A stretch of DNA of 64,000 nt from NCBI GenBank assembly GCA_965248695.1, contig CBDFKD010000002.1:5248001-5312000 (forward strand), read 5' to 3'. The stretch is from Acidobacteriota bacterium (GTDB lineage Bacteria > Acidobacteriota > UBA890 > WLXD01). The notes under the pieces are model-generated. The model had not been told where the DNA came from, ran no database searches, and worked only from the letters and a program-made list of their open reading frames with translations. Shown one piece after another: positions 1-64,000 of this stretch; positions within the stretch are counted from its first letter, which is position 1, and every line of letters begins with the position of its first letter. The translations under genes and the position numbers were made by a program.

Positions 1-204
1 GTACACCGACATGAGCTCCTCGATGCTGCCGTTTGCGAAGGCCGCAGCTAGGCCGTCCATCAAGGCGTCGATGGCGGCCCGGTCGTCCTCGACAGTCGGC
101 GTAGGCTCTGCCTCGGGAGCTGGAGGGCTCTCTGCCGCGGTACAGCCAAGCGCCGAGATGGTCAACGCCAGCAAGATCGCAGTGGTACCTGGGCGCCGTC
201 TCAT
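1..204 (-). CDS. NTF2-like/DUF4440 lipoprotein, runs off the window edge
   Basis: ATG at 204 overlaps the upstream TGA (ATGA). Translated by hand: MRRRPGTTAILLALTISALGC (lipobox), a Pro-rich linker, then DRAAIDALMDGLAAAFANGSIEELMSVY, the typical first helix of NTF2/SnoaL proteins. Confidence 0.7.
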   Translation of the reverse strand, partial: MRRRPGTTAILLALTISALGCTAAESPPAPEAEPTPTVEDDRAAIDALMDGLAAAFANGSIEELMSVY

Positions 205-656
205 TGACTGTCCTCCGGGCTGCCATCGGTATTCCAGAATTCACGCGCGATCTTCCACGAGCCGTCATCCTGCCGGGCCAGGATGTAGATCGCCTTGCCG
301 GCGGTCTCGTCGCCAACCGTCCATGCACCGACGACATGGGCCCAATCTCCGTGCACCATCACCTCGACATAGGTCTCGGCCCACGGAATCGGACCATCGA
401 GCGAGGCCGTCGCCCTCATGGCGTCCTTGCCGCTGGCCGGCGCACTATCCGGCTGCATGAAGAACGCGTCGTCGGTGTATTGGCCGAGGAAGGCCTCGTT
501 GTCACCAGTCCGGAGCGCGTCGCCGGTGGCGTCCATCGCCGCGATCACGGCGTCCACGTCAGCGCCGCTGGTCTGTTGAGCGGCCTGGACCCAACCGGGG
601 GCCGATGCCAGGAGCAGGAGCGATGCCGCAAGAAGCGCAGCGGGTCGGATTCTCAT
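201..656 (-). CDS. Secreted NTF2-like/DUF4440 (SnoaL-like) protein
   Basis: Signal peptide MRIRPAALLAASLLLLA with GGAG upstream; YTDDAFFMQPD...GKDAMR and RQDDGSWKIAREFWN motifs. Confidence 0.8.
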   Translation of the reverse strand: MRIRPAALLAASLLLLASAPGWVQAAQQTSGADVDAVIAAMDATGDALRTGDNEAFLGQYTDDAFFMQPDSAPASGKDAMRATASLDGPIPWAETYVEVMVHGDWAHVVGAWTVGDETAGKAIYILARQDDGSWKIAREFWNTDGSPEDSQ

Positions 657-746
657 TCGCGATCTCCATGAGCGGTGGTCACTCCCACTCCGGAGCCTGT
701 TCGGCACCGGGGCGAAGGCGACCGTCTATTCGATCCCTGGGAGCTG

Positions 747-2087
747 TCAGGGCGATGTTGGACGCTGGCCGTAAACACCTGCTAACACCTGGCGCACCAT
801 CGGCAGCAGGCTCATCTCGCTGTGTTCTCGGTCCTTGAAGTAGCTGGCGTAGACGGCCACATAGTCCAGGTCGGGGTTGACCAGCAGCCCTTGCCCGGCC
901 CAGCCGCCCTTGTGGAAGTCGTTGTTGTCGTACACATCCCACTGGTAAACGGTGGTTCGCATGTCGGCCGGATCGAGGCCGGCGTCGCGCGGGCCGAATC
1001 GCGCGTTCGCCTGCAGCTCCGGCCGCCCACCGCTCGAGAGAACGCCAAGAAACCGGTCGGAGATGAGCTTGCGATCGGTCACAACTCCGTAACTCGGGGT
1101 GAACAACAGGCCGAATCGGGCCAGGTCGCGCAGGCGGGCGATGACCACCTCGAGGGCGATCCCGTTGCGGGCGGCGAACATCGACGCGTCGGCCTCGGCG
1201 CCGATGTGACGCCAGATCTCCCCGGTGAAGGCGTCCTGAAACGGCATGCCGGTGACTTCCTCGACCAGCCAGCGAAGGAGGAACGTGTTGACGCCGGAGT
1301 AGTCGTAGCCGGTGCCCTGCTCGGCCCAGAACCCATAGTCGAAGTCGATCATCATGTCGTACGGGTTGTCGGGGCTGTTCTCGGTGCGGTACGCGTCGCC
1401 CATGGAAGCTTCGAATCGGTAGTAGCACGACTCGAAGTCGACATAGTTGTCGGAGCAGTCGATCCCCGATGCCATATCGAGCAGGTTGCGGACGGTGATT
1501 CCCGCCAGCTGCGAGTCCTTCAGATCGGAGATGTAATCTTCGATCGGCAGGGCGACGTCTACCAGGCCCCGATCTTCGAGAATCGACACGACCGCCGATA
1601 CCAGCACCTTGGTAACCGACCAGTAGGCGGGCTTCTGGTAGTATTGCATACGCGGATAGGTTTCGAAAACGACCTCGCCGCGGTACAGGATCACCATTCC
1701 CATGGTCGTGGTGAGGTCGCTTCGTAGCACGTCTTGGAAGCGTTGCGACCCGGCGGCAGTCTCAACCACGTAGTCAGCGATTCTCTCGTCGAGGCGATAG
1801 GCGAGCTCACGGACCGGGCCGTCACGGTAGATGTTGACGGTGGGGAACAGCTGGTGAACGTTCTTGAGGCTCCAGGCGAGTTGGTCGCCGACGACGTCCC
1901 ACCAGGCCGTGTCGGTGGGCACGGCGCGTTGCCAGCGCAACGTCTCCGCGACCGATGAGTCGGGCTCGAAGGCCGGGAGCTCAGCGTCGCTGACGCCGAC
2001 CTCTGCATCGGGAGCCGGCGCGGCGCATGCCGCGCCGGCGATCAGACCGACGACTGCCCACCTCCGCAGTTGCCGCCGTATTTTCAA
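747..2087 (-). CDS. Serine hydrolase, beta-lactamase class C / NylB-like, lipoprotein
   Basis: WSVTK (SxxK), LLDMASG, YSG and HKGGWAGQ motifs; lipobox AGAAC; TTG start overlaps the upstream TGA. Confidence 0.85.
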   Translation of the reverse strand: MKIRRQLRRWAVVGLIAGAACAAPAPDAEVGVSDAELPAFEPDSSVAETLRWQRAVPTDTAWWDVVGDQLAWSLKNVHQLFPTVNIYRDGPVRELAYRLDERIADYVVETAAGSQRFQDVLRSDLTTTMGMVILYRGEVVFETYPRMQYYQKPAYWSVTKVLVSAVVSILEDRGLVDVALPIEDYISDLKDSQLAGITVRNLLDMASGIDCSDNYVDFESCYYRFEASMGDAYRTENSPDNPYDMMIDFDYGFWAEQGTGYDYSGVNTFLLRWLVEEVTGMPFQDAFTGEIWRHIGAEADASMFAARNGIALEVVIARLRDLARFGLLFTPSYGVVTDRKLISDRFLGVLSSGGRPELQANARFGPRDAGLDPADMRTTVYQWDVYDNNDFHKGGWAGQGLLVNPDLDYVAVYASYFKDREHSEMSLLPMVRQVLAGVYGQRPTSP

Positions 2088-3430
2088 GGGCTGGTCTCCT
2101 CCCCGAACACTCCCTCGAGAACCTCGCGCAGGACCGGCAACGCGCTCATCTCGCTGCCCTCACGGTCTTTGAAGTAGCCGGCATACGCCGCCACGTAGTC
2201 GCGTTCCGGATTGATCAGCAGTCCCTGGCCGCCCCAGCCGCCCTTGTAGACGTCGTCGTTATCGAAGACAACGTCCCACTGGTAGACGTTGTGGCGCACG
2301 CCGTCTCGCCGGAAGTTGCCGCCGCGGGCGTTCTCGAACAGCTCCGGTCGTCCGCCATGCAGGATCAGGTCAATGGTGCGATCCGAGACGATCTTCTGTG
2401 GTGACACCGCCGCATGGCTCGGAGTGAACAGCACTCCGAAACGCGCCACGTCGCGGACGTTCGCCACCAACCCGCCGCTGGTCAGGGGGATGCCGTTGAG
2501 GCCGGCGAAGATGGAGGCGTCGGCCTCGGCGCCCATGTGCCTCCAGACTTCCCGGGTAAGCACGTCCTGGAACGGCATGCCGGTGACCTTCTCGACCACC
2601 CAGCTAACCAGGAACGTGTTGAGGCCCGAGTAGTTGTAGCCGACTCCCTGCTCGGCCCAAAACCCGTAGTCGTAGTTGATCAGCATGTCGTACGGGTTGT
2701 CCTCGGCGATCGTCAGCGGCAGCCCGTCGCCAAACGCCGATTCGAAGTGGTTGTAGCAGGCGTCCGGCGTGGCGTAGTCGTCGGCGCAGTCGACGCCTGA
2801 GGCCATATCGAGGGCATTGCGCACCGTGATGCCGGCGAGCTGCGATCCCTCGAGCTCAGGGATGTAGAACTCCACCGGCTTGCTGACGTCGATCTCGCCG
2901 CGGTCTTCGAGAATCGCCAGCACCGTCGATGTGAACGCCTTGGTGACGGACCAGAAGATCGGCTTCTGGTAGGGCTCCATGCGCGGATAGCTCTCGAAGA
3001 CGATCTCGCCCCGATGAACGATCACCATGCCCATCGTCGTCGAGTGTTCGCTGTTCAGGAAGTCGAGGAACCCCAACTGCCCGTCAGGCGTCTCGACTTG
3101 ATAGTCGGCGATCTCGGTCATCGGCCGCCGGGCGAGCTCGCTTACCGGGCCGTCGCGATAGACGTTCACCGTCGGTGCGATCTGATGGACGTTCTTGAAC
3201 GCCCAGGCCTGCTGCTCGCCGACCACGTCCCACCAGGCGGTGCGATCGGTGGGCAAGTCACGATGCCAGCGGAGCGTGTCGGCAACCGTCACCGCCGACT
3301 CGAACGGTGCCGGGTCGGTGCTTGCCGCGGCCTCCCGCAGAGGACCATCTGCGGGCGCGCACCCTGCGGCCAGGGTGAACGCGAGCACGGCCAGGATGGC
3401 GAGCGGACGACCTGCGTGGCGGGTGGACAT
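2084..3430 (-). CDS. Serine hydrolase, beta-lactamase class C / NylB-like, lipoprotein (tandem paralog)
   Basis: WSVTK, ALDMASG, YSG and YKGGWGGQ motifs; lipobox LAAGC; GGAGG before ATG 3430. Confidence 0.85.
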   Translation of the reverse strand: MSTRHAGRPLAILAVLAFTLAAGCAPADGPLREAAASTDPAPFESAVTVADTLRWHRDLPTDRTAWWDVVGEQQAWAFKNVHQIAPTVNVYRDGPVSELARRPMTEIADYQVETPDGQLGFLDFLNSEHSTTMGMVIVHRGEIVFESYPRMEPYQKPIFWSVTKAFTSTVLAILEDRGEIDVSKPVEFYIPELEGSQLAGITVRNALDMASGVDCADDYATPDACYNHFESAFGDGLPLTIAEDNPYDMLINYDYGFWAEQGVGYNYSGLNTFLVSWVVEKVTGMPFQDVLTREVWRHMGAEADASIFAGLNGIPLTSGGLVANVRDVARFGVLFTPSHAAVSPQKIVSDRTIDLILHGGRPELFENARGGNFRRDGVRHNVYQWDVVFDNDDVYKGGWGGQGLLINPERDYVAAYAGYFKDREGSEMSALPVLREVLEGVFGEETSP

Positions 3431-3519
3431 CACTTCCTCCTTCGTCCCCGGTCCGCCCCGCCGCAACACACAATCAGGGCGGCAATCGACCAGTTGACGC
3501 GTCGGCGCCCAGTGGCGCC

Positions 3520-4065
3520 CTATTGTGGCTGGATCTGAATGTCCTTGAGGTCGGCGAACTCGGTGCCGAGCTCATGCTCGCCGGCCGGAAACTCGTTCTT
3601 GTTGAAGATAAACGCCACCACGTCGGCGTACTCCTCGCGGGTGAGACGGCGTGACGCCGATGGCGGCATCGTCGTACGAATCCTCTCGTATAGGTCGCCG
3701 ACCGACATGCGACCCCATTTCGACATGAAGCTCTCTCCGGCGAGCGCGGGGATCACCACACCACCCCGTAGCGTCGGTGTGTGGCAACTCTGGCATGCTC
3801 GGCGATAGGCGGTCTCGCCGCGATCGCTTTGCTCCACGGTGTAGACACCTTCGCCGACCGAGGCGGGTGCAGGTGCGGTGGCGGCCGGCGGATCTGGCTC
3901 GGCCGGCGGCTCCGGCTCAGAGCGCACGTCGCGCGACTCCATCTCAGGTGCGGCGGGCGGTGCGGGTGTCGCGGCAGGAGGCTGCGAAGACGCGCACCCC
4001 AGGGTTCCCATGAGGATTGCGGCGGTCGCCAGGTACAACGCGTTCGTACGGAATTGCTTGCGCAT
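3520..4065 (-). CDS. Mono-heme cytochrome c lipoprotein
   Basis: CQSCH heme motif, RIRTTMP axial Met, lipobox TLGC, Pro/Ala-rich linker. Alternative start at 4119. Confidence 0.85.
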   Translation of the reverse strand: MRKQFRTNALYLATAAILMGTLGCASSQPPAATPAPPAAPEMESRDVRSEPEPPAEPDPPAATAPAPASVGEGVYTVEQSDRGETAYRRACQSCHTPTLRGGVVIPALAGESFMSKWGRMSVGDLYERIRTTMPPSASRRLTREEYADVVAFIFNKNEFPAGEHELGTEFADLKDIQIQPQ

Positions 4066-4120
4066 GAGTTCGCTGTCCAACCTTTCGTCTCGTGAATAGA
4101 TCGATCGGGGCGGCGCCATT

Positions 4121-6121
4121 TCAGGTGCGCTCGGCCCAAGGATACTGGAACTCTGGCCGGATCACGTCAGTCAGGAGCTCCTGCACGGCGCGGTGGGCCT
4201 GGTCGAAGGCGGCGGAGGTCAGAGATACGGCGGCGGCGTCAGAGTTCGCGATCGTGATCCGACCGAAACGCTTGCGTCCGACGACGAAGGGCGCCTCGTC
4301 GTAGCCCCACTCCGGGTCGTACAGGTCGTTGGGCGCACCGGCATAGCCATGCGGCCAGCGGTTGACGGTGATCGACTCGATGTCACGCGCCGGATCGAAC
4401 CCACCGTTTGCGAGCGCCCGCCCGAGCTGGTCGCGGACGTTGCGCTCGAAGGTCTCGAACGTCGTCGCCAGCAGATCCTCGCGCCCGGCGCGGAACTGAT
4501 CTCGCGCCGGTAAGCCCGGCATGATCGGCACTCTCTGCATGTGGATAACCATCGGCTCTTCGGGCCCTTCGGCGCGCTTGTAGTCGCCGAGGCTGGTGCC
4601 CCAATCGAGCATGATGGATTGGTGGTAGGAGCCCGGGCTGGTGATGCTCGAGACCCCAAGCTCGTGGAACGAGGTCCAGTTACGCACCAGAACGTTGGTG
4701 TAGACGTACGGTTTGCGGACCGCGAGCTTGAGCGCCGCGCGCTGCTCGTCGGGGATCTCCGGACAGAGGTAGGGAACCACGGCGTTGTAGCAGGCCATGA
4801 CGCAGGCCCCCGTGCGCGCGCGGTACGTCTTGCCATCCTGCACGTAGGTCACCTGTACCTCGTCGGCCGAGCGCCGGTCGCCGGCATGGCGCGCGTTCAC
4901 GACCGTGCTGTTGAGGCGGATGCGGACGTCGTTAGTGTCGCGATCCAGCGTGTCGTAGCGGACCCGGGTGGCGACAGAGTCCTCCATCGTCGAGCCCGGC
5001 AATGCGTCGGGTATCAGCCAGCGGACGATGAGGCGCGCGATGCCGGCGTTGCCGTCCGGGAAGTGGATGCCCTCGAGCGGGTTGTCGACGCCGGCGGCAT
5101 CCAGCCAGTTGGTTGGTGGCCTTTCCAGCCCGAGACCGTCGAATCCCGGCACCCAACCGGAACGGAACGCACCGTAGGCGCTGATGCTGTCGATGCCGGC
5201 GGCGCCATTGTGGTCGATGCTGTAGCGCAAGTAATCAATAACCTGCGGGTCGACCTTGACCAGGTCGAGCAGGTAGCGCTCATAGCTCATCGTGCGCAGC
5301 CGGTCCACCTTGTCCTCAGGCGACAGGCCTGGCAAGTAATCGACGGCGTCCTCGTAGAGGCGGGCGATGTCCTTCTTGGTCGTATCGGCGAGCGGCGTCG
5401 CAGCTAAGAATTCTGTCCAGCTCACCGTCGAGGTGCTGTCGCCACCAAAGCTGCCCCCTGGGGTTCCGACCACCAGGCGGTCGTCACCGAAGGTCTCACG
5501 ATCGAAGAAGACCCCCTCCTGTAGGCCATATCTGCCGAGAATGCTGGCACCGTCCGGATTCTGGGCATGGAATCGCTCGGCGTCGAGCCCGATGTCATCA
5601 AACAGCGCCACTCCCTCCGGGGTATAGGCACCGGTGATGAACATCGTGCCGCCGTAGCCGATGATCTGCCGATCCCCGACCATGTACTCGTTGCGCTTGG
5701 CGTGACCGCCGAAGTCGTCGTGGTTGTCGAGCACCAGAACCTTCGACTCCGGCAGCGCCTTGCGGAAGTAGTAGGCCGCTGCCAAACCGCTGAGGCCGCC
5801 ACCGACGACGATGAGATCGTAGGACTCGCCGGTCTCCTCGGCGTCGTCCCAGGTCTTGCCGTAGCGCATTTCATGCGCCGCCTCGAACGAGCCCGGGTGG
5901 CTGCCCCGCATGCCGGTGAGCTTCGGCGGGTAGTACTCGCCAGAGCTGAACGCCCCAGGACCCTGACGGCGCGCGAGGGTTGGCTCCGCATGTGCCGTTG
6001 TGGCTCCCGTTGCCATGGTGCCGAGAGCGCCGGCGCCGCCAATGGCGATGCTGGCGCCGTTGAGAAAATCTCGGCGGCTGATGTCGCGCAACATTCCGAG
6101 CTCGCGGTCAGACTTCTTCAT
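4121..6121 (-). CDS. Tat-exported FAD oxidoreductase, spermidine dehydrogenase SpdH-like
   Basis: ISRRDFLNG Tat motif; YYPPKLTGMRGSHPGSFEAAH; GGGLSG dinucleotide fold; DNHDDFGGHAKRNE; HFPDGNA; NRWPHGY; IANSDA. Confidence 0.85.
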   Translation of the reverse strand: MKKSDRELGMLRDISRRDFLNGASIAIGGAGALGTMATGATTAHAEPTLARRQGPGAFSSGEYYPPKLTGMRGSHPGSFEAAHEMRYGKTWDDAEETGESYDLIVVGGGLSGLAAAYYFRKALPESKVLVLDNHDDFGGHAKRNEYMVGDRQIIGYGGTMFITGAYTPEGVALFDDIGLDAERFHAQNPDGASILGRYGLQEGVFFDRETFGDDRLVVGTPGGSFGGDSTSTVSWTEFLAATPLADTTKKDIARLYEDAVDYLPGLSPEDKVDRLRTMSYERYLLDLVKVDPQVIDYLRYSIDHNGAAGIDSISAYGAFRSGWVPGFDGLGLERPPTNWLDAAGVDNPLEGIHFPDGNAGIARLIVRWLIPDALPGSTMEDSVATRVRYDTLDRDTNDVRIRLNSTVVNARHAGDRRSADEVQVTYVQDGKTYRARTGACVMACYNAVVPYLCPEIPDEQRAALKLAVRKPYVYTNVLVRNWTSFHELGVSSITSPGSYHQSIMLDWGTSLGDYKRAEGPEEPMVIHMQRVPIMPGLPARDQFRAGREDLLATTFETFERNVRDQLGRALANGGFDPARDIESITVNRWPHGYAGAPNDLYDPEWGYDEAPFVVGRKRFGRITIANSDAAAVSLTSAAFDQAHRAVQELLTDVIRPEFQYPWAERT

Positions 6122-6285
6122 GTTCCGTTCTCCTCAGGCGATAGATGCGTGGGCGGCGCTTGCAGCAGACCAGCTGCGCGCCGGCGCCGGGGCGAATTCT
6201 GGCACATTTCCGTTCCGCCCTCACCGGTCGCGAGGCCGCTCTTGCCGGTCGGGCAAGATGCAACCGTCCTGACTCTGTTCCCGCG

Positions 6286-7119
6286 CTAGGCGGTTCGACC
6301 GTAGAACAGCCGTTGCACCTCGGCGCTGTTGCGGACGCCGGGCTCGCTCTTGTAGCAGAGCACCGCCACATAGCGCGTCACGCGGCCAGCGACGGGCGAA
6401 ACACGGTGCAGAGCCCGGTGTCCCTCGAACATCACCAAGGTGCCCGGCGGTGCTTCGAGGGTACAGACGTCGCTCGTGTCACCGGCGAGGATCTTGCCCA
6501 CGGCCTCGTACTCCTCACCGTTCGTTCCTCGCAGCCCAGGCACATATTCGAACTCACCGCCCGCCAGGGGCGCCTGCAGCATGAGGGTGATAGTGGTTTC
6601 GGACTCGTCGAAATGCCACCCGTGATTCTGGCCCTCGTCCATGACGTTGATGGTCAATGCGGCGAGCGGGTCGCCCATGCGAAACATCGGTACATCGGAG
6701 GTCGCCGCGGCCAGGAATTCGGTCAACGTGTCCCACTCGTACAGCTCCCTGAGCGCATGGCCGGCGGTGATCTGGTCGTAGGCGATCGACTTCAGATGCG
6801 TCCTCTGAGGCCGAACTCGAGGGTGATCCGACGACAGGGACTCGTCGTCCGGCTCCAGGTAGGCATTGTGGGTCTTGTCGCACCGATACGCGTCGCCGAC
6901 CACCTCGTCTATCTGCGCTGCCATGAGCGCCGTGGCCGCCGGGGTGAGAAACTCCGGCAGAAGGCATACCCCGTTTTCGGCCAGCTGGCCACGGCAACTC
7001 TGCACCAGACGCCGGCCTTGTTCCGACGCTGGTCTATCGATCGGGTAGAGTGCGATGTCGACCAGGGTCGCCGGAGCCGCGGAGCGACGTGCACCCTTCG
7101 GTTGCGCAGTGGAACTCAT
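6286..7119 (-). CDS. Fe(II)/2-oxoglutarate oxygenase, BesD/HalD-like fold with HxD (hydroxylase type)
   Basis: HGWHFD...GGEFEY...LHRVSPVAGRVTR facial triad and 2OG-binding Arg; GGAGGA RBS favours ATG 7119. Confidence 0.75.
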   Translation of the reverse strand: MSSTAQPKGARRSAAPATLVDIALYPIDRPASEQGRRLVQSCRGQLAENGVCLLPEFLTPAATALMAAQIDEVVGDAYRCDKTHNAYLEPDDESLSSDHPRVRPQRTHLKSIAYDQITAGHALRELYEWDTLTEFLAAATSDVPMFRMGDPLAALTINVMDEGQNHGWHFDESETTITLMLQAPLAGGEFEYVPGLRGTNGEEYEAVGKILAGDTSDVCTLEAPPGTLVMFEGHRALHRVSPVAGRVTRYVAVLCYKSEPGVRNSAEVQRLFYGRTA

Positions 7120-7191
7120 ATCCATTCCTCCGTACTCGAAGCCGGATCATCGCATACGGTCCACGGCAGGTGGGCACAGAGAGCGACGGCG

Positions 7192-8262
7192 ATGAAGGAT
7201 ACGGCGATTGTCCTAGCGAACGGGCTCTTCGAGACTTCGTGGGCGAAGACCGCCCACGGTCTCGTGCGCGGGCCGTGCCGGTACGAGATCGGTGGCCTGG
7301 TCGATCCCAGCTGCGCCGGCGCCGACGCGGGGGAGCTGCTGGACGGGCGCCATCGCGGGATTCCGATATTCAACTCGGTTCAAGACTCGCTCGACGCGCT
7401 GCCCGCCAAGCCGGCCTTCTGTGTCGTCGGGATCGCCACGGAAGGCGGGGTGATTCCGCCGCCGCTGCACACGTCGCTGTTGACCGCAGCGACGGCCGGC
7501 GTCTCGTTGGTGAGCGGCTTGCATCGGTTCCTCGCCGACGATCCCGAAATCGCCACCGCTGCGACGGCGAGCGGCGCCACGATCGTGGATATTCGCAGGC
7601 CGCGTCCGACACCCGAGCTTCACTTCTGGGAGGGACTGATCCGCCAGGTGCGGGCGCCACGCGTCGCCGTTCTGGGAACCGACTGCGCCCTCGGCAAGCG
7701 CACGACCGCAGCATTGCTCGCCACTGCGCTCAACACGCTCGGCACCAATGCCGAGATGATCTACACCGGACAGACAGGCTGGCTGTCGGGCCAGAAGCAC
7801 GGCTTCATTCTCGACGCCACGCTCAACGACTTCGTGTCCGGCGAGCTGGAACGCGTCATCGTCGACTGCGATCGAGATGAGCAACCGGATGTGATCTTGC
7901 TCGAAGGACAATCGGCGCTCCGCAATCCGACCGGCCCTTGCGGCTCAGAGCTCATCATCTCCGGGGCCGCGAGCGGCGTCGTCCTGCAGCACGCGCCCGC
8001 CCGCGAATCGTTCGACGGCTACGAGCACGTCGACTGCCCGATCCCGCCGCTGGCAGAGGAGATCGAGCTCATCCGCCTGCTGGGGTCGCAAGTGTGGGCG
8101 CTGACCTTGAACCATGACGGCCTGTCGCCGTCGCGATGCGACGAGATACGAAGTGAGCTGACGGATCGCCATCAGCTACCGGTGGCGTTCCCACTCCTCG
8201 ATGGGGTGGAGGGGATCGCAGCAACCATCAAACGCCGTCTTGAACAACTAGCGACGGGCTGA
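7192..8262 (+). CDS. DUF1611 P-loop protein (DgcN / D-Glu N-acetyltransferase-like)
   Basis: AKTAHGL, VSGLH, GTDCALGKRTT, TGQTG, DFVSGELE and EGQSAL motifs. True start MKDTAIV at 7192. Confidence 0.85.
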   Translation: MKDTAIVLANGLFETSWAKTAHGLVRGPCRYEIGGLVDPSCAGADAGELLDGRHRGIPIFNSVQDSLDALPAKPAFCVVGIATEGGVIPPPLHTSLLTAATAGVSLVSGLHRFLADDPEIATAATASGATIVDIRRPRPTPELHFWEGLIRQVRAPRVAVLGTDCALGKRTTAALLATALNTLGTNAEMIYTGQTGWLSGQKHGFILDATLNDFVSGELERVIVDCDRDEQPDVILLEGQSALRNPTGPCGSELIISGAASGVVLQHAPARESFDGYEHVDCPIPPLAEEIELIRLLGSQVWALTLNHDGLSPSRCDEIRSELTDRHQLPVAFPLLDGVEGIAATIKRRLEQLATG

Positions 8263-8273
8263 GGTGTCCCGGC

Positions 8274-9572
8274 CTATGGGCCGGACGCCCGCACCAGGTC
8301 GATAATCGCATCGACCTCGGCAGGAGCGCGGATGGGCCTGTTGGCCCGCCGAGGTTCGATACCCTCGATCTCTCCGCGATGATAGTTCACTACCGCGTCG
8401 GGGTCCTTCAGCAGATGACCGGTGAGGATGCCGCAGACGTTGGCCGCAGCATCGATGACGCCCGCGGCGACTAGCTTGCGTGCCCCGGCGACGGTGGCGC
8501 ATGAGGCCGGCTCTGCTCCGATGCCTGCTGCATCGACCACCGCCTTGGCATCGAGGATTTCCTGATCGCTCACTTCCTCCACGACACCATCGCAGGCGGC
8601 AAGTCCGCGCAGGCTCTTACGCCACGACACCGGGTTGCCGATCCGGATGGCGGTGGCGAGGGTTTCGGCGTTGACGACGGGTCGGACCGCGGTGCCGTCC
8701 CGGAAGGCGCGATACAGGGGGTTGGCGCCTGCCGCTTGGATCACCGCGATGCGCGGTAGACGATCGATGAGGCCGAGTTCGAGCAGCTCGCTCATCCCCT
8801 TGGCGATGGCGGAGTTGTTACCCAGACCTCCGCCCGGCAGCACGATCCAATCGGGCACCGTCCAATCGAGGTCCTGTAATAGCTCGAAGCCAATCGCCTT
8901 CTGCCCCTCGATGCGGAACGGGTTGATCGAGTTGAGCAAATAGATGTTCTCGGTCGTGCATATCTGCTGAACGATCTCCATGGCGCGGTCGAAATCACCG
9001 GCCAGCTGGATGGTCGTGGCGCCGTATGCCAGAGCCTGAGAAAGCTTGCCGTAAGAGATCTTGCCGTCGGGTATGAAAACGTACGCTTGCATGCCCGCCT
9101 GCGCCGCGTAGGCCGCCAGCGAGGCCGAGGTGTTGCCGGTCGACGCGCACGCGACACGGCGCATCCCGAGCATCCTGGCCACGGTAACTCCGACCGTCAT
9201 ACCGCGGTCCTTGAACGAGCCGGTGGGGTTCTCGCCCTCGTGCTTGAGGCCGATGGAATCCAGCCCGGCGTATCGTGCGATTGCGTCCGAGTAGTAGAGG
9301 TTGGTGTTGCCCTCCGGCTTGGTAACCGGGATCTCGGCATCTACGGGCAAGATCAGCTCGCGGAAACGCCACACTCCGGAGCGATCAACGGCCAGCTTGG
9401 ATGCGAGTCGACGATCGAACGTATCGACGGAGATCGGTGCCGGGCTGGCAGCGAAATCGTGCACGACATCGAGCGTCCCCCCTTCGTCCGAGCGATAGCG
9501 CGGCTCGAGCCCGTCGTAGCTGGTGCCGGTATCCACGCAGCGGAGCGACCAGGGCAGCTTGGCGGCGATCAC
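8274..9572 (-). CDS. thrC: Threonine synthase
   Basis: EGNT, KHEGENPTGSFKDRG (PLP Lys), CASTGNTSAS, NSINPFRIEGQK, AEPAS, TGHLLKDPD. Confidence 0.95.
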   Translation of the reverse strand: MIAAKLPWSLRCVDTGTSYDGLEPRYRSDEGGTLDVVHDFAASPAPISVDTFDRRLASKLAVDRSGVWRFRELILPVDAEIPVTKPEGNTNLYYSDAIARYAGLDSIGLKHEGENPTGSFKDRGMTVGVTVARMLGMRRVACASTGNTSASLAAYAAQAGMQAYVFIPDGKISYGKLSQALAYGATTIQLAGDFDRAMEIVQQICTTENIYLLNSINPFRIEGQKAIGFELLQDLDWTVPDWIVLPGGGLGNNSAIAKGMSELLELGLIDRLPRIAVIQAAGANPLYRAFRDGTAVRPVVNAETLATAIRIGNPVSWRKSLRGLAACDGVVEEVSDQEILDAKAVVDAAGIGAEPASCATVAGARKLVAAGVIDAAANVCGILTGHLLKDPDAVVNYHRGEIEGIEPRRANRPIRAPAEVDAIIDLVRASGP

Positions 9573-9590
9573 GATGCGGCGGCCTCCAGG

Positions 9591-10517
9591 TCAAACACGG
9601 CGAGCTCCGGGACAGTCAGCAGGGGAAACGTGCGTGGTCGAAGCAAGGTCAACGGCTGCGAATGCTGCCGCCATCGCCTTGCCGGCCCGCTCTGCCGCGT
9701 CGGGCGAATCAGTGAGAGCCAGTATGGTCGGCCCCCCGCCGCTGATCGAGCTGCCGATAGCGCCCGCCTCCGCAGCAGCGCGCAGCGCGTCGAGGCCGCC
9801 CGGGATGAGCTCGGCGCGCGCCGGACCGACGATCTCGTCGGCCATGCACACCCCGAGGCGCTCGACATCGCCCGAGTGGCAGGCACTTACAAGGGCAGCG
9901 AGATTGGCGCCGTTGCGGACCATCGCCTGCAGGGGAACCTCTGTCGGGAGCACCTCACGCGCCCGTCGGGTCGAAACCTCGATGGCGGGTGTCGTGCAAG
10001 CCACATACAGGCCGGGAGGGATCGGCAGGCGAACCAAGTCGACCGGATCCACCGAGCGCACCAGCACGAGGCCGCCGACCAGCGCCGGCGCGACGTTGTC
10101 GGCGTGACGCCCGGAAACCGCCGCCTCTGCCTCGACGCAGGCAGCAACGAGGGCGATCTCGTCAAGCGGAGAGCCCAAGAGGAGGTTGACGGCGAACGCG
10201 GCCGCAGCAGCGCTGGCCGCTGAGCTACCGAGGCCTGAGCCGATGGGCATGTTCTTGTCGACTTCCAGCTCGATGGCCACGGCCGCGCCGGCCTTCCTAA
10301 GTGTGGCCAGGGCCGCGATGCCGGCGGTGTTGTGTTTTGCATCGATCGGGAGGGAGCCTCCGTCTCCACGCACGGCGACGATCTCGACTCCCGGCGTTCC
10401 GTCGGTGCTCAAGCGTGCGCCGACCGTGTCGCCGGGCGCATCCAGTGCCAGGCCGAGCACGTCGAATCCGGGCCCCAGATTGGCCACCGTGGCTGGCGCG
10501 AACACGCGCACGTTCAT
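9591..10517 (-). CDS. thrB: Homoserine kinase
   Basis: APATVANLGPGFDVLG, PIGSGLGSSAASA, HADNVAP, ISGGGPT; directly upstream of thrC. Confidence 0.93.
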   Translation of the reverse strand: MNVRVFAPATVANLGPGFDVLGLALDAPGDTVGARLSTDGTPGVEIVAVRGDGGSLPIDAKHNTAGIAALATLRKAGAAVAIELEVDKNMPIGSGLGSSAASAAAAAFAVNLLLGSPLDEIALVAACVEAEAAVSGRHADNVAPALVGGLVLVRSVDPVDLVRLPIPPGLYVACTTPAIEVSTRRAREVLPTEVPLQAMVRNGANLAALVSACHSGDVERLGVCMADEIVGPARAELIPGGLDALRAAAEAGAIGSSISGGGPTILALTDSPDAAERAGKAMAAAFAAVDLASTTHVSPADCPGARRV

Positions 10518-10685
10518 GTCAGTCGAACTCCGCTTCGAGTCCCGGCGCCCCTTCGTCTTCGGAGAGTCCGTCACCGCGATCAGTGTCGACCAAGAGCCTG
10601 TCGCCGACACGGATCCGATCAGACTATCCTGTTTGGGCTGAGCGATCCGTGACCGTAGCCGCGTGAGGACATCGGGGTCGATGGG

Positions 10686-11744
10686 ATGAGTGAGACCAAG
10701 AAGGGACTCGTCGCCCGACTCGACGCCGACGGCGTGATCTGCGCCGAGGGCTACGTTTTCGAGCTCGAGCGGCGCGGGTACCTCCAAGCCGGGGGCTTCG
10801 TGCCGGAGGTGGTGCTGGAGTTTCCGGACACCGTCAGGCAACTGCACCGCGAGCTCGTACGGGCCGGCTCCGACGTCATCGAGGCGCTGACCTATTACGC
10901 GCACCGCGAGAAGCTGTGCAGCATCGGCAAGGAAGAGCTTCTGGAGCCGATACAGCGTCGAGCGCTGGAGCTGGCTTTCGAGGTTGCTTCGGAGTTTCCC
11001 GACGCTGCGCCGCTGGTCGCCGGGAACATCTGCAACACCAACGTCTGGGTCGATGCGAGCTCCGACCGTGAGGTGCGCGCGATGTTCGACGAACAGATCG
11101 AATGGGCCCTGGAAGCGGGCGTGGACTTCATCATCGGCGAGACGTTCGCACACTGCGGCGAAGCCGAGCTGGCCGCCAGAGCCATCAAGGCGGCAGGCTT
11201 ACCGGCAGTGGTCACCTGCGCCCTGCACGAGGATCCGGAGATGCGCGATGGCGTGTCGATCGATGACACTGCGCGGCGGCTGGAGCAAGCCGGCGCAGAC
11301 GTGGTCGGATTGAACTGTTGCCGTGGCCCGACGACGATGTTGCCGGTGGGCAAGAGGATCCGGGCAGCGGTCTCGTGCCATGTTGCGTTGCTCCCGGTGC
11401 CGTACCGGACCACGGCGGGCAGCGAATCGATCCAGTCTCTCGCCGACGCTGCCTGCGACTGCATTCCGGACGATCGACCGTTTCCAGTGGCGCTGGATCC
11501 TTTTGCGTGCAACCGGTATGAGATGGCGAGGTTCGCGCGCCAAGCGCGCGAGCTCGACATCCGGTACCTCGGCGTCTGCTGCGGCGGTGCGCCGCATCAT
11601 GTTCGCGCCATGGCCGAGGCCCTCGGCCGGCGGCCGCCTGCGAGCCGGTTCTCACCCGATATGTCGAGGCACTATTCGCTCGGCGACGCCGACTCGGCCA
11701 GCGCGTCGAATCGTGGATTCGTCGACGGGCTCAAGACAAGCTGA
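10686..11744 (+). CDS. Homocysteine S-methyltransferase, betaine-homocysteine methyltransferase-like
   Basis: EGYVFELERRGYLQAG..VPEV...VRQLHRE..RAGSDV; Zn ligands in GLNCCRGP and GVCCGG. Confidence 0.88.
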   Translation: MSETKKGLVARLDADGVICAEGYVFELERRGYLQAGGFVPEVVLEFPDTVRQLHRELVRAGSDVIEALTYYAHREKLCSIGKEELLEPIQRRALELAFEVASEFPDAAPLVAGNICNTNVWVDASSDREVRAMFDEQIEWALEAGVDFIIGETFAHCGEAELAARAIKAAGLPAVVTCALHEDPEMRDGVSIDDTARRLEQAGADVVGLNCCRGPTTMLPVGKRIRAAVSCHVALLPVPYRTTAGSESIQSLADAACDCIPDDRPFPVALDPFACNRYEMARFARQARELDIRYLGVCCGGAPHHVRAMAEALGRRPPASRFSPDMSRHYSLGDADSASASNRGFVDGLKTS

Positions 11745-11754
11745 CCGGAGGCCA

Positions 11755-13029
11755 CTAGGAAGCTGGTTGTCGGTCTGATCTCTGGCACTTTATGAGATAC
11801 GCCAGGACAAAGAAGGCGATGGTGCCGAGAGCGGTGATAACTGCCAGAAAGGCGAAGAAGTTCTGGTGCCCGCCGACGCCCGGCGAATAGTCGAGGATTC
11901 GGCCCGCGATCGATGCGAAGAAGATCTCCGGCGTGAAACCAACCATCGAGATCACGCCAACCGCCGTCCCCGTACGATGGCTCGGGATGTCGGTTTCCTC
12001 CAGCAGAGCAAAGTAGATTCCGCGAAGGCCGAACGCACCGGCATAGGTCACGAACAAGTTGCCGTAGATAACGGCGATCAGGCCAGCTGACGGCGTCGAG
12101 GCCGCAAGGGCCATGTAGCTGATCGTCAGCGCCATGAATAGCCCGCCGAGGGTTCGCCTGGCTGTGAAGCGGTCGGCCAAGAATCCGGCACTGATGGCGG
12201 CGAGCACCCGGATGTAGGCTGCGCTGGCGGTGAACTGGGCCGCCCCGAGCTCGCTCATGTCGAGCACTTCGACGGCGTACAGCGAGTAGTTGTCCAGACC
12301 CTTGTAGGCGCAATACGCACACACGACGATGGTCGCCTGAGCCCAGACGACCGGCAGACGCATGATCTCCCGCAGCGCCGGCAGCGGATTGCCGCGCCCA
12401 GCTCTCGAATCGGCACCGGAGTCGGGTATGAAGATCAATGCCAGGGCACCGGCCAGCATCGTCATCGCGGTGTAGAAATAGATCACCGCCCGCAGCGCGG
12501 CGATCCGGTCCGCGGAAGTAATCTCGGCCACCTCACGTGGGAGAAAGAGGCCGAAGCACACCACCGCAAGGCTCGCCATGGCAGCGGCGGCGAGTCCGCG
12601 GCCGCCATCGAGCAGGCCGAACGCGCGTCCCTGCGCTGCGCCTCCACCCCATTCCCGCGTCGCCCGGATCAGCGCCGCCCACAAGAAGAGAATGGTCGTT
12701 GCTCCCCAGTAGCCGAACAGGATCGTGGTGCCGGTGTGGCCGGGAATGGTTGCCATGTAGAAGCCGCCGGCGCCGGTGCTGAACAGCGAGGCTGCGACCA
12801 GCTTGCGTGCGGAGAAGCGGTCCGCCAGCGGTCCGCCCAGAAAGTAGGAGACCATCGCGGTGATGCCATAGACGGCGAAAGCATCACCAAGCTGGGTGTT
12901 TGAGAACGCGAACACCTCGAGCGTGGTGGCGCGGAAGTACCTGGCGACATGAAACGGAAGCGAGAAGGCTGCCTCTCCGGCCAGGATCAGAACACCGAGG
13001 ACCAGGTAGCGATTGCTTGAGGCAGGCAA
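11755..13029 (-). CDS. MFS transporter
   Basis: About 12 hydrophobic segments; GGPLADRFSARK and AGFLADRFTARR MFS motif A in both halves. TTG start estimated. Confidence 0.85.
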   Translation of the reverse strand: MPASSNRYLVLGVLILAGEAAFSLPFHVARYFRATTLEVFAFSNTQLGDAFAVYGITAMVSYFLGGPLADRFSARKLVAASLFSTGAGGFYMATIPGHTGTTILFGYWGATTILFLWAALIRATREWGGGAAQGRAFGLLDGGRGLAAAAMASLAVVCFGLFLPREVAEITSADRIAALRAVIYFYTAMTMLAGALALIFIPDSGADSRAGRGNPLPALREIMRLPVVWAQATIVVCAYCAYKGLDNYSLYAVEVLDMSELGAAQFTASAAYIRVLAAISAGFLADRFTARRTLGGLFMALTISYMALAASTPSAGLIAVIYGNLFVTYAGAFGLRGIYFALLEETDIPSHRTGTAVGVISMVGFTPEIFFASIAGRILDYSPGVGGHQNFFAFLAVITALGTIAFFVLAYLIKCQRSDRQPAS

Positions 13030-13233
13030 CTCTTGTATCGCCCTTTTCGCTGGGAGCGCGCCGCCTCGACCGATCTGGCGCGGGCGGCTGTCGTCCGCAC
13101 CGCGCCCGATCGAAACACGGGCGCTCGTTGACTTGTCGTCTGTGACGATGGTACCTGTAGGTCGGATACTACGCACGAGCGCGCACCTCGGTACGTTCCG
13201 GGTCGTGCGGAGACGCTCCACGGGAGAATCGAT

Positions 13234-14073
13234 GTGAGGACTCGGTGGGCCCTGGCCGTGTTGGCGGTCACCGCTGCGAGCACGGGGGGGACGGCGATCT
13301 TCGCCGGCCAACTTCCAATGGAACCGGTTCCGAGATCGGGCGGTGGGGTCACGCCGGTCTTCGAGGGTTGGTACGTGAATGCCGATGGCACCCGGACGCT
13401 CTCGTTCGGCTACTTCAACCGGAATTCGGAGGAGATCGTCGAAATCCCGGTCGGTGCGAACAATGGGTTCGAGACGGGCGAGGTCGATCGAGGTCAGCCG
13501 ACCTATTTCCTGCCGCGCCGCAACTGGGGCGTATTTGGCGTCAAGGTGCCGGCGGACTTCGGTTCGCAGCGGCTTATCTGGACGATCGTCATTCGCGGCA
13601 AGACGTACTCGATTCCTGGACACCTCGAGCGCGGCTACTACATCGACGCGCTCGAAGGCGAAGCGGGGGCAGAGAACACTCCGCCGGTCATCAAGTTCAA
13701 CCCGGATGGACCGGAAGCCCGGGGCCCCGGCGGGATATTCGGCCCGCCGCTGACCATCAGCGCCGACGCTCCGATCAACCTCACGATCTGGGCTTCCGAC
13801 GATGCCCGCACCGAGTCGTGGCGCCGCCAGCCGGCAGACTCGCTGCACATCACCTGGTACAAGCACCAGGGTCCGGGCGACGTGTCGTTCAGCAACGCGG
13901 CCCCTGAAGTGGATCGAGCGGCCGGCGGCAAGGCCACCACGACGGCTAGATTCAGTGATCCCGGCCGGTACACACTGCGCGTGCTTGCCAACGACGTCTC
14001 GGGTACCTACGCCGCCGGCCACGCGCAATGCTGCTGGACGAACTCGTTTGTTCGCGTCACGGTGACCCCGTGA
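13234..14073 (+). CDS. Secreted hypothetical protein with C-terminal Ig/PKD-like domain
   Basis: Signal peptide; PVFEGWY.NADGT..LSFGYFNRN, GQPTYFLPRR; ARFSDPGRYTLRVLAND; C-terminal GHAQCCWTN. Confidence 0.75.
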   Translation: MRTRWALAVLAVTAASTGGTAIFAGQLPMEPVPRSGGGVTPVFEGWYVNADGTRTLSFGYFNRNSEEIVEIPVGANNGFETGEVDRGQPTYFLPRRNWGVFGVKVPADFGSQRLIWTIVIRGKTYSIPGHLERGYYIDALEGEAGAENTPPVIKFNPDGPEARGPGGIFGPPLTISADAPINLTIWASDDARTESWRRQPADSLHITWYKHQGPGDVSFSNAAPEVDRAAGGKATTTARFSDPGRYTLRVLANDVSGTYAAGHAQCCWTNSFVRVTVTP

Positions 14074-14101
14074 GATTCGCATGCCGGCGCGCCCGCGGCC
14101 T

Positions 14102-14107
14102 TATAAT
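14102..14107 (+). promoter_or_regulatory. Possible -10 element (TATAAT) for the heme-Cu monooxygenase gene
   Basis: Perfect TATAAT in GC-rich DNA, 33 nt before ATG 14141 which has an AGGAG RBS; no clear -35. Confidence 0.35.
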
Positions 14108-14140
14108 CCGCACCACGGCGAACCCAGCAAGGAGCCTCTC

Positions 14141-15514
14141 ATGACACGCAGCCGGTCTTACTCTCGCGTCGGTCAGAGCCTCACTATCTGCACCTTCGCG
14201 TTGGCCGCGGTGCTCGGCCTCGTTGGCGACGCCGTGTCGAGCAACGGTCCGATCGCAGACGACGATCCCGTCACCTTCACCAAGGACGTGGCGCCCATCC
14301 TTCAGGTGAAGTGCCAGGAATGCCACAGGCCCGACTCCATCGCACCGATGTCGCTGCTGACCTACGAGGACGTGCGATCGTTCTTGCGGCCAATCCGCAA
14401 GGAGGTGCTGGCACGTCGCATGCCGCCGTGGCACCTCGACAAGACGGTGGGGATCCAGCACTACAAGAACGACCGCTCGTTGACCGACGCGCAGCTCGCG
14501 ACCATCGTTCGCTGGATCGATGACGGTGCTCCGATGGGCGATCTCGCCGACATGCCGCCCCCGCGGGAGTTCCCCGATCCCACCGAGTGGCAGTTGGCCA
14601 AGGAGTTCGGCGAGCCCGAGCTGATCGTGCGCTCCGAGCCCTACACGGTGACGGAGCTCGGGCAGGATAAATGGTGGCGTCCCACGGTGGAAACAGGCCT
14701 GACCGAGCCCCGGTGGGTACGCGCCATCGAGGTCAAGCCTTCCTACCCGGGTGGTCGTAAGGCAGTGCACCACGTCATGTCCTACCTGATTCAGGATGAG
14801 GACGATATCGTCGGGCTTGCTCGCAGCGTGCCCGCTGAGGCGCGCCGCGGCGGCACGTTCATGGAGTGGGCCATCGGCAAGGTCGGCGAGGTATTCCCGC
14901 CGACCGCGGGCAAGCTCATGCTCCCTGGGTCGAAGATCCGCTGGGAGGTGCATTACTACGCCTACGGTGCGCAGGTCACCGACGACGTCGTCGAGATGGG
15001 TGTGTACTTCTACCCGCGCGGCTACGTTCCGAAGCATCGCACCATGCTGGGGATGATCGGCGAAGGTTCGCGCGAGTCACGCCTGGAGATCCCGCCCAAT
15101 CAGGTGAGCGTCATCCAGCATCAGGAGGTGCTCGCGGCGCCGGCGCGGCTCGAGAACTTCCAGCCTCACATGCACATGCGCGGCAAGGCGCAATCGCTGG
15201 AGGCGATCTATCCGGACGGCCGACGCGAAGTTCTGAGCCATGCGGACAACTTCCAGTGGAACTGGCACGTCAACTACATCTATGAAGAGGATGTCGCGCC
15301 GCTACTCCCGGCTGGTACGACGCTGCTGGTGACCAGCTGGTTCGACAACACCGAAGACAACCCGAGCAATCCGGATCCTGACCAGTGGGTCGGGTACGGC
15401 GACCGGACCGTCGACGAGATGGCGCACGTCTGGATCGACTTCACCTACATGGAGCAGGAAGACTTCGACGCCGAGGTCGCCAAGCGTCAAGCGGCCGCCG
15501 ACGGCGAAGAGTAA
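14141..15514 (+). CDS. Secreted c-type heme / copper type II (PHM/DBH-like) monooxygenase fusion
   Basis: Signal peptide; CQECH; AVHH, EVHY, PHMH and DEM match the CuH (His,His,His) and CuM (His,His,Met) ligands of PHM/DBH. Confidence 0.8.
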   Translation: MTRSRSYSRVGQSLTICTFALAAVLGLVGDAVSSNGPIADDDPVTFTKDVAPILQVKCQECHRPDSIAPMSLLTYEDVRSFLRPIRKEVLARRMPPWHLDKTVGIQHYKNDRSLTDAQLATIVRWIDDGAPMGDLADMPPPREFPDPTEWQLAKEFGEPELIVRSEPYTVTELGQDKWWRPTVETGLTEPRWVRAIEVKPSYPGGRKAVHHVMSYLIQDEDDIVGLARSVPAEARRGGTFMEWAIGKVGEVFPPTAGKLMLPGSKIRWEVHYYAYGAQVTDDVVEMGVYFYPRGYVPKHRTMLGMIGEGSRESRLEIPPNQVSVIQHQEVLAAPARLENFQPHMHMRGKAQSLEAIYPDGRREVLSHADNFQWNWHVNYIYEEDVAPLLPAGTTLLVTSWFDNTEDNPSNPDPDQWVGYGDRTVDEMAHVWIDFTYMEQEDFDAEVAKRQAAADGEE

Positions 15515-15546
15515 GTGGACGCGGAGCCCGGCTGCGGGCCGGTGAG

Positions 15547-16560
15547 CTACCGACGGACGTACTTCACGAGAGTGCGGCCCGAGACTTCGGCGCCGTACAC
15601 ATTGCCGTCCGTGTCCGCCGCGGCGCCCTCGGCTCCGCTGGTGATGAAGTTCTCCGGGTGTGGCTCCGTGCCAGGGATGAAAGCGGTCACCGATCCATCG
15701 CGAGCGCTGCCGATGCGGATGCCCCGGGCATAGCCGGGGTTGTCGGCGTTGGACTCCGAGTCGGCGACGTAGATCACGTCGTTGGCGTCGATGAAGACGT
15801 CACTCGGTCGCCCGAAGTGGGTCCATGTGGCGATGTGGTTGCCGTCCTGGTCGAAGATCTGAAGCCGGTTGTTGCCGCGATCGGCGACGAAAATACGGCC
15901 CTGTGAATCGATGTCGACGGCGTGCGGGTCCTGGAATTCGCCGGCTCCGCTCCCGGTCCTGCCCCAGGATCCGACAAGCTCACCGTCGCTGTTGAATCGC
16001 ACCACACGGTTGTTGCCGAGCGGGCCGTGCCCATCGAGAACGAAGACGTCGCCGGACGCTGTGACCGCGAGGTCCGTCGGACCGGTGAAGGCGTCCGGTC
16101 GGTCACCGTCAACGCGGCCCTCGAGGCCCAACGTCAGTAGCAGCTCGCCGTCCGGGCTGAACTTGAGCACCTGATTGCCCTGGCCGCTCCGAACCTGTGC
16201 GTCGGCCACCCACACGTTGCCGTCGGCGTCGACCTCGATACCGTGCGGCCAGACGAACATTCCGGCGCCGAAGCTGTTGAGCAGCTTGCCCGACGAGTCG
16301 AAGTGCAGGATCGGGTCCTCATCGCGATCGAGGCAGCTGTTCTGACCGCATCGATCGGCCACCCACAGGGTGCCGTCCGGGCCAGGATGCACGGCGCTGA
16401 TGGCTCCATAGGTGCGCCCAGCGGGCAACTCACCCCAGGCGTTATGGGCAATTCGGTAAGGGTTGTCCTGTGCCGCCCAAGCGGTTATTGCCGCCAGCGC
16501 GAGGACGCTGGCGCAGGTCGCCGCCGATGCCGCCTTGCCGACTCGCTGCCATCGCACCAT
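15547..16560 (-). CDS. Secreted NHL-repeat beta-propeller, peptidyl-alpha-hydroxyglycine alpha-amidating lyase (PAL)-like
   Basis: WPHGIEVDADGNVWVAD, PTDLAV..GDVFVLDGH..NNRVVRF, PHAVDIDSQGRIFVADRGNNRLQIF; AGGAGG before ATG 16560. Confidence 0.85.
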   Translation of the reverse strand: MVRWQRVGKAASAATCASVLALAAITAWAAQDNPYRIAHNAWGELPAGRTYGAISAVHPGPDGTLWVADRCGQNSCLDRDEDPILHFDSSGKLLNSFGAGMFVWPHGIEVDADGNVWVADAQVRSGQGNQVLKFSPDGELLLTLGLEGRVDGDRPDAFTGPTDLAVTASGDVFVLDGHGPLGNNRVVRFNSDGELVGSWGRTGSGAGEFQDPHAVDIDSQGRIFVADRGNNRLQIFDQDGNHIATWTHFGRPSDVFIDANDVIYVADSESNADNPGYARGIRIGSARDGSVTAFIPGTEPHPENFITSGAEGAAADTDGNVYGAEVSGRTLVKYVRR

Positions 16561-16612
16561 GGCTGCCTCCTGATGCCGCCGCGTGGGCGGTCGGGCTGAA
16601 GGATCTTCCGTC

Positions 16613-16802
16613 CTAGTGGCCTGTAACAGATGAACGTTGCCTATCGTGGTGGCGAAATGGGCTCGGATGCCAGGCGCTGCGACGAGACGATGTCGGCCCA
16701 TCTTCGAGGAGGAGCAGCGGGGCAGACGGGTCCATTTCGCCACTGTTCTCTTGATTGGGCCTACGGACAGATGGGCAACGTTCATCTGTTACAGGCCACT
16801 AG
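16613..16802. mobile_element. MITE-like non-autonomous element (190 bp) with 33-bp terminal inverted repeats
   Basis: 16613-16645 CTAGTGGCCTGTAACAGATGAACGTTGCCTATC matches the reverse complement of 16770-16802 at 32/33; inner IR GTGGCGAAATGG (16649-16660)/CCATTTCGCCAC (16732-16743); CTAG at both ends; no coding capacity. Confidence 0.8.
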
Positions 16803-17248
16803 CGCTGAATCGCCTCGAACATGATGCGTTCCAGAACCGAGGTCCGTGACGCGAGCTCCGCGTCGCCGACCGGGAAGTCGTTGCTCGAGAGTACGTACGC
16901 GAGGATATCGGCCTTCTCCCTGCGGCTAACGCTGGCGGGATCTTCGACCGGCATCGATGTGCGAATGCGCTCGAAGAGGGTGCCGACCGTGACCCCGTCC
17001 CAGTTCCAGATGAACTCTCCGCCGGACAGGATGGGCGCCTCGTCGCCGCCGCTCAGGTCGGTTCCATGACAGCTGGCACACGCGGTCTCGTAAGTCTGTT
17101 GCCCCCGAAGGGCCTGCTCTTCGGTATAGATCCCGTCCCATACGGTGGGGCTCTGTGTGGCGGCGGCGGGAGGGGCCCAGAGTGCGCCCAGGGCTGCGCC
17201 GGAGATAGCACAGACCGGCAGGAGCAATGTCGTCAGGCGAAGCTTCAT
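16799..17248 (-). CDS. Mono-heme cytochrome c
   Basis: Signal peptide MKLRLTTLLL; TVWDGIYTEEQALRG, CASCH, RIRTSMP. The TAG stop lies in the right CTAG of the MITE. Confidence 0.88.
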   Translation of the reverse strand: MKLRLTTLLLPVCAISGAALGALWAPPAAATQSPTVWDGIYTEEQALRGQQTYETACASCHGTDLSGGDEAPILSGGEFIWNWDGVTVGTLFERIRTSMPVEDPASVSRREKADILAYVLSSNDFPVGDAELASRTSVLERIMFEAIQR

Positions 17249-17306
17249 GCTGGCGATTGGTTCGAGATCAGAGGGTCGAGGTGGGGCGGCGTACCCGTCG
17301 GCGGCG

Positions 17307-19178
17307 TCAGCAGGATACGCAGTTGTTGCTGTTCTCGGCGCCGACGCCCTCGAGCAGCGCGATGGTGTCGGGGAACGGCTGGATGCGCTGCACCGGCCCG
17401 TTCGCCATGTCGACCGTCGTCTGACCGCGGCGACTGATGAGCGTTGGATCGGCGCCGTGATCGAGCAGGTAGCCGATGAGGCCGTTGTCGCCTCGCGCCG
17501 CAGCGTGGTGCAGCGGTACGTAGCCGTCATGGTCGCGAGTGTTGACATCCGCGCCGAGCTCTTCCACCAGGTACCGGACCGTGCTCAACCACCCATCGGG
17601 GACGTGTCGGTGCGAGTTACCGGCGTACCCTTGTCCGTAGCCGACGCCCGATGCCGCGTGGATCGGGAACACGGCGGGGCCGTTGAGCGGCACCGGCGGC
17701 AGGCCGGACGGATCCAGTTCGCCGTCTTCGCCTCCGCTGTCGGCATAGCGCCGGCGCTTCGGGACCACCTGGGTGGGCACGTTGGGGTCGGCGCCGTGCG
17801 CCACGAGCAGGCGCAAGGCCTCGACATCGGTGGCGTAGGCAGCGCGCCAGAACGGGGTTGCCCCCTTGGTATCCACGCCCAACAGGTGGAAGTTGTACGA
17901 CATATGCCACAGATGCTTGGTGAGCCGAACGTTGGTGTCGGCACCGGCATCGAGAACCGCCTGCAGCAGATCCATGTAGCCCGTACGCTGCTGGGTGTAG
18001 GCGTACTGCTGGGGATAGCGTGATTTGGGCGCCCACTGCACCTTGAGGGTGGCGTACAGCGGCGTCAGGCCAGCGGCGTTCGCCAGCGTCGGGTCAGAGC
18101 CGCGATCGAGAAAGTACATTGCCAGGTCGAAGTGGCCGTTCATGACGGCGATCAGCAACGGGCTGGTGCCATCGCCGCTGTTGACCAGGTTGACGTCGGC
18201 GCCGGACTCGATCAGCGCCTGAACGGTGTCGGCATGGCCCTCGCGCGCGGCGTGCAGCAGTGCGGTCATACCGCCATGGGTGCCAACGAGATCTTCATAG
18301 TTCGGTGGCTCGCCCTCCGCTTCCTCGGTCTCTTCCTCGGCTTCGGCGAAATTGCTTTCCGCCTCTCCCTCGCGCGCATCCGTCGGCGTAACGCCCGCCG
18401 GCCCGGTCGGCGCGGCCTCGGCGGCTGGGTCTGCCGGTGGCTCAGCGTTCGTTGCCTCGAGCGGTTCTCTGGAAGGAGTCGGCTTGACTTCAACCACGGC
18501 CGCCTCGGAGTCCATGGACTGGAGGGCGGCGATGCGGCGGTCTCGTTGTTCCTTCTCGGCCTCCAACCGCTCCTCGAACGCCGCGACGTCGACGACCATG
18601 GCCGTCACGGATGAGTCCGCACCCCGTTGCAGCAACACGTCAACGGCCTCGACGCGATTCGCCGCGGCGGCGAACATCAGCGACGTTTGTCCCCAGGTCG
18701 ATTCGCGCCCATCGACGTGCGCCCCCTGGTCCAGCAGCGCGTTGATGACGCTCACGTTGCCGGCTGCCGCTGCGAAGTGCAGGGCGGTGGCACCGCCGGC
18801 GGTGGTGGCTGCGTTGACGTCGCTACCGGCACGCAGCAGCGTTTCGACCACCTCAGCGCCGCCTGACTTGCTGGCCAGGTGCAGCGCCGTGTAGTCACCG
18901 ATGCGGGTGACTGCAGCGGGGTTGGCTCCGGCGTAGATCAGCATCTCCACCAGCACCCGATCATCGTTCCGAGCCGCCCAGTGCAGGGCGGTCATGCCGT
19001 CGCCTTGGGCGGCGTTCACGTCCCCACCTTCCCGCAGCAGGGCACGCACGGTGTCGGCGTCGCCGCCCATCGCCGCGTCCGCCACCGGGGCCGCGCTGGG
19101 TGCAGCAGCCAGCAGCGTCGGTAGGCAGGCCGCAACGGCGAGCATGGCGCACGTCGGGGTCAGGCGTCGTCTGAGCAT
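17307..19178 (-). CDS. Secreted ankyrin-repeat protein
   Basis: Many GMTALH/TALHLA/TPLY/GADVN repeats; signal peptide; acidic Pro-rich linker; C-terminal CVSC. GGAGG before ATG 19178 (alternative start 19214). Confidence 0.9.
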   Translation of the reverse strand: MLRRRLTPTCAMLAVAACLPTLLAAAPSAAPVADAAMGGDADTVRALLREGGDVNAAQGDGMTALHWAARNDDRVLVEMLIYAGANPAAVTRIGDYTALHLASKSGGAEVVETLLRAGSDVNAATTAGGATALHFAAAAGNVSVINALLDQGAHVDGRESTWGQTSLMFAAAANRVEAVDVLLQRGADSSVTAMVVDVAAFEERLEAEKEQRDRRIAALQSMDSEAAVVEVKPTPSREPLEATNAEPPADPAAEAAPTGPAGVTPTDAREGEAESNFAEAEEETEEAEGEPPNYEDLVGTHGGMTALLHAAREGHADTVQALIESGADVNLVNSGDGTSPLLIAVMNGHFDLAMYFLDRGSDPTLANAAGLTPLYATLKVQWAPKSRYPQQYAYTQQRTGYMDLLQAVLDAGADTNVRLTKHLWHMSYNFHLLGVDTKGATPFWRAAYATDVEALRLLVAHGADPNVPTQVVPKRRRYADSGGEDGELDPSGLPPVPLNGPAVFPIHAASGVGYGQGYAGNSHRHVPDGWLSTVRYLVEELGADVNTRDHDGYVPLHHAAARGDNGLIGYLLDHGADPTLISRRGQTTVDMANGPVQRIQPFPDTIALLEGVGAENSNNCVSC

Positions 19179-19210
19179 CGTGCCCCTCCGATGGGTACTC
19201 GCTGCACGAC

Positions 19211-20602
19211 TCATACCGGCGTCGACAGGGAGAACTCGCCCGTGCTGTCGCCGAAGGTGGCCATGTCAGTGTGACCGAGCTTGTGCATCAGGCTCAGCAT
19301 CGCGTTGGCCATCGGGGTGCCATCGTCGGCACGGAGGTGGGCGCCACCCTCGAGCTCACCGTTGGCGCCTCCCACCACGAACAACGGACAGCGCTTGTGG
19401 TTGTGAACGTTGGGATCGCCCATGGGTGATCCGTAGATGACCATGCTCTGGTCGAGCAGGCTGCTGTCCCCGTCCATGGTGTCGCGCAGCTTGTCGAGGA
19501 AGTACGGCATCAGGCTGACGTGGTAGTCGTTGATGAGCGCGAACTCATCGATGTTCGATTCCTTACCTCCATGATGGGAGGCCGGATGGAACCCCTTGCT
19601 GGTGCCACTCTTTGGATATACCCGCGACGACGCATCTCGCCCGAGCTTCAGCGAGAAAACGCGCGTCACGTCGGCAGCAAAGCCGAGAACCTGAAGGTCG
19701 AACATGAGCTTCACATGCTCATCGAACGAGTCCGGTACCCCGGCGGGCGCCTCCGGCAGCTCTCGCACCTCGCCGCTAATGTTGCGCTCCTCGACGCGTC
19801 GTATTCGGCGTTCGATCTCACGAACGTTTTCGAGATACCGATCGATTCGCCGCCGGTCCTCGGGACCGAAGCCGGTCTTCAAGCGCGCCACCTCGCCGGT
19901 GATCCAGTCGAGGATGCTGCGATCCGCCCGCCGCCGCGCGGCGCGCTCCTCCGGAGTCCCACCGACACCGAAGAGTTGATCGAAGACCACGCGCGGGTCC
20001 CGAATCATCGGTAGCGGCTGGGTCGGGGAGGCCCAGCTGATGGTGTCGGTGTAGACGCAGGCGTAGCCGTAGGCGCATCCGCCGGCGGCGTCGACGTTCT
20101 CTATGCATAGCTGCATCGACGGGATCGGCGTGCTCTGTCCGAAGCGCTGAGCGTATAGCTGGTCCATGGAGATGCCGACCTGTACATCCGATCCCTGTGT
20201 CTGCTTCGGGTGCGACTGCGTCAGGAACACGGCGCTCGAACGGAAGTGATCGCCGCCGATCTCCTTCGGGATGAGCGCTTCGGCCCCCTGACAATCGGTG
20301 TTGCTGATGATGGTCAGCTGGTCGCGAAAGGGCTCGAGGGCGCGGAGAGCGCTCGGGCTGAGATCGAAATCGCGGCCGACCTGGGCCGGGGCCCAGTAGT
20401 TCTTGGTGGCGCCGTAGTCATTACAGCCGGCGGCGCCATGCACCATTTCGATGCAGACCAGCCGGGTGGGATCGGTGCTCTCGGATCCGCTCCGTGCCCA
20501 GGCGGCCGTCGGTACCATGGCGTCGAGCAAGGGCAGCGCTACCGTTGCTCCCACGCCACGCAGAATCGTGCGCCGCGGCAGCGGCTTGTTCAGGATGATC
20601 AT
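19211..20602 (-). CDS. DUF1552 family Tat-exported protein
   Basis: LPRRTILRGVGATVALPLLDAM, GGDHFRS, ISMDQ, GGCAYGYACVYTDTISW, FHPASHH, NVHNH. Confidence 0.88.
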   Translation of the reverse strand: MIILNKPLPRRTILRGVGATVALPLLDAMVPTAAWARSGSESTDPTRLVCIEMVHGAAGCNDYGATKNYWAPAQVGRDFDLSPSALRALEPFRDQLTIISNTDCQGAEALIPKEIGGDHFRSSAVFLTQSHPKQTQGSDVQVGISMDQLYAQRFGQSTPIPSMQLCIENVDAAGGCAYGYACVYTDTISWASPTQPLPMIRDPRVVFDQLFGVGGTPEERAARRRADRSILDWITGEVARLKTGFGPEDRRRIDRYLENVREIERRIRRVEERNISGEVRELPEAPAGVPDSFDEHVKLMFDLQVLGFAADVTRVFSLKLGRDASSRVYPKSGTSKGFHPASHHGGKESNIDEFALINDYHVSLMPYFLDKLRDTMDGDSSLLDQSMVIYGSPMGDPNVHNHKRCPLFVVGGANGELEGGAHLRADDGTPMANAMLSLMHKLGHTDMATFGDSTGEFSLSTPV

Positions 20603-20675
20603 CGGTCCTCCAAAATTGAATGTCCCGCTTCGGGCCCCCGTCTCCGCGGGTGGATCGGACTCGGCATTGGTGCCA

Positions 20676-23177
20676 TCAAGGTCGGTGCTCCGCGGCCTCG
20701 TCATCGGCCACCTGGACTCGCATCGCTCGGTCGTTATTGTGGAACGCCGGACTGCTGGCGACTCCGAGAACGAACGACGACAACCGGTAATCGTTGCCCT
20801 TCGCATCGGCAACGACGGTGCGGATGACGGGCATGTCGGTGTACTCGATACGTCGGCCAAGTGCGTAGGCCATCAGGTTCTTGGCGAAGTTCGTCATGAT
20901 CGCATCAGTGTACGTGAGCAGCGCCTGCCGCAGATCGATCGGGCCGTTGAGAACCGTACCGTCGTACAGCTCGCCCGAGACCTGGACCGCGGCGCCGTTG
21001 TCGTTGATGCGCCAGGCGCCCATGACGTCGAAGTTCTCCAGCGCCAGGCCCAACGGATCGATGACTCGATGGCACGACATGCAGCTCGGGTCGGCGCGGT
21101 GCTGCTCGAGGCGCTGGCGCACTGTCGTCAACTCGGTATCGCCGACGAAATCGCTGTCTTCCAGATCGGGCACATCCGGCGGCGGTGGCGGCGGCGGGGT
21201 ACCCAGCAGGACTTCCATCAGCCACTTGCCGCGCAGAACGGGAGACGTCCGGTTGGAGTGTGAAGTCAGCGTCAGGAAGCTGCCGTGCCCGAGCACGCCG
21301 CGGCGGTTGCGGTCCGGCTGGGCCACCTTGCGGAAATGGGTGCCGGCCACATTCGGGATTCCGTAGTGCCTGGCGAGGCGCTCGTTGAGGAACGTGTAGT
21401 CGGCGGTCAATAGCTCGAGCGCGCTCCGATCTTCCTGCACGAGATGGTTGAAGAGCATCTCGGTTTCCTGGCGCATCGCATCGGCGAGCTGACGCGGAAA
21501 GTCCGGATACATGACCGCATCAGGCTGTACGAGGTACAGATCCTGCAGCCGCAGCCACTGGGCAGCGAAGCGCGTGCCAAGCGAGGCGGCACGCGGATCG
21601 GCGAGCATTCGTGCCACCTGCACCTGGAGGACGCGCGGGTCCTGGAGCTGATTACGGTGCGCCAGCTCGACGAGCTCTTCGTCCGGGGCGCTGGCCCAGA
21701 GGAAGAACGACAACCGCGATGCCAGCGTCAGATCGCTGACGCGGTCTGCCGAGGCAACCTCGGGTCTGGCGGTTTCTTCGAAACGGAAGATGAAGTGCGG
21801 GCTCGCCAGCACCGCCTGCAAAGCGTCCCGGATACCGACTTCGAATCCGCCCGCTGTCGCACCACGCTGATAGAACGCCATCAAGGCGTCGACGTCGTCG
21901 TCGGTTACCGGTCGACGATACGCCTCAGCCGCCAGCCGGGAGACGATCTCACGGGCGCACGGCAGCTCCTCGTCAGGGGCCGTCGGTCGGCAGCTAAAGA
22001 CGTGGTCACGGCTCGGCGTCGCCGAAACCCCGGTGGAGCCGTACGGGCCGCCGATGATCAGATCTTGCAAGTGGGGAAGCGACGTCACCCCATACGAGCT
22101 GCCGATCTTCTTGTCCGCCAGACTCCATTCGTGCAACGACAGGGAGTCCTCGACGGGCCCCTCGAAGCGCTGCAAGAAAGCGGCCGACACGCGTTGAGGC
22201 CCAGCTCTGACGAAGATCGGCGAGCTGACCTCGAGAACGCCGTTGTCGGCATTCATCCACCGATCGACATCCACCAGCGCGGCGCGCTCACCGTTGATGG
22301 AGATCTCGATCTGCTCGTCGTGCAGCGTCCGCATGCCGAACAGCTCGGCGATCGGCGAGTCGTAGAAGTCCATCGTGAAGGTGTAGCTCGCGTCGGCGGG
22401 GAAATGGTGGATGACCGACAGGCCGCCGCGCGTGCCATAGGGAGCACCCTCGACATGCTCGCGCTGCGAGGCAAAGCGTGGGACCGAGTACGTCGTCGCG
22501 CTGGCCGTGGCGTTGACGTCGCCGAGGGCCAGACGGCTTACTTCGCCAGCCGCTGCCAGGAAGCCCTGCATGACCGTTACCGACAGGCCCTGCACATCGG
22601 CAACGTTGTCGAATCCCTCGCTGATCGTGTCCGGCGGCAGGTACGCGTCGGCGTCGATCTCGAGCTCGAGCAGATCACGAACCGAGCGTTCGTACTCGGC
22701 GCGGTTGAGCCGCTGAAAGGTGCGGCCGCCGCGATAGCCGGCAGCCGCAGCAGCCGCGTCTACGCGCCCCGCGAGTGACGTCACCAGGGCGCTCACGGTG
22801 GCCTGATCAGGTCGCCGCAGCGGCGGGGGCGGCATCATGCCGGCCTGCAGCTTACGGATCATCTTCTCGGCGACCTCAGCACTTTCGTGCGCCCGCGCCA
22901 CGTCGAATGACTCGAGCGACAGGCCGGCGGTGCGCGTCTCGTCGTTGTGGCAGCGCAGGCAATACTGGCCAACGACGCGGTTTTGCGCCTGGTAGTTGGC
23001 GGCGTTCTCGCTGATGAGCTCGCCGGCGACGCCCGGCAGCGCAACACGGCTCGCCTCGCTTTGCGCCCGCCCGGTGCTCGCGGTAAAGCCGATAGCGAGC
23101 ACGGCGGCGATCAGGCTAGTCACGGCGACGGGCGCCGTGGCACGCCTGCGGTCCGCACCAGATGTCACGATACGCAT
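20676..23177 (-). CDS. DUF1587/1595/1592/1588/1585 multidomain c-type cytochrome (PSD-type)
   Basis: CLRCH; RLNRAEYERSVRDLL; LASPHFIFR; LASRLSFFLWASAPD; RTSPVLRGKW; CMSCH..IDPLGLALENFD; YALGR. Confidence 0.9.
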   Translation of the reverse strand: MRIVTSGADRRRATAPVAVTSLIAAVLAIGFTASTGRAQSEASRVALPGVAGELISENAANYQAQNRVVGQYCLRCHNDETRTAGLSLESFDVARAHESAEVAEKMIRKLQAGMMPPPPLRRPDQATVSALVTSLAGRVDAAAAAAGYRGGRTFQRLNRAEYERSVRDLLELEIDADAYLPPDTISEGFDNVADVQGLSVTVMQGFLAAAGEVSRLALGDVNATASATTYSVPRFASQREHVEGAPYGTRGGLSVIHHFPADASYTFTMDFYDSPIAELFGMRTLHDEQIEISINGERAALVDVDRWMNADNGVLEVSSPIFVRAGPQRVSAAFLQRFEGPVEDSLSLHEWSLADKKIGSSYGVTSLPHLQDLIIGGPYGSTGVSATPSRDHVFSCRPTAPDEELPCAREIVSRLAAEAYRRPVTDDDVDALMAFYQRGATAGGFEVGIRDALQAVLASPHFIFRFEETARPEVASADRVSDLTLASRLSFFLWASAPDEELVELAHRNQLQDPRVLQVQVARMLADPRAASLGTRFAAQWLRLQDLYLVQPDAVMYPDFPRQLADAMRQETEMLFNHLVQEDRSALELLTADYTFLNERLARHYGIPNVAGTHFRKVAQPDRNRRGVLGHGSFLTLTSHSNRTSPVLRGKWLMEVLLGTPPPPPPPDVPDLEDSDFVGDTELTTVRQRLEQHRADPSCMSCHRVIDPLGLALENFDVMGAWRINDNGAAVQVSGELYDGTVLNGPIDLRQALLTYTDAIMTNFAKNLMAYALGRRIEYTDMPVIRTVVADAKGNDYRLSSFVLGVASSPAFHNNDRAMRVQVADDEAAEHRP

Positions 23178-23468
23178 CTCCCGCCAGGGCCACCGCTCAG
23201 CGCCGCTTGCACGCTGCAGGCACCAGCGATCACCGATCGAGGGCGGCCCTTGTAACCCTCATGGATGAATGCGCGGGTCCCCGTATTCGACCATGTGGGG
23301 GGCGCTTTCTCAAGGGTTGAGCTGACCGGATGCCATTTCCCGCGAAAGCCATTTCACCCAGGGAGGCGGGCCGGTTTGCGATGTCGATGTCATACGGGTC
23401 GGACGGCGTTCAGCTGGTTCGCGTCCTCAGGCGCTAGCCGCCTCGGCGCGCAGCCGCGTCATTGCAGG

Positions 23469-25850
23469 TCACTGCAGATAGCCGAGGGCGCGCAGGCGGC
23501 GCGCGAGCTCCGGGTCGATGTCGGCCTCTTCGGAGGTCAGCACCGGCGCCTGTATCGACGCCATGGCATGCAGCGCCAGGCGGAGATACCCGGTGGTTAC
23601 CGGAAAGTCTCCAGAGAGATCTACCTGCTCTTCGGGGTCGTTCCGCCAGGAGAACATTTGCGTTGCTGGGTCGGCTGCTGGGGAGCTTGCGTGCCATCGC
23701 ACCACGTGGCGATCGTCGGTCAGCAAGCTGTCGGTTCGGCGCTGGTCCAGCTCGAGATAGGACATCAGGCTTCGTTCTGCCGTGGACTCCTCACCGGTGC
23801 CCTCGATCACGGCCCAGATGATCGGCAACAGGCTGTCGCCTGAAGCATCTCGGACCGGCGGCGCATCGATCAGATCGAGGATCGTCGGCAGGATATCGAC
23901 GTGCTGCACGGGTGTGTCGACACGCGTGCCGGCAGCCCAGCCATGGGGGAACTTGATGACCAACGGAACGAAGATGATCTCCGACAGGAGCGTCCGCCCA
24001 TGTTCGAATGCGCCGTGCTCGAAGAACTCCTCCCCATGATCGGAGACGAACAGAATCAGGGTCGAGTCGTAGTTGTCGGTTGCACGCAAGCGGTCCAGCA
24101 GCCGGCCGAACTGTTCGTCGTTGTAGGCAATCTCGGCGTCGTACAGATCGCTCAGGCCCCCGACGGCATCCGCCACCGAGAGGTCGGGAAACCGCTCGAA
24201 AGCATCTGGGATCAGATCAGGATCCGACAGGCGTGCCAGTCTCGGGTCACGGAGAAAGCGCGCCCGATAGGGGTCGCGCGGGGTATACGGGGTGTGCGGA
24301 TCGCTCGTGTGCAAGTACGCGAAGAAGGGCCTGTCGGTTTGCCGCTCGTCGAGCCACGCGAAGAACGCCTCGTTGACGCGATCCGACAGCTGGTGAATCG
24401 TCTCCGAGCCGACTTGCTCTCCGGCATAGACGAAGCTGTCGAAGCCGTTGTCAAATCCGAGCTGGGGCGCAACATTCCCGTTGGTGATCACTGCATGAGT
24501 TTGGTAGCCCCGGTCCCCGAGGATGGCAGGGAGCGTGACGGCATCCGCTGACAGCGCGTCGTCGCGGTCCAGCACGCTGTGAGCCCGCGGCTGTAGCCCG
24601 GTCAAGATGGATGCGACGGATGTCCGCGTCCACCCCGATTGCGCCACCGCGTGCTCGAAGACGACGCTCTCCGCGCTCAGGGCGTCGAGCTTCGGACTGG
24701 TCGGACGCGGATATCCATAGGTGGCGAGGTGGTCGGCACGCAGGGTATCGACAAGATAGACGACGATGTTCGGTGGGCGACCGTCGGGAAGACTCTCGCG
24801 CAGCTGGCTCATCAGCGCGGAGGGCGAACCGCGAGTCGCGCCCCGAGCGGTCGGGTCGTCGTTGTCGACTTGACGGTCTGTAGCAGCGCCGCGTCCTGGG
24901 TCAGTGGGCGGCGATTCACTCGCCGCCCCGCTGAGTGTCGGCCGGACGATACGGAGTCCGGAGGGACGCTCAGGCGTACCCTGCGCCGGCAAGGCAAGAA
25001 ACGAGACGCGCGCCAATCCGGACCCGTCGAGGACGATGCTGGTCGGTGCCGAGAAGTCCGCATCTTCGACCTCGACTGAGTTGGCTGGCGTCTGCTCGCT
25101 CTCGTAGAGCACCTCGACGCGCAGGGTGTGGCCCGCAGAGCCCGTGGCCGCGTCCCAAGGGACCACCTGCTCCCATCCCAACCGCGCGCCCGGCTCCACC
25201 TGCAGAAAATAGTCGACCCGGCTACGGAACGGGATCTCGAGCGATGCACCATTGCTGCTGGCCTGTCCATACGGAAATCTCTCCCCGAAACGAAATCGCT
25301 GCCAGGCCACCGCCAGTGACGGACGGAGCTCGTCATCCGACCAGGGACCATCCTTGCCGCCGTGACCGTAGCGAAGCGTCAACTCGTTTCGGCCTGTACG
25401 TAGCTGCCGACGTCGGACCCGAACCTGGTAGTCGTTGAAGCCGGGCTGGAGCACCACGGTGGCCACGGGCTCACCGTTGACCAGTAGCTCAACGGCAGGT
25501 TCCGCGTCGACCATCGCTTCGGATGGCCGGCACCGAAACCTGATCACTGTTGAGCGCGGCTCGTAGGCATAGAAGCTCAGAGTTGATTCAGGCCACAGGC
25601 CCCACGCGAAGCTCCAGTCGTCGTCCCAGACCTCGTCGAAGCTCCACCCGCCGATCAGACTACGGCGCGCCTCGGACCTGCCCACGTTGACGATCCGCGT
25701 CTCCGGATGGACGGTGGCGAGGTCCAGGTTGGCAGCGAAGTCGAAGCTAGCGGAGTCGGTTCGGCTGCAACCGCCGATAGCCGGCAGCAGCGCCAGCAGC
25801 AGCAGCCCGAGTGGCGGAACCGCCGAGTGCCGCAGGATCTGGCGGATCAC
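23469..25850 (-). CDS. Sulfatase-family (alkaline phosphatase superfamily) lipoprotein with N-terminal beta-domain
   Basis: PNIVVYLVDTLRADH, SGWTRTSVASILTG, DPHTPY, YDAEI, SDHGEEFFEHG; lipobox IGGC; GTGA overlap with the upstream gene. Confidence 0.85.
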   Translation of the reverse strand: MIRQILRHSAVPPLGLLLLALLPAIGGCSRTDSASFDFAANLDLATVHPETRIVNVGRSEARRSLIGGWSFDEVWDDDWSFAWGLWPESTLSFYAYEPRSTVIRFRCRPSEAMVDAEPAVELLVNGEPVATVVLQPGFNDYQVRVRRRQLRTGRNELTLRYGHGGKDGPWSDDELRPSLAVAWQRFRFGERFPYGQASSNGASLEIPFRSRVDYFLQVEPGARLGWEQVVPWDAATGSAGHTLRVEVLYESEQTPANSVEVEDADFSAPTSIVLDGSGLARVSFLALPAQGTPERPSGLRIVRPTLSGAASESPPTDPGRGAATDRQVDNDDPTARGATRGSPSALMSQLRESLPDGRPPNIVVYLVDTLRADHLATYGYPRPTSPKLDALSAESVVFEHAVAQSGWTRTSVASILTGLQPRAHSVLDRDDALSADAVTLPAILGDRGYQTHAVITNGNVAPQLGFDNGFDSFVYAGEQVGSETIHQLSDRVNEAFFAWLDERQTDRPFFAYLHTSDPHTPYTPRDPYRARFLRDPRLARLSDPDLIPDAFERFPDLSVADAVGGLSDLYDAEIAYNDEQFGRLLDRLRATDNYDSTLILFVSDHGEEFFEHGAFEHGRTLLSEIIFVPLVIKFPHGWAAGTRVDTPVQHVDILPTILDLIDAPPVRDASGDSLLPIIWAVIEGTGEESTAERSLMSYLELDQRRTDSLLTDDRHVVRWHASSPAADPATQMFSWRNDPEEQVDLSGDFPVTTGYLRLALHAMASIQAPVLTSEEADIDPELARRLRALGYLQ

Positions 25851-27238
25851 TCCTTGTCCTCGAGCCCGGATGGCGCCAGTTTCGACAGCTTCACCGCCAG
25901 CCACGCCGGCTTGCGGTCGCGGATCTCGGCCCGTTCTTTGTGGGCCACGGCGGCACGGACGACATGTGCTCCCACGAAGCGGATCGGCTCTGGCGGAAAA
26001 CCGGTAACCGGCCGATCCACCAGAGGGTGCGTGCCCCACTCGTCGCGCCTACGTAGCGCCAGGCTGGCGAGGATCTTGCCGCCGATGACGCTCGGACCTA
26101 CGCCGTTGCCGCTCCATCCGATGCCGTAGACGATGTGCTCGAGACCAGCGAGGTGACCGAGTAGCGGCACGCTGTTGGGTGTTCGGTCGATCGGTCCGCA
26201 CCAATCATGCGTGATCGGCACGTGGTCGAGCGACGGGTAGTAGCGGCGGAAGTCGGCCTCCACCTCGCGTGCCCGGCGGGCGTTCCGATCGAAGGCCGGG
26301 CCAACGTTGCCACCGTAGCCGATGGTGCAGCCGCCCTTGCCGAAAACGATGCGCCCATCTCGGCTGGTGCGATAGTAGTCGACCATCGTCTGTGAATCGG
26401 TGATCGCCAGGTCGCGTTCCCACCCGATGCGGTCGAGCTCCTCCGGGATCGGTGCGCTGGCGACGATGTCGCTGGAGACCACCACGATGGCGCGCGCCAG
26501 CTCGGGAATCTGCGCCGCCCACGCGTTGGTGGCGATCACCATCGTGTCGGCGGTCAGCGTGCCGGCATCGCAGCGAATAGTGACTGGGCGCTCTCTCGAG
26601 AACGTACGCATCGCCGTGTGCTCGTAGATCTGAACGCCCCGCTCCAGCGCGACGCGCCGCAGCCCACGGGCCAGCGCTGCTGGCTGGACGATAGCGGCGC
26701 TGGTTTCGAAGACGCCCTCGCGATGCGCCGTGGAGCCGCTGCGGCCGCCGACCTCCATGGGATCGAGGCGTCGAAAAGCATCGATTCCGTGGCGGGCGCA
26801 CAGATCGAGCAGCCCGTTCCAGGCTCCGCGCTGCGCCTCGCTCGTGGCTGCCCAGAGCCATCCGCCCTGGCGGAAATCGGCATCGATGGCGTGAGCGTCA
26901 CAGAAGGCACCGATCTCGGCGATCGCCTCCTCAGACTTGCGCGCCACCTGAATCGCGTCGTCGTCTCCGACGATCTTGCTGAGCGAGGCAACCTTCGGCC
27001 ACCAGGAAAGAACGAACCCGCCGTTGCGGCCCGATGCTCCACCGCCGCAGATATCTTGTTCGATGACGCTAACCCGGCATTGCGGCTCGGCCTCCTTGAT
27101 TCGGAGCGCCGTCCAGAGACCAACGTAGCCGCCACCGACAATCGCCACGTCCGCTGTCGCTGCGCCACGAAGCGGCGGAGCGTCGGGAGCGTCCCCGGCC
27201 ACCTCCTGGAGCCAGTACGAACGATGCCGAGCGGACAT
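25847..27238 (-). CDS. FAD-dependent amine/amino-acid oxidoreductase (DAAO / PuuB-like)
   Basis: SYW, IVGGGYVGLWTA, GASGRNGG, QPAALARGL, GWSGNGVG. Confidence 0.88.
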   Translation of the reverse strand: MSARHRSYWLQEVAGDAPDAPPLRGAATADVAIVGGGYVGLWTALRIKEAEPQCRVSVIEQDICGGGASGRNGGFVLSWWPKVASLSKIVGDDDAIQVARKSEEAIAEIGAFCDAHAIDADFRQGGWLWAATSEAQRGAWNGLLDLCARHGIDAFRRLDPMEVGGRSGSTAHREGVFETSAAIVQPAALARGLRRVALERGVQIYEHTAMRTFSRERPVTIRCDAGTLTADTMVIATNAWAAQIPELARAIVVVSSDIVASAPIPEELDRIGWERDLAITDSQTMVDYYRTSRDGRIVFGKGGCTIGYGGNVGPAFDRNARRAREVEADFRRYYPSLDHVPITHDWCGPIDRTPNSVPLLGHLAGLEHIVYGIGWSGNGVGPSVIGGKILASLALRRRDEWGTHPLVDRPVTGFPPEPIRFVGAHVVRAAVAHKERAEIRDRKPAWLAVKLSKLAPSGLEDKE

Positions 27239-27493
27239 CCCAACTCCAATTGGAGATCGGCGAGCGGCGACGCCGGCTCAGGGAAGATTCGGTACAAAAA
27301 TGCCGCGTTGCCGACAGGTGTCACCGACAAGATCGCCTAGTTTCGCACGCCGCCGATCTGGGCTTCGACCGAATACCGGATTCGCGGCTTTCGTTACCTG
27401 CCGCGCCTACCTTGTTGGGTCGCCGAGGCGTCGCTAACATGCGCACGCTACTGAACAGCGGAAGTCGCGCTACCCCTTAGGAGTGAAACCGTC

Positions 27494-29458
27494 ATGTTGA
27501 GACGAACCCTGATGTCGTTGAGCGCCGTGGCCGCCTTCGCCGGTGCCCTCACCTTGGCTCTGTACGCGGTGCCCTCGGCCGCGGCCGTTCCGGTGATCGT
27601 TGAAGCGGCGCTTCAGGAGGAGTTTCGCCGTCCCGGCGACGCCTCGATGGCTGGCATGGTCCCGTACTTCGAGTGGTTCTGTATCAACTGTCACGAGAGC
27701 AACGATCCCGAGCAGCGTGCACCGAGCCGCGCGGCACTGCGCAGCATGGATCCGGAACGCGTGCTAGCGGCGCTCACCACCGGTCCGATGGCCGAGTTCG
27801 TGCCGGGGTTCGACGAGGACCAGCTACGGGCCATGGCTGAGCTAGCGAGCGGTACGCCGTTCGGCGGCGTCGCCGATCGCACCGCCGATGCCATGAGCAA
27901 CCCGTGCCCCAGCCCGCTCCGGCTCGAGGATCCATTCGCGCAGCCAGGTTGGAACGGTTGGAGTCCGGACCCGACGCGGTCCTACCGTTTCCAGCCGCCT
28001 GAGGCCGCCGGTCTCACGGGTGCCCAACTCGCGGACCTGAAGCTCAAGTGGGCGTTCGCGTTCCCGGGCGCCGCCTCGGCTGCCTGGGCGCAACCGACCG
28101 TAGTCGGAGGGGCACTGTTCATCGGTAGCGACAACAACTTCGTCTACGCGCTCGATGCCAAGACGGGTTGCGTGCACTGGTCGTTCGAGGCGCCTGGACA
28201 GGTGCGCACCGCGGTCAGCATCGGTCCGGTCGAGGTGCCGGGGGTGCGCTACGCGGCGATGTTCGGCGACTACATGGGCTACGTCAGCGCCGTCAACGCC
28301 GAGACCGGCGAGAAGCTGTGGTCGATGCGACCCGACGATCATCCGGCGTCGAAGATGACCGGCCCCCCGACCCTTGACATGTCGCCTGGCGGTCATCTGT
28401 ACGTCGGCGTCGCCTCCTGGGAGGAAATGCCGGGCATGGCGCTCGAGTACGGCTGCTGCAAGTTCCAGGGCAGCGTCGTCGCCGTGGATGTCAATACCGG
28501 CGAGAAGGTCTGGGCAACCTACACGTTCCCCAATCCCGCCAAGCGTCTGCGAACGAACGCCGCCGGCACCGAGCTGTGGGGGCCGGCAGGAGCGGCCGTG
28601 TGGAACGCGCCCACACTCGATATGGAACAGCGCCGTGTCTACGCCACGGCAGGCAATTGCTATATCACCGAGTTCTTCGAGCCCGGCGAGTTCGGCTACG
28701 ACCAGGAGGCTTGCAATGCCGTGTTCGCCTTTGACATGGACACCGGCGAGCGGCTCTGGTGGACCCAGCTGCTGGCGACCGTCTACGACCGACACGGCGG
28801 CGGATGCGGCATGACCGCGGAGCAGATCCGCATCAACTGCCCGGGCTTCGTCAACGGTCCAGATGACGATCCTTCGGGAGCACCCGTGCTGCACACCCTC
28901 GACGATGGCCGCCGCATTCTGATCCAGGGCCAGGAGAGCGGTCGGGTGACGGCACTCGATCCCGACAACGAGGGCGCCATCCTGTGGGTAGCGCAGGCTG
29001 GCGACACCATGGCGGCATCCAACGCCGGGTTCGGCGGTGGCTTCAACGGCGAGTACTACTTCAAGCCGATGCCGTTCGCAGACGGCAGCGGCAGCATCTC
29101 CGCGCTGCGCGCCGAGGACGGCTCACGCGCCTGGCACACACCGATTCCGCAACGCACCGACTGCGAGGATCCGGAGTCGACGCAGACATGCCACTCCGGT
29201 AACTGGGCCGCCGCCAGCGTCATCGAGGGAGCCGTCCTGACTGGCTCGCGCGACGGCGTCATGCGGTCGTTCTCGACCGAGGACGGCAGCATCCTCTGGG
29301 AGTTCGACACACTGCGCGACTTCGACACCATCAACGGAGTCGAGGGCTTCGGCGGCGCCAGCGCGACGATCGTCGATGGGATGCTCTACATGGGCTCCGG
29401 CTACGTCATCCTCGGCGGCGCACCGGGTAATGTGCTGCTGGCGTTCGGGCTGGATTGA
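27494..29458 (+). CDS. PQQ-dependent quinohemoprotein dehydrogenase (polyvinyl-alcohol dehydrogenase-like)
   Basis: Signal peptide; N-terminal CINCH heme; LKLKWAFAFPG, ALDAKTGCVHW, GCCKFQGSVVA, GAAVWNAPT; PQQ propeller repeats. Confidence 0.85.
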   Translation: MLRRTLMSLSAVAAFAGALTLALYAVPSAAAVPVIVEAALQEEFRRPGDASMAGMVPYFEWFCINCHESNDPEQRAPSRAALRSMDPERVLAALTTGPMAEFVPGFDEDQLRAMAELASGTPFGGVADRTADAMSNPCPSPLRLEDPFAQPGWNGWSPDPTRSYRFQPPEAAGLTGAQLADLKLKWAFAFPGAASAAWAQPTVVGGALFIGSDNNFVYALDAKTGCVHWSFEAPGQVRTAVSIGPVEVPGVRYAAMFGDYMGYVSAVNAETGEKLWSMRPDDHPASKMTGPPTLDMSPGGHLYVGVASWEEMPGMALEYGCCKFQGSVVAVDVNTGEKVWATYTFPNPAKRLRTNAAGTELWGPAGAAVWNAPTLDMEQRRVYATAGNCYITEFFEPGEFGYDQEACNAVFAFDMDTGERLWWTQLLATVYDRHGGGCGMTAEQIRINCPGFVNGPDDDPSGAPVLHTLDDGRRILIQGQESGRVTALDPDNEGAILWVAQAGDTMAASNAGFGGGFNGEYYFKPMPFADGSGSISALRAEDGSRAWHTPIPQRTDCEDPESTQTCHSGNWAAASVIEGAVLTGSRDGVMRSFSTEDGSILWEFDTLRDFDTINGVEGFGGASATIVDGMLYMGSGYVILGGAPGNVLLAFGLD

Positions 29459-29880
29459 CGGAGCTCGGCAGTTCCGACGGACTCCGGCCCTGGGACGGCG
29501 CCCGGAACTCCGCTGGGGCCAGGCAGGCCCGCGGGCCGGCAGCCGGTTTGGTCGGCTAACGACGAGTCGAGAGGGTCGTCTGTAGCCACCAACTCTTCCG
29601 TTGCCGCGAGCTCACGGCGATTGACCGCCCGTGTCGCGCTGTTGCCCCCGCCGGGCCCTCGGGACGGCACCAGCCGTCGCCGGGCCGCCCTCGGTTCCGG
29701 TGTGGCGGAGTTTCGCTCATCCGCCTGTCAGTCGCGGTCAATACCGGGCATCGCTGACGCCTCCTGATTTGGGATGGTGAGGGGCTCGTGCATGATGAGC
29801 GGATTGTGGCAACGAGCCTGTCAAATAGGCCTCGTTTCCGCCTCATCTCGACTCGCTAGTGAACCCACGGAGCCTAGAGG

Positions 29881-31319
29881 ATGGCGAGCAGCTTGCAGCG
29901 ACGCTTGTGCGTGCAGGCCTTCCGGGCGACCGACGTGGTCGTCATGTTGCTTGCGCTGACTGCCGCCTCGCTGTTGTCGGCCCGTGGCATCCGACCGGAC
30001 AGCTTCGCCGAGGTCCTCGCTGTGCGCGTCAGCCTTGCCAACCTGCTTTTCGTGGCGCTATTCGCCGTCGGCTGGCACCTGATACTCCGCTCGCATGCCC
30101 TCTATCGGTCGCGCCGGATCGGCCGCAAGCGGAGCGAGTGGCTAACCATCGCGGAGGCGACGCTGGTAGGCACGCTGGTGCTCGCGGCTGCGGCACTGGT
30201 GCTCGATATCTCGCTCATCGATGGGCACTTTCTCATTGTCTTCGTCGCCCTGGTGGTACCGGCAACCGTCGCCACGCGGATCGGATTGCGGGCACTGCTC
30301 GAAGGGGTCCGGAGGCGTGGGCAGAACCTCCGACGGGTAGCCGTAGTCGGCTGCGGTCCGCGAGGCGAGAACCTCGGTCGCAAGATCAGAGCGAAGCCGG
30401 AGCTCGGATACTTGCTGGTCGGGTACGTCGACAATATCCCGGCACCGGCACACCCGAATCGGCCCGGCCACGAGCGACTCCTGGGCTCCCTGGACGGTCT
30501 CGAAGCGGCTCTCGATCCGCTACAGCTGGACGAGATCTGGGTGGGGTTGCCAGTGAAATCCCACTACGAGTCGATTGTTCAGGTCATCCGCTTTGGCGAG
30601 GAGCGCGGCGTCATCGTGCGGATGCCGGCCGATCTGTTCAAGCTGCGGCTCGCCTCCTCGTTCACCGACGATTTCGAAGGACAACCGATCTTGACGATTC
30701 AGATGGCCGATCCGAGCTCCGTCGCGCGTCTCGCCAAGCGCTCGCTGGACGTGACGCTGGCCGGTGCCGCCCTGATTCTGATGGCTCCCATCCTGGCGCT
30801 GATCGCGCTTGCAGTGCGTCTCGATACTCCCGGACCCGTGCTGTTCATACAGGAGCGCGTCGGCTGGCGCCGACGCCGCTTCCAGCTGCTCAAGTTCCGC
30901 ACGATGGTGGCGGATGCCGGCGCCTGCCCGATCTCGAGTCGCGCAACGAGGTACAAGGAGCCGCCTTCAAGATGCGGAACGATCCCAGGGTGACGCGCGT
31001 TGGCGGCCTTCTGCGCAGTCTGAGCCTGGACGAGCTGCCGCAGCTGTGGAACGTGATCGCCGGCGACATGAGTCTGGTCGGCCCGCGGCCGCTTCCAGTT
31101 CGGGACGTCGAGCGCTTCGAGTCCCGCTGGCAGGAGCGCCGCTTCAGCGTAAAGCCAGGATTGACGTGTATCTGGCAGGCCAATGGCCGCCACCAGATCG
31201 GCTTCCAGGACTGGATGGAGCTCGACCTCCAGTATGTCGACAACTGGTCTTTCCGACTCGACCTGGAATTGATCCTGAAGACCGTACCGGCGGTGCTTCG
31301 GGGCACGGGCGCCGATTAG
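29881..31319 (+). pseudogene. Priming polyprenyl glycosylphosphotransferase (WcaJ/CpsE-like), frameshifted near 30919
   Basis: Frame 1 carries TM helices, VAVVGCG and KRSLD...GPVLFIQERVG...KFRTM. The continuation [35 protein letters not shown]...KPGLT...[11 protein letters not shown] is in another frame. Confidence 0.85.
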
Positions 31320-31330
31320 AGGAGGTCACC

Positions 31331-32353
31331 ATGGGAAACGCAAAGAGGGTGCTGGTAACCGGCGCAGGCGGGTTTATCGGCCACAGCCTCGTCTCCCTGC
31401 TCAAGCGTCGAGGCTACTGGGTGCGTGGCGTCGATCTGCACCATCCGGAGTTCAGTTCAACGCAGGCGGATGAATTCCTGCTACTCGACCTGCGCCGCTG
31501 GGAACAATGCCTGGAGGCAACCCACGGAGTTGCCGAAGTCTATGCACTCGCCGCCGACATGGGAGGCATGGGTTTCATCTCGTCCAACCATGCTCGGATC
31601 CTGCACAACAACCTGCTGATCAGCACCCACAGCCTCGACACGGCGCGTCACAACGGCGTCCAACGGTACCTCTACACGTCGTCCGCCTGTGTCTATCCCG
31701 AGTTTCGGCAGACCGAAGCCGATGTTTCGCCTCTCCGGGAAGAAGACGCCTATCCGGCGGAGCCGCAGGATGCTTACGGCTGGGAGAAGCTGATCACCGA
31801 GCGCCTCTGCCACCACTACCGTGAGGACCATGGAGTGGAGACGCGCGTCGTGCGGTTCCACAACATCTTCGGTCCGTTCGGCACCTGGGCGGGCGGCCGG
31901 GAGAAGGCGCCGGCGGCGATCTGCCGCAAGGTGGCGGTTGCCGAGCTCACCGGAGATCCGCAGATAGAGATCTGGGGCGACGGCAAGCAGACTCGTTCCT
32001 TCTGCTATATCGATGACTGCGTCGAGGGTGTCTACCGCCTCATGCGCTCCTCCCACCGTCAGCCGCTCAACCTGGGCCAGGACCGTATGGTCACGATCAA
32101 CGGGCTAACGGATATCGTCGCCGGCATCGCCGGGATCCACGTCGAGAAGCAGCACGTTTCCGGGCCCCAGGGCGTGCGCGGTCGCAATTCTGACAACACC
32201 CGGCTGCGTGCCGTGCTCGGCTGGGAGCCCTCCATCTCCCTCGAGGACGGGCTGGCTATTACCTACCGATGGATCCGCCGACAGGTGCGCCGCCAGCTGG
32301 CCAGCCACGGCGCCAGCACGCCAGCGGAGACAGCGCGTGCCCTCCCCGGATAG
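31331..32353 (+). CDS. NAD-dependent epimerase, GDP-mannose 3,5-epimerase-like
   Basis: TGAGGFIG, LAADMGGMGFI, SSACVYP, PAEPQDAYGWEK, GGREKAPAAICRK, GVRGRNSDN; GGAGG RBS. Confidence 0.9.
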   Translation: MGNAKRVLVTGAGGFIGHSLVSLLKRRGYWVRGVDLHHPEFSSTQADEFLLLDLRRWEQCLEATHGVAEVYALAADMGGMGFISSNHARILHNNLLISTHSLDTARHNGVQRYLYTSSACVYPEFRQTEADVSPLREEDAYPAEPQDAYGWEKLITERLCHHYREDHGVETRVVRFHNIFGPFGTWAGGREKAPAAICRKVAVAELTGDPQIEIWGDGKQTRSFCYIDDCVEGVYRLMRSSHRQPLNLGQDRMVTINGLTDIVAGIAGIHVEKQHVSGPQGVRGRNSDNTRLRAVLGWEPSISLEDGLAITYRWIRRQVRRQLASHGASTPAETARALPG

Positions 32354-33158
32354 GGCCGCCGTCGGCTCTCCGACCCGGCTTCTTGATCGGGCAGCGGCGA
32401 TTCCACGCACCGACGTCCTCGGTCTCGGCGTGAGCGCAGTGGACATGTCTAGGACGGTGCAGGTCATCGACTCATGGATCGCGCGGCGAGAGTCGCGTTA
32501 CGTCTGCGTTACCGGCGTCCACGGTGTGATGGAGAGTCAATCCCAGAGCTCCCTGCGGGGCATCCACAACAACGCCGGGCTAGTGGTCCCCGATGGCATG
32601 CCGCTCGTATGGCTCAGTCGCGCCCATGGCTACGCTCACGTGAAGCGCGTCTACGGTCCGGATCTGATGCTGGCGATGTGTAGGGTTTCGCCGCTCCGTG
32701 GATACCGGCATTTTCTGTACGGTGGCGCAGAGGGCGTTGCCGAGCGACTGAGTCAACGGTTGCAATCGCGCTTCCCCGGGCTGTCCGTCGTCGGTCACTA
32801 CTCGCCGCCCTTCCGTTCGTTGAGCCCATCAGAGGATCGGGACGTCGTGCGGATGATCAACGGTGCGAGACCGGACGTCGTTTGGATCGGCCTCGGTACT
32901 CCCAAGCAGGAACGTTGGATGGCCGAGCATGTCGAGCGTCTCTCGGCGGTGCTCATCGGTGTCGGCGCCGCCTTCGATTTCCACGCGGGCGACAAGGCGC
33001 AGGCTCCCCGCTGGATGCAGCGCAGCGGCCTGGAGTGGCTCTTCCGCCTGGCTACCGAGCCTCGCCGGCTGGCTGCGCGCTATCTATGGAACAATCCGGC
33101 CTTCCTGTGGAGGGTCGCCCTACAACTATCGGGAGCCCGGCGCCATGGAATCTCCTGA
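32337..33158 (+). CDS. WecB/TagA/CpsF (GT26) glycosyltransferase
   Basis: VVPDGMPLVW, RVYGPDL, SPPFR, VWIGLGTPKQE, GVGAAFDF, GLEWLFRLATEPRRL. GTG start with GGAGA estimated. Confidence 0.9.
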   Translation: MPSPDRAAVGSPTRLLDRAAAIPRTDVLGLGVSAVDMSRTVQVIDSWIARRESRYVCVTGVHGVMESQSQSSLRGIHNNAGLVVPDGMPLVWLSRAHGYAHVKRVYGPDLMLAMCRVSPLRGYRHFLYGGAEGVAERLSQRLQSRFPGLSVVGHYSPPFRSLSPSEDRDVVRMINGARPDVVWIGLGTPKQERWMAEHVERLSAVLIGVGAAFDFHAGDKAQAPRWMQRSGLEWLFRLATEPRRLAARYLWNNPAFLWRVALQLSGARRHGIS

Positions 33159-33937
33159 GCGTTGGTTGCGAGAGGCGCAGGTAGGTCTCCGACTCGTAGC
33201 TCAACAACACTCCGTGGGTGTTCCGGACGATGGCTCCGTTCAGGTCGGATCCCGATCGGCGAGCGGTAACGCGCGTCTCGGAGATCGTCATCGAGGGCGC
33301 CCCGCGGAGCGCCAACACCTTCGCCGTAGAAGCATTCCGCTACTCACAGCGGCGGCCGGTGAAGATGGCACATCACTTCCACGCCGCCGGCCAGCTGTTG
33401 TTGGCGGAACGCTGGGGCATCCCGGCGATCGTCCTCATCCGACGTCCCGAGGACACCGTGGCGTCGCAGCTCGTCTACGCGCCGACCGCGAGGCCGGAGG
33501 ACTGCCTTCGCGAGTACACCTCCTTCTACTCTCGCCTCTTTTCGCGGCGCCACGCCTTCGTCATCGCACGATTCGAAGAGGTAACCAGCGATTTCGGAGG
33601 TGTCATCGAGCGCGTCAACGCGAAGTTCGGCACAGGCTTTGTGTGCCTCCAAACGTCGCCAGCGAACCGCCGGGCGGTGTTCGCGCTCGTCCAGGAAGCA
33701 GGGGGGCGCGAAGGGCACGGTACTCGGCGCCTGGCACTTCCGCTGTCCGCACGTCAGCCGTTGCTGGACGCCGCCCGCTACACCCTGCGAGAGCCCCGCT
33801 TGCGTAGCGAGTTCCGTCGCGCCAACGACATATGGGAGGCCTTCGCAGCAACTCCCGGAGAACGGACTCAGGCCCCGAACGCCTGCGGCATTCCCGGCAC
33901 TTCACGCCCAAGCGTCCGACGGAGCGGCCTGATATGA
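33145..33937 (+). CDS. Sulfotransferase-like P-loop protein, possibly frameshifted near 33195
   Basis: IVIEGAPRSANTF (5'-PSB-like) and IRRPEDTVAS (3'-PB-like) in ORF 33218-33937. The RBS-bearing, coupled ATG at 33145 is in a different frame. Confidence 0.55.
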
Positions 33938-35103
33938 CCTCGACGACCTTCCCATGGCCGGACGGACGCGACCACGAGATCCGCGGTCAGGCTGGCGCCG
34001 CTGGCGAAGCGTGGCTCCTGATCCTGTTCTTCTTCGCGGTGTACCAATTGGCGCGCCAGGCCGACCCCGGGACCCCGCTGCGCTGGGGCGTGTATGCGAT
34101 CCCGGCGCTCTCGCTGCTGCTGGCGCTGGCTCCTCCGAAGAAACAGTTCGATGTCGACCGGCGTTTCCTGCTGGCCAGCGTCGGGTATGTGCTTGTTGCG
34201 GCCGCCTCGATCGCCTTCAACCCCGGGACTCGCGCGCTCGCAACACGGGACGTCCTGATCGTCCTGGGCTATCTGATCACCTTCGTGCCTGGATTCCGTG
34301 TGGAGGGGGTTCACCTTCGCGTCCTGACGGTGTGTTTCGGAGTAGCGCTGGTGCCGACGGTGCTGGCATCCGGGTTCGGCGGAGAACAGCGGCTCAACCT
34401 CATTGATTCGGAGGGGCTCTTCGAGTCGGTCGTCGCGTTCCCGTTGGCGGCGCTGGCGCTCTTTCACATGCACCGGCGTAATTGGCTCTGGTTTGCGGTC
34501 ACCGTCGCCCTGGGCCTGATGGCCTTCAAGCGGATCGCCGTGGGGGGGCTGGGCATTGCCATCTCCTTCTACCTTGCCGCCGAGGTCGCTCAGCGTTGGC
34601 TGCCGCGGCGACCGGCCATCCTGGGAGCGCGCCTGGCCGCCCTGACAATTGTCGTGATGCTGGCTATCGTGGGGTTGAGCTTCGATGCTGCCACCGAGGC
34701 CATCGTCGACCGCTTCCGGCTGTCACGCGGGCCCAACGCCGCCACCCTCGGTAGATACGAGACCTCCCGGCGGATCCAGGCGATCACTGCGGGTCAGGCG
34801 CTCCCGCAACACCTTGTCGGTAACGGGCCTGGCAGTAGCAAGGTGCTGCCGAACCCTTACGGCGAGAACGTCAACCCGCACAACGATTTCCTCAAGCTGT
34901 ACTTCGAGTACGGCGTTGTCGGCCTGGCCGGCTTCCTGGCGATCCTGTTCGTGATCTACGGAGCTTCGACCGCGACCATCTCCCTGCTGGTTCTCAACGC
35001 CTGCTTGATGGTCACCGACAATACCCTGATCTACTTCTTCCACCAGTTCGTGTGCCTGGCGATCGTGCGCTGCCTCACCTGCAACGGCGAGGCGAGCCCG
35101 TGA
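33934..35103 (+). CDS. Wzy polymerase / O-antigen ligase family membrane protein
   Basis: About 10 TM segments; FKRIA, TLGR, VGNGPGS and PHNDFLKLYFEYGVVG motifs; ATGA coupling. Confidence 0.85.
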   Translation: MTSTTFPWPDGRDHEIRGQAGAAGEAWLLILFFFAVYQLARQADPGTPLRWGVYAIPALSLLLALAPPKKQFDVDRRFLLASVGYVLVAAASIAFNPGTRALATRDVLIVLGYLITFVPGFRVEGVHLRVLTVCFGVALVPTVLASGFGGEQRLNLIDSEGLFESVVAFPLAALALFHMHRRNWLWFAVTVALGLMAFKRIAVGGLGIAISFYLAAEVAQRWLPRRPAILGARLAALTIVVMLAIVGLSFDAATEAIVDRFRLSRGPNAATLGRYETSRRIQAITAGQALPQHLVGNGPGSSKVLPNPYGENVNPHNDFLKLYFEYGVVGLAGFLAILFVIYGASTATISLLVLNACLMVTDNTLIYFFHQFVCLAIVRCLTCNGEASP

Positions 35104-36050
35104 GCGAGTCGCTCGCCCGCTCCGCGTCCCACGGCGACGCGTCCAAGTTGGCCCGACAGGGTGGGATCCTGTTACTAGGCCGTATCGGCGGTCGGGCCTC
35201 GCTGATCCTGCATCACCTGCTGCTGGCTCGTGTATTGGGGCCGACGTCATTCGGTCTGTACGCCATCGGCTGGACCGTACTGGGGCTGGCAGCAACGATC
35301 GCGCCGCTCGGCATCGAGCAAGGCGTAATTCGTTTCGGCACCTGTCACTGGCAACGGCGCTCATCGCACCTGCGCGGCATCCTACGCCGGTCCGCGGGCC
35401 TGGCATCGGTTTCCGCCTTGCTCGTCGCCGCCCTTCTCTTCATTGGCTCCGAGGGAATCGCAGCCCTCTTCGAGATGCCCGAACTTGCCGCCGTGGTCCG
35501 CTGGTTCGCGTTTGCATCGGTGGGATGGACCCTGCTGAAGATCACGGCGGCGATGACGCGGCTGAGCCAGAACATGCGCTACACGGTGCTCGACGAGGAA
35601 CTGGCTCAGCCTGCCAGTGCCCTCCTCCTGTTCCTGTGCTTCTACTTTGTCGCCGGCTGGGCCCTCCTCGGTGCCGTGGCGGCCACGACGCTCTCCTTCT
35701 TCTTCGCGCTGCTACTCGCCGCCCACCACGTGCGCTCTATTTGCCCGGCAGGAGCGCCCACCTCCGACTCGGTGCCGAAGCTCGCTGCGGGAGAGCTATT
35801 GGGGTTCTCCGTACCCGCGGCATTGGCAGGGCTGTTCGCCTTCCACGCGCTGCGCATCGACCGGTTGCTGATTGGCTACTTCCTCACCGCCGACGCCGCC
35901 GGGATTTATCACGCCGCTTCCCAGACGGCCGCCATCGGGCTGCTCTTCCAGGGGTGTTTCAACACCATCATGGCGCCCATGATCAGCAGCTTTGCCGGTA
36001 ACGGCGAGCGGTATCGACTCGCCGCTGCGTATCGGCTGAGCACCAGATGG
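35100..36050 (+). pseudogene. Wzx polysaccharide flippase, C-terminally truncated
   Basis: LARVLGPTSFGLY, LGIEQGVIRF, RIDRLLIGYF..AGIYHAA, MAPMIS...YRLSTRW; membrane character then stops abruptly at about 315 aa. Confidence 0.8.
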
Positions 36051-36859
36051 AACCCTACCGTGCCGAGGTTTGCCTGGCGCGGACCCTGGCTGGTCAGCGC
36101 TGCGCCGTGCAGCGGTTCGACTATCGCGGCTTCGGTCACAGCGACGGCAGACCCGAGGAGGTCACCTACGAACAAATGTGCGCCGACGCCGACGCTGCTG
36201 CCCTCCTGCTGCAGCAGGCCGGCGACCTGAATCGACTCATCATCGTTGGCATCCGCTGGGGTGCCCTGGTGGCTGCAGCGCTGGCCCGGCGGCTACCTCG
36301 CGCCCAGCTGGTCTTGTGGGATCCCGTTCACGCTGCGGAGGACTTCTTCCGCGAGGGCTTTCGAGCCTGCGCGGTGCGGAGCTTGGCAAGCGGAGGCCGC
36401 TCCGCAGACGGCGTACGCAGTCCCTCCGGAGCGCTGCGGAGCCTACGGCAGAGCGGCGTCGTCGATGTGCTGGGCTTTCCCGTGTACCGAAGCCTCTACG
36501 AAAGCGCTGTCGGCCATCGTCTAACGCATGAGCTTGGAACGTCTCCGCGCCACTTGTTGCTTCTGGATCAGCGCTCCGAACGGCAAAGCGCACTCGGCCA
36601 GGCTCCGCTCCCCGCAGCCGAGCTCGCCGACCACTGCCGCGCCCTCGGAGGCGACGTCACGGCTCGTAGCATCGCTGCCACGGAGCCGAGCTGGTGGTTT
36701 CTGACCGACGTCGCGCGCCCCTTCCCGACAGCCCCGTTCGTCGAGCTGACTTGCGAGTGGATTGCGCAGCAACTCGGATCCCGGGGCGCCCGCGTCGCAC
36801 CGCCGCGGCCAAGCGGCGTGCCGTTGGAGACGATCAACGGCACGGAGACGCCACGATGA
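36047..36859 (+). CDS. Alpha/beta hydrolase-fold protein (exosortase-associated hydrolase 2-like), probably N-truncated
   Basis: LARTLA...QRFDYRGFGHSDG; GIRWGA at the nucleophile elbow (Arg in place of Ser); LVLWDPV; VDVLGF. Confidence 0.7.
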   Translation: MEPYRAEVCLARTLAGQRCAVQRFDYRGFGHSDGRPEEVTYEQMCADADAAALLLQQAGDLNRLIIVGIRWGALVAAALARRLPRAQLVLWDPVHAAEDFFREGFRACAVRSLASGGRSADGVRSPSGALRSLRQSGVVDVLGFPVYRSLYESAVGHRLTHELGTSPRHLLLLDQRSERQSALGQAPLPAAELADHCRALGGDVTARSIAATEPSWWFLTDVARPFPTAPFVELTCEWIAQQLGSRGARVAPPRPSGVPLETINGTETPR

Positions 36860-37785
36860 GCCTTCCGGCAGCCGCCCATCGGGAGCCACGCAATGCGGCC
36901 GCGCGGCACGAGATGCCGGTGTATCTACCGGCGCCAAGCGGCGATCTGTTCGCCGTTCTAACCGAACCGGCCACGGCCCCCAACGACATCACCGTTGTGC
37001 TCCTGGGCGGAGGGTTCGGAATGACATGCAATCACCGCAACGACATGTACGTCCGCTTGGCTCGCCGGCTGGCGGGACTCGGCTATCAGGTACTGCGAAT
37101 GGACTACTGCGGTGTCGGCGAAAGCGCCGGAACGGTCGAGGAGGCCTTCGCAATGGATCGGCCGGCGGTGCGGGACGTGGATGTGGCGACATCCTGGCTT
37201 CGTGACCGCGGTGCAACGAAGCTCGTTCTGATCGGTACCTGCTTCGGCGGACGGACCGCCCTGGCGATGGTGGATCGCGTGGAGTCTCTGATAGGGGCGG
37301 CGCTGATTGACGCCCCGGTGATCGACTACCGCGGTTCCGGGGGGTCGTTTCTGTGCCATTTCCGCCGGGCGCTCGATCCGGCCACAATCCGACGGCTCGG
37401 GCGTCCGGCTTGGCGTCGCAAGTACTTGCGCATCGCACGAGACCTGGTGCTCGGTGGACTCGTGGGCGGCCGGTCAGAAGATCCCACGGACGCCAGTCCA
37501 CACTACCTGGACTTCATGGAGACGGCGGTGCAGCGTCAGCTACCGCTGCTCGTGCTCTTCGGCAGGCCAGGAGACAACCACGACGGATTCCAGCGCGCCC
37601 TTGAAGGTTCGCTGGGTGAGCTCTTCGAGCGTGCCGATTGCTCAGTCACCGTTCAGCTGAAGGACTGCGAAGTCCACGGGTTCCTCTCGCTAAGATCTCA
37701 GCAGACCACCATGGTGGCTGTCGAGGAGTGGCTCGAGCGGCTGCGAGCTACCGACGACCGGCGATCGACGGGAGAGGAGGACTGA
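36856..37785 (+). CDS. Alpha/beta hydrolase with Cys nucleophile (exosortase-associated hydrolase 1-like)
   Basis: YVRLARRLAGLGYQVLRMDYCGVGES; LIGTCFGG elbow; EVHGF catalytic His; ATGA coupling. Confidence 0.78.
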   Translation: MSLPAAAHREPRNAAARHEMPVYLPAPSGDLFAVLTEPATAPNDITVVLLGGGFGMTCNHRNDMYVRLARRLAGLGYQVLRMDYCGVGESAGTVEEAFAMDRPAVRDVDVATSWLRDRGATKLVLIGTCFGGRTALAMVDRVESLIGAALIDAPVIDYRGSGGSFLCHFRRALDPATIRRLGRPAWRRKYLRIARDLVLGGLVGGRSEDPTDASPHYLDFMETAVQRQLPLLVLFGRPGDNHDGFQRALEGSLGELFERADCSVTVQLKDCEVHGFLSLRSQQTTMVAVEEWLERLRATDDRRSTGEED

Positions 37786-38042
37786 TGATGAACAAAGACG
37801 CGATCCGCGGCTTCATCCTCTCCATGATGGAGTCACCGGGGGATCCCGCCGAGCTCACCGACGACTACGAGCTTCTGGAGACCGGAGTCCTCGACTCATT
37901 GAAGGTCGTCGAGGTGCTGGGCTTCCTGGAGTCGGAGCTCATGATCGAGATAGGCGACGAAGATCTGATCGCTGACAACTTCCGCACAATCGGGGCCTTG
38001 GCCGCGCTGGTGGCCTCGAAACGGGCGCGCGCACGATCGTAA
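37785..38042 (+). CDS. Acyl carrier protein
   Basis: LLETGVLDSLKVVEV (DSL phosphopantetheine site); DEDLIADNFRTI; GGAGG RBS. Confidence 0.9.
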   Translation: MMNKDAIRGFILSMMESPGDPAELTDDYELLETGVLDSLKVVEVLGFLESELMIEIGDEDLIADNFRTIGALAALVASKRARARS

Positions 38043-39163
38043 ACGTGCATCAGCGTACGGTAGCTACGAGCCGCGGTGTAACGGGTCTCGAAGCGGAGCC
38101 GGGCAGAGCGACGCATGGCGTCGAGTCGGCTCGGGTGCGCGATACACCAACGCACCTTGTCGGCGAGGTCGACGGCGTCGCCGGGGCGGAAATGTAGGCC
38201 TTCGACGCCGTCGTCGACGATATCCAGCAGTGCTCCATGGCCGCTCACAAGGGCCGGCAATCCCGATCCACCCGCCTCAGCCAGAGTCACCGGGAAACTC
38301 TCGGCTCCGAGCGAGGGCATCACCAGGAAGGCCGCTTCCTGCATGAGCTTCAGCACCTCCGCGCGGCTCTGCTCGCCCAGCGGCTCGATCCAGGGCATGC
38401 GACATGCAGCCTCCCGCACGAGCGGCTGCATGGGTCCCGCGCCAGCGATCTTGAGGGGAATCTCGGCTCCAAGAACGCCGTGGAGATAATCCCACGCATC
38501 GAGCAACGTGCTGATGCCCTTCTCCGGCGCGAGGCGGCCAACGTAGAGAGCGAACCCTCCATCTCCCGTGCCAGCCGTGGGCTGCGGGAATATGAAGTTG
38601 GGCTTCACCTGGATGCGGTCGGCGGGCAACCCCGCCTGGATCAGCTTGCGGCGATTCGTCTCGGTCAGAGCAACGTAGGCGTCGACCGCATCGGTCCAAG
38701 TACCGATCCCGCGATGGAACGCCGTCATGGCGCCAACCACAGCCGAGGCCGCGCGGCTGTGTCGATAGCAGCCATAGCGCACCGCCGGCCACGGAATCGC
38801 CCGCCCCAGGCAATCCTCGCAGAGCCGCCCGGCGCGAAAAAGAGCCCCCCCTGGACAAGCGATGCGAAAGTTGTGCAGCGTCTGGACCACCGCCGCCCCG
38901 GCGGCACGGGCGGCATAATAGCCGGAGGGTGAGATCAGCGGCAGCGTGTTGTGGAAGTGGGCAACGTCAACCCTTTCGGCACGCACCAGCCGGAGCAGCT
39001 CGCTGTAGGTCCGCCGGCTCCATATTGTCGTGCCGGCGATCGCCACACGGCCCCGGATTCCGAGCGCGGTGATCTCGTCGTTGTCCCGCGTGTAGCGGAT
39101 TACCCGGTGGCCCCGGGTCTCGAGCAGCTCGGCTTCAGCGGCAAAGACGCGATCCTCGCCGCC
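37865..39163 (-). pseudogene. GT4 glycosyltransferase lacking its own N-terminus and stop (3' part of a fusion ORF)
   Basis: GGEDRVF, HFHNTLPLISPS, QTLHNFR, VKPNF, YVGRLAPEKG, ESFPVTLAEA; reads through antisense into the ACP gene. Confidence 0.8.
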
Positions 39164-39694
39164 AAGCTCGGTGGCGTCTGAGTAGACGGTGATCGGCGGA
39201 GCGTCCAGGACAACGTAATCGAATTCACAGCGCAGCTGTTCGACCTGCTCGGCCAACAGCTGACGGTCCAGGAGCCGGTTTGGCGTGTCGGTCGCGGCTC
39301 CTGCAGTCATGAGGTGAAAGTCGGCAGCCGGCCGTACTGCTTCCAGTGGCTCGAGAGATCCCGCCAGCAGCTCGGCGAGACCCTGCTCTCGCGGAACGCC
39401 TGCGGCGTCATGCTGTTGGGGCAAGCGGAGGTTGGCATCGACCAGCAGCGCACCGCGAGAAGCACCGGCGTCAAGCTGGGCAGTAAGCTGGCGGGCCACG
39501 GTGCTGGTCCCTTCGCCGTGCAACGCGGCCGCGACCAGGATCACGCGGTGCTCTTGCGGCCATCTGGCAGGTGGCTTCGCACAACGGCTCTCGACTGCTG
39601 GCGGTGCGACCTCCGAAGGATCCGCTTCCGAGTAGAAGGCTGCAAGTGCTCCGTCGGTGACCGGGTATTGATTGCCGGCTCTGAGACCGTTCAT
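39164..39694 (-). pseudogene. CpsD/CapB BY-kinase N-terminal part (5' part of a fusion ORF)
   Basis: GEGTST (degenerate Walker A), LLVDANLR.P, FDYVVLDAPP...DA; the usual C-terminal ~60 aa are replaced in frame by GT4. Confidence 0.78.
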
Positions 39695-40830
39695 CCGTGC
39701 TTGCTCCCGCGTCGATCTGCGATAAACGCCAGGGTGCGGACTCCGAGGCGACGTTCAACTTCCTGTGGCGTTGACAGAGAATGGTCGAAGTGCTCGCGTC
39801 CGAACACCAGGCCGATGCCGCCGAAGGCACCGACGAAGAGGGCTACGATCATGTTTCGCCCCTTGTTGGGCGTCACCGGCTCGGCTGGGACGCGTGGCTC
39901 CCACGCCACGATCACGTTGACCATCTTCTCCTGGTCCATCGCCCTGGAGATGCTCGCCTCCTCGTGCTTACGGCTGTAGCGAAGGTACGCTTCCCGGGCC
40001 AACGTCAGCTCCCGGTACAACGTGCCTACCCGGAAGCTCTCGCGAGTGAGCAGCTCGAGCTCTTCGCGGATCCCCGCCAGCTGCGGGGCCAGAGCGGCGC
40101 GCCGACTGCGCGCGGCTGCCAGGTCGGCCTGGGCGCGACTGAGCTCCAGTCGCAGCGCCGAATGGACCGTGTTGGGCTCGGTTCCGCTGATGCCGCCCGC
40201 GAACTCGCCCAACCGTTCGCTGGCGAGGCCGAGCTGACGATCGACGTCCTGGACTTTGCGGTTTTCGGCCGAGTAATCCTGGATCAGCCGGTCCCGCTCC
40301 ACCAGCAGCGCAGCATGATGGCGCTGAATCTCTTCTGCCTCCGGAGCCAGGTTGCTCCGGTTGGCGCTCGCCAGACGCTCAGGCTCCGCCGCCAGCGAAG
40401 CCTCGAGCGCGGCTACCCGCCGCTGCAACTCGCCGACGCTAACCTCCGCTTGCTTGAGCTGCACGTCGAAGTCGCTAGCTTTGCGCAGCGTCATGTCCTT
40501 GTGGGCGGCCAACGGGTGGTCGTCGCCCTGCTGCTCGAGGACCGAGAGCTCCACCTGTGCCAGATACTCCTCCAGGTCCGCTTCGGCATTCTGCATACGC
40601 AGTTCGCTGGCCTGCGCCCGTTCCTGGAAGAAGTCAACTGTTCCAGTCAGCTGATAGACTTCGGTTCGCCGTTCCAGATACTCGTCCACCACGGTGCCCA
40701 GGAGCCGGCGCGCCCATTCGGGATTGGTGGATCGATAGCGCACCCGAATCACGTTCGAGCGCAGCACCGAGTTAATTCGGAGCTCTTCCTCCAGCTCGAT
40801 GAGCAACTCATCGGGCTCGAAAGGCCCGGA
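39691..40830 (-). pseudogene. Wzz/GumC polysaccharide co-polymerase, N-terminally truncated
   Basis: SNVIRVRYRSTNPEWA, long coiled coil, EPRVPAEPVTPNK + TM + EHFDHSLSTPQEVERRLGV; the N-terminal TM is missing and an in-frame TAG lies at 40831-40833. Confidence 0.8.
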
Positions 40831-42544
40831 CTACGTAGGCGCCGGCGCGATCCTCGAGGACACCGAGATGTTCGACGCCTCGTTCTTCGGTGTCCCGGCG
40901 CGGGAAGCGCGAATCACCGATCCGCAGCACCGCATGTTCTTGGAATGTTCATGGGAGGCCTTCGAGAGCGCCGGCTACGATCCCTCCCGAGTAGGGGAGT
41001 CGGCCGGGGTGTTCGCCGGCACTGGCCCGGCCAGCTACCTGCACGCCAATCTCATGGCGAACCCCACGGTGCTCCGCGAGACGAGCGCCCTCGAGCTCGA
41101 GTTGGGCAACGAGCGCGACTACCTGCCGATGCGCGTTTCCCACCGACTCGGCCTATGCGGTCCGAGCATGGCGGTGCAAACAGCCTGCTCTACCTCGCTG
41201 GTCGCCGTTCACGTGGCCTGCGAAAGCCTGCTGGCCGGAGAATGCGATGTGGCCCTCGCTGGCGGTGCGAGCCTGCGGCTGCCGCAGGGAGTCGGCTACC
41301 TTTACGAGGCGGGGAGTCTGTTCGCCGGCCAACGGCGCGTCCCGCTGTCGCCAGACGGGCACTGCCGCGCCTTCGATGCCGACGCCGGGGGCACGGTGCT
41401 GGGTAGCGGGGTCGGCGTGGTGCTGCTCAAGCGCCTTTCCGACGCGTTACGCGATCGGGACACGATTCATGCCGTCGTTCGAGGCTCGGCGGTGAACAAC
41501 GACGGGGCGTCGAAGGTCGGTTTCACCGCGCCGGGCCTGCGTGGGCAGGCCGCCGTAGTGGCCGAGGCGATCGAAGTCGCTGGCATCGATCCGGCGACCA
41601 TCGGTCATATCGAGACCAACGCCACCGGAACGATTCTTGGCGATGCGGTGGAGGTGCAGGCGCTACGCGAGGCCTTTGCCACGAGCGCAATTGGCGCACC
41701 GGGCGGCGGTCTCGCCGGCGGGGCGGAACGCCGCTGTGCGATCGGGACTATCAAGACCAATCTCGGGCACACCGGGGCGGCGGCGGGAATCGCTGGGCTG
41801 ATCAAGAGCGTTCTGGCACTGCAGCATCGCAAGCTGCCGCCGACGCTTAATTTCCGTCGCCCGAACCCGCGCATTCCCTTCGAAGAGACACCGTTCCATG
41901 TAAATTCCGAGCTCGCTGAGTGGGGAGATCTCGGAGTGCCTCGGCGGGCCGGGGTCAGTTCGTTTGCCATCGGCGGCACCAACTGCCACGTGCTACTGGA
42001 GGAGGCTCCTGCCACTGCGCGGCAAGCGGCGCGCCGACCGGCCTCATCCTGTCGGGACGAACCGCCGCAACTGCTGCTGATGTCCGCTCGGAGCTCGGAC
42101 GAATTGACGGCCGTACGACGAGCCCTCGTCCGCTGGCTACAGGCCCGACCGGACACCCCCCTGGAGGACGTGGCCCATACCCTGCGTCTCGGCCGACGCG
42201 CGTTCGAGCATCGATGCGCGGTGATCTGTGGAGATTGCTGCGAGGCGACCGCTGCGCTCGCCGGTCATCCACCTTCCGGCGTGCACATCATCGAGGCGCG
42301 CTCTGACCGACCGGACGACGCACCGCGCGCCGCGGGGCCACTGCAGGACGGCTCGCTCGGCGCACTGGCCGAATCCTGGGTGAGCGGGTGCGAGGTCGAT
42401 TCCAGCGAGTTGGATGAGCGGCCCGGGCGCCGGGTGACGCTGCCCACCTACCCGTTCCGTCGTCAGCGCCACTGGGTCGATGCAGCAGAACTAGTGGCTC
42501 CGTTGGAAGACGTACGCCAGGCAGCTGGGGCTACTCGCCGATGA
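40799..42544 (+). CDS. Stand-alone AT-less type I PKS ketosynthase (hybrid type, KS0-like), N-terminally truncated
   Basis: FDASFF, DPQHR, GNERDY, VQTACSTSL, ETNATGT (His to Asn), KTNLGH, SSFAIGGTNCHV, LPTYPF; lacks the IAIIG..R.PG start. Confidence 0.85.
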   Translation: MSNSSGSKGPDYVGAGAILEDTEMFDASFFGVPAREARITDPQHRMFLECSWEAFESAGYDPSRVGESAGVFAGTGPASYLHANLMANPTVLRETSALELELGNERDYLPMRVSHRLGLCGPSMAVQTACSTSLVAVHVACESLLAGECDVALAGGASLRLPQGVGYLYEAGSLFAGQRRVPLSPDGHCRAFDADAGGTVLGSGVGVVLLKRLSDALRDRDTIHAVVRGSAVNNDGASKVGFTAPGLRGQAAVVAEAIEVAGIDPATIGHIETNATGTILGDAVEVQALREAFATSAIGAPGGGLAGGAERRCAIGTIKTNLGHTGAAAGIAGLIKSVLALQHRKLPPTLNFRRPNPRIPFEETPFHVNSELAEWGDLGVPRRAGVSSFAIGGTNCHVLLEEAPATARQAARRPASSCRDEPPQLLLMSARSSDELTAVRRALVRWLQARPDTPLEDVAHTLRLGRRAFEHRCAVICGDCCEATAALAGHPPSGVHIIEARSDRPDDAPRAAGPLQDGSLGALAESWVSGCEVDSSELDERPGRRVTLPTYPFRRQRHWVDAAELVAPLEDVRQAAGATRR

Positions 42545-43446
42545 CCGTAACGACGAGCGAGACCGTCAGCCCGCCGCAGGAAGCCGCGGCGTCGCGGCAC
42601 AGGCCGTCCGCTTACCGCCACGCACCGTCGATCCCTGACGCCCACGGCGCACTGCACATTGACCAGGCCTGGCACCCCGGACCTCCCCACCGTCTGGAAC
42701 CGGATGAGATCCACGTATGGTGGATCTCGCTACGCTGCTCGCAGCGTCGAGTCACCGAAGCCGCGCGTCTACTGGAAGCAGGTGAGCGACAGCGCGCGGG
42801 GCGGTTCCGATTTCCGAAGGATCAAGACCGTTTCGTATTGGCCCGAGCGTTCCTGCGGCGCGTGCTCGCGGAGTACGAGCAGCGCCCGCCGGTGCGGCTC
42901 GAGTTCGCGACTACTCAGCGCGGCAAGCCCAACCTGGCGGGACCGGCCCAACATCATCTCGGCTTCAACCTCTCGCACACTGCTGGCCTGGCTGTCTGTG
43001 CCGTATCGCGGGGGCGTCCGCTGGGTATCGACGTGGAACGGCTGCGCCCGGAGATCGATACCGAACTCGTCGGCGAAGTTGCCCTAACCCAGTCCGAGCG
43101 CCAAAGACTCCGGGTCCTACCCCGAGCCCAACGAAAGTCAGCGTTCTTTCGCCTCTGGGTCCGCAAGGAGGCTCTCGTCAAGGCCATCGGCCTGGGGTTA
43201 TCGATTCCGCCAGCGTCGCTCGAGGTAGCGAATGCAGGCGAGCAACCGGGAGTGGCGGCTCCTTCGAGGACCGTGCGTGTACCGCAATGGGGTGACTGGC
43301 GATTGACCGATATCGCGCCTCCGGGCGCATTGCTGTCGCAGCGCAGTTGCTGTGCGCCGCGGTACGTGGCGGCACTGGCGACCTGGGACCCCGACACGCG
43401 TCTGACACACGGTATCGTCGAGGCCCGTGCCTTGGCGGCGACATGA
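42541..43446 (+). CDS. Sfp-type 4'-phosphopantetheinyl transferase
   Basis: GKP, FNLSHT, LGIDVE, FFRLWVRKEALVKAIGLG; ATGA coupling to the KS. Confidence 0.92.
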   Translation: MTVTTSETVSPPQEAAASRHRPSAYRHAPSIPDAHGALHIDQAWHPGPPHRLEPDEIHVWWISLRCSQRRVTEAARLLEAGERQRAGRFRFPKDQDRFVLARAFLRRVLAEYEQRPPVRLEFATTQRGKPNLAGPAQHHLGFNLSHTAGLAVCAVSRGRPLGIDVERLRPEIDTELVGEVALTQSERQRLRVLPRAQRKSAFFRLWVRKEALVKAIGLGLSIPPASLEVANAGEQPGVAAPSRTVRVPQWGDWRLTDIAPPGALLSQRSCCAPRYVAALATWDPDTRLTHGIVEARALAAT

Positions 43447-43537
43447 TCGACGGGGAGCACCTCACGCGACCTGCCACATCCGCGAGAGAACGATCGCGTC
43501 TCTGGATTGAGCTCCCGGAGCTCCGACCACATACGAA

Positions 43538-43584
43538 CAAAGAGCCGGCGCGCGGATTTGAACCGCGGACCTGCTGATTACGAA
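43538..43584 (-). repeat. att-like duplicate of the tRNA-Thr(CGT) 3' half (47 bp)
   Basis: Identical to 46066-46112 at 46/47 positions (T43559 vs C46087); starts in the anticodon loop. Confidence 0.92.
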
Positions 43585-44399
43585 GACGATTCGAGCCAAC
43601 CCTGATCGCTGCTCGATTGAAACGCTGCTGCCCCGGCCTCGTCGGCGATTGCCCGGCACACCGCCGGTAGAAGCTCGCCGAGAGGCGCCATGGTCGCCAG
43701 CGCCCGCCGCCAGTCCGCGCGGGCGCGTCGCAGAGAGGCCAGCTCGTGCACCCAGCCGGCATGGCCTCGGGATGTGGCCAGCGCGCCGGCCCATCGGGCC
43801 CAGCGCACACCACCGTCAACGCCAAGCAGCTCGTGGCACGGTCGGGGAAGTCGCAGGTCTGCATGATCGGAGACCACCCGCAAGGCGACGTGGGCCGCGT
43901 CCGCCGCAACCGCTGCGAGCGCCCAGCGCGCGCCCTCCATCTCCACCAGCGCGGCGCCGCTCGCACGCGCCAGCTCCCGACGTGCGGCGTCGTCGTGGAA
44001 CGGCCCCTCCACCGTGAGGGCCGTAGCGCGGGGCGCCTCGATCCCGTTGCGAGACAGCTCCGTGATGATCGCTCCGGCGAACGATCGCGAGCTTTTGGCA
44101 ACGTCGGCGTACGGCGGCTCCGGGTCGACCCAGCGATCGACGATGTGGAGGCTGCCGGCGGCGAGCGAGGGCTCGAGGGCGCCTGCGAAGCCGACGTTGA
44201 TCACCAACTTCGGACGCAGCTCCGCGAGGCAGCGCTGTACGGGTTCATCGCCACTCCGCCCCACGCCAGCTACCAGCAGCGACAGACCGCCGCCGAGGTC
44301 GGCCGGTGGGCCGCCGGCTGGCGGTGTTGCTGCAAGGCGGAGCGCATCCGCCTCGGCTTTGGCGGCGATCAGAAGCAGGGCGCCACAGCGCTCCGGCAC
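43578..44399 (-). CDS. Nucleoside phosphorylase-fold protein (MTA/SAH nucleosidase / HpnG-like)
   Basis: LLLIAAKAEA, AGVG, VINVGFAGAL, LVEMEG, LRVVSDHAD. Start uncertain (GTG 44399 or 44453). Confidence 0.75.
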   Translation of the reverse strand: MPERCGALLLIAAKAEADALRLAATPPAGGPPADLGGGLSLLVAGVGRSGDEPVQRCLAELRPKLVINVGFAGALEPSLAAGSLHIVDRWVDPEPPYADVAKSSRSFAGAIITELSRNGIEAPRATALTVEGPFHDDAARRELARASGAALVEMEGARWALAAVAADAAHVALRVVSDHADLRLPRPCHELLGVDGGVRWARWAGALATSRGHAGWVHELASLRRARADWRRALATMAPLGELLPAVCRAIADEAGAAAFQSSSDQGWLESSS

Positions 44400-44693
44400 G
44401 CGTCGCTCGGCGCGGTCAGGGGCCTCTAGCGAGACAGCTGCTCGTTGATCCACAACACCAGCCCGATAGGCGACGGGTCCCGGGATGAGACCGTTCGCTC
44501 CCCTGAATGATACGCACCGGACAGTGTTGACAGCGCCATCGGAGGCCCGCGATGCGTACGAAGCCAATCCCTCGAGCCCAGGTCCTTACGGCGTCCGAGG
44601 CCTTGTCCGGCTAGCTGCGGGCGTCGCGCGACCCCAGAGGGGAGGCTCGGTATAGTCGTAGCGGCTTCCAACTCGCTCCGGAGAGGTGTTCGC

Positions 44694-46025
44694 ATGCGAC
44701 GACGGTTCCTGGTTCTTTTCGCAGCCTTCGTTTTCCTCGCGTCGGTGAACGCAACCGCATCCTCCCAGGGCGTGGCGCAATGGATGCCGGACAAGCGCGG
44801 TAGCGACAACATCGAGGTGCTTGCGCACCTTCCGCTGGGGCCGGCGCGCAACGTCTCGGACATCGAGATCGAGCAGGACCCGGACCGGCCGTTCGCCTAC
44901 GTCGGACGGATGGTCTACGGAAGTTGGGGGGAGAGGGGGACCGACATCATCGACCTGTCCAATCCCGCCGACCCGAAGATCATTCACGAGTGGCGCATCG
45001 AGGATCAGGACGTGCACCTGGGCCTCGGCGGCATGGACGTGAAGTACTTCAAGTGGGCCGGGCGCTACTATCTTGTGCAGTCGCTGCAGTTCGGCCAGGG
45101 CGGCCCGAACTCGGATCTGGGCGCCGTTGTGCTCGACGTGACCGACCTGCCAGACAGTTATACGGAGGTGGCGCGGATCCATGCCCCCGAGAGCCCCGGG
45201 GGCTTCCACAACATCTTCATGTACAAGCACTCCAACGGCCGGCCGCTCCTGTTCACGACCGTGGGCGGTCCGTTCGCCCACGTCTACGACATGGCCCATG
45301 TAGTCGAGGGTGCGGTGGACGCGGTGCTAGTAGCCAAGGTGCCGCTGGGTGATTTCGACCCGGATGAGCAAGGCAGTTACCACGACATGTACGCTGGCTG
45401 GCACGAGGACACGGGGACCGATCGCTTCTACGGCGGCGGAACGGGCGGCTACTACGTGTTCGACGTGACGGACCTCGAGAACCCGTCGATGATCGTCTCG
45501 CTGACCGGCATCTCCGGCGTGGATTGGGGCCACACGTTCACGCCCTCGCCCGACGGGCGCTACGTGATCGCCGAGGCGGAGTACCAGTACGCCCCGCTGC
45601 GCATCTTCGACTTGCAGCCGGCACTCGACGGCGAGCAGAAGAACATCCGCACTCCCATCAGCGCCTGGACCGCGGACTGGCGCAATCTGGTCCACAACCA
45701 CGAGGTGCGCTGGCCGTACGTCTTCGTGTCGGGTTACCTCGACGGCCTGCAGATATTCACCATGCAGGACCCGCTCAACCCCGCCACCATCGGTTACTAC
45801 GACACCTTCCTCGGTGGCCCCGCCAAGGAACGCTGCACGATGTGCGACGGTCTGTTCGGCGTCGACGTGCGCAACAGCGACGGGCTCATCGTCGCCTCCG
45901 ACATGACCACCGGCTTCTGGGTCTTCCGGATGGAAGGCTTCAACGGCTGGTCTGGCACCCAGTGGGGCCTACCCGACCGTTCCAGCGTCCAGGACTGGGA
46001 AGCGACTCCGAGCCAACAGGACTGA
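44694..46025 (+). CDS. Secreted LVIVD-repeat beta-propeller protein
   Basis: Signal peptide; repeated IIDLSNPADP / VLDVTD / VFDVTDLENP / IFTMQDPLNP units; GFHN, YHD, WGHT and VHNH His motifs. Confidence 0.8.
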   Translation: MRRRFLVLFAAFVFLASVNATASSQGVAQWMPDKRGSDNIEVLAHLPLGPARNVSDIEIEQDPDRPFAYVGRMVYGSWGERGTDIIDLSNPADPKIIHEWRIEDQDVHLGLGGMDVKYFKWAGRYYLVQSLQFGQGGPNSDLGAVVLDVTDLPDSYTEVARIHAPESPGGFHNIFMYKHSNGRPLLFTTVGGPFAHVYDMAHVVEGAVDAVLVAKVPLGDFDPDEQGSYHDMYAGWHEDTGTDRFYGGGTGGYYVFDVTDLENPSMIVSLTGISGVDWGHTFTPSPDGRYVIAEAEYQYAPLRIFDLQPALDGEQKNIRTPISAWTADWRNLVHNHEVRWPYVFVSGYLDGLQIFTMQDPLNPATIGYYDTFLGGPAKERCTMCDGLFGVDVRNSDGLIVASDMTTGFWVFRMEGFNGWSGTQWGLPDRSSVQDWEATPSQQD

Positions 46026-46070
46026 GGCTATTCCAACCTCGAGGCGAGCAGTAAGTGATTGACTCCAAAG

Positions 46071-46142
46071 AGCCGGCGCGCGGATTCGAACCGCGGACCT
46101 GCTGATTACGAATCAGCTGCTCTGCCACTGAGCTACGCCGGC
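46071..46142 (-). tRNA. tRNA-Thr(CGT), CCA not encoded
   Basis: GCCGGCG acceptor stem, GCTC/GAGC D arm, GCTGA-TTCGTAA-TCAGC anticodon arm, GGTTCGAATCC T arm. Confidence 0.97.
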
Positions 46143-46153
46143 CGTCGGAGCGG

Positions 46154-46182
46154 AGTGTACTGAGGCGGAAAAGGGGCCGCAA
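46154..46182 (-). promoter_or_regulatory. Sigma70-type promoter of tRNA-Thr
   Basis: TTGCGG-17 nt-TACACT on the minus strand, 11 nt upstream of the tRNA. Confidence 0.6.
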
Positions 46183-46361
46183 ATCGACCCTGGCGCTATG
46201 ATTGCCACGCCTCTGCGGCGCTTGGCGGTGCTCGTAGGCGGTGCCGGCGCACCGTGCTACACTCGCCGCCGGTGGGGCGAAAGCGGAGCGAGGGGGTCTC
46301 GGCTCGCGCATCGTCCGGGGCGCCCGCTTTCGGGTAAATCTGGGACTGGAGGTAGGTGCCC

Positions 46362-49298
46362 GTGTGGCGTCTATCGAAGCTCGATATTCGCGGCTTCAAG
46401 TCGTTCGCTGACCCGGCAGAGCTCGTCTTTCCCGAGGGGATTACGGCGGTAGTCGGTCCCAACGGGTGCGGCAAGAGCAACATATCGGACGCTATCGTCT
46501 GGGCCCTTGGTGAGCAGAGCACAAGCCTGCTTCGGGCGCAGCGCATGAAGGACGTGATCTTTCAAGGCAGCGCCGGCCGCAAGGCCACCGGCACGGCCGA
46601 GGTCACGCTCCACCTGACGACGCGGCGTAAGCCCGAGGCCGATCTGTTCTCGTCCAATGGCGGGCTCGAGGCCGACGGCAGCGGAGAGTACGGCGGCAAC
46701 GGGAACGGTGAGCACGGCGGCCAGGGTACCGGAGCCGTGCCCCGGGATGCGCCCGACGCGAGCGACGTCGACGGAGAGCTGGCGATCACCCGGCGGCTCT
46801 TCCGCTCCGGCGACAGCGAGTACCTGCTGAACGGCAAGAAGTGCTTGCTGCGCGACGTTCGCGAGCGACTGCTGGGCACCGGACTGGGGTCACGGGCGTG
46901 TTTCACGATCGGACAGGGGCGCATCGATCAGATCCTCTCGGCGAGCCCGTTCGAGCGCCGGGCACCCATCGAGGAGGCGGCCGGGATCTCGCTATACCGA
47001 CGCCGGCGCCATGGCACGAACCTGAAGCTCGAGGCCACAGCGCAGGACCTGGCCCGCGTCGACGATATCTGTCAGGAGGTGGCCCGGCAGATGCGGAGCC
47101 TCAAACGTCAGGCTGGTAGAGCGCGCCGCTACCGTGCGCTGCGCGAGAGGCTGCGCGAGCTGGAACGTAGGTGGTTCTATCTGAGGCTGCAGTCTGCCGA
47201 CAATGAGGCCCGAACCGCCAGCGCTGCGATGCAGGCGACGACCCTCGGGGAGCAGGTGGCGCGCGACGAGCTCGAGGTCGCTACACGGGCCTGGGAACGT
47301 GCCCGCAAGGCGTGGCGCGAGCAGCGCCAAGAGCGCGAGCAGATACGCCAGAAGCTGTACCACGCGCAGGTGGAGCATGAGCGCGCCCGCTCGGAGGCCG
47401 CGCGCCAGCGTGACCGCGCCGCCTTCGTTGTCGAGCGGCAAGAAGAGCTGCAACGCAAGCGCGAGGCCCAGCAGACCGGCCTCGACGAGGCGGCATCGAT
47501 CGTCGACGCACGGCGCCGCTCATCGGGTGAGGCCGATCAAGCGGCGCGGTCGGCGGAACGCCTGCTCCAAGAGGCCCGCGAGCGCCTCGACCCGATCACG
47601 CATCTGGATGCCACCGCTGCTGCCGACAGCACAATGGAGCTCAGCACACTGGCGGCCTGCATCGAGGTCGAGGAGGACTTTCGCGGCGCGGTCGCCCTGG
47701 CACTGGGCGACCGCCTGCGCTTGCCGATGCTGTCAAGCGAACAGATCGAACCGTGGCTGCAAGCCGCCGAGGCACGCCGGGGAGTTTCTGCCGGGCTACG
47801 AGAGCCCACCAGCTCGCCCGGTGAAGCAGCCCCGGAGACTGGTGCGGAGTCCTTGCGAGCGCGTGCGACCGGACTCAACGGCTGCGCTCAGTCAGTCCTG
47901 GATGATCTGCTGTCGAACGTCTGGCTGGTAGCGACGCCCGACGATGCGCTACGACTGGCCACAGCGCACCGGGGCCACGGCTTCGTGGATGCAGGAGGCC
48001 AGGTCTGGGCGCGGGGAGCCGAGATCCGCCACCGCAATGAATCGATCGATCGCATCGCCGAAAGCGCTCAGGCGAGCGTACGCGTGGAGCTTCCGACGGC
48101 GGATGCAAAGGACACCGGGCCGGGCGGAGAGACCGAGGCCCTGCACCTCGAAGTCGAACGTGCTCAGTCATCGCTCGGGGCGGCACGGGCGCAGGCGGCG
48201 GCGGCGGCGCGCGAGCTCCAGGTTGCCGAGGCCGGCGAGCGGCGACAGGACGCCGATGTCGCTCGCCTGAAGACCGACGCTGACGGGCTGACTGCCAGTG
48301 AGGCCACCGCCGAGGCGCAAGCAGTGGCGGCGGACACACGAGCGGACGAGTCGAGGAGGCTGTGTGGCGACCTCGAGGAGCAGCTGCAAGAAGACGACAG
48401 CGGCGACCTCGCCGAAGAGTTCGAGCTTGCGGCGCTGGAGTCGGCGGTAGCGGCACAACGGAGCGCGGTCGACCGGGCTCAGTCACGACGAACCGGGAGT
48501 GAGGTGCAGGCCGCCGAAGTGCGGGTCCGGCGCAGCCATCTGCATGAGCGGATTCGTGAGCGCTTGGATATCGACCCGGCGCAGTTGCTGCAATCCATGA
48601 CCGCCGAGCCCGCCGACATCGAACCATCGGGCTCGTCCGATGAGGTGCAAAGCGAGACCGATCTAGAGAAAGAGGTGCAGCAGGCTCGTGGCGCTATCGA
48701 TCGGCTCGGGCCGGTGAACCTCGTCGCCTACGAGGACTACGAGTCACAGAAGGACCGCTTCGAAGAGCTGGATGGCCAGCGGGCCGACCTTCAGACAGCC
48801 ACCACCAACCTGCACGAAGCGATCAAGAAGATCGACGCTGACTGCGTCGGGCGTTTCACCGAGGCGTTCGAGTCCATCGACGGGTATTTCAATCGCATCT
48901 TCCGGCAGCTCTTCGGTGGCGGCCGAGCCGGGATGCGGCTCGAAAGCATCGACGATCCGCTCAACAGCGGCATCGAGATCGTGGCGCAACCGCCCGGCAA
49001 GACACTGCAGAGCATCCGCCTGATGTCCGGCGGTGAGCGCTCGATGATCGCACTGGCCTTGATGTTCGCCATCTTCGAATATCACCCGTCACCCTTCTGC
49101 ATCCTCGACGAGGCCGACGCGGCGCTCGACGAGAGCAACGTCGCGCGGTTCATCCGGGCCCTGAACCACTTCCAGGACCGGGCGCAGTTCATCATGATCA
49201 CGCACAACAAGCTGAGCATGGAGGTGGCCGACCTCCTGTACGGAGTGACCATGGAGGACAGCGGTGTTTCCAAGCTGGTATCGGTGCGGCTGAACTGA
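46362..49298 (+). CDS. smc: Chromosome segregation ATPase SMC (short form)
   Basis: GFKSF, GPNGCGKSN, IGQGRID, LGPVN, MSGGE, PFCILDEADAALD, ITH; GGAGG before GTG 46362; scpAB nearby. Confidence 0.9.
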   Translation: MWRLSKLDIRGFKSFADPAELVFPEGITAVVGPNGCGKSNISDAIVWALGEQSTSLLRAQRMKDVIFQGSAGRKATGTAEVTLHLTTRRKPEADLFSSNGGLEADGSGEYGGNGNGEHGGQGTGAVPRDAPDASDVDGELAITRRLFRSGDSEYLLNGKKCLLRDVRERLLGTGLGSRACFTIGQGRIDQILSASPFERRAPIEEAAGISLYRRRRHGTNLKLEATAQDLARVDDICQEVARQMRSLKRQAGRARRYRALRERLRELERRWFYLRLQSADNEARTASAAMQATTLGEQVARDELEVATRAWERARKAWREQRQEREQIRQKLYHAQVEHERARSEAARQRDRAAFVVERQEELQRKREAQQTGLDEAASIVDARRRSSGEADQAARSAERLLQEARERLDPITHLDATAAADSTMELSTLAACIEVEEDFRGAVALALGDRLRLPMLSSEQIEPWLQAAEARRGVSAGLREPTSSPGEAAPETGAESLRARATGLNGCAQSVLDDLLSNVWLVATPDDALRLATAHRGHGFVDAGGQVWARGAEIRHRNESIDRIAESAQASVRVELPTADAKDTGPGGETEALHLEVERAQSSLGAARAQAAAAARELQVAEAGERRQDADVARLKTDADGLTASEATAEAQAVAADTRADESRRLCGDLEEQLQEDDSGDLAEEFELAALESAVAAQRSAVDRAQSRRTGSEVQAAEVRVRRSHLHERIRERLDIDPAQLLQSMTAEPADIEPSGSSDEVQSETDLEKEVQQARGAIDRLGPVNLVAYEDYESQKDRFEELDGQRADLQTATTNLHEAIKKIDADCVGRFTEAFESIDGYFNRIFRQLFGGGRAGMRLESIDDPLNSGIEIVAQPPGKTLQSIRLMSGGERSMIALALMFAIFEYHPSPFCILDEADAALDESNVARFIRALNHFQDRAQFIMITHNKLSMEVADLLYGVTMEDSGVSKLVSVRLN

Positions 49299-49353
49299 GA
49301 CGCCCTACGCCACGCGCCGTTCACTCGCCGGGACTCCCCGGGGAGCGTCGCGA

Positions 49354-51435
49354 ATGCAGCTAGAGGAAGGGGTCCTGGCTGTTCCCGGAGTCGGGCCACG
49401 CCGGGTCGAGCAACTGCGACGCGCTGGCGTTCTGACCATCGGTGACTTGCTGACGTTTCTTCCCCGCCGCTATGAAGACCGCTCGCGAGTGGTCCGCGTC
49501 GCCGATCTGGTGGTCGGCGAGCCGGCATGTGTCGACGTCGTCGTGCGCTCGTGCCGACGTGCGGGACGACCGGGCCGGCGCTCACGCGCCGAATTGAAGG
49601 CCGACGACCCCACCGGCTCGATCGCCGCGGTGTGGTTCAACCAGGGCTACGTGGTCGATCGGCTGGCCGTGGGCAGCCCGATCAGGCTGTACGGACGTCC
49701 GCTGACGCACGAGGGCGGCCTGCAGATGGTCAATCCGGCGCTTGCGGTGGAGGTTGATGATGGCGAGGAGTCGCCGCACATGGGCCGCCACGTACCGATC
49801 TACTCGAGCGCTGGGGGACTCGGCTCAGGCTCGCTGCGGCGTTTGCTTGCCGCCAGCCTGGAGGGACTCGACGAGGTGTCCGATCCACTGCCGGACGGCA
49901 CCATCCGATCGCATCAGCTGCTGGACCTGCGCAGCGCCCTGAGGGACGTCCACTACCCGCCTCCGGACAGCGACCTGGATCTGTGGAATGCCCGCCGTTC
50001 GCCGGCCCATCGGCGCCTCATCATCCAGGAGTTCGTCGACTACCAGGCAGCGCTCATGCTGCAGCGCCGTCGTGCCGCCAGCGAGCCGGGCTTCGCGCGG
50101 CGGATCGGCGCGCCGGTACGCCGCCGTGTCGAGGCAGCGCTGCCGTTTGAAATGACAGCAGCACAGAGGCGGTGCGTCGACCAGATCATGGGCGACCTCT
50201 CGGAACCCGGTGCGATGCATCGGCTACTACAAGGCGACGTGGGAAGCGGCAAGACGGCGGTGGCCGCCTGCGCCATGTTCGCGGTGGCGGTGCACGGCGA
50301 ACAGGCAGCCTTGCTCGTTCCGAGCGCCATTGTGGCCGATCAACACGCCCGCACGCTGCGGGCGTGGGGTGAGAGTCTCGGAATCGAGGTGGCGGCCCTG
50401 ACGGCATCGACCGAGGCGCCTCGGCGACGCGAGATTCTCGCGGCGCTGGAGCAGGGCGATTGTCGCATCGTCGTCGGTACACAGGCTTTGCTCCAGCCAC
50501 GCGTGCGCTTCGCGCGCCTCGGCCTGGTCGTGGTCGACGAGCAGCACCGGTTCGGTGTAGCTCAGCGTGCGATGCTGGGATCCCGCGGCCGCCGTCAGCA
50601 GGCCCAGCCGGACCTGCTGGTCATGACCGCGACACCGATTCCCCGCAGCCTGGCGCTGTCTTTGTACGGCGACCTTGACGTCAGCCAGATCGACGAGCTG
50701 CCGCCCGGACGGAGCCCGACGACGACGCGTTGGCTGCGCGGCAGCGAGCTCGACGAGATCGATCTGGAGCTGCGACGGGTAGCGGCAGCGGGGGAGCGTG
50801 CCTTCGTCGTTGCGCCGCGCATCGAAGACATCGACGACGGCTGTATCTCCGCCGTGGAGCTGGCGCGCCAGTTGAAGGGACGCAACCCGGCGCTCTCCTT
50901 TGGCCTCGTCCACGGTGACATGGATGCGGATAGCAAGGCGCAAGCGATGCACAGCTTCACTTCCGGAGCGACTTCGGTGCTGGTGGCGACCACGGTCATC
51001 GAGGTCGGAGTAGACGTCCCGGAGGCAACGCTGATGGTGATCGAGGGCGCCGAGCGCTTCGGTCTGGCGCAGCTACATCAGCTGCGCGGCCGCGTCGGAA
51101 GAGGAGCGCGTCCCGGTAAGTGTTGGTTGGTACCGCGCGGCAACGTCACTGACGCGGCGGCACAGCGATTGCGTACGCTCTGCGACACCAGCGACGGGTT
51201 TCGCATCGCCGAGGAAGATCTTCGCCTCCGTGGCCCCGGCGAGATCCTCGGAACCCGGCAGGCCGGACCGGTCGAGCTCCGCATCGGCGATCCCTATGCG
51301 CACGCCGACTGGTTCGAGGAAGCTCGCGATATCGCGCGTGCCCTGGTGGACGGTACGGACGCGGCGGCAACCGGCTACCGTGATCGCTTGCGCGACGCCT
51401 GGCGTACGCGTATGCGGCTGGCCCGCGCCGGCTGA
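49354..51435 (+). CDS. recG: ATP-dependent DNA helicase RecG
   Basis: PRRYEDR, LLQGDVGSGKT, DEQHRFG, MTATPIPR, QLHQLRGRVGRG, DLRLRGPGE. Confidence 0.96.
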   Translation: MQLEEGVLAVPGVGPRRVEQLRRAGVLTIGDLLTFLPRRYEDRSRVVRVADLVVGEPACVDVVVRSCRRAGRPGRRSRAELKADDPTGSIAAVWFNQGYVVDRLAVGSPIRLYGRPLTHEGGLQMVNPALAVEVDDGEESPHMGRHVPIYSSAGGLGSGSLRRLLAASLEGLDEVSDPLPDGTIRSHQLLDLRSALRDVHYPPPDSDLDLWNARRSPAHRRLIIQEFVDYQAALMLQRRRAASEPGFARRIGAPVRRRVEAALPFEMTAAQRRCVDQIMGDLSEPGAMHRLLQGDVGSGKTAVAACAMFAVAVHGEQAALLVPSAIVADQHARTLRAWGESLGIEVAALTASTEAPRRREILAALEQGDCRIVVGTQALLQPRVRFARLGLVVVDEQHRFGVAQRAMLGSRGRRQQAQPDLLVMTATPIPRSLALSLYGDLDVSQIDELPPGRSPTTTRWLRGSELDEIDLELRRVAAAGERAFVVAPRIEDIDDGCISAVELARQLKGRNPALSFGLVHGDMDADSKAQAMHSFTSGATSVLVATTVIEVGVDVPEATLMVIEGAERFGLAQLHQLRGRVGRGARPGKCWLVPRGNVTDAAAQRLRTLCDTSDGFRIAEEDLRLRGPGEILGTRQAGPVELRIGDPYAHADWFEEARDIARALVDGTDAAATGYRDRLRDAWRTRMRLARAG

Positions 51436-52007
51436 TGCGGATCATCGCCGGCCGAGCGCGACGGAGACGGCTTACCGTGCCGGACCTGCCCGGCGTGCGG
51501 CCAACCTCCGACCGCGCCAGGGAAACGCTGTTCAACGTCTTGCAGCCGGTGCTCGAGGACGCCCGCGTCCTCGACCTGTTCGCCGGCACCGGCGCGCTCG
51601 GTCTCGAAGCGCTAAGCCGCGGCGCTCGCTGTGCGACGTTTGTCGACCAACAGCGGAAAGTCGTCGAAGCGCTACGGGCCAACATCGCCAGTTGCGACCT
51701 CGAAGCCGAGTGCAACGTGATCGTCGCCGACTACCGGGCCGCGTTGCGACGCCTCGGCGCCACCGATAGCGAGCCATTCGATCTCGTATTCGCCGACCCG
51801 CCGTACGGGTCCGGACGCGGAGCGGAGTGCCTGGCGCGGCTTCAGACCCATGGGCTGTGCGCTGACGATGCGCGCATCGTCCTCGAACAGCGTGAGGATG
51901 AGGCCATCGAGCTGCCGGCACCGTGGGCGCTTGTACGCCAGCTGCGAGTGGGCGACACCGTGTTTCTGATCTGCTCCCGCGTAGAGCCCGGCGGTGCGTC
52001 CTGCTAA
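51435..52007 (+). CDS. rsmD: 16S rRNA m2G966 methyltransferase
   Basis: MRIIAG, RPTSDRARETLFN, LDLFAGTGALGLEALSRG, DPPY. Confidence 0.95.
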   Translation: MRIIAGRARRRRLTVPDLPGVRPTSDRARETLFNVLQPVLEDARVLDLFAGTGALGLEALSRGARCATFVDQQRKVVEALRANIASCDLEAECNVIVADYRAALRRLGATDSEPFDLVFADPPYGSGRGAECLARLQTHGLCADDARIVLEQREDEAIELPAPWALVRQLRVGDTVFLICSRVEPGGASC

Positions 52008-52062
52008 AGTGCGACAGTGGTCTCCGAATCGGGGGCGGAGGCGCGCAACGGGGTCCGAGACC

Positions 52063-52545
52063 GTGAACACCGCTGCTATTTATCCGGGATCGTTCGATCC
52101 CGTTACCAATGGACATCTGGACATCATCCGGCGATCCCGGGAGGTGTTCCCACGCCTGATCGTTGCGGTGCTGCGCAACTCGCGCAAAGAAGCAATGTTC
52201 TCGGTAGAGGCGCGAACGTCACTGCTGGAGCGACTCCTCGGCGATGAGGATGGGATCGAGGTGGTCAGCTTCGAGGGCCTGCTTGTCGAGGTGGCACAGG
52301 CGCGGGGCGCAAGCGTGATTATTCGCGGCCTGCGCGCCGTGACGGATTTCGAGTTCGAGTTCCAGATGGCGATGATGAACCGGCATCTTGACGGTCGGAT
52401 CAAGACCATGTTCATGGTGCCGCACGAAGACTACACCTACCTTTCATCGAGTTTGATCAAGGAAATCTACGAGCTCGGCGGTACCGTAACGGGAATGGTC
52501 CCGGCCGAGGTCGAGGAGCAGCTACGTGAGCATTTCGCCCGCTGA
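52063..52545 (+). CDS. coaD: Pantetheine-phosphate adenylyltransferase
   Basis: YPGSFDPVTNGHLD, IRGLRAVTDFEFE, LSSSLIKE. Confidence 0.96.
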   Translation: MNTAAIYPGSFDPVTNGHLDIIRRSREVFPRLIVAVLRNSRKEAMFSVEARTSLLERLLGDEDGIEVVSFEGLLVEVAQARGASVIIRGLRAVTDFEFEFQMAMMNRHLDGRIKTMFMVPHEDYTYLSSSLIKEIYELGGTVTGMVPAEVEEQLREHFAR

Positions 52546-53743
52546 ACGGTCTGATGCCCTGCGACTCAGTCGCACCGTGTCGCGCATTGGCGCCTCGGCC
52601 ACACTTGCCGCCAGCGAGAAGGCCCGCCAGCTGCGCGCCACGGGTATCGACGTACTCGATCTCGGCCCTGGGCAGCCGGATTTCGACACGCCGGAGCCCA
52701 TCCGCGCGGCCGGCATTCGGGCGATCCGCGAGGGCCGCACCCGGTATACACCGGCGGCGGGGATTCCGGAGCTGCGCGAGGCGGTTGCCAGCTTGTACAG
52801 CTCGCGCGACGGCGTGCCCTATCGAACCGACGAGACGATGATCACCGCCGGAGGCAAGCAGGGACTGCACAATTTCTTCATGAGCGTGCTCGACCCCGGA
52901 GACGAGGTGATCATCCCGACTCCCTACTGGGTGAGCATTCCGGAACAGGTGAAGCTGGCCGGCGGAGAGCCGATCACCGTCGACACCGACGAGGCGGATG
53001 GTTTCGAGCTCCGATCGGAAACGATCGCGGCGGCGTGCACCGAACGGACTCGGGTGATCGTGCTGAACACGCCGAGCAATCCGAGCGGTGCCGTCATCGA
53101 CGCCGCGGAGATGCACAAGCTGGCCGCCCTGGCTCTCGAGCGCGGTGTGCTCCTGCTGGTCGACGAGTGCTATGCGGCACTGGTGTACGAGGGCACCGAG
53201 CACGTTACCCCGCTGAGCTTCGGCGCCGAGGCCAAGGAGATCACGGTTATCTGCGGCTCCTGTTCAAAGAGCTACGCGATGACCGGCTGGCGCATCGGCT
53301 ACCTTGCCGGGCCGCGCGAGATCATCGCCGCCTGCGTTCGCTTGCAAGGCCACACGACGTCAAACCCCGCATCGGTCAGCCAGTACGCAGCGCTCGAGGC
53401 GATGACGGGTGACCAGACGCCGGTGCGGCAGATGCTGGCGACGTTCGCCGAACGGCGCGATCGGGTGCTACCGCGAATTCGTGCCCTGCCAGGCGTCGAG
53501 TGTGTAGAGCCGAAGGGAGCTTTCTATGCCTTCCCGAACGTTTCGTCGCTCCTCTCGGAACAGCTGCCGACCTCCGCCGAGCTTGCCGACCATTTCATCG
53601 ATCAGGCACACGTGGTCACGGTCCCAGGTGTGGCATTTGGCCGCGACGGTTTCCTGCGCATGTCGTACGCCACCTCGATGGAAACGCTCGAGGCGGCGCT
53701 CGACCGCCTCGAAACAGCGTGCGCCGCGCTTGCGGCAAACTAA
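52526..53743 (+). CDS. PLP-dependent aminotransferase class I/II (aspartate aminotransferase-like)
   Basis: GQPDFDTP, YTPAAGIPELR, NTPSNPSG, DECY, SKSYAMTGWRIG, GAFY. Confidence 0.93.
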   Translation: MSISPAERSDALRLSRTVSRIGASATLAASEKARQLRATGIDVLDLGPGQPDFDTPEPIRAAGIRAIREGRTRYTPAAGIPELREAVASLYSSRDGVPYRTDETMITAGGKQGLHNFFMSVLDPGDEVIIPTPYWVSIPEQVKLAGGEPITVDTDEADGFELRSETIAAACTERTRVIVLNTPSNPSGAVIDAAEMHKLAALALERGVLLLVDECYAALVYEGTEHVTPLSFGAEAKEITVICGSCSKSYAMTGWRIGYLAGPREIIAACVRLQGHTTSNPASVSQYAALEAMTGDQTPVRQMLATFAERRDRVLPRIRALPGVECVEPKGAFYAFPNVSSLLSEQLPTSAELADHFIDQAHVVTVPGVAFGRDGFLRMSYATSMETLEAALDRLETACAALAAN

Positions 53744-53797
53744 CGCCACCGATGGGATGAGCGGATCGACGGGGCGCGCCGCCCAGGTGTTCGGCGA

Positions 53798-55804
53798 TTG
53801 AATCCGACCGTCGCCGGCGAACGCTTCCATCTGCAGGCGGAGTTCGAGCCCCAGGGCGATCAGCCACGGGCGATCCGGGAGCTCGAGGCCGGCCTCGCGT
53901 CGGGAGCCGCGAACCAGGTGCTGCTGGGAGTCACCGGGTCCGGCAAGACCTTCACGATGGCGCAGATCATCGAGCGGGCTCAACGTCCAGCCCTCGTCAT
54001 CGCGCACAACAAGACGCTCGCGGCGCAGCTTTATCAGGAGTTTCGCGACTTCTTTCCACCCAACGCGGTGGAGTATTTCGTCTCCTACTACGACTACTAC
54101 CAGCCGGAGGCGTACGTCCCCTCAACCGACACCTACATCGCCAAGGAAACCCTCATCAACGACGAGATCGATCGGATGCGGCACTCGGCTACGCGGTCGT
54201 TGTGGAGCCGTCGCGACGTGGTAATCGTGGCATCGGTGTCCTGCATCTATGGGCTCGGGGCGCCGGAGTCGTACTACGGGCTGATGCTGCCGTTGGAGGT
54301 GGGTGCCCGCCTGGATCGGCAGCAATTCCTGCGCCAGCTGGTGGAGTTGCACTACACACGTCGGGAACATGGTCTGGAGCGTGGCAGCTTCCGCGTGCGT
54401 GGCGAGGAAGTCGAGATCCTTCCCACCTACGGTGAGGAGGCTCTGCGGATCACCTTCGACGATACGGAGATCGTGGGCCTGGCCGAGATCGACCCGCTGA
54501 TGGGACAGACGCTGAACCAGCACGCCAAGCTGGGCCTTTTCCCGGCATCTCACTACGTCACCACCCTCGAGCGGCGCGCGGCGGCGATCGAGACCATCAA
54601 GGAAGAGCTCGACGAATGGCTGCCCCAGCTACAAGCCGAAGGCAAGATGCTCGAGGCGCAGCGGCTACATCAGCGGACGATGTTCGACCTGGAGATGATG
54701 CAAACCGTGGGCTACTGCCACGGCGTGGAGAACTACTCGCGTCACCTCACCGGCCGTGAGCCGGGCGAGCCGCCGCCGACGCTGATCGAATACCTGCCGG
54801 AGGACCACATCGTCTTCATCGACGAATCACACATGACGGTGCCGCAGCTGCGCGGCATGTACGAGGGCGATCGGTCGCGCAAGAGCACGCTCGTCAAGCA
54901 CGGCTTCCGGCTGCCCTCGGCGATGGACAATCGACCGCTCAACTTCGACGAGTTTCTGGGACTCGTCGGACAGATAGTCCACGTGTCGGCTACACCGGGT
55001 CCCTGGGAGCTGGAAGAGAGCGGCGGGGTGGTCGTGGAGCAAATCATTCGCCCCACCGGGTTGACCGATCCGGATGTCGATGTGCGACCCGCGTCAGGTC
55101 AGGTCGACGACTTGTTGGCCGAGGTGCGGGCACGGGTGGACCGATCGGAGCGCGTGCTGGTAACCACTCTCACCAAGCGGATGTCCGAGGAGCTGACCGA
55201 CTATTACGGCGATCTGGGAGTCCGCGTACGCTATCTCCATAGCGATATCGACACCCTCGATCGCATCAAGCTGTTGCGCGACTTCCGACGCGGCGACTTC
55301 GACGTGCTGGTGGGGGTGAACCTGCTGCGGGAAGGCCTCGACCTGCCGGAAGTGACGCTCGTAGCGGTGCTCGATGCCGACAAGGAAGGATTCCTGCGCT
55401 CGGCCACGGCGCTCATACAGACCACCGGCCGCGCAGCGCGAAACGTGGAGGGCAAGGTCATCCTCTATGCGGATCGCATCACCGACTCGATGCAGTTGGC
55501 CATCGGCGAGACGACGCGGCGTCGAGAGATCCAGCAGACCTACAACGACGAACACGGGATTGTCCCGGAAACCATCGTGAAGCGAATCTCCGACACGTTC
55601 GGCCAGTTCTACGCTCGCGACTACGTCGACCTGACCGTCGCTGAAGAGCCCGAGCTGCCGATGGATGGGGTGAGCATGGGCGAGCATCTCGCCGACCTCG
55701 AAAAGCAGATGCTCGCGGCAGCGGAGGAGCTCGACTTCGAACAGGCGGCGAATATCCGTGATCGCATGCAGGAGCTGCGTCGACGGCAGCTCGGCGTATC
55801 GTGA
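53798..55804 (+). CDS. uvrB: Excinuclease ABC subunit B
   Basis: [31 protein letters not shown]-terminal UVR domain. Confidence 0.97.
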
Positions 55805-55826
55805 CCATCCGGCGAGCTCGAGCCTG

Positions 55827-57635
55827 ATGCCGATCGACGCCATTCGCGAGCTGGTCGGCGACCTGCCCGCCGAACCGGGTGTCTACATCTTCAAGGACGC
55901 CCGCGGTCGAAGCATCTACGTCGGCAAGGCCAACCGTATCCGCGATCGAGTGCGGTCACACCTGAGCGGCGGGCGGGAAGAGCGCCGCCAGCAGCGCATG
56001 CTCCACGAAGCCGTTGACGTCGAGGTCATCGTCACCGATTCCGAGGTCGAGGCTCTGACGCTGGAGAACAGCCTCATCAAGCAGAGCACGCCACGCTTCA
56101 ACGTGCTGCTGCGTGATGACAAGAACTACCCGTACCTGCGCCTGACCGAGAGCGAGACATTCCCTCGTCTCCAGCTCGTACGGGGTATGGAGCAGGACGG
56201 CGACGAGTACTTCGGCCCCTATATCCCCAATACCCGCGCCCGCCTCATGCAGGTGGTGGTGTACCGCAACTTCGGGCTGCGTCCCTGCAATATCGATATT
56301 GACGGCTCATGGGACCGCGCCTGTCTCTACTACGACATCGGCGAGTGCGCCGGCCCCTGCGTGCGCGCCCTGTGCGACGAAGAGCGTTACTCCGACATCG
56401 TCAACGAGGTGAAGCTGTTTCTGCAGGGGAGGGGAGAAGACCTCGAGGGCGACCTGGAGGCGAAGATGCTGAGTGCATCGTCCACTCAGCAGTACGAGCG
56501 TGCAGCGCACTATCGAGACCTCGTGGAGACGGTGCGAGCTGCATCGCGTGAGCAGAAGATGGCCTCGAAGGATCTCGGCAATCGAGATCTTTTCGCCCTC
56601 TATCGCGAGGAACAGCGGGCGGCGCTGCAGGTGTTCCTGGTGCGCGATGGTCTGGTGGTGGAGCGCCGTCAGTATTTCTGGGACGACGTGAAGGAGGTCG
56701 ACGAGCAGGAGCTGCTCACCACCAGCGTGCAGCAGTACTACCACGGCGGGACCGTGATCCCTCCGGAGGTCTGTCTGCCGATACCGCTCGAATCGGCCGG
56801 TGTGCTCGCTGAGTGGCTGCGTGAGACCCGTGGTGGCGCGGTCAAGCTTCTGGTGCCGCAACGAGGCCCCAAGCGCCGCCTGCTGGAGCTCGTGATGCAG
56901 AACGCCAAGCTTGCGTACGCGCATCGATACGAGCGTGGCGAAGCCGAGCGCGGCGCGCAGTTGTTGCAGGAACTGCTCGACCTGGACCACCCGCCACAGG
57001 TGATCCAGTGCATTGACGTCTCCAATCTGCAGGGACAGCAGATCGTCGCCAGCCTGGTCTCGCTGCGCGACGGCAAACCGGACAAGTCGAGTTACAAGCG
57101 GTTCCGCATACGCGACCTCGCGGGTCAGGACGATTACGAATCCATCGCTCAGGTCGTCCGGCGTCACTTCCAACGGGTGCTTGATGGCGAGATCGCGGCG
57201 CCCGATCTGCTGTTGATCGACGGTGGTCGTGGCCAGCTGTCGTCGGCAAGCGGAGCGTTGGTGGAGCTCGGCATGCAGCAACAGGCGGTCGCCTCGATCG
57301 AGAAGGGCGAGGAGAAGCTCTTCGTCCCAGAGCGTCCGGAGCCGGTACAACTGCAGCCCCACGCCGACGCCCTGCGGTTGGTACAGCGAGTGCGCGACGA
57401 GGCGCACCGGTTCGCGATCACCTACCACCGCTCGTTGCGCAGCAAGTCGGTCCTGCGCTCGGAGCTCGGCGAGATTCCGGGCGTCGGACCGAAGCGCCAG
57501 CGTGCCCTACTGCGGCGGTTCGGCTCGCTGGCCGGGGTGCGCAGCGCAACGGAGCCGGATCTCGCCGAGGTCGTCGGCGGCAAGCTTGCGGCGTCGATTC
57601 GAGCCGTTCTAGCACCGGCTAGAGACGCGGGATAG
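55827..57635 (+). CDS. uvrC: Excinuclease ABC subunit C
   Basis: PGVY..IYVGKA (GIY-YIG), DDKNYPY, IDGGRGQ, RDEAHRFA, HhH GVGPKR. Confidence 0.96.
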   Translation: MPIDAIRELVGDLPAEPGVYIFKDARGRSIYVGKANRIRDRVRSHLSGGREERRQQRMLHEAVDVEVIVTDSEVEALTLENSLIKQSTPRFNVLLRDDKNYPYLRLTESETFPRLQLVRGMEQDGDEYFGPYIPNTRARLMQVVVYRNFGLRPCNIDIDGSWDRACLYYDIGECAGPCVRALCDEERYSDIVNEVKLFLQGRGEDLEGDLEAKMLSASSTQQYERAAHYRDLVETVRAASREQKMASKDLGNRDLFALYREEQRAALQVFLVRDGLVVERRQYFWDDVKEVDEQELLTTSVQQYYHGGTVIPPEVCLPIPLESAGVLAEWLRETRGGAVKLLVPQRGPKRRLLELVMQNAKLAYAHRYERGEAERGAQLLQELLDLDHPPQVIQCIDVSNLQGQQIVASLVSLRDGKPDKSSYKRFRIRDLAGQDDYESIAQVVRRHFQRVLDGEIAAPDLLLIDGGRGQLSSASGALVELGMQQQAVASIEKGEEKLFVPERPEPVQLQPHADALRLVQRVRDEAHRFAITYHRSLRSKSVLRSELGEIPGVGPKRQRALLRRFGSLAGVRSATEPDLAEVVGGKLAASIRAVLAPARDAG

Positions 57636-57644
57636 CATCACGGG

Positions 57645-58295
57645 ATGGAGGGAGCCGGCCTCATCGTCACGCAAATCGTCGCCCTGCTGTTCGCGATCTC
57701 GTTTCACGAGGCGGCACACGCGTGGTCGGCCGACCGGCTCGGCGATCCGACAGCGCGGCTGTTGGGTCGGGTGACTATGAACCCGATCGCCCATATCGAT
57801 CCGTTCATGACGATCCTGTTTCCCGCCATGATGATGTTCGCTGGCCTGCCGCCGTTCGGCGCCGCCAAGCCGGTACCGGTCAATACCGCCAACCTGGCGC
57901 ATCCGAAGCGTGACCACGCCTGGATCGCCGCGGCGGGGCCGCTCAGCAACGTGCTCCTGGCGGCAATTTGCGTTGTCCTGATCCGCCTGATGCGCGCCAA
58001 TCAAGAGGCCCTGGTCGCCGCCGTTACGGCCAGCGTCTTTCTGCCGGTGCTCCAGCTGCTGGTGGCGTCGCTGCTGATCAACCTGTTGCTGGCGGCGTTC
58101 AACATGTTGCCGATCCCGCCCCTCGACGGTTCCTGGATCCTGTCGGCCACTCTGTCAGGACCTGTGGAGCGGTTCTACCGCTCGATCCAGCCATATGGCT
58201 TCTTCATCCTGATCGCCTTGATATGGCTGGGTGCGCTGCGGGTGTTCATCCTGCCCGTGATCCGATTCGGACAGGTCCTTGCAGGTCTCGGCTAA
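57645..58295 (+). CDS. Site-2 protease (M50 family)
   Basis: HEAAH, GDPT, AGPLSN, FNMLPIPPLDG. Confidence 0.93.
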   Translation: MEGAGLIVTQIVALLFAISFHEAAHAWSADRLGDPTARLLGRVTMNPIAHIDPFMTILFPAMMMFAGLPPFGAAKPVPVNTANLAHPKRDHAWIAAAGPLSNVLLAAICVVLIRLMRANQEALVAAVTASVFLPVLQLLVASLLINLLLAAFNMLPIPPLDGSWILSATLSGPVERFYRSIQPYGFFILIALIWLGALRVFILPVIRFGQVLAGLG

Positions 58296-58312
58296 ACACG
58301 GGCGGTCGGAAG

Positions 58313-59080
58313 GTGCCTGACGCGCATACGAACCCGTTTCACGTTCACACGACTTCGTTCGACGGACCGCTCGATCTGTTGCTCCACCTGGTTCGGCGTC
58401 ACGAGGTGCCGATCGAGCAGGTTCCGTTGGCGGAGATCACCAGTGCCTATGTCGAGACACTCGACTTCATGGGCGAGATCGAGTTGGAGCCAGCGGCCGA
58501 GTTCCTCGAGGTCGCCGCCACCCTAGTGCGCTTCAAAGCGCGAGCGCTCCTGCCGCGCCCGGCGTTGCCCGAGGATCCGGAACTGGCCGCCCAGGAAGAG
58601 ACGGCGCTACTACAGCAGCTCGTAGAGCATCAGGTCGTCCGACTGGCGGCGCAACGATTGCGCCATCGCGAGAACCAGGCGGCCGGGGTCTGGTTCCGAG
58701 GCGAAGCCAGTCCGGCAGGTATCGAGGCGACCGAAAACGAGATCGTCGAGGCCGACCTGTTTACCCTGGTAACGGCCTTCCGCAATGTCCTCGCCGGGCT
58801 CGCGGAACCGACGCCGTTCGAGGTTCCGCGCGAGGAATTCTCGGTAGCCGACTGCTCCGCCGAGATCCGTTCTAAGCTCGCCGGCGGCCACCCCATCCCC
58901 TTCGGAGATCTTTTCGAGTCGGGCGCGCCGCGCGGCAAGCTGATCGCCACATTCCTGGCACTGCTGGACCTGATTCGCGGCGCCGAGGTGCGCGCCTACC
59001 AGGACGGACCGCTAGGAGCCATCCTGGTGTTTCCCGGCGACGCTGTCGATAGCGCCAGTTCCAGCGAGCCCTCAGCATGA
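58313..59080 (+). CDS. scpA: Segregation and condensation protein A
   Basis: FDGPLDLLLHL, AEFLEVAATL..KARALLP, TFLALLDL. Confidence 0.93.
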   Translation: MPDAHTNPFHVHTTSFDGPLDLLLHLVRRHEVPIEQVPLAEITSAYVETLDFMGEIELEPAAEFLEVAATLVRFKARALLPRPALPEDPELAAQEETALLQQLVEHQVVRLAAQRLRHRENQAAGVWFRGEASPAGIEATENEIVEADLFTLVTAFRNVLAGLAEPTPFEVPREEFSVADCSAEIRSKLAGGHPIPFGDLFESGAPRGKLIATFLALLDLIRGAEVRAYQDGPLGAILVFPGDAVDSASSSEPSA

Positions 59081-59649
59081 CCGATTCGTCCGTCTCCAAA
59101 GCGCTCATCGCCGGCGTCGAGGCCGTTCTGTATGGTGCGGATGAGCCCGTCTCCGAGGATAGGCTCCTCGAGGTGATGCGCACGTCGAGTACCGGCACCG
59201 GCGCCGACGAGATCGCGGTGGAGACGCTGCGCTCAGCGTGTCTCGAGCTCGAAGAGAGCTACCGAGTCCGCGGATCGGCGCTGCAGGTGGTGGAGATCGC
59301 CGGCGGTTATCGTCTCGGTACTCGAGCCCGATTCGATCCGCTCATTCGTGGACTCCGGCAGGTAGAACGGCCTACGCAGCTCTCCATACCGGTACTCGAG
59401 ACCTTGGCGGTAGTCGCCTACCGGCAGCCAACGACGATGGCCGAGATCCACTCAATCCGCGGCAAAGACCCGGGCGCCTCGCTGCGGCGTTTGCGAGACC
59501 TGGGCCTCGTGAGGATCACCGGCAGGCGCCGGGCGGTCGGACGTCCGTTCACCTATGGCACGACCACCCGCTTCCTGGAGCTCTTCGGGCTCCGCGACCT
59601 CAAGGAGCTTCCCTCGGAGGAGGAGTTCCAAGAGCTGCTCGAAGCCTGA
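59077..59649 (+). CDS. scpB: Segregation and condensation protein B
   Basis: VEAVLY, IAGGYR, LETLAVVAYRQP, GRPFTYGTT..FLELFGL. Confidence 0.94.
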   Translation: MTDSSVSKALIAGVEAVLYGADEPVSEDRLLEVMRTSSTGTGADEIAVETLRSACLELEESYRVRGSALQVVEIAGGYRLGTRARFDPLIRGLRQVERPTQLSIPVLETLAVVAYRQPTTMAEIHSIRGKDPGASLRRLRDLGLVRITGRRRAVGRPFTYGTTTRFLELFGLRDLKELPSEEEFQELLEA

Positions 59650-59661
59650 CCCGCCCCCTCG

Positions 59662-60432
59662 ATGACCGCGGCACGGTTGCAGAAGCTGATCGCTGATGCG
59701 GGGGTAACGTCACGCCGCAAGGCGGAGGCACTGGTCGTTGGCGGCCATGTGACGGTCAACGGTGCCGTGGTCTCCGATCTCGGTGCCAAGGCCGATCTCG
59801 AAGTCGACGAGGTACGCGTCGACGGCCGCTCCCTGTCACGGGCGCAACGGATCTACCTGGCGCTCCACAAGCCGGCCGGGGTGGTCAGCTCGGTCGACGA
59901 TCCGCACGCGGAACGTGTGGTCATCGATCTGCTGGGTGAGGAGATCACCGAGCGCGTCTTTCCGGCGGGCCGGCTCGATCGCGACAGCGAGGGCCTCATG
60001 TTGCTCACCAACGATGGCGAGCTCATGCAGGCGATAACCCGTCCGGGTGGTCCGGTGGACAAGGTGTATCGGGTGCACGTTCGGGGCGCTCCTGCCGCCG
60101 CCGATGTCGATCGACTGCGCACCGGTGCCGAACTCAACGGTCGGCGTCTGCTACCGTGCACGATCGAGCCGCTTGCCTCCTGCTCGCCGGATCATTCCGC
60201 GTTCCGGGTCGTGCTGCACGAGGGGAAGAAGAACCAGATCCGACGGATGTTCGGTGATCTCGGTCACCGGGTCGAGAAGCTGGTCCGCACTCGGATCGGA
60301 CCGATCACACTCGGCGACCTGCGCGCCGGTGCGTACCGGCCGCTCAGCAAACGCGAAGAAACGGTGTTGAAGCGACTGGCCCTACTGGCCCGTATTAGAC
60401 CAGCAGAATACTCGGAACGCGAACAACGGTGA
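59662..60432 (+). CDS. rluB: rRNA pseudouridine synthase (RluB/RsuA family)
   Basis: S4 domain RLQKLIA..SRRKAE, GRLDRDSEG, EGKKNQIRRM; located after scpB. Confidence 0.85.
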   Translation: MTAARLQKLIADAGVTSRRKAEALVVGGHVTVNGAVVSDLGAKADLEVDEVRVDGRSLSRAQRIYLALHKPAGVVSSVDDPHAERVVIDLLGEEITERVFPAGRLDRDSEGLMLLTNDGELMQAITRPGGPVDKVYRVHVRGAPAAADVDRLRTGAELNGRRLLPCTIEPLASCSPDHSAFRVVLHEGKKNQIRRMFGDLGHRVEKLVRTRIGPITLGDLRAGAYRPLSKREETVLKRLALLARIRPAEYSEREQR

Positions 60433-61082
60433 AAGAACCTCCCATGCGCATAGCGATCGACGGGCCCAGTGGTGCCGGCAAATCAACGCTGGCGCGAGCG
60501 CTGGCACGAGCGCTGGGGCTTCGGTATCTCGACACCGGGGCCATGTACCGCGCTGTCGCCTGGAAGATGATGAAGGACGGTGTGGACGATCCCACCGAGG
60601 TCGTATCGCTCCTCGAGCGTGTGAGCTTGGAGGTGATTGCCGATCCTGATAACTTCCGCGTCCTGATCGACGGAGCCGACGTGACCGACGAGCTCCGAGC
60701 GCCGTCTGTGGGCCGCCGTGCGTCGGAGGTGGCTCAGATCCCGGGCGTGCGCAGCTGGTTGTTGCGACGCCAGCGCGCCGAAGCGGAGCTCGGTGCCGTG
60801 GTCGAGGGACGCGACATCGGCAGCGAGGTGCTCCCGAACGCTGATGCCAAGCTCTTCATCACCGCACCGGAAGCAGAGCGCTTGCATCGGCGCGCCGGTC
60901 AGCTCACCGGCGCCAGTGCTGCCGAGGTCACCGAGGACGTGCGCGAGCGCGATCGCCGCGATCTGGAGCGGCCGGATTCGCCGTTGCGAGTTCCGCAGGG
61001 TGCTACCGTCATCGATACCGGGGGCGAGGACGTGGAAACCAGCCTGAGGCGGGTCCTCGGAGCGGTCCGCGCGGCGCGTTGA
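60429..61082 (+). CDS. cmk: Cytidylate kinase
   Basis: IAIDGPSGAGKST, DTGAMYR, EGRDIG, RDRRD. Confidence 0.95.
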   Translation: MKEPPMRIAIDGPSGAGKSTLARALARALGLRYLDTGAMYRAVAWKMMKDGVDDPTEVVSLLERVSLEVIADPDNFRVLIDGADVTDELRAPSVGRRASEVAQIPGVRSWLLRRQRAEAELGAVVEGRDIGSEVLPNADAKLFITAPEAERLHRRAGQLTGASAAEVTEDVRERDRRDLERPDSPLRVPQGATVIDTGGEDVETSLRRVLGAVRAAR

Positions 61083-61107
61083 CAGCCACCTGAGCCCCCC
61101 CTAGGAT
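61079..61107 (+). promoter_or_regulatory. Sigma70 promoter of rpsA
   Basis: TTGACA (61079-61084), 17-nt spacer, TAGGAT (61102-61107); overlaps the cmk stop codon. Confidence 0.75.
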
Positions 61108-61177
61108 TAGGGGCTGCCCCTTGCGGCACACGTGTGTCCAAAGGGCAAATTCCGCGTTCAGGAGGATACCCAACCCC

Positions 61178-63013
61178 ATGTCGGTCCAGACCGAAGAAGA
61201 ACCAAACCCGCGCCCCTCGGACGACCTGCTCGCCCAGCTCGACGCAATGGAAGGCGGTCAGATCGATCCCGAGGTCATGATGCAGCTCTACGAGCAGAGC
61301 CTGCAGGATCTTGCGGAAGGCGAAGTCGTCAACGGCTACGTGCTGGAAGTGCGTGAGAACGACGTCCTCATAGATATCGGCTACAAGTCGGAAGGCCTCG
61401 TAGACATCAACGAGTTCCGCGACCCGCTCGGCGAGCTCATGGTTGCCGCAGGCGACCAGGTGGAAGTGCTGCTCGTACGGCGTGAAGACCAGAACGGCAA
61501 CGTCATCGTCTCCAAGGACAAAGCGGAGAAGATGAAGGTCTGGGGCAGGATCGAGGAGGCCTACCGCGACGAGGAGACGATCACAGGCATCGTCACCGAC
61601 CGTGTGAAGGGCGGCCTGTCCGTCGACATCGGCGTGCGTGCGTTCTTGCCCGGCTCCCAGGTCGACCTTCGGCCTGTTCGCAACCTCGAGGCGATGCGCG
61701 GCGAGCAGATCGAATGCCGGGTGATCAAGGTCAACAAGCGTCGCGCTAACGTCGTCGTGTCACGCAAGGCGGTGCTTGAAGAGGCCCGAGCCGAAGAGAA
61801 GAAGGGCACGCTCGGCAAGCTCGTGGCGGGAAATGTCCTTCCAGGCGTGGTCAAGAACATCACCGACTACGGCTGCTTTACGGATCTGGGCGGAATCGAC
61901 GGCCTCCTGCACATAACCGACATGTCGTGGGGTCGCATCTCGCACCCGAGCGAGATGTTCTCCATCAGCGATGAGATCAACGTCGTTATCTTGAATTTCG
62001 ACGCCGAACGCGAGCGCGTGTCGCTGGGCTACAAGCAGCTCACCCAGGATCCGTGGATCGGAGTGACCGAGAAATACCCGGTCGGATCGCGACTCCAGGG
62101 CAAGGTCGTCAGCCTCACCGACTACGGTGCCTTCGTCGAGCTGGAAGAGGGCGTCGAGGGCCTGGTGCACATTTCCGAGATGACCTGGAAGAAGCGCATC
62201 AAGCACCCGTCGAAGCTGGTGCAGATCGCCGACCCTGTCGACATCGTCATCCTCGACGTCGACGAGGACAATCGCCGTATCTCCCTGGGCATGAAGCAGA
62301 CTGAGCCCAACCCGTGGCGCGTCATCGCGGACAAGTATCACGAGGGACAGGTCATCACGGGCCGAGTCCGTAACCTGACGGACTTCGGCGCGTTCGTAGA
62401 GATCGAGGACGGCATCGACGGACTGATCCACATCTCCGACATGTCGTGGACGAAGCGCGTCGAGCATCCGTCCGAGGTGCTTCAGAAGGGCCAGGAAGTC
62501 GAGGTGGCCGTCCTGAACGTCGATGTCGAGCGTCAGCGACTCTCGCTCGGTCTGAAGCAGCTACGGCCGAACGTCTGGGATCAGTTCGTCGAACAGCACC
62601 GCGTAGGCGATCAGATCAGCGGTCAGGTGACGAAGCTCACCAACTTCGGCGCCTTCGTCGAGTTGCAGGAAGGTCTCGAAGGACTCCTGCACGTCTCCGA
62701 GATCGCCGACCGCCACGTCAAGGACCCGGCCGACGAGCTGAAGGTCGGCGACACGGTCGACGTGCGCATTCTGAAGATCGAGACCGACGCTCGCAAGATC
62801 GCGCTATCGCTGCGTGAGGGCGGCGAGCAGGTCGAGGAGCGCGAGTACGAGCCTGCGGTTGCAGCCGAGCCAGCCAGTCGTTACGCGAAGGACGGCACGA
62901 TGACCCTCGGCGACATGGTGGGCAACATCTTCGGTTCCAAATCCGCCAGCGACGCTGAAGACGACGACGCGATGCCGGCAGATCTCGACGAAAACGGCGA
63001 AGAAGAAGAGTAG
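61178..63013 (+). CDS. rpsA: 30S ribosomal protein S1
   Basis: Six S1 repeats (DIGYKSEG, AFLPGSQ, DGLLHITDMSW, EGLVHISE, DGLIHISD, EGLLHVSE); AGGAGG RBS. Confidence 0.97.
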   Translation: MSVQTEEEPNPRPSDDLLAQLDAMEGGQIDPEVMMQLYEQSLQDLAEGEVVNGYVLEVRENDVLIDIGYKSEGLVDINEFRDPLGELMVAAGDQVEVLLVRREDQNGNVIVSKDKAEKMKVWGRIEEAYRDEETITGIVTDRVKGGLSVDIGVRAFLPGSQVDLRPVRNLEAMRGEQIECRVIKVNKRRANVVVSRKAVLEEARAEEKKGTLGKLVAGNVLPGVVKNITDYGCFTDLGGIDGLLHITDMSWGRISHPSEMFSISDEINVVILNFDAERERVSLGYKQLTQDPWIGVTEKYPVGSRLQGKVVSLTDYGAFVELEEGVEGLVHISEMTWKKRIKHPSKLVQIADPVDIVILDVDEDNRRISLGMKQTEPNPWRVIADKYHEGQVITGRVRNLTDFGAFVEIEDGIDGLIHISDMSWTKRVEHPSEVLQKGQEVEVAVLNVDVERQRLSLGLKQLRPNVWDQFVEQHRVGDQISGQVTKLTNFGAFVELQEGLEGLLHVSEIADRHVKDPADELKVGDTVDVRILKIETDARKIALSLREGGEQVEEREYEPAVAAEPASRYAKDGTMTLGDMVGNIFGSKSASDAEDDDAMPADLDENGEEEE

Positions 63014-63052
63014 CGGCACCGGCCAATGGTCGGAACAACCAGCCGGGTGACG

Positions 63053-63328
63053 ATGACGAAGGCAGACCTGGTCGAAGAGGTAGCAGCGGTTTCCGATCTC
63101 AGCAAGAAGAGTTCGGAGGTCGTCGTGAGCACGTTCTTCAACAGCATCGTCGAGTCTCTGACCGGCGGCGACAAGGTCGAGCTGCGCGGTTTCGGCACGT
63201 TCAAGCTACGCCGCCGTCGAGCCCGGATCGGCCGCAATCCGAAGACTGGAGAACGCGTCGACGTACCCTCCAAGGTCGTTCCGTTCTTCAAGCCTGGCAA
63301 GGAGCTGCGCGAGCTCGTCAACCGCTAG
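63053..63328 (+). CDS. ihfB: Integration host factor beta / HU-family protein
   Basis: MTKADL, KVELRGFGTF, GRNPKTGE, FKPGKELRE; follows rpsA. Confidence 0.85.
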   Translation: MTKADLVEEVAAVSDLSKKSSEVVVSTFFNSIVESLTGGDKVELRGFGTFKLRRRRARIGRNPKTGERVDVPSKVVPFFKPGKELRELVNR

Positions 63329-63393
63329 ACTGCTGGCGCGAAACGGCAAGCGCGGCGGATTCCGACGGCTCAGTCAGGCACGCGGGGATCAAG

Positions 63394-64000
63394 GTGAACC
63401 CACTTCTCAGCGCGATCGAACAGCAGGTCCGCGATCACGCGAGCGAGCTGGCGAGCGTTCACGTCGCCGCTCGCGCCGCCGATATCGACGACTCAGGGCG
63501 GTGTCCGGACGAGCTCATCGAACGACTCTGCGCCCTGGTTGACGGTCATGCCGACGGTGCTGAGCCCTCGCCCATGCACCTGGCGCTGCGTCTCGAGCAG
63601 GTGGCTCGTCACAGCGCCGCCGCTGCCGCCATTGCGGCAGCACACGGTGTGGGATCCTGGGCCGTCCATCAGGGGAGTGGAAGAGACAGGACGCGTATCG
63701 CGGGCCCTGGCTATGCCACCGTCTGTGGCGGCACGACGCTCGTCGCAGATGCCACGGCCGACGGGACCAGGCTGCAGGGTTCGGTCGCGCTGGTACCGGG
63801 CGCCGCCTACGCGACCGATTTCGTGGTGGCTTGCGAGTCGGGCACCGCCGCGGGGCTGTTCACGGTGTCCGCCGGGAGCGCCAACGTCGGAGCCGCGGAA
63901 GCTCTCCTGGGTTTGAGCGGGAGCGGTGCGGCGGCGGTTTCTCTCGACCGGGTCGGCGTGGCGCAGGAGGCTTGCGTCGGAAATGCCGAACTAGCCGCCA
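63394..64000 (+). CDS. Acyl-CoA dehydrogenase-like protein, runs off the window edge
   Basis: Hand-translated open frame: VRDHASELA..VAARAADIDDSGRCPDELIERL...LEQVARHSA...RLQGSVALVPGAAYA...LLGLSGSG. Confidence 0.65.
   Translation, partial: MNPLLSAIEQQVRDHASELASVHVAARAADIDDSGRCPDELIERLCALVDGHADGAEPSPMHLALRLEQVARHSAAAAAIAAAHGVGSWAVHQGSGRDRTRIAGPGYATVCGGTTLVADATADGTRLQGSVALVPGAAYATDFVVACESGTAAGLFTVSAGSANVGAAEALLGLSGSGAAAVSLDRVGVAQEACVGNAELAA

What the first reader, a model, noticed from the sequence alone, without database searches (positions are those of the whole stretch)
14141..16560. Candidate bacterial PAM-like alpha-amidation system: adjacent PHM-like and PAL-like secreted enzymes
Seen: the PHM-like gene ends 32 nt from a convergent, signal-peptide-bearing NHL protein with WPHG, PTD..DGH, PHA..ADR and AEG blades. 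Known: animal PAM is PHM plus PAL; PAL uses three Zn-binding His, a Tyr (DGY) and an Arg (ADR). Here two His and the Arg are kept, Tyr becomes His, and the last His appears to be Glu. Inference: the two halves of PAM chemistry (C-alpha hydroxylation, then carbinolamide cleavage) encoded side by side, for peptide/acyl-glycine amidation or oxidative N-dealkylation. Caveat: both families can be multi-copy in such genomes, so adjacency could be chance.
Basis: partly seen in the sequence, partly recalled or inferred. Interest (0 to 1): 0.8.

Follow-up and report, generated by a model that had tools for sequence, protein, structure and literature searches.

The report
Heme-copper monooxygenase beside PAL-like propeller
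Two neighbouring bacterial genes do resemble the two halves of the animal peptide-amidating enzyme, but the copper enzyme's constant partner is a different small protein, and it sits next to the lyase-like gene only occasionally.

Summary
Gene 14141-15514 (+) encodes a secreted protein with a c-type haem domain (CxxCH, Met94) fused to a PHM/DBH-fold core. All six copper ligands are invariant in 40 of 40 relatives. It ends 32 nt from a convergent NHL propeller gene (16560-15547). At PAL's catalytic positions that propeller has His, His and Arg kept, Tyr replaced by His, and the third His replaced by Glu.

The dedicated PAM-like pairing is only partly supported. The constant partner of the PHM-like gene is the upstream 279-aa two-Ig-domain protein: it is adjacent in 75 of 80 loci, and the complex model scores 0.73 against 0.00 for controls. 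An NHL gene is directly adjacent in 3 of 80 loci, two of them from the window's genus. The closest relative has lost exactly this 2.5-kb cassette and kept ankyrin, cytochrome c and NHL. The residue aligned with PHM's peptidylglycine-binding Arg is never Arg.

The link is not nil. One other lineage has an operon of PAL-like NHL with the full catalytic set, PHM-like, partner, PQQ dehydrogenase and cytochrome c. Another has PHM-like, partner and NHL. Both families are linked more strongly to PQQ dehydrogenase plus cytochrome c.

The PHM-like family is very large and has no Pfam model. I found no paper on it.

The parts
13234..14073 (+). 'up': a secreted 279-aa protein of two Ig-like beta-sandwich domains with an invariant C-terminal QCCW motif. 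It is the constant partner of the PHM-like gene.
   Evidence: ORF. No Pfam or NCBIfam hit. Adjacent on the same strand in 75 of 80 loci. Alignment A3 of 29 sequences. Model pLDDT 85, with only generic tandem-Ig hits. Complex model with the PHM-like protein: ipSAE 0.73 against 0.00 for the best control.
14141..15514 (+). PHM/DBH-like dicopper monooxygenase, 457 aa, with an N-terminal signal peptide and a mono-haem c-type cytochrome domain.
14312..14326 (+). Haem c attachment motif C58-x-x-C61-H62. The likely axial Met94 lies in the MPPW motif at 14420-14422.
   Evidence: Invariant in 40 of 40 sequences. Weak matches to PccH, Haem_bd and cytochrome c entry 4rlr.
14768..14953 (+). CuH-type ligands H210 and H211 (14768-14773) and H271 (14951-14953).
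   Evidence: Invariant in 40 of 40. Aligned to the HH and H ligand motifs of DBH and PHM.
15167..15421 (+). CuM-type ligands H343-x-H345 (15167-15175) and M427 (15419-15421). Q341 occupies the position of PHM Arg240.
   Evidence: Invariant in 40 of 40. Aligned to the HxH and Met motifs of PHM and DBH. None of the 40 sequences has Arg two residues before the first His.
15515..15546 (.). 32-nt spacer between the convergent stop codons.
   Evidence: The consensus scan found no terminator-like site here.
15547..16560 (-). Secreted six-bladed NHL propeller, 337 aa, of the bacterial PAL-like family. Variant site: H106 (16243-16245), H178 (16027-16029), H213 (15922-15924), R228 (15877-15879), E311 (15628-15630).
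   Evidence: Pfam NHL at 1.8e-25. PAL 3fvz at 2.6e-24. PAL alignment. Conservation in 127 sequences: H106, H213 and R228 in 127 of 127; H178 in 125 of 127; E311 in 124 of 127.
16799..17248 (-). Class I c-type cytochrome of about 149 aa (CASCH motif), upstream of the NHL gene on the same strand.
   Evidence: Pfam Cytochrome_CBB3 at 3.3e-9. It is 42-51% identical to the cytochromes that follow PQQ dehydrogenase genes in PHM-like operons.
17307..19214 (-). Secreted ankyrin-repeat protein, 635 aa, upstream of cytochrome c and NHL. Homologues recur beside PHM-like genes.
   Evidence: Pfam Ank at 7e-61. A homologue lies within 10 kb in 15 of 80 PHM-like loci. An ankyrin fusion to a PHM-like protein is seen in P0231.
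13015..15543 (.). 2.5-kb stretch holding exactly the up and PHM-like genes. It is absent from the closest related genome (G003).
   Evidence: blastn of L082: its bases 1-2517 match window 18259-15544, and its bases 2533-4011 match window 13014-11550, at 91-92% identity.

Best explanation
The region holds two separate periplasmic units that happen to abut in this genus.

Unit 1 (13234-15514, + strand) is a two-gene cassette. It encodes a haem-c/dicopper monooxygenase built on the PHM/DBH fold, plus an obligate two-Ig-domain subunit ('up') that docks on the CuM domain next to the Met427 loop. Inferred mechanism: the fused c-type haem domain takes electrons from soluble c-type cytochromes, which in many loci are reduced by an adjacent PQQ-type dehydrogenase. 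It passes them to CuH in place of ascorbate. CuM then activates O2 and hydroxylates a C-H bond of an unknown substrate. That substrate is not anchored as a peptidyl-glycine carboxylate is in PHM.

Unit 2 (19214-15547, - strand) is ankyrin, cytochrome c and NHL. The NHL protein belongs to a bacterial PAL-related propeller family whose metal site has changed from three His plus Tyr to His/His/Glu plus His. It is most likely a metal-dependent hydrolase or lyase, and it is not the dedicated second step of Unit 1.

Shown: fold, ligand sets, gene linkage and the indel. Inferred: electron route, catalysis, substrate and the independence of the two units.
For: The PHM-like core is real.
- The six Cu ligands, CxxCH and Met94 are invariant in 40 of 40 relatives.
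- A family profile hits DBH at 3.6e-9 and PHM at 1.2e-7 with the ligand motifs aligned. The fold search agrees.
- The family is very large: 14,519 representative clusters at E<=1e-3.

'up' is the real partner.
- It is adjacent on the same strand in 75 of 80 loci, 63 upstream and 12 downstream. Two of the five misses are cut by a contig end.
- The 4 closest of the genome's 10 PHM-like genes (window copy included) each have an 'up' gene beside them.
- The complex model scores ipSAE 0.73 (runs 0.73, 0.66, 0.78) against 0.00 for the best of 3 controls. In the tool's calibration that mark was reached by 58 of 80 solved complexes and 2 of 110 mismatched pairs. Contact agreement between runs is at least 83% and partner pLDDT at least 83.

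The NHL gene is not obligatory.
- It is directly adjacent in 3 of 80 loci: L001 and L004 from the window's genus, and L075.
- None of the 9 other paralogues in this genome has one beside it.
- In 41 related genomes with 69 PHM-like and 58 NHL matches, only the orthologous locus in G000, G002 and G004 is adjacent.
- G003, with a 94% identical NHL, keeps ankyrin, cytochrome c and NHL but lacks window 13015-15543.
- PHM-like genes lie within 10 kb of only 4 of 80 metagenome NHL loci.
- Each family occurs without the other: 7 genomes have NHL only and 4 have PHM-like only, out of 41.

The substrate anchor is missing. None of 40 sequences has Arg at the position aligned with PHM R240.

The stronger links are elsewhere. 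PQQ dehydrogenase lies near PHM-like genes in 22 of 80 loci against 4.3 expected, and near NHL genes in 13 of 80 against 2.0 expected.
Against: NHL-PHM linkage does recur.
- A PAL-like NHL with the full PAL residue set (His, Tyr, His, Arg, His) lies directly upstream of PHM-like and 'up' in L075, L148 and L167. PQQ dehydrogenase and cytochrome c follow in L148, and PQQ dehydrogenase in L167. These NHL proteins are 69-77% identical to each other, so they count as one lineage.
- L163 is a tight operon of PHM-like, 'up' and an NHL of the His/Glu type.
- L016 has an NHL gene about 2.8 kb from 'up', beside PQQ dehydrogenase and cytochrome c.

Co-location is somewhat above expectation.
- An NHL hit with the window's query lies within 10 kb of 7 of 80 PHM-like loci, against 2.8 expected: Poisson P 0.024, or 0.15 once the two same-genus loci are dropped. 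It is 8 of 80 if L070's PAL-like NHL with the full catalytic set is added.
- In the reverse direction the count is 4 of 80, against about 1 expected by my arithmetic (P about 0.02).

Other points.
- A review states that the PAL step proceeds spontaneously above neutral pH (PMC6529398, passages read). A facultative lyase is therefore compatible with real coupling.
- The complex, the electron route and the catalysis are models. No metal content, activity or expression data exist.
- The loci from one search are related to each other, so the Poisson figures overstate significance.
Confidence: 0.45

Rival explanations
1. One reading: the PHM-like enzyme hydroxylates a C-alpha next to an amide or amine nitrogen, and the PAL-like NHL cleaves the resulting carbinolamide. 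Together they carry out amidation or oxidative N-dealkylation in the periplasm. The NHL step would be needed only in some lineages or conditions.
For: - Both proteins are homologous to the PAM halves.
- Both appear to be secreted, judged by eye.
- They are adjacent in three genomes of the genus.
- Independent operons exist: PAL-like NHL with the full catalytic set, then PHM-like, then 'up', in L075, L148 and L167; and PHM-like, 'up', NHL in L163.
- Co-location within 10 kb is modestly above expectation (my arithmetic).
- Tyr to His and His to Glu change together, which suggests a retained and retuned metal site.
- Amidohydrolase and peptidase genes recur nearby: creatininase family in 14 of 80 loci, and S15, M24 and M20 peptidases beside paralogues in this genome.
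Against: - There is no NHL hit within 10 kb in 72 of 80 PHM-like loci. An NHL gene is directly adjacent in only 3 of 80.
- 76 of 80 NHL loci have no PHM-like gene within 10 kb.
- The window's pair is convergent, so the genes are transcribed separately.
- The cassette is cleanly absent from the nearest relative while the NHL operon persists.
- None of 22 longer relatives is fused to an NHL domain.
- The PHM carboxylate-binding Arg is absent.
- The window's NHL lacks the PAL Tyr, the third Zn-binding His and the Asp next to it.
Confidence: 0.25
2. An indirect link through a shared electron-transfer hub. A PQQ-type dehydrogenase plus cytochrome c is the core. The PHM-like/'up' enzyme consumes the cytochrome's electrons. 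The NHL propeller is a lactonase-like hydrolase that processes the dehydrogenase product. PHM-like and NHL genes meet only because both associate with that hub.
For: - PQQ dehydrogenase (PF01011) lies near PHM-like genes in 22 of 80 loci and near NHL genes in 13 of 80, against 4.3 and 2.0 expected.
- Tight operons exist: cytochrome c, PQQ dehydrogenase, NHL in L116; cytochrome c, PQQ dehydrogenase, 'up', PHM-like in this genome (L114).
- The window's cytochrome c is 42-51% identical to the cytochromes that end those operons.
- The NHL protein passes the Pfam SGL (SMP-30/gluconolactonase) cut-off, 31 bits against 26.3, though only over residues 105-141.
- JGI names many homologues 'sugar lactone lactonase YvrE'.
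- The best NCBIfam resemblance of the PQQ enzymes is the glucose/quinate/shikimate family, below the curated cut-off.
Against: - The nearest PQQ dehydrogenase-like locus is about 84 kb from the window's locus.
- The conserved residues sit at PAL positions, not at known lactonase metal positions. That second point is recalled and was not tested.
- The SGL match covers only one blade.
- pqqC was not found in this genome, but the control genomes also gave no signal, so that search is inconclusive.
Confidence: 0.2
3. The NHL protein is itself a redox enzyme. PAL's Zn(His)3 site has become a 2-His-1-carboxylate (Fe/Mn-type) site that exchanges electrons with c-type cytochromes.
For: - His/His/Glu is almost invariant.
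- In 14 of 30 NHL loci from related genomes, a c-type cytochrome is adjacent or fused. Two different cytochrome classes are involved: a class I cytochrome upstream in the window's genus, and two fused cytochrome c' domains (PF01322) in another genus.
Against: - Those 14 loci come from only three genera.
- None of 80 metagenome NHL loci has a same-strand CxxCH ORF within 1.5 kb.
- No model of the NHL protein was made, so the geometry of the site is untested.
Confidence: 0.1

Closest known systems
Peptidylglycine alpha-amidating monooxygenase (PAM: PHM plus PAL domains; PDB 1phm, 1opm, 3fvz, 5wm0)
   Same: - The PHM-like protein shares the two-beta-sandwich fold and the full set of His-His...His and His-x-His...Met copper ligands.
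- The NHL protein shares the six-bladed propeller and has His at the positions of PAL His585 and His690 and Arg at the position of Arg706.
   Different: - Bacterial and periplasmic; the two are separate genes on opposite strands, not fused.
- The monooxygenase carries a c-type haem domain and needs a 279-aa partner.
- PHM Arg240 is replaced by Gln.
- In the NHL protein, PAL Tyr654 is His, His786 is Glu and Asp787 is Gly.
- The gene pairing is not conserved.
- The PAL and PHM residue numbers and their roles are recalled from the structural literature. The motif positions in chains 3fvz and 5wm0 fit them with an offset of 491.
Dopamine beta-hydroxylase / tyramine beta-monooxygenase (PDB 4zel)
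   Same: It is the best match by both sequence profile and fold. Like this family, it has Gln rather than Arg two residues before the HxH motif.
   Different: DBH has a DOMON domain and uses ascorbate; both points are recalled. The bacterial protein instead has a CxxCH cytochrome domain and a partner subunit.
Copper monooxygenases fed by a dehydrogenase through a cytochrome: fungal CDH or PQQ-pyranose dehydrogenase with LPMO, and methanol dehydrogenase/cytochrome cL with pMMO (recalled analogies)
   Same: The same logic is suggested by the gene neighbourhood: PQQ dehydrogenase, cytochrome c and a copper monooxygenase encoded together.
   Different: The folds and copper sites are unrelated to LPMO and pMMO. 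No electron transfer has been shown here.
SMP-30/gluconolactonase-type six-bladed propellers paired with PQQ glucose dehydrogenase (recalled pairing)
   Same: The NHL protein passes the Pfam SGL cut-off on one blade and sits in operons with PQQ dehydrogenases.
   Different: Its conserved His/His/Glu, His and Arg lie at PAL positions. NCBI files the family under PAL.

Membership tests
PHM/DBH-type non-coupled dicopper monooxygenases (Pfam PF01082 and PF03712) | Two beta-sandwich domain fold | tested here: met
   Model pLDDT 88. Foldseek top hits are DBH 4zel at 2e-12 and about 30 PHM entries, probability 1.00.
PHM/DBH-type non-coupled dicopper monooxygenases (Pfam PF01082 and PF03712) | CuH ligands His-His...His and CuM ligands His-x-His...Met | tested here: met
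   H210, H211, H271, H343, H345 and M427 are invariant in 40 of 40 sequences. They align to the ligand motifs of DBH and PHM.
PHM/DBH-type non-coupled dicopper monooxygenases (Pfam PF01082 and PF03712) | Reaches the Pfam gathering score | tested here: not met
   No hit for the window protein even at E<=10. Only sub-threshold hits appear in distant relatives: PF03712 in P0125, P0141, P0196 and P0243, and PF01082 in P0196.
PHM in the strict sense (peptidylglycine hydroxylase) | Arg240 anchoring the substrate's C-terminal carboxylate (role recalled) | tested here: not met
   The aligned position is Q341. None of the 40 family members has Arg there.
PHM in the strict sense (peptidylglycine hydroxylase) | Ascorbate-dependent hydroxylation of glycine-extended peptides | not testable with these tools
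   Needs an enzyme assay.
c-type cytochrome | CxxCH haem attachment motif with a distal Met | tested here: met
   C58, C61, H62 and M94 are invariant in 40 of 40 sequences. Relatives reach Cytochrome_CBB3 or Haem_bd.
[quoted passage not shown] | Six-bladed NHL beta-propeller related to PAL | tested here: met
   Pfam NHL at 1.8e-25. 3fvz at 2.6e-24 in one stretch covering residues 80-243. No structure model of this protein was made.
[quoted passage not shown] | Three His ligands of the catalytic Zn (His585, His690, His786; numbers recalled) | tested here: not met
   H106 and H213 are kept. The third position is E311, in 124 of 127 family members.
[quoted passage not shown] | Catalytic Tyr654 in the DGY motif | tested here: not met
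   H178, in 125 of 127 family members. Relatives that have Tyr here also have His at position 311.
[quoted passage not shown] | Arg706 | tested here: inconclusive
   R228 is invariant in 127 of 127. It is mapped to PAL only by offset, and Asp-Arg at this place is also seen in the TRIM71 NHL blades aligned.
[quoted passage not shown] | Lyase activity on alpha-hydroxyglycine amides | not testable with these tools
   Needs an enzyme assay.
PAM-like two-step system | Conserved linkage or fusion of the two halves | tested here: not met
   Directly adjacent in 3 of 80 PHM-like loci. PHM-like within 10 kb of 4 of 80 NHL loci. No fusion in 22 longer relatives. An indel removes the linkage in G003. Exceptions: operons in L075, L148, L167 and L163.
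SMP-30/gluconolactonase (Pfam PF08450) | Reaches the Pfam gathering score over the domain | tested here: inconclusive
   31 bits against a cut-off of 26.3, but the match covers only residues 105-141.

The most novel reading that the evidence does not exclude
Bacteria have a periplasmic forerunner of PAM chemistry that supplies its own electrons. A haem-c-fused PHM-like copper monooxygenase, with its Ig-like subunit, hydroxylates a carbon next to nitrogen. A PAL-like NHL propeller splits the carbinolamide. A PQQ dehydrogenase oxidises the released aldehyde and returns the two electrons through cytochrome c to the monooxygenase's haem domain. The complete five-gene operon is seen in L148. The window carries a rearranged version that lacks the dehydrogenase.
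Probability: 0.15. Interest if true: 0.85.

Novelty: new variant of a known kind. Interest (0 to 1): 0.62.

Why it matters
Non-coupled dicopper monooxygenases (PHM, DBH, TBM) are treated as eukaryotic, ascorbate-driven enzymes; that view is recalled, not checked here.

This window shows a very large bacterial family built on the same copper core. It has 14,519 representative clusters at E<=1e-3, no Pfam model, and source names no more specific than 'c-type cytochrome' or 'hypothetical protein'. Its members carry a haem c domain, have an obligate partner subunit, and are often encoded next to a PQQ dehydrogenase and a cytochrome c.

If the family is active, it would be a new route for periplasmic C-H oxidation in the soil and marine phyla Acidobacteriota and Gemmatimonadota. 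It would also offer an ascorbate-free model for electron delivery to CuH.

The sporadic operons with PAL-like propellers bear on where PAM came from. My seven searches of the held library found no paper describing any of this. Subscription journals are not covered by that library.

Tried and rejected
- Pfam and NCBIfam on the PHM-like and 'up' proteins gave nothing usable.
- A single-sequence PDB search with the PHM-like protein found only a haem-motif match at E 0.73. A family profile was needed.
- The fold search with the 'up' model gave only generic tandem-Ig hits. The protein atlas gave 'hypothetical' and 'putative PKD domain' clusters.
- I first took c-type cytochrome linkage of the NHL family to be general, because 14 of 30 loci from related genomes showed it. 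I withdrew that when none of 80 metagenome loci showed it.
- I first scored NHL adjacency with the window's NHL protein only. That query detects the distant PAL-like NHLs with the full PAL residue set only weakly: L075's at 26% identity, and L070's not at all. I repeated the search with two such proteins as queries. That added L070 at 4.3 kb and showed L005's hit to be of this type, but added no further directly adjacent case among the 80 PHM-like loci.
- I tried to see a residue-level alignment to PAL for blades 4 and 5. PAL ranked too low to be printed, so His690 and Arg706 are mapped by offset only.
- The consensus scan found no terminator in the 32-nt spacer.
- The pqqC search in this genome found nothing, but the control genomes gave no signal either, so it is inconclusive.
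- Literature searches found no paper on bacterial PHM-like or PAL-like proteins. From review PMC6529398 I read only the matched passages. The PAL structure paper could not be fetched, so PAL and PHM residue numbers and roles are recalled.
- No supplementary files were requested.

Full report
**What is in the sequence**

One search lists a + strand ORF ending at 15514 and a - strand ORF ending at 15547, leaving 32 nt between the convergent stop codons. For the + strand gene these are 457-aa proteins at 82-87% identity. For the - strand gene it is a 337-aa protein at 94% identity and 100% coverage. The NHL translation contains WPHG (H106), PTD...DGH (H178), PHA...ADR (H213, R228) and AEG (E311), as described. 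The window is G000:C2:5248001-5312000 in a 5.89-Mb genome. Its nearest public relatives are Acidobacteriota MAGs.

**The PHM-like protein**

Pfam and NCBIfam give nothing for it. It nevertheless belongs to a very large family. All but one of the 8,000 candidates scored matched (7,999), most of them unnamed and the rest named 'hypothetical protein' or some kind of c-type cytochrome. There are 14,519 representative clusters at E<=1e-3, and 1,674 at 1e-30.

An alignment of 40 members at 32-84% identity to the window protein has these invariant residues: C58, C61, H62, M94, H210, H211, H271, H343, H345 and M427. That is a c-type haem motif with a distal Met, followed by exactly the CuH (His-His...His) and CuM (His-x-His...Met) pattern of PHM and DBH.

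A profile of this alignment hits DBH at 3.6e-9 and PHM at 1.2e-7, with those motifs aligned. The AlphaFold model (pLDDT 88.3, pTM 0.84) finds DBH and about 30 PHM entries at Foldseek E 2e-12 to 1e-8. Distant members give sub-threshold PF01082 and PF03712 hits. Many are fused to AhpC/TSA redoxins, one to ankyrin repeats, and others to EF-hand or GAF domains.

The residue aligned with PHM Arg240, two positions before the first His of HxH, is Q341. It is never Arg in the 40 sequences. DBH also has Gln there. The role of Arg240 as the anchor for the substrate carboxylate is recalled, not tested here.

**Its real partner**

In this genome there are 10 PHM-like loci. The four closest, including the window's, each sit next to a paralogue of the upstream 279-aa gene. 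None of the other nine is next to an NHL gene.

Among 80 loci from one-per-species genomes (52-85% identity), 'up' is adjacent on the same strand in 75. It is upstream in 63 and downstream in 12. L029 and L069 are cut at the contig end. L038, L043 and L045 show none.

'up' has no Pfam family. Its model is two Ig-like sandwiches (pLDDT 85). Its alignment has an invariant QCCW motif near the C-terminus.

The complex prediction supports binding, with a median ipSAE of 0.73 against 0.00 for the best of three controls. The tool's calibration for that mark is 58 of 80 solved complexes and 2 of 110 mismatched pairs. Agreement between runs is at least 83% and partner pLDDT at least 83. The interface lies on PHM-like residues 173-179, 312-319 and 411-424, the last of which is the conserved loop just before M427. 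This is a model, not a measurement.

**The NHL protein**

It is a clear NHL propeller (Pfam 1.8e-25). It matches PAL 3fvz at 2.6e-24 in one stretch, although TRIM/Thin NHL domains score higher.

HMMER alignments to 3fvz place H106 on the His of PAL's LPHG motif (chain residue 94). They show PAL's DGY (chain 163) and M-P-H-D (chains 293-296) in the equivalent blades. With the offset of 491 between chains 3fvz and 5wm0, these are His585, Tyr654, Met784, His786 and Asp787. Those are the numbers I recall for the PAL active site.

In 127 family members, H106, H213 and R228 are invariant. H178 occurs in 125 and E311 in 124. The two sequences with Tyr at position 178 are paralogues from this genome, and they also have His at position 311. 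That is the full PAL set. The same covariation holds for L075, L148, L167 and L070. The window's NHL is therefore a PAL-related protein with a coordinated change at its site. NCBI already names close homologues as PAL family proteins, while JGI calls them lactonase or YncE.

**Is the pairing conserved?**

Forward test, from the PHM-like side:
- An NHL hit lies within 10 kb in 7 of 80 PHM-like loci: L001, L004, L005, L016, L028, L067 and L075.
- It is directly adjacent in L001 and L004, which are from the window's genus and convergent, and in L075.
- At this genome's NHL density, 2.8 loci were expected. Poisson P is 0.024, or 0.15 when the two same-genus loci are dropped.
- Repeating the search with two PAL-like NHL proteins that carry the full catalytic set added only L070, at 4.3 kb.

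Related genomes:
- 41 genomes hold 69 PHM-like and 58 NHL matches at E<=1e-40.
- By my comparison of the two tables, only the orthologous locus in G000, G002 and G004 is adjacent. One further pair, in G004, lies 6 kb apart.
- 15 genomes have both families, 7 have NHL only, 4 have PHM-like only and 15 have neither.

The most telling case is G003. Its NHL is 94% identical to the window's. It aligns at 91-92% nucleotide identity to window 18259-15544 (ankyrin, cytochrome c, NHL) and then jumps to 13014-11550 (the MFS transporter). Exactly the 'up' plus PHM-like cassette is missing, and G003's best PHM-like match is only 75% identical and lies on another contig.

Reverse test, from the NHL side:
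- Of 80 metagenome loci of the His/Glu-type NHL, 4 have PHM-like plus 'up' within 10 kb: L148, L163, L164 and L167.
- About 1 was expected, by my arithmetic from 10 copies per 5.89 Mb and 577 kb of flanks (P about 0.02).

Fusions: none of the 10 plus 12 longer relatives carries an NHL domain. The tool warns that the search among longer proteins is weak evidence.

L163 is a tight operon of PHM-like, 'up' and NHL. In L075, L148 and L167, a PAL-like NHL with the full set (His, Tyr, His, Arg, His) lies immediately upstream of PHM-like and 'up'. PQQ dehydrogenase and cytochrome c follow in L148, and PQQ dehydrogenase in L167. These three NHL proteins are 69-77% identical to each other, so they count as one lineage.

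The review PMC6529398 (passages read) states that the PAL step proceeds spontaneously above neutral pH. A lyase that is only sometimes present is therefore not a contradiction.

**The stronger associations**

Clustering the neighbours of the 80 PHM-like loci gives PQQ dehydrogenase (PF01011) in 20 loci, or 22 by tblastn. Cytochrome c appears in 14 by clustering and 19 by tblastn. Ankyrin appears in 13 by clustering and 15 by tblastn (the clustering totals of 15 and 14 include the window itself). A creatininase-family protein appears in 14 and an MBL-fold protein in 11.

In this genome the paralogous loci read as follows:
- cytochrome c, PQQ dehydrogenase, 'up', PHM-like
- PHM-like, 'up', PQQ dehydrogenase
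- 'up', PHM-like, another propeller, M20 peptidase

PQQ dehydrogenase is also near 13 of 80 NHL loci, including the overlapping operon of cytochrome c, PQQ dehydrogenase and NHL in L116. With 20 PQQ dehydrogenase-like loci in this genome, the expectations are 4.3 and 2.0, giving Poisson P of 1e-9 and 2e-7. These figures overstate significance because the loci are related to each other.

The window's cytochrome c is 42-51% identical to the cytochromes that close those operons. The cytochrome link of the NHL family itself is local. It holds for 14 of 30 loci, from three genera, and includes fusions to two cytochrome c' domains. It holds for none of 80 metagenome loci.

**Reading**

The best-supported picture is a self-contained haem/copper monooxygenase cassette ('up' plus PHM-like). 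It belongs to a loose periplasmic neighbourhood centred on PQQ dehydrogenase and cytochrome c. PAL-like NHL propellers are occasional members of the same neighbourhood.

In the window the two meet tail to tail, as separate transcription units, and the nearest relative has the one without the other. I put about 0.45 on no direct coupling here.

Noticed in passing
G000:C2:2649817-2650989 (L111:1318-2490, -) and G000:C2:2342342-2343487 (L112:1334-2488, -): Two paralogues in this genome carry the full PAL residue set (DGY Tyr plus three His). One follows a HEAT-repeat/cytochrome c gene and the other follows an ankyrin-repeat gene. Neither is near a PHM-like gene.
   Followed up: partly
L094:1402-3345 (+), L098:655-2562 (-), L096 (coded genomes G017, G016, G015): NHL homologues 57-58% identical to the window's are fused to two C-terminal cytochrome c' domains (PF01322). 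In another genus a small cytochrome c'-like gene follows the NHL gene (L090, L091).
   Followed up: partly
L148 (NHL with the full PAL set 8079-6775, PHM-like 6612-5395, 'up' 5253-4495, PQQ dehydrogenase 4435-2372, cytochrome c 2292-1945, all -); L167:9565-15012; L075:3460-6960: An operon of a PAL-like NHL with the full catalytic set, PHM-like and 'up', with PQQ dehydrogenase in L148 and L167 and cytochrome c also in L148. This is a better candidate for PAM-like chemistry than the window's own pair. A HupE/UreJ-type membrane protein sits beside it in L075 and L167, with homologues also in L070 and L005.
   Followed up: partly
L075:1510-2052 (+): A cytochrome P460 gene lies about 1.4 kb upstream of the operon of PAL-like NHL, PHM-like and 'up'. 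This is a possible hint at nitrogen-oxide or hydroxylamine chemistry, but it rests on a single locus.
   Followed up: no
L123, L124, L125, L134, L135, L137, L148, L151, L161, L167, L173: His/Glu-type NHL genes and NHL genes with the full PAL residue set lie within a few kb of each other in 11 of 80 metagenome loci. A twelfth locus (L150) has only a weak hit. L161 has four hits to the full-set query (44-56% identical).
   Followed up: no
representative proteins P0125, P0197, P0231, P0243, P0249, P0394-P0400: Many distant members of the PHM-like family are fused to an N-terminal AhpC/TSA peroxiredoxin. Some are also fused to esterase/lipase, LRR, PDZ, GAF, EF-hand or ankyrin domains.
   Followed up: partly
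window 10686-11744 (+) and 11758-13059 (-): A homocysteine/betaine S-methyltransferase-like gene and an MFS transporter lie upstream. The transporter is transcribed divergently from 'up'. An MTHFR-like gene lies beside the paralogous operon in L114.
   Followed up: no
window 19214-23177 (-): A DUF1552 (HXXSHH) gene and an overlapping ORF of 833 aa follow the ankyrin gene. Homologues recur in 13-16 of the 80 PHM-like loci.
   Followed up: no
whole genome G000: There are 20 PQQ dehydrogenase-like loci, five of them within 12 kb of PHM-like paralogues. A pqqC family search found nothing, but the control genomes also gave no signal, so it remains open whether the organism makes PQQ.
   Followed up: partly

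Follow-up and report, generated by a model that had tools for sequence, protein, structure and literature searches.

The window, that is, the whole stretch of 64,000 nucleotides analysed in the present study, carries a co-oriented pair of genes for a putative copper enzyme and a partner protein. The catalytic subunit gene (P0001; 14141..15514, +) encodes a protein of 457 aa that comprises a putative export N-terminus, a monoheme cytochrome c domain and a PHM/DBH two-jelly-roll core. The start at ATG 14141 was preferred over the alternative in-frame ATG at 14081, because an RBS-like hexamer read from the sequence, AAGGAG (14129..14134, +), lies 6 nt ahead of it. The partner gene (13234..14073, +), ending 67 nt upstream of the enzyme gene, encodes a putatively exported, all-beta protein of 279 aa with a C-terminal PKD/Ig-like domain and a Cys-Cys-Trp motif, C266-C267-W268 (14029-14037, +). 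A promoter scan returned 0 sites, and none of the 3 terminator-like sites detected lies 3' of the partner-enzyme pair.

Convergent with the enzyme gene is a gene for a putatively exported NHL beta-propeller (15547-16563, -), and a cluster on the reverse strand (17307-23177) encodes a DUF1592/PSCyt cytochrome, a DUF1552 (HXXSHH) protein and an ankyrin protein; a gene for a monoheme cytochrome c (about 16799-17251) comes next. Elsewhere in the window, the segment 3520-7125, ~7-10 kb upstream, encodes another monoheme cytochrome c, which shares 41% identity with that near 17000, an FAD oxidoreductase of the Tat type and a 2OG-Fe(II)/HalD-like oxygenase. A stand-alone ketosynthase and a phosphopantetheinyl transferase (40799-43446, +) are encoded beside a polysaccharide biosynthesis cluster (29859-39694), and a tRNA gene (46071-46142, -) is the sole Rfam match in the 64-kb window.

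Predicted heme and copper sites of the enzyme

Hydropathy analysis of the enzyme gave a single hydrophobic stretch, N-terminal with a peak from aa 14, and none elsewhere in the chain, and the model has a helix at residues 15-25. The segment of ~aa 1-33 (14141..14239, +) was taken as a putative Sec signal peptide, in agreement with the periplasmic location given in the original prediction. The class I-like cytochrome c domain (14264..14548, +) contains the heme motif CQECH (14312-14326), formed by C58, C61 and H62, and Met94 (codon 14420-14422) within MPPW. These four residues were invariant in all 130 sequences of the A1 alignment, which joins the query with 38 close relatives (of 120) and 91 distant full-length ones (of 95), and Met94 is likely the distal (sixth) heme ligand. 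All 35 aligned heme domains matched Cytochrome_CBB3 at E<=0.05, and a heme-domain profile searched against the PDB gave weak matches only (hydrazine synthase alpha, E 0.0012; PccH, 0.023; cytochrome c6). The N-terminal domain is helical with CxxCH in the model, and the sequence has both the CxxCH near the N-terminus and a candidate distal Met, as in class I c-type cytochromes. The conservation of CQECH and Met94 and the Cytochrome_CBB3 matches thus bear out the predicted c-type heme domain.

In the profile alignment, the CuH ligands H210 and H211 (HH, 14768-14773, +) and H271 (His of EVHY, 14951-14953, +) correspond to rat PHM H107, H108 and H172, and the CuM ligands H343 and H345 (HMH, 15167-15175, +) and M427 (Met of DEM, 15419-15421, +) correspond to H242, H244 and M314, the copper ligands of PHM according to the accessible part of one source (PMC6123673). 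The positions originally assigned to these motifs and to CQECH were all correct. As a rough check, the heme motif and the six ligands were combined post hoc into one ordered, spaced pattern, which matched 0 of 10,000 shuffled proteins; the copper part of this post hoc pattern alone matched 17 of 10,000.

Searched as a single sequence against Pfam, NCBIfam and the PDB, the enzyme gave nothing significant, so its homology is visible only by profile or fold. The A1 profile gave 16 PDB matches, including human DBH (4zel; E 4.8e-10) and 12 rat PHM sequences (1.2e-8 to 2.6e-6), with VHH, VHY, HxH and DEM all in register to DBH/PHM; the segment of the DEM Met is sub-threshold by itself, yet in register. 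In the AlphaFold model (pLDDT 90.8, pTM 0.86) the core forms two jelly-roll domains, and the top Foldseek matches were DBH and PHM. The best 26 VIA rows were all DBH/PHM (Z 16.1-21.3, rmsd 2.7-4.4 A, 224-298 residues), followed by the next fold at Z 8.5, with an identity to PHM/DBH of 14-18% in the fold alignments. The model superposes on DBH/PHM at 2.7-2.8 A across 243 residues, which supports the originally proposed convergence of the ligands into two sites at the level of the backbone. The best fold rows include 4zel chain A and 6ala, which are described as closed conformers in the available portions of two reports (PMC9064607, PMC4846438); the model being metal-free, such matches say little on the working conformation.

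At the curated cut-offs of PF01082 and PF03712 the query was unmatched. However, PF03712 was found at E<0.001 in 13 of 63 distant relatives scanned, and 5 of them exceeded its cut-off, suggesting that the missing Pfam match of the query reflects animal-weighted models and not lost homology, and that automatic annotation will have labelled some members already. The profile alignment and the fold match agree on the predicted PHM/DBH-type core with a full CuH/CuM ligand set, and it is almost certain that the enzyme is homologous to PHM/DBH, that its ligand set is intact and that it carries a c-type heme motif. Though homologous to both, it belongs neither to PHM proper nor to DBH proper.

Family distribution and candidate substrates

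The nine heme and copper residues were all present in 120 of 120 close relatives. Among the 95 full-length proteins of the 150 listed in the distant set, C58, C61, H62, H343 and H345 were kept in 95, M427 in 94, H210 in 93, and H211 and H271 in 92 each. Another four residues, H98, M241, H376 and H429 (14432-14434, 14861-14863, 15266-15268 and 15425-15427), were kept in 117-120 of the 120 close relatives and not in the distant ones; they may possibly form extra metal, substrate or partner contacts.

Among proteins clustered at 90%, 7,999 of the 8,000 scored candidates passed as enzyme relatives, and of the representatives at 50% clustering 14,519 passed E<=0.001, a figure that includes partial matches, while 1,674 passed E<=1e-30. 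The 80 loci kept from 520 matches belong to Acidobacteriota (39), Gemmatimonadota (39) and Proteobacteria (2) by record title, the closest syntenic loci, at 84-85% identity, being from Acidobacteriota, and a search of 72,556 plasmid records gave 1 distant match. Further fused domains, namely EF hands, glycogen-binding, ankyrin, TPR and 5'-nucleotidase C-terminal domains, occur in the distant family members P0142, P0221, P0228, P0232, P0257 and P0268, and P0126 and P0142 look like tandem duplications. Two family paralogues occur at each of the loci L013, L014 and L036, and several genomes have more than one pair. The enzyme family is very large and widespread in bacteria, and the present protein represents a heme-c-fused, probably two-subunit PHM/DBH-type variant that is so far uncharacterised. 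A literature search found no paper on a bacterial PHM/DBH homologue, a result that a bioinformatic mention in subscription papers or supplements could escape, and bacteria are unmentioned in the accessible part of PMC6529398.

PHM R240, N316 and Y318, of which we take the latter two to be peptide-binding residues, correspond to Q341, H429 and W431 in the enzyme, all three of which are conserved throughout the 120 close relatives. R240 of PHM is described, in the available text of PMC9064607, as forming a salt bridge to the peptide carboxylate. At Q341 and E269 the enzyme has the residues of DBH, not those of PHM, at equivalent positions. Q341 was kept in 40 of the 40 partner-enzyme fusions described below, but in no more than 18 of the 95 distant relatives. 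In 36 of the 40 fusions Asp takes the place of E269, and distant relatives mostly have Gln or Asn there, so the substrate argument is valid for this branch alone. The three exchanges, together with the two DBH-like positions, make C-terminal-glycine peptides unlikely substrates and disfavour the C-terminal-Gly and acyl-glycine compounds originally suggested. As far as residue comparison can indicate, the substrate would most likely be a small amine-type or aromatic organic compound rather than a glycine-extended peptide.

The same exchanges weigh against bacterial peptide amidation, in which the enzyme would hydroxylate a C-terminal glycine and the neighbouring NHL propeller would act as the PAL lyase. 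PAL is the top PDB match of the N-terminal half of the propeller (E 8.5e-15) and ranks 12 of 43 for the whole protein, with H585 aligned and two of the three PAL zinc His apparently kept, and in P0394 the partner is fused to a similar NHL propeller. However, the propeller occurs in 6 of the 80 loci, lies on the opposite strand here and, in a motif comparison by eye, has His in place of PAL Tyr654 and Glu in place of PAL His786, both presumably functional residues of PAL. The differences at these two positions and the convergent orientation make a PAM-like pair unlikely, and we regard peptide amidation as very improbable.

The Ig-like partner and other cysteine-pair modules

A homologue of the partner gene adjoins the enzyme gene in 78 of the 80 loci (38 of 39 in Acidobacteriota, 38 of 39 in Gemmatimonadota and 2 of 2 in Proteobacteria), always co-oriented, 60 upstream and 18 downstream, and both misses are at contig ends. 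Besides the partner, the 80 loci have no constant neighbour, each other neighbour being largely confined to one phylum, and the pair is accompanied by neither a conserved electron donor nor a conserved catabolic gene. A counterpart of the neighbouring monoheme cytochrome c was found in 3 of the 80 loci, a PQQ dehydrogenase in 10, all from Acidobacteriota, and a creatininase-family gene in 22, of which 21 are from Gemmatimonadota and many from one genus. The creatininase-family protein (L045:5062-6015 and 21 other loci) has an export-type N-terminus, and its gene is directly upstream of the partner gene in many Gemmatimonadota. The DUF1592, DUF1552 and ankyrin genes were weighed as possible components of the system and discarded, as they occur in 21-25 of the 80 loci, 18-19 of these from Gemmatimonadota and largely from one genus, mostly on the opposite strand; the function of PSCyt/PSD genes is given as not known in the accessible part of PMC5615132. 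This mix of neighbours fits with periplasmic breakdown of small organics and names no substrate.

The partner is itself a large family, with 4,186 matches among 7,306 candidates. Pfam gave no match on the partner protein of the window, and PKD was matched at E<=0.05 in 92 of 120 partner relatives; PDB profile matches of the partner were judged spurious. Fold matches were generic Ig/PKD domains over residues 144-279 (best Z 10.6), with the N-terminal domain barely covered. C266, C267 and W268 were invariant in all 120 aligned partners (69 database proteins and 51 locus copies). Cys-Cys-Trp was present in 76 of the 78 locus partners, one of the two misses being frameshifted and the other having an apparent deletion, and this region is the least confident, loop-like part of the partner model (pLDDT about 70). 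The Cys-Cys loop is absent from one partner sub-branch (P0129, P0132, P0134, P0433 and the second pair in L036), indicating that the cysteines are not universally required.

Of 46 longer partner relatives, 40 were partner-enzyme fusions, 38 partner-first and 2 enzyme-first, which formed five groups at 55% identity. The six copper ligands were kept in all 40 and Cys-Cys in 39. Fusions that occur a single time could be artefacts of gene calling, but the main fusion group consists of 34 clusters, one of which has 218 members. A FastTree tree, rooted at the midpoint and built without topology tests, was calculated from 77 cores; all 30 partner-linked cores fell into one clade (support 0.93) together with 10 proteins of unestablished context, and fusions were scattered at several places. 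Ahead of any structural prediction, the fusions by themselves make binding between enzyme and partner likely. A complex prediction of the two proteins scored 0.57, against 0.00 for the best control, with a contact agreement of at least 61% and a partner pLDDT of at least 83. Of 157 solved complexes, 116 reached the mark set for such predictions, as did 2 of 215 mismatches, counts that hold only roughly with self-made alignments; the scores of up to 0.60 that reached it came from only 18 solved complexes and from both mismatches. The prediction lends weak support to binding between enzyme and partner.

The original prediction described a self-contained monooxygenase, and one reading in keeping with it is a stand-alone, self-sufficient single-chain enzyme whose neighbour is merely co-regulated. 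Distant second enzyme copies in L013 and L014 lack partner genes of their own, indicating that the core can exist without the Ig-like partner. However, the adjacency in 78 of the 80 loci in both orders, the repeated fusions, likewise in both orders, and the weakly supported complex speak for a partnership. PHM takes two external electrons per turnover, as stated in the available portion of PMC9064607. One heme is a one-electron relay that needs re-reduction and cannot sustain turnover without an outside donor. A self-contained enzyme is thus not supported, and a single-chain enzyme is the least probable of the readings weighed here.

The partner might alternatively be the substrate, the enzyme acting as a maturase that hydroxylates Cys-Cys-Trp into a tryptophan-quinone-like cofactor and the partner being the working catalyst. 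Such a role would be in keeping with the invariance of C266, C267 and W268 in the 120 aligned partners and with their retention in 39 of the 40 fusions, with the position of the motif in a low-confidence loop and with the strictly one-to-one pairing of the two genes. However, the sub-branch mentioned above retains enzyme and partner without the loop, stable fusions fit a subunit better, and the partner fold matches generic Ig domains. Moreover, Cys and Trp are not known to be adjacent in sequence in CTQ proteins. We consider a maturase quite unlikely.

An N-terminal AhpC/TSA redoxin was found on 22 of the 63 distant relatives scanned. The module has two conserved cysteines, present in 23 and 21 of the 26 aligned, and all 15 redoxin fusions in the tree sit in a separate clade (support 0.993). 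A split redoxin/enzyme version is annotated in a Chondrinema litorale plasmid (NZ_CP111057.1), and the gene context of this distant branch rests on three loci. The occurrence of two unrelated cysteine-pair modules on one core suggests a shared need, which may be copper loading or thiol redox.

Proposed electron supply and comparison with known systems

Considering the motifs and the models together, we find it fairly probable that the enzyme and its partner form a periplasmic two-subunit PHM/DBH-like copper monooxygenase wired to the bacterial cytochrome pool. Subunits A (the enzyme) and B (the Ig-like partner) would both be exported, and the His/Met heme of A would accept single electrons from periplasmic donors, such as soluble cytochromes and quinoprotein dehydrogenases, and pass them on to reduce both coppers. 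O2 would then bind at CuM, followed by hydroxylation of a C-H bond of the substrate, and the biological role would be catabolic scavenging. Subunit B would most likely dock as a structural or gating subunit, and its Cys-Cys, like the two-cysteine redoxin of other branches, would possibly act in copper loading or thiol redox. Of the original proposal that heme c replaces ascorbate, one part stands: the heme would replace direct access of ascorbate and link the coppers to periplasmic donors. It would not itself be an electron source. That the bacterial PHM/DBH branch has a built-in thiol-to-heme-to-copper chain via a swappable cysteine module, or builds a cofactor from the Cys-Cys-Trp of the partner, is a tentative idea that we rate as rather doubtful.

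The same cofactors might also serve other chemistry, namely substrate oxidation or the use of H2O2 or nitrogen oxides, with the heme as a link to the respiratory chain and no O2 insertion. The direction of electron flow is not given by motifs or fold, and in periplasmic dehydrogenases the heme c domain is an outward route for electrons. PHM has a known peroxide shunt (PMC9064607, available part). The R. pickettii nitrite reductase, a copper enzyme with a tethered cytochrome c (accessible text of PMC13324648), is a precedent for the proposed two-subunit monooxygenase and agrees with such other chemistry as well. However, the complete His3 plus His2Met set, including the CuM Met, was kept in 92-95 of the 95 distant relatives, and the solved relatives are monooxygenases only; this alternative is thus unlikely, though less so than the other readings opposed above to a two-subunit monooxygenase.

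PHM and DBH are regarded as eukaryotic, ascorbate-fed enzymes, PHM being widespread in eukaryotes (PMC8812541, available part). Live questions in the accessible parts of two reports (PMC9064607, PMC4846438) are the electron route to CuM, whether the active form is open (11 A) or closed (4-5 A), and whether ascorbate also acts as an activator. A soluble, cysteine-poor bacterial enzyme with heme as an optical reporter would make electron-transfer questions testable without ascorbate, and, being related to the animal copper enzymes that produce noradrenaline and amidated hormones, it would offer a simpler system for electron supply. The ascorbate-dependent enzymes of eukaryotes might have arisen from this bacterial branch. 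The family marks a very common, unannotated putative periplasmic oxygenase of Acidobacteriota and Gemmatimonadota and might yield new catalysts for C-H hydroxylation.

Among known systems, the R. pickettii copper nitrite reductase has a cupredoxin fold and nitrite chemistry and is absent from the match lists of the enzyme, so the likeness is one of analogy. The two share a c-type heme domain fused to a copper enzyme as redox partner (PMC13324648, available part). The redoxin-fused or redoxin-adjacent members, which are uncharacterised too, have the same heme plus copper core and a two-cysteine accessory module, but an AhpC/TSA thioredoxin fold replaces the Ig-like partner and they form a separate clade. 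Rat PHM has the same core fold (Z 16.1-20.5) and all six copper ligands, whereas in the bacterial enzyme R240, N316 and Y318 are exchanged, a heme domain is added and there is no conserved PAL partner. Among the fold matches, human DBH (4zel) scored highest (Z 21.3, with 14% identity and an rmsd of 3.5 A across 298 aligned residues); residues 52-439 of the model were aligned to 46-499 of DBH chain A. DBH shares with the enzyme the two-domain CuH/CuM core with six ligands in register, Gln ahead of HxH, Glu ahead of VHY and an additional N-terminal domain, and its secretory location has a putative counterpart in the predicted export of the bacterial enzyme. That domain is a DOMON beta-sandwich in DBH, lacking heme ligands according to the available portion of PMC4846438, and a helical heme c domain in the bacterial enzyme, and the model hints that the latter may sit roughly where DBH has DOMON. 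The bacterial family further differs from DBH in that the core cysteines are absent in most relatives and in having an Ig-like partner, separate or fused.
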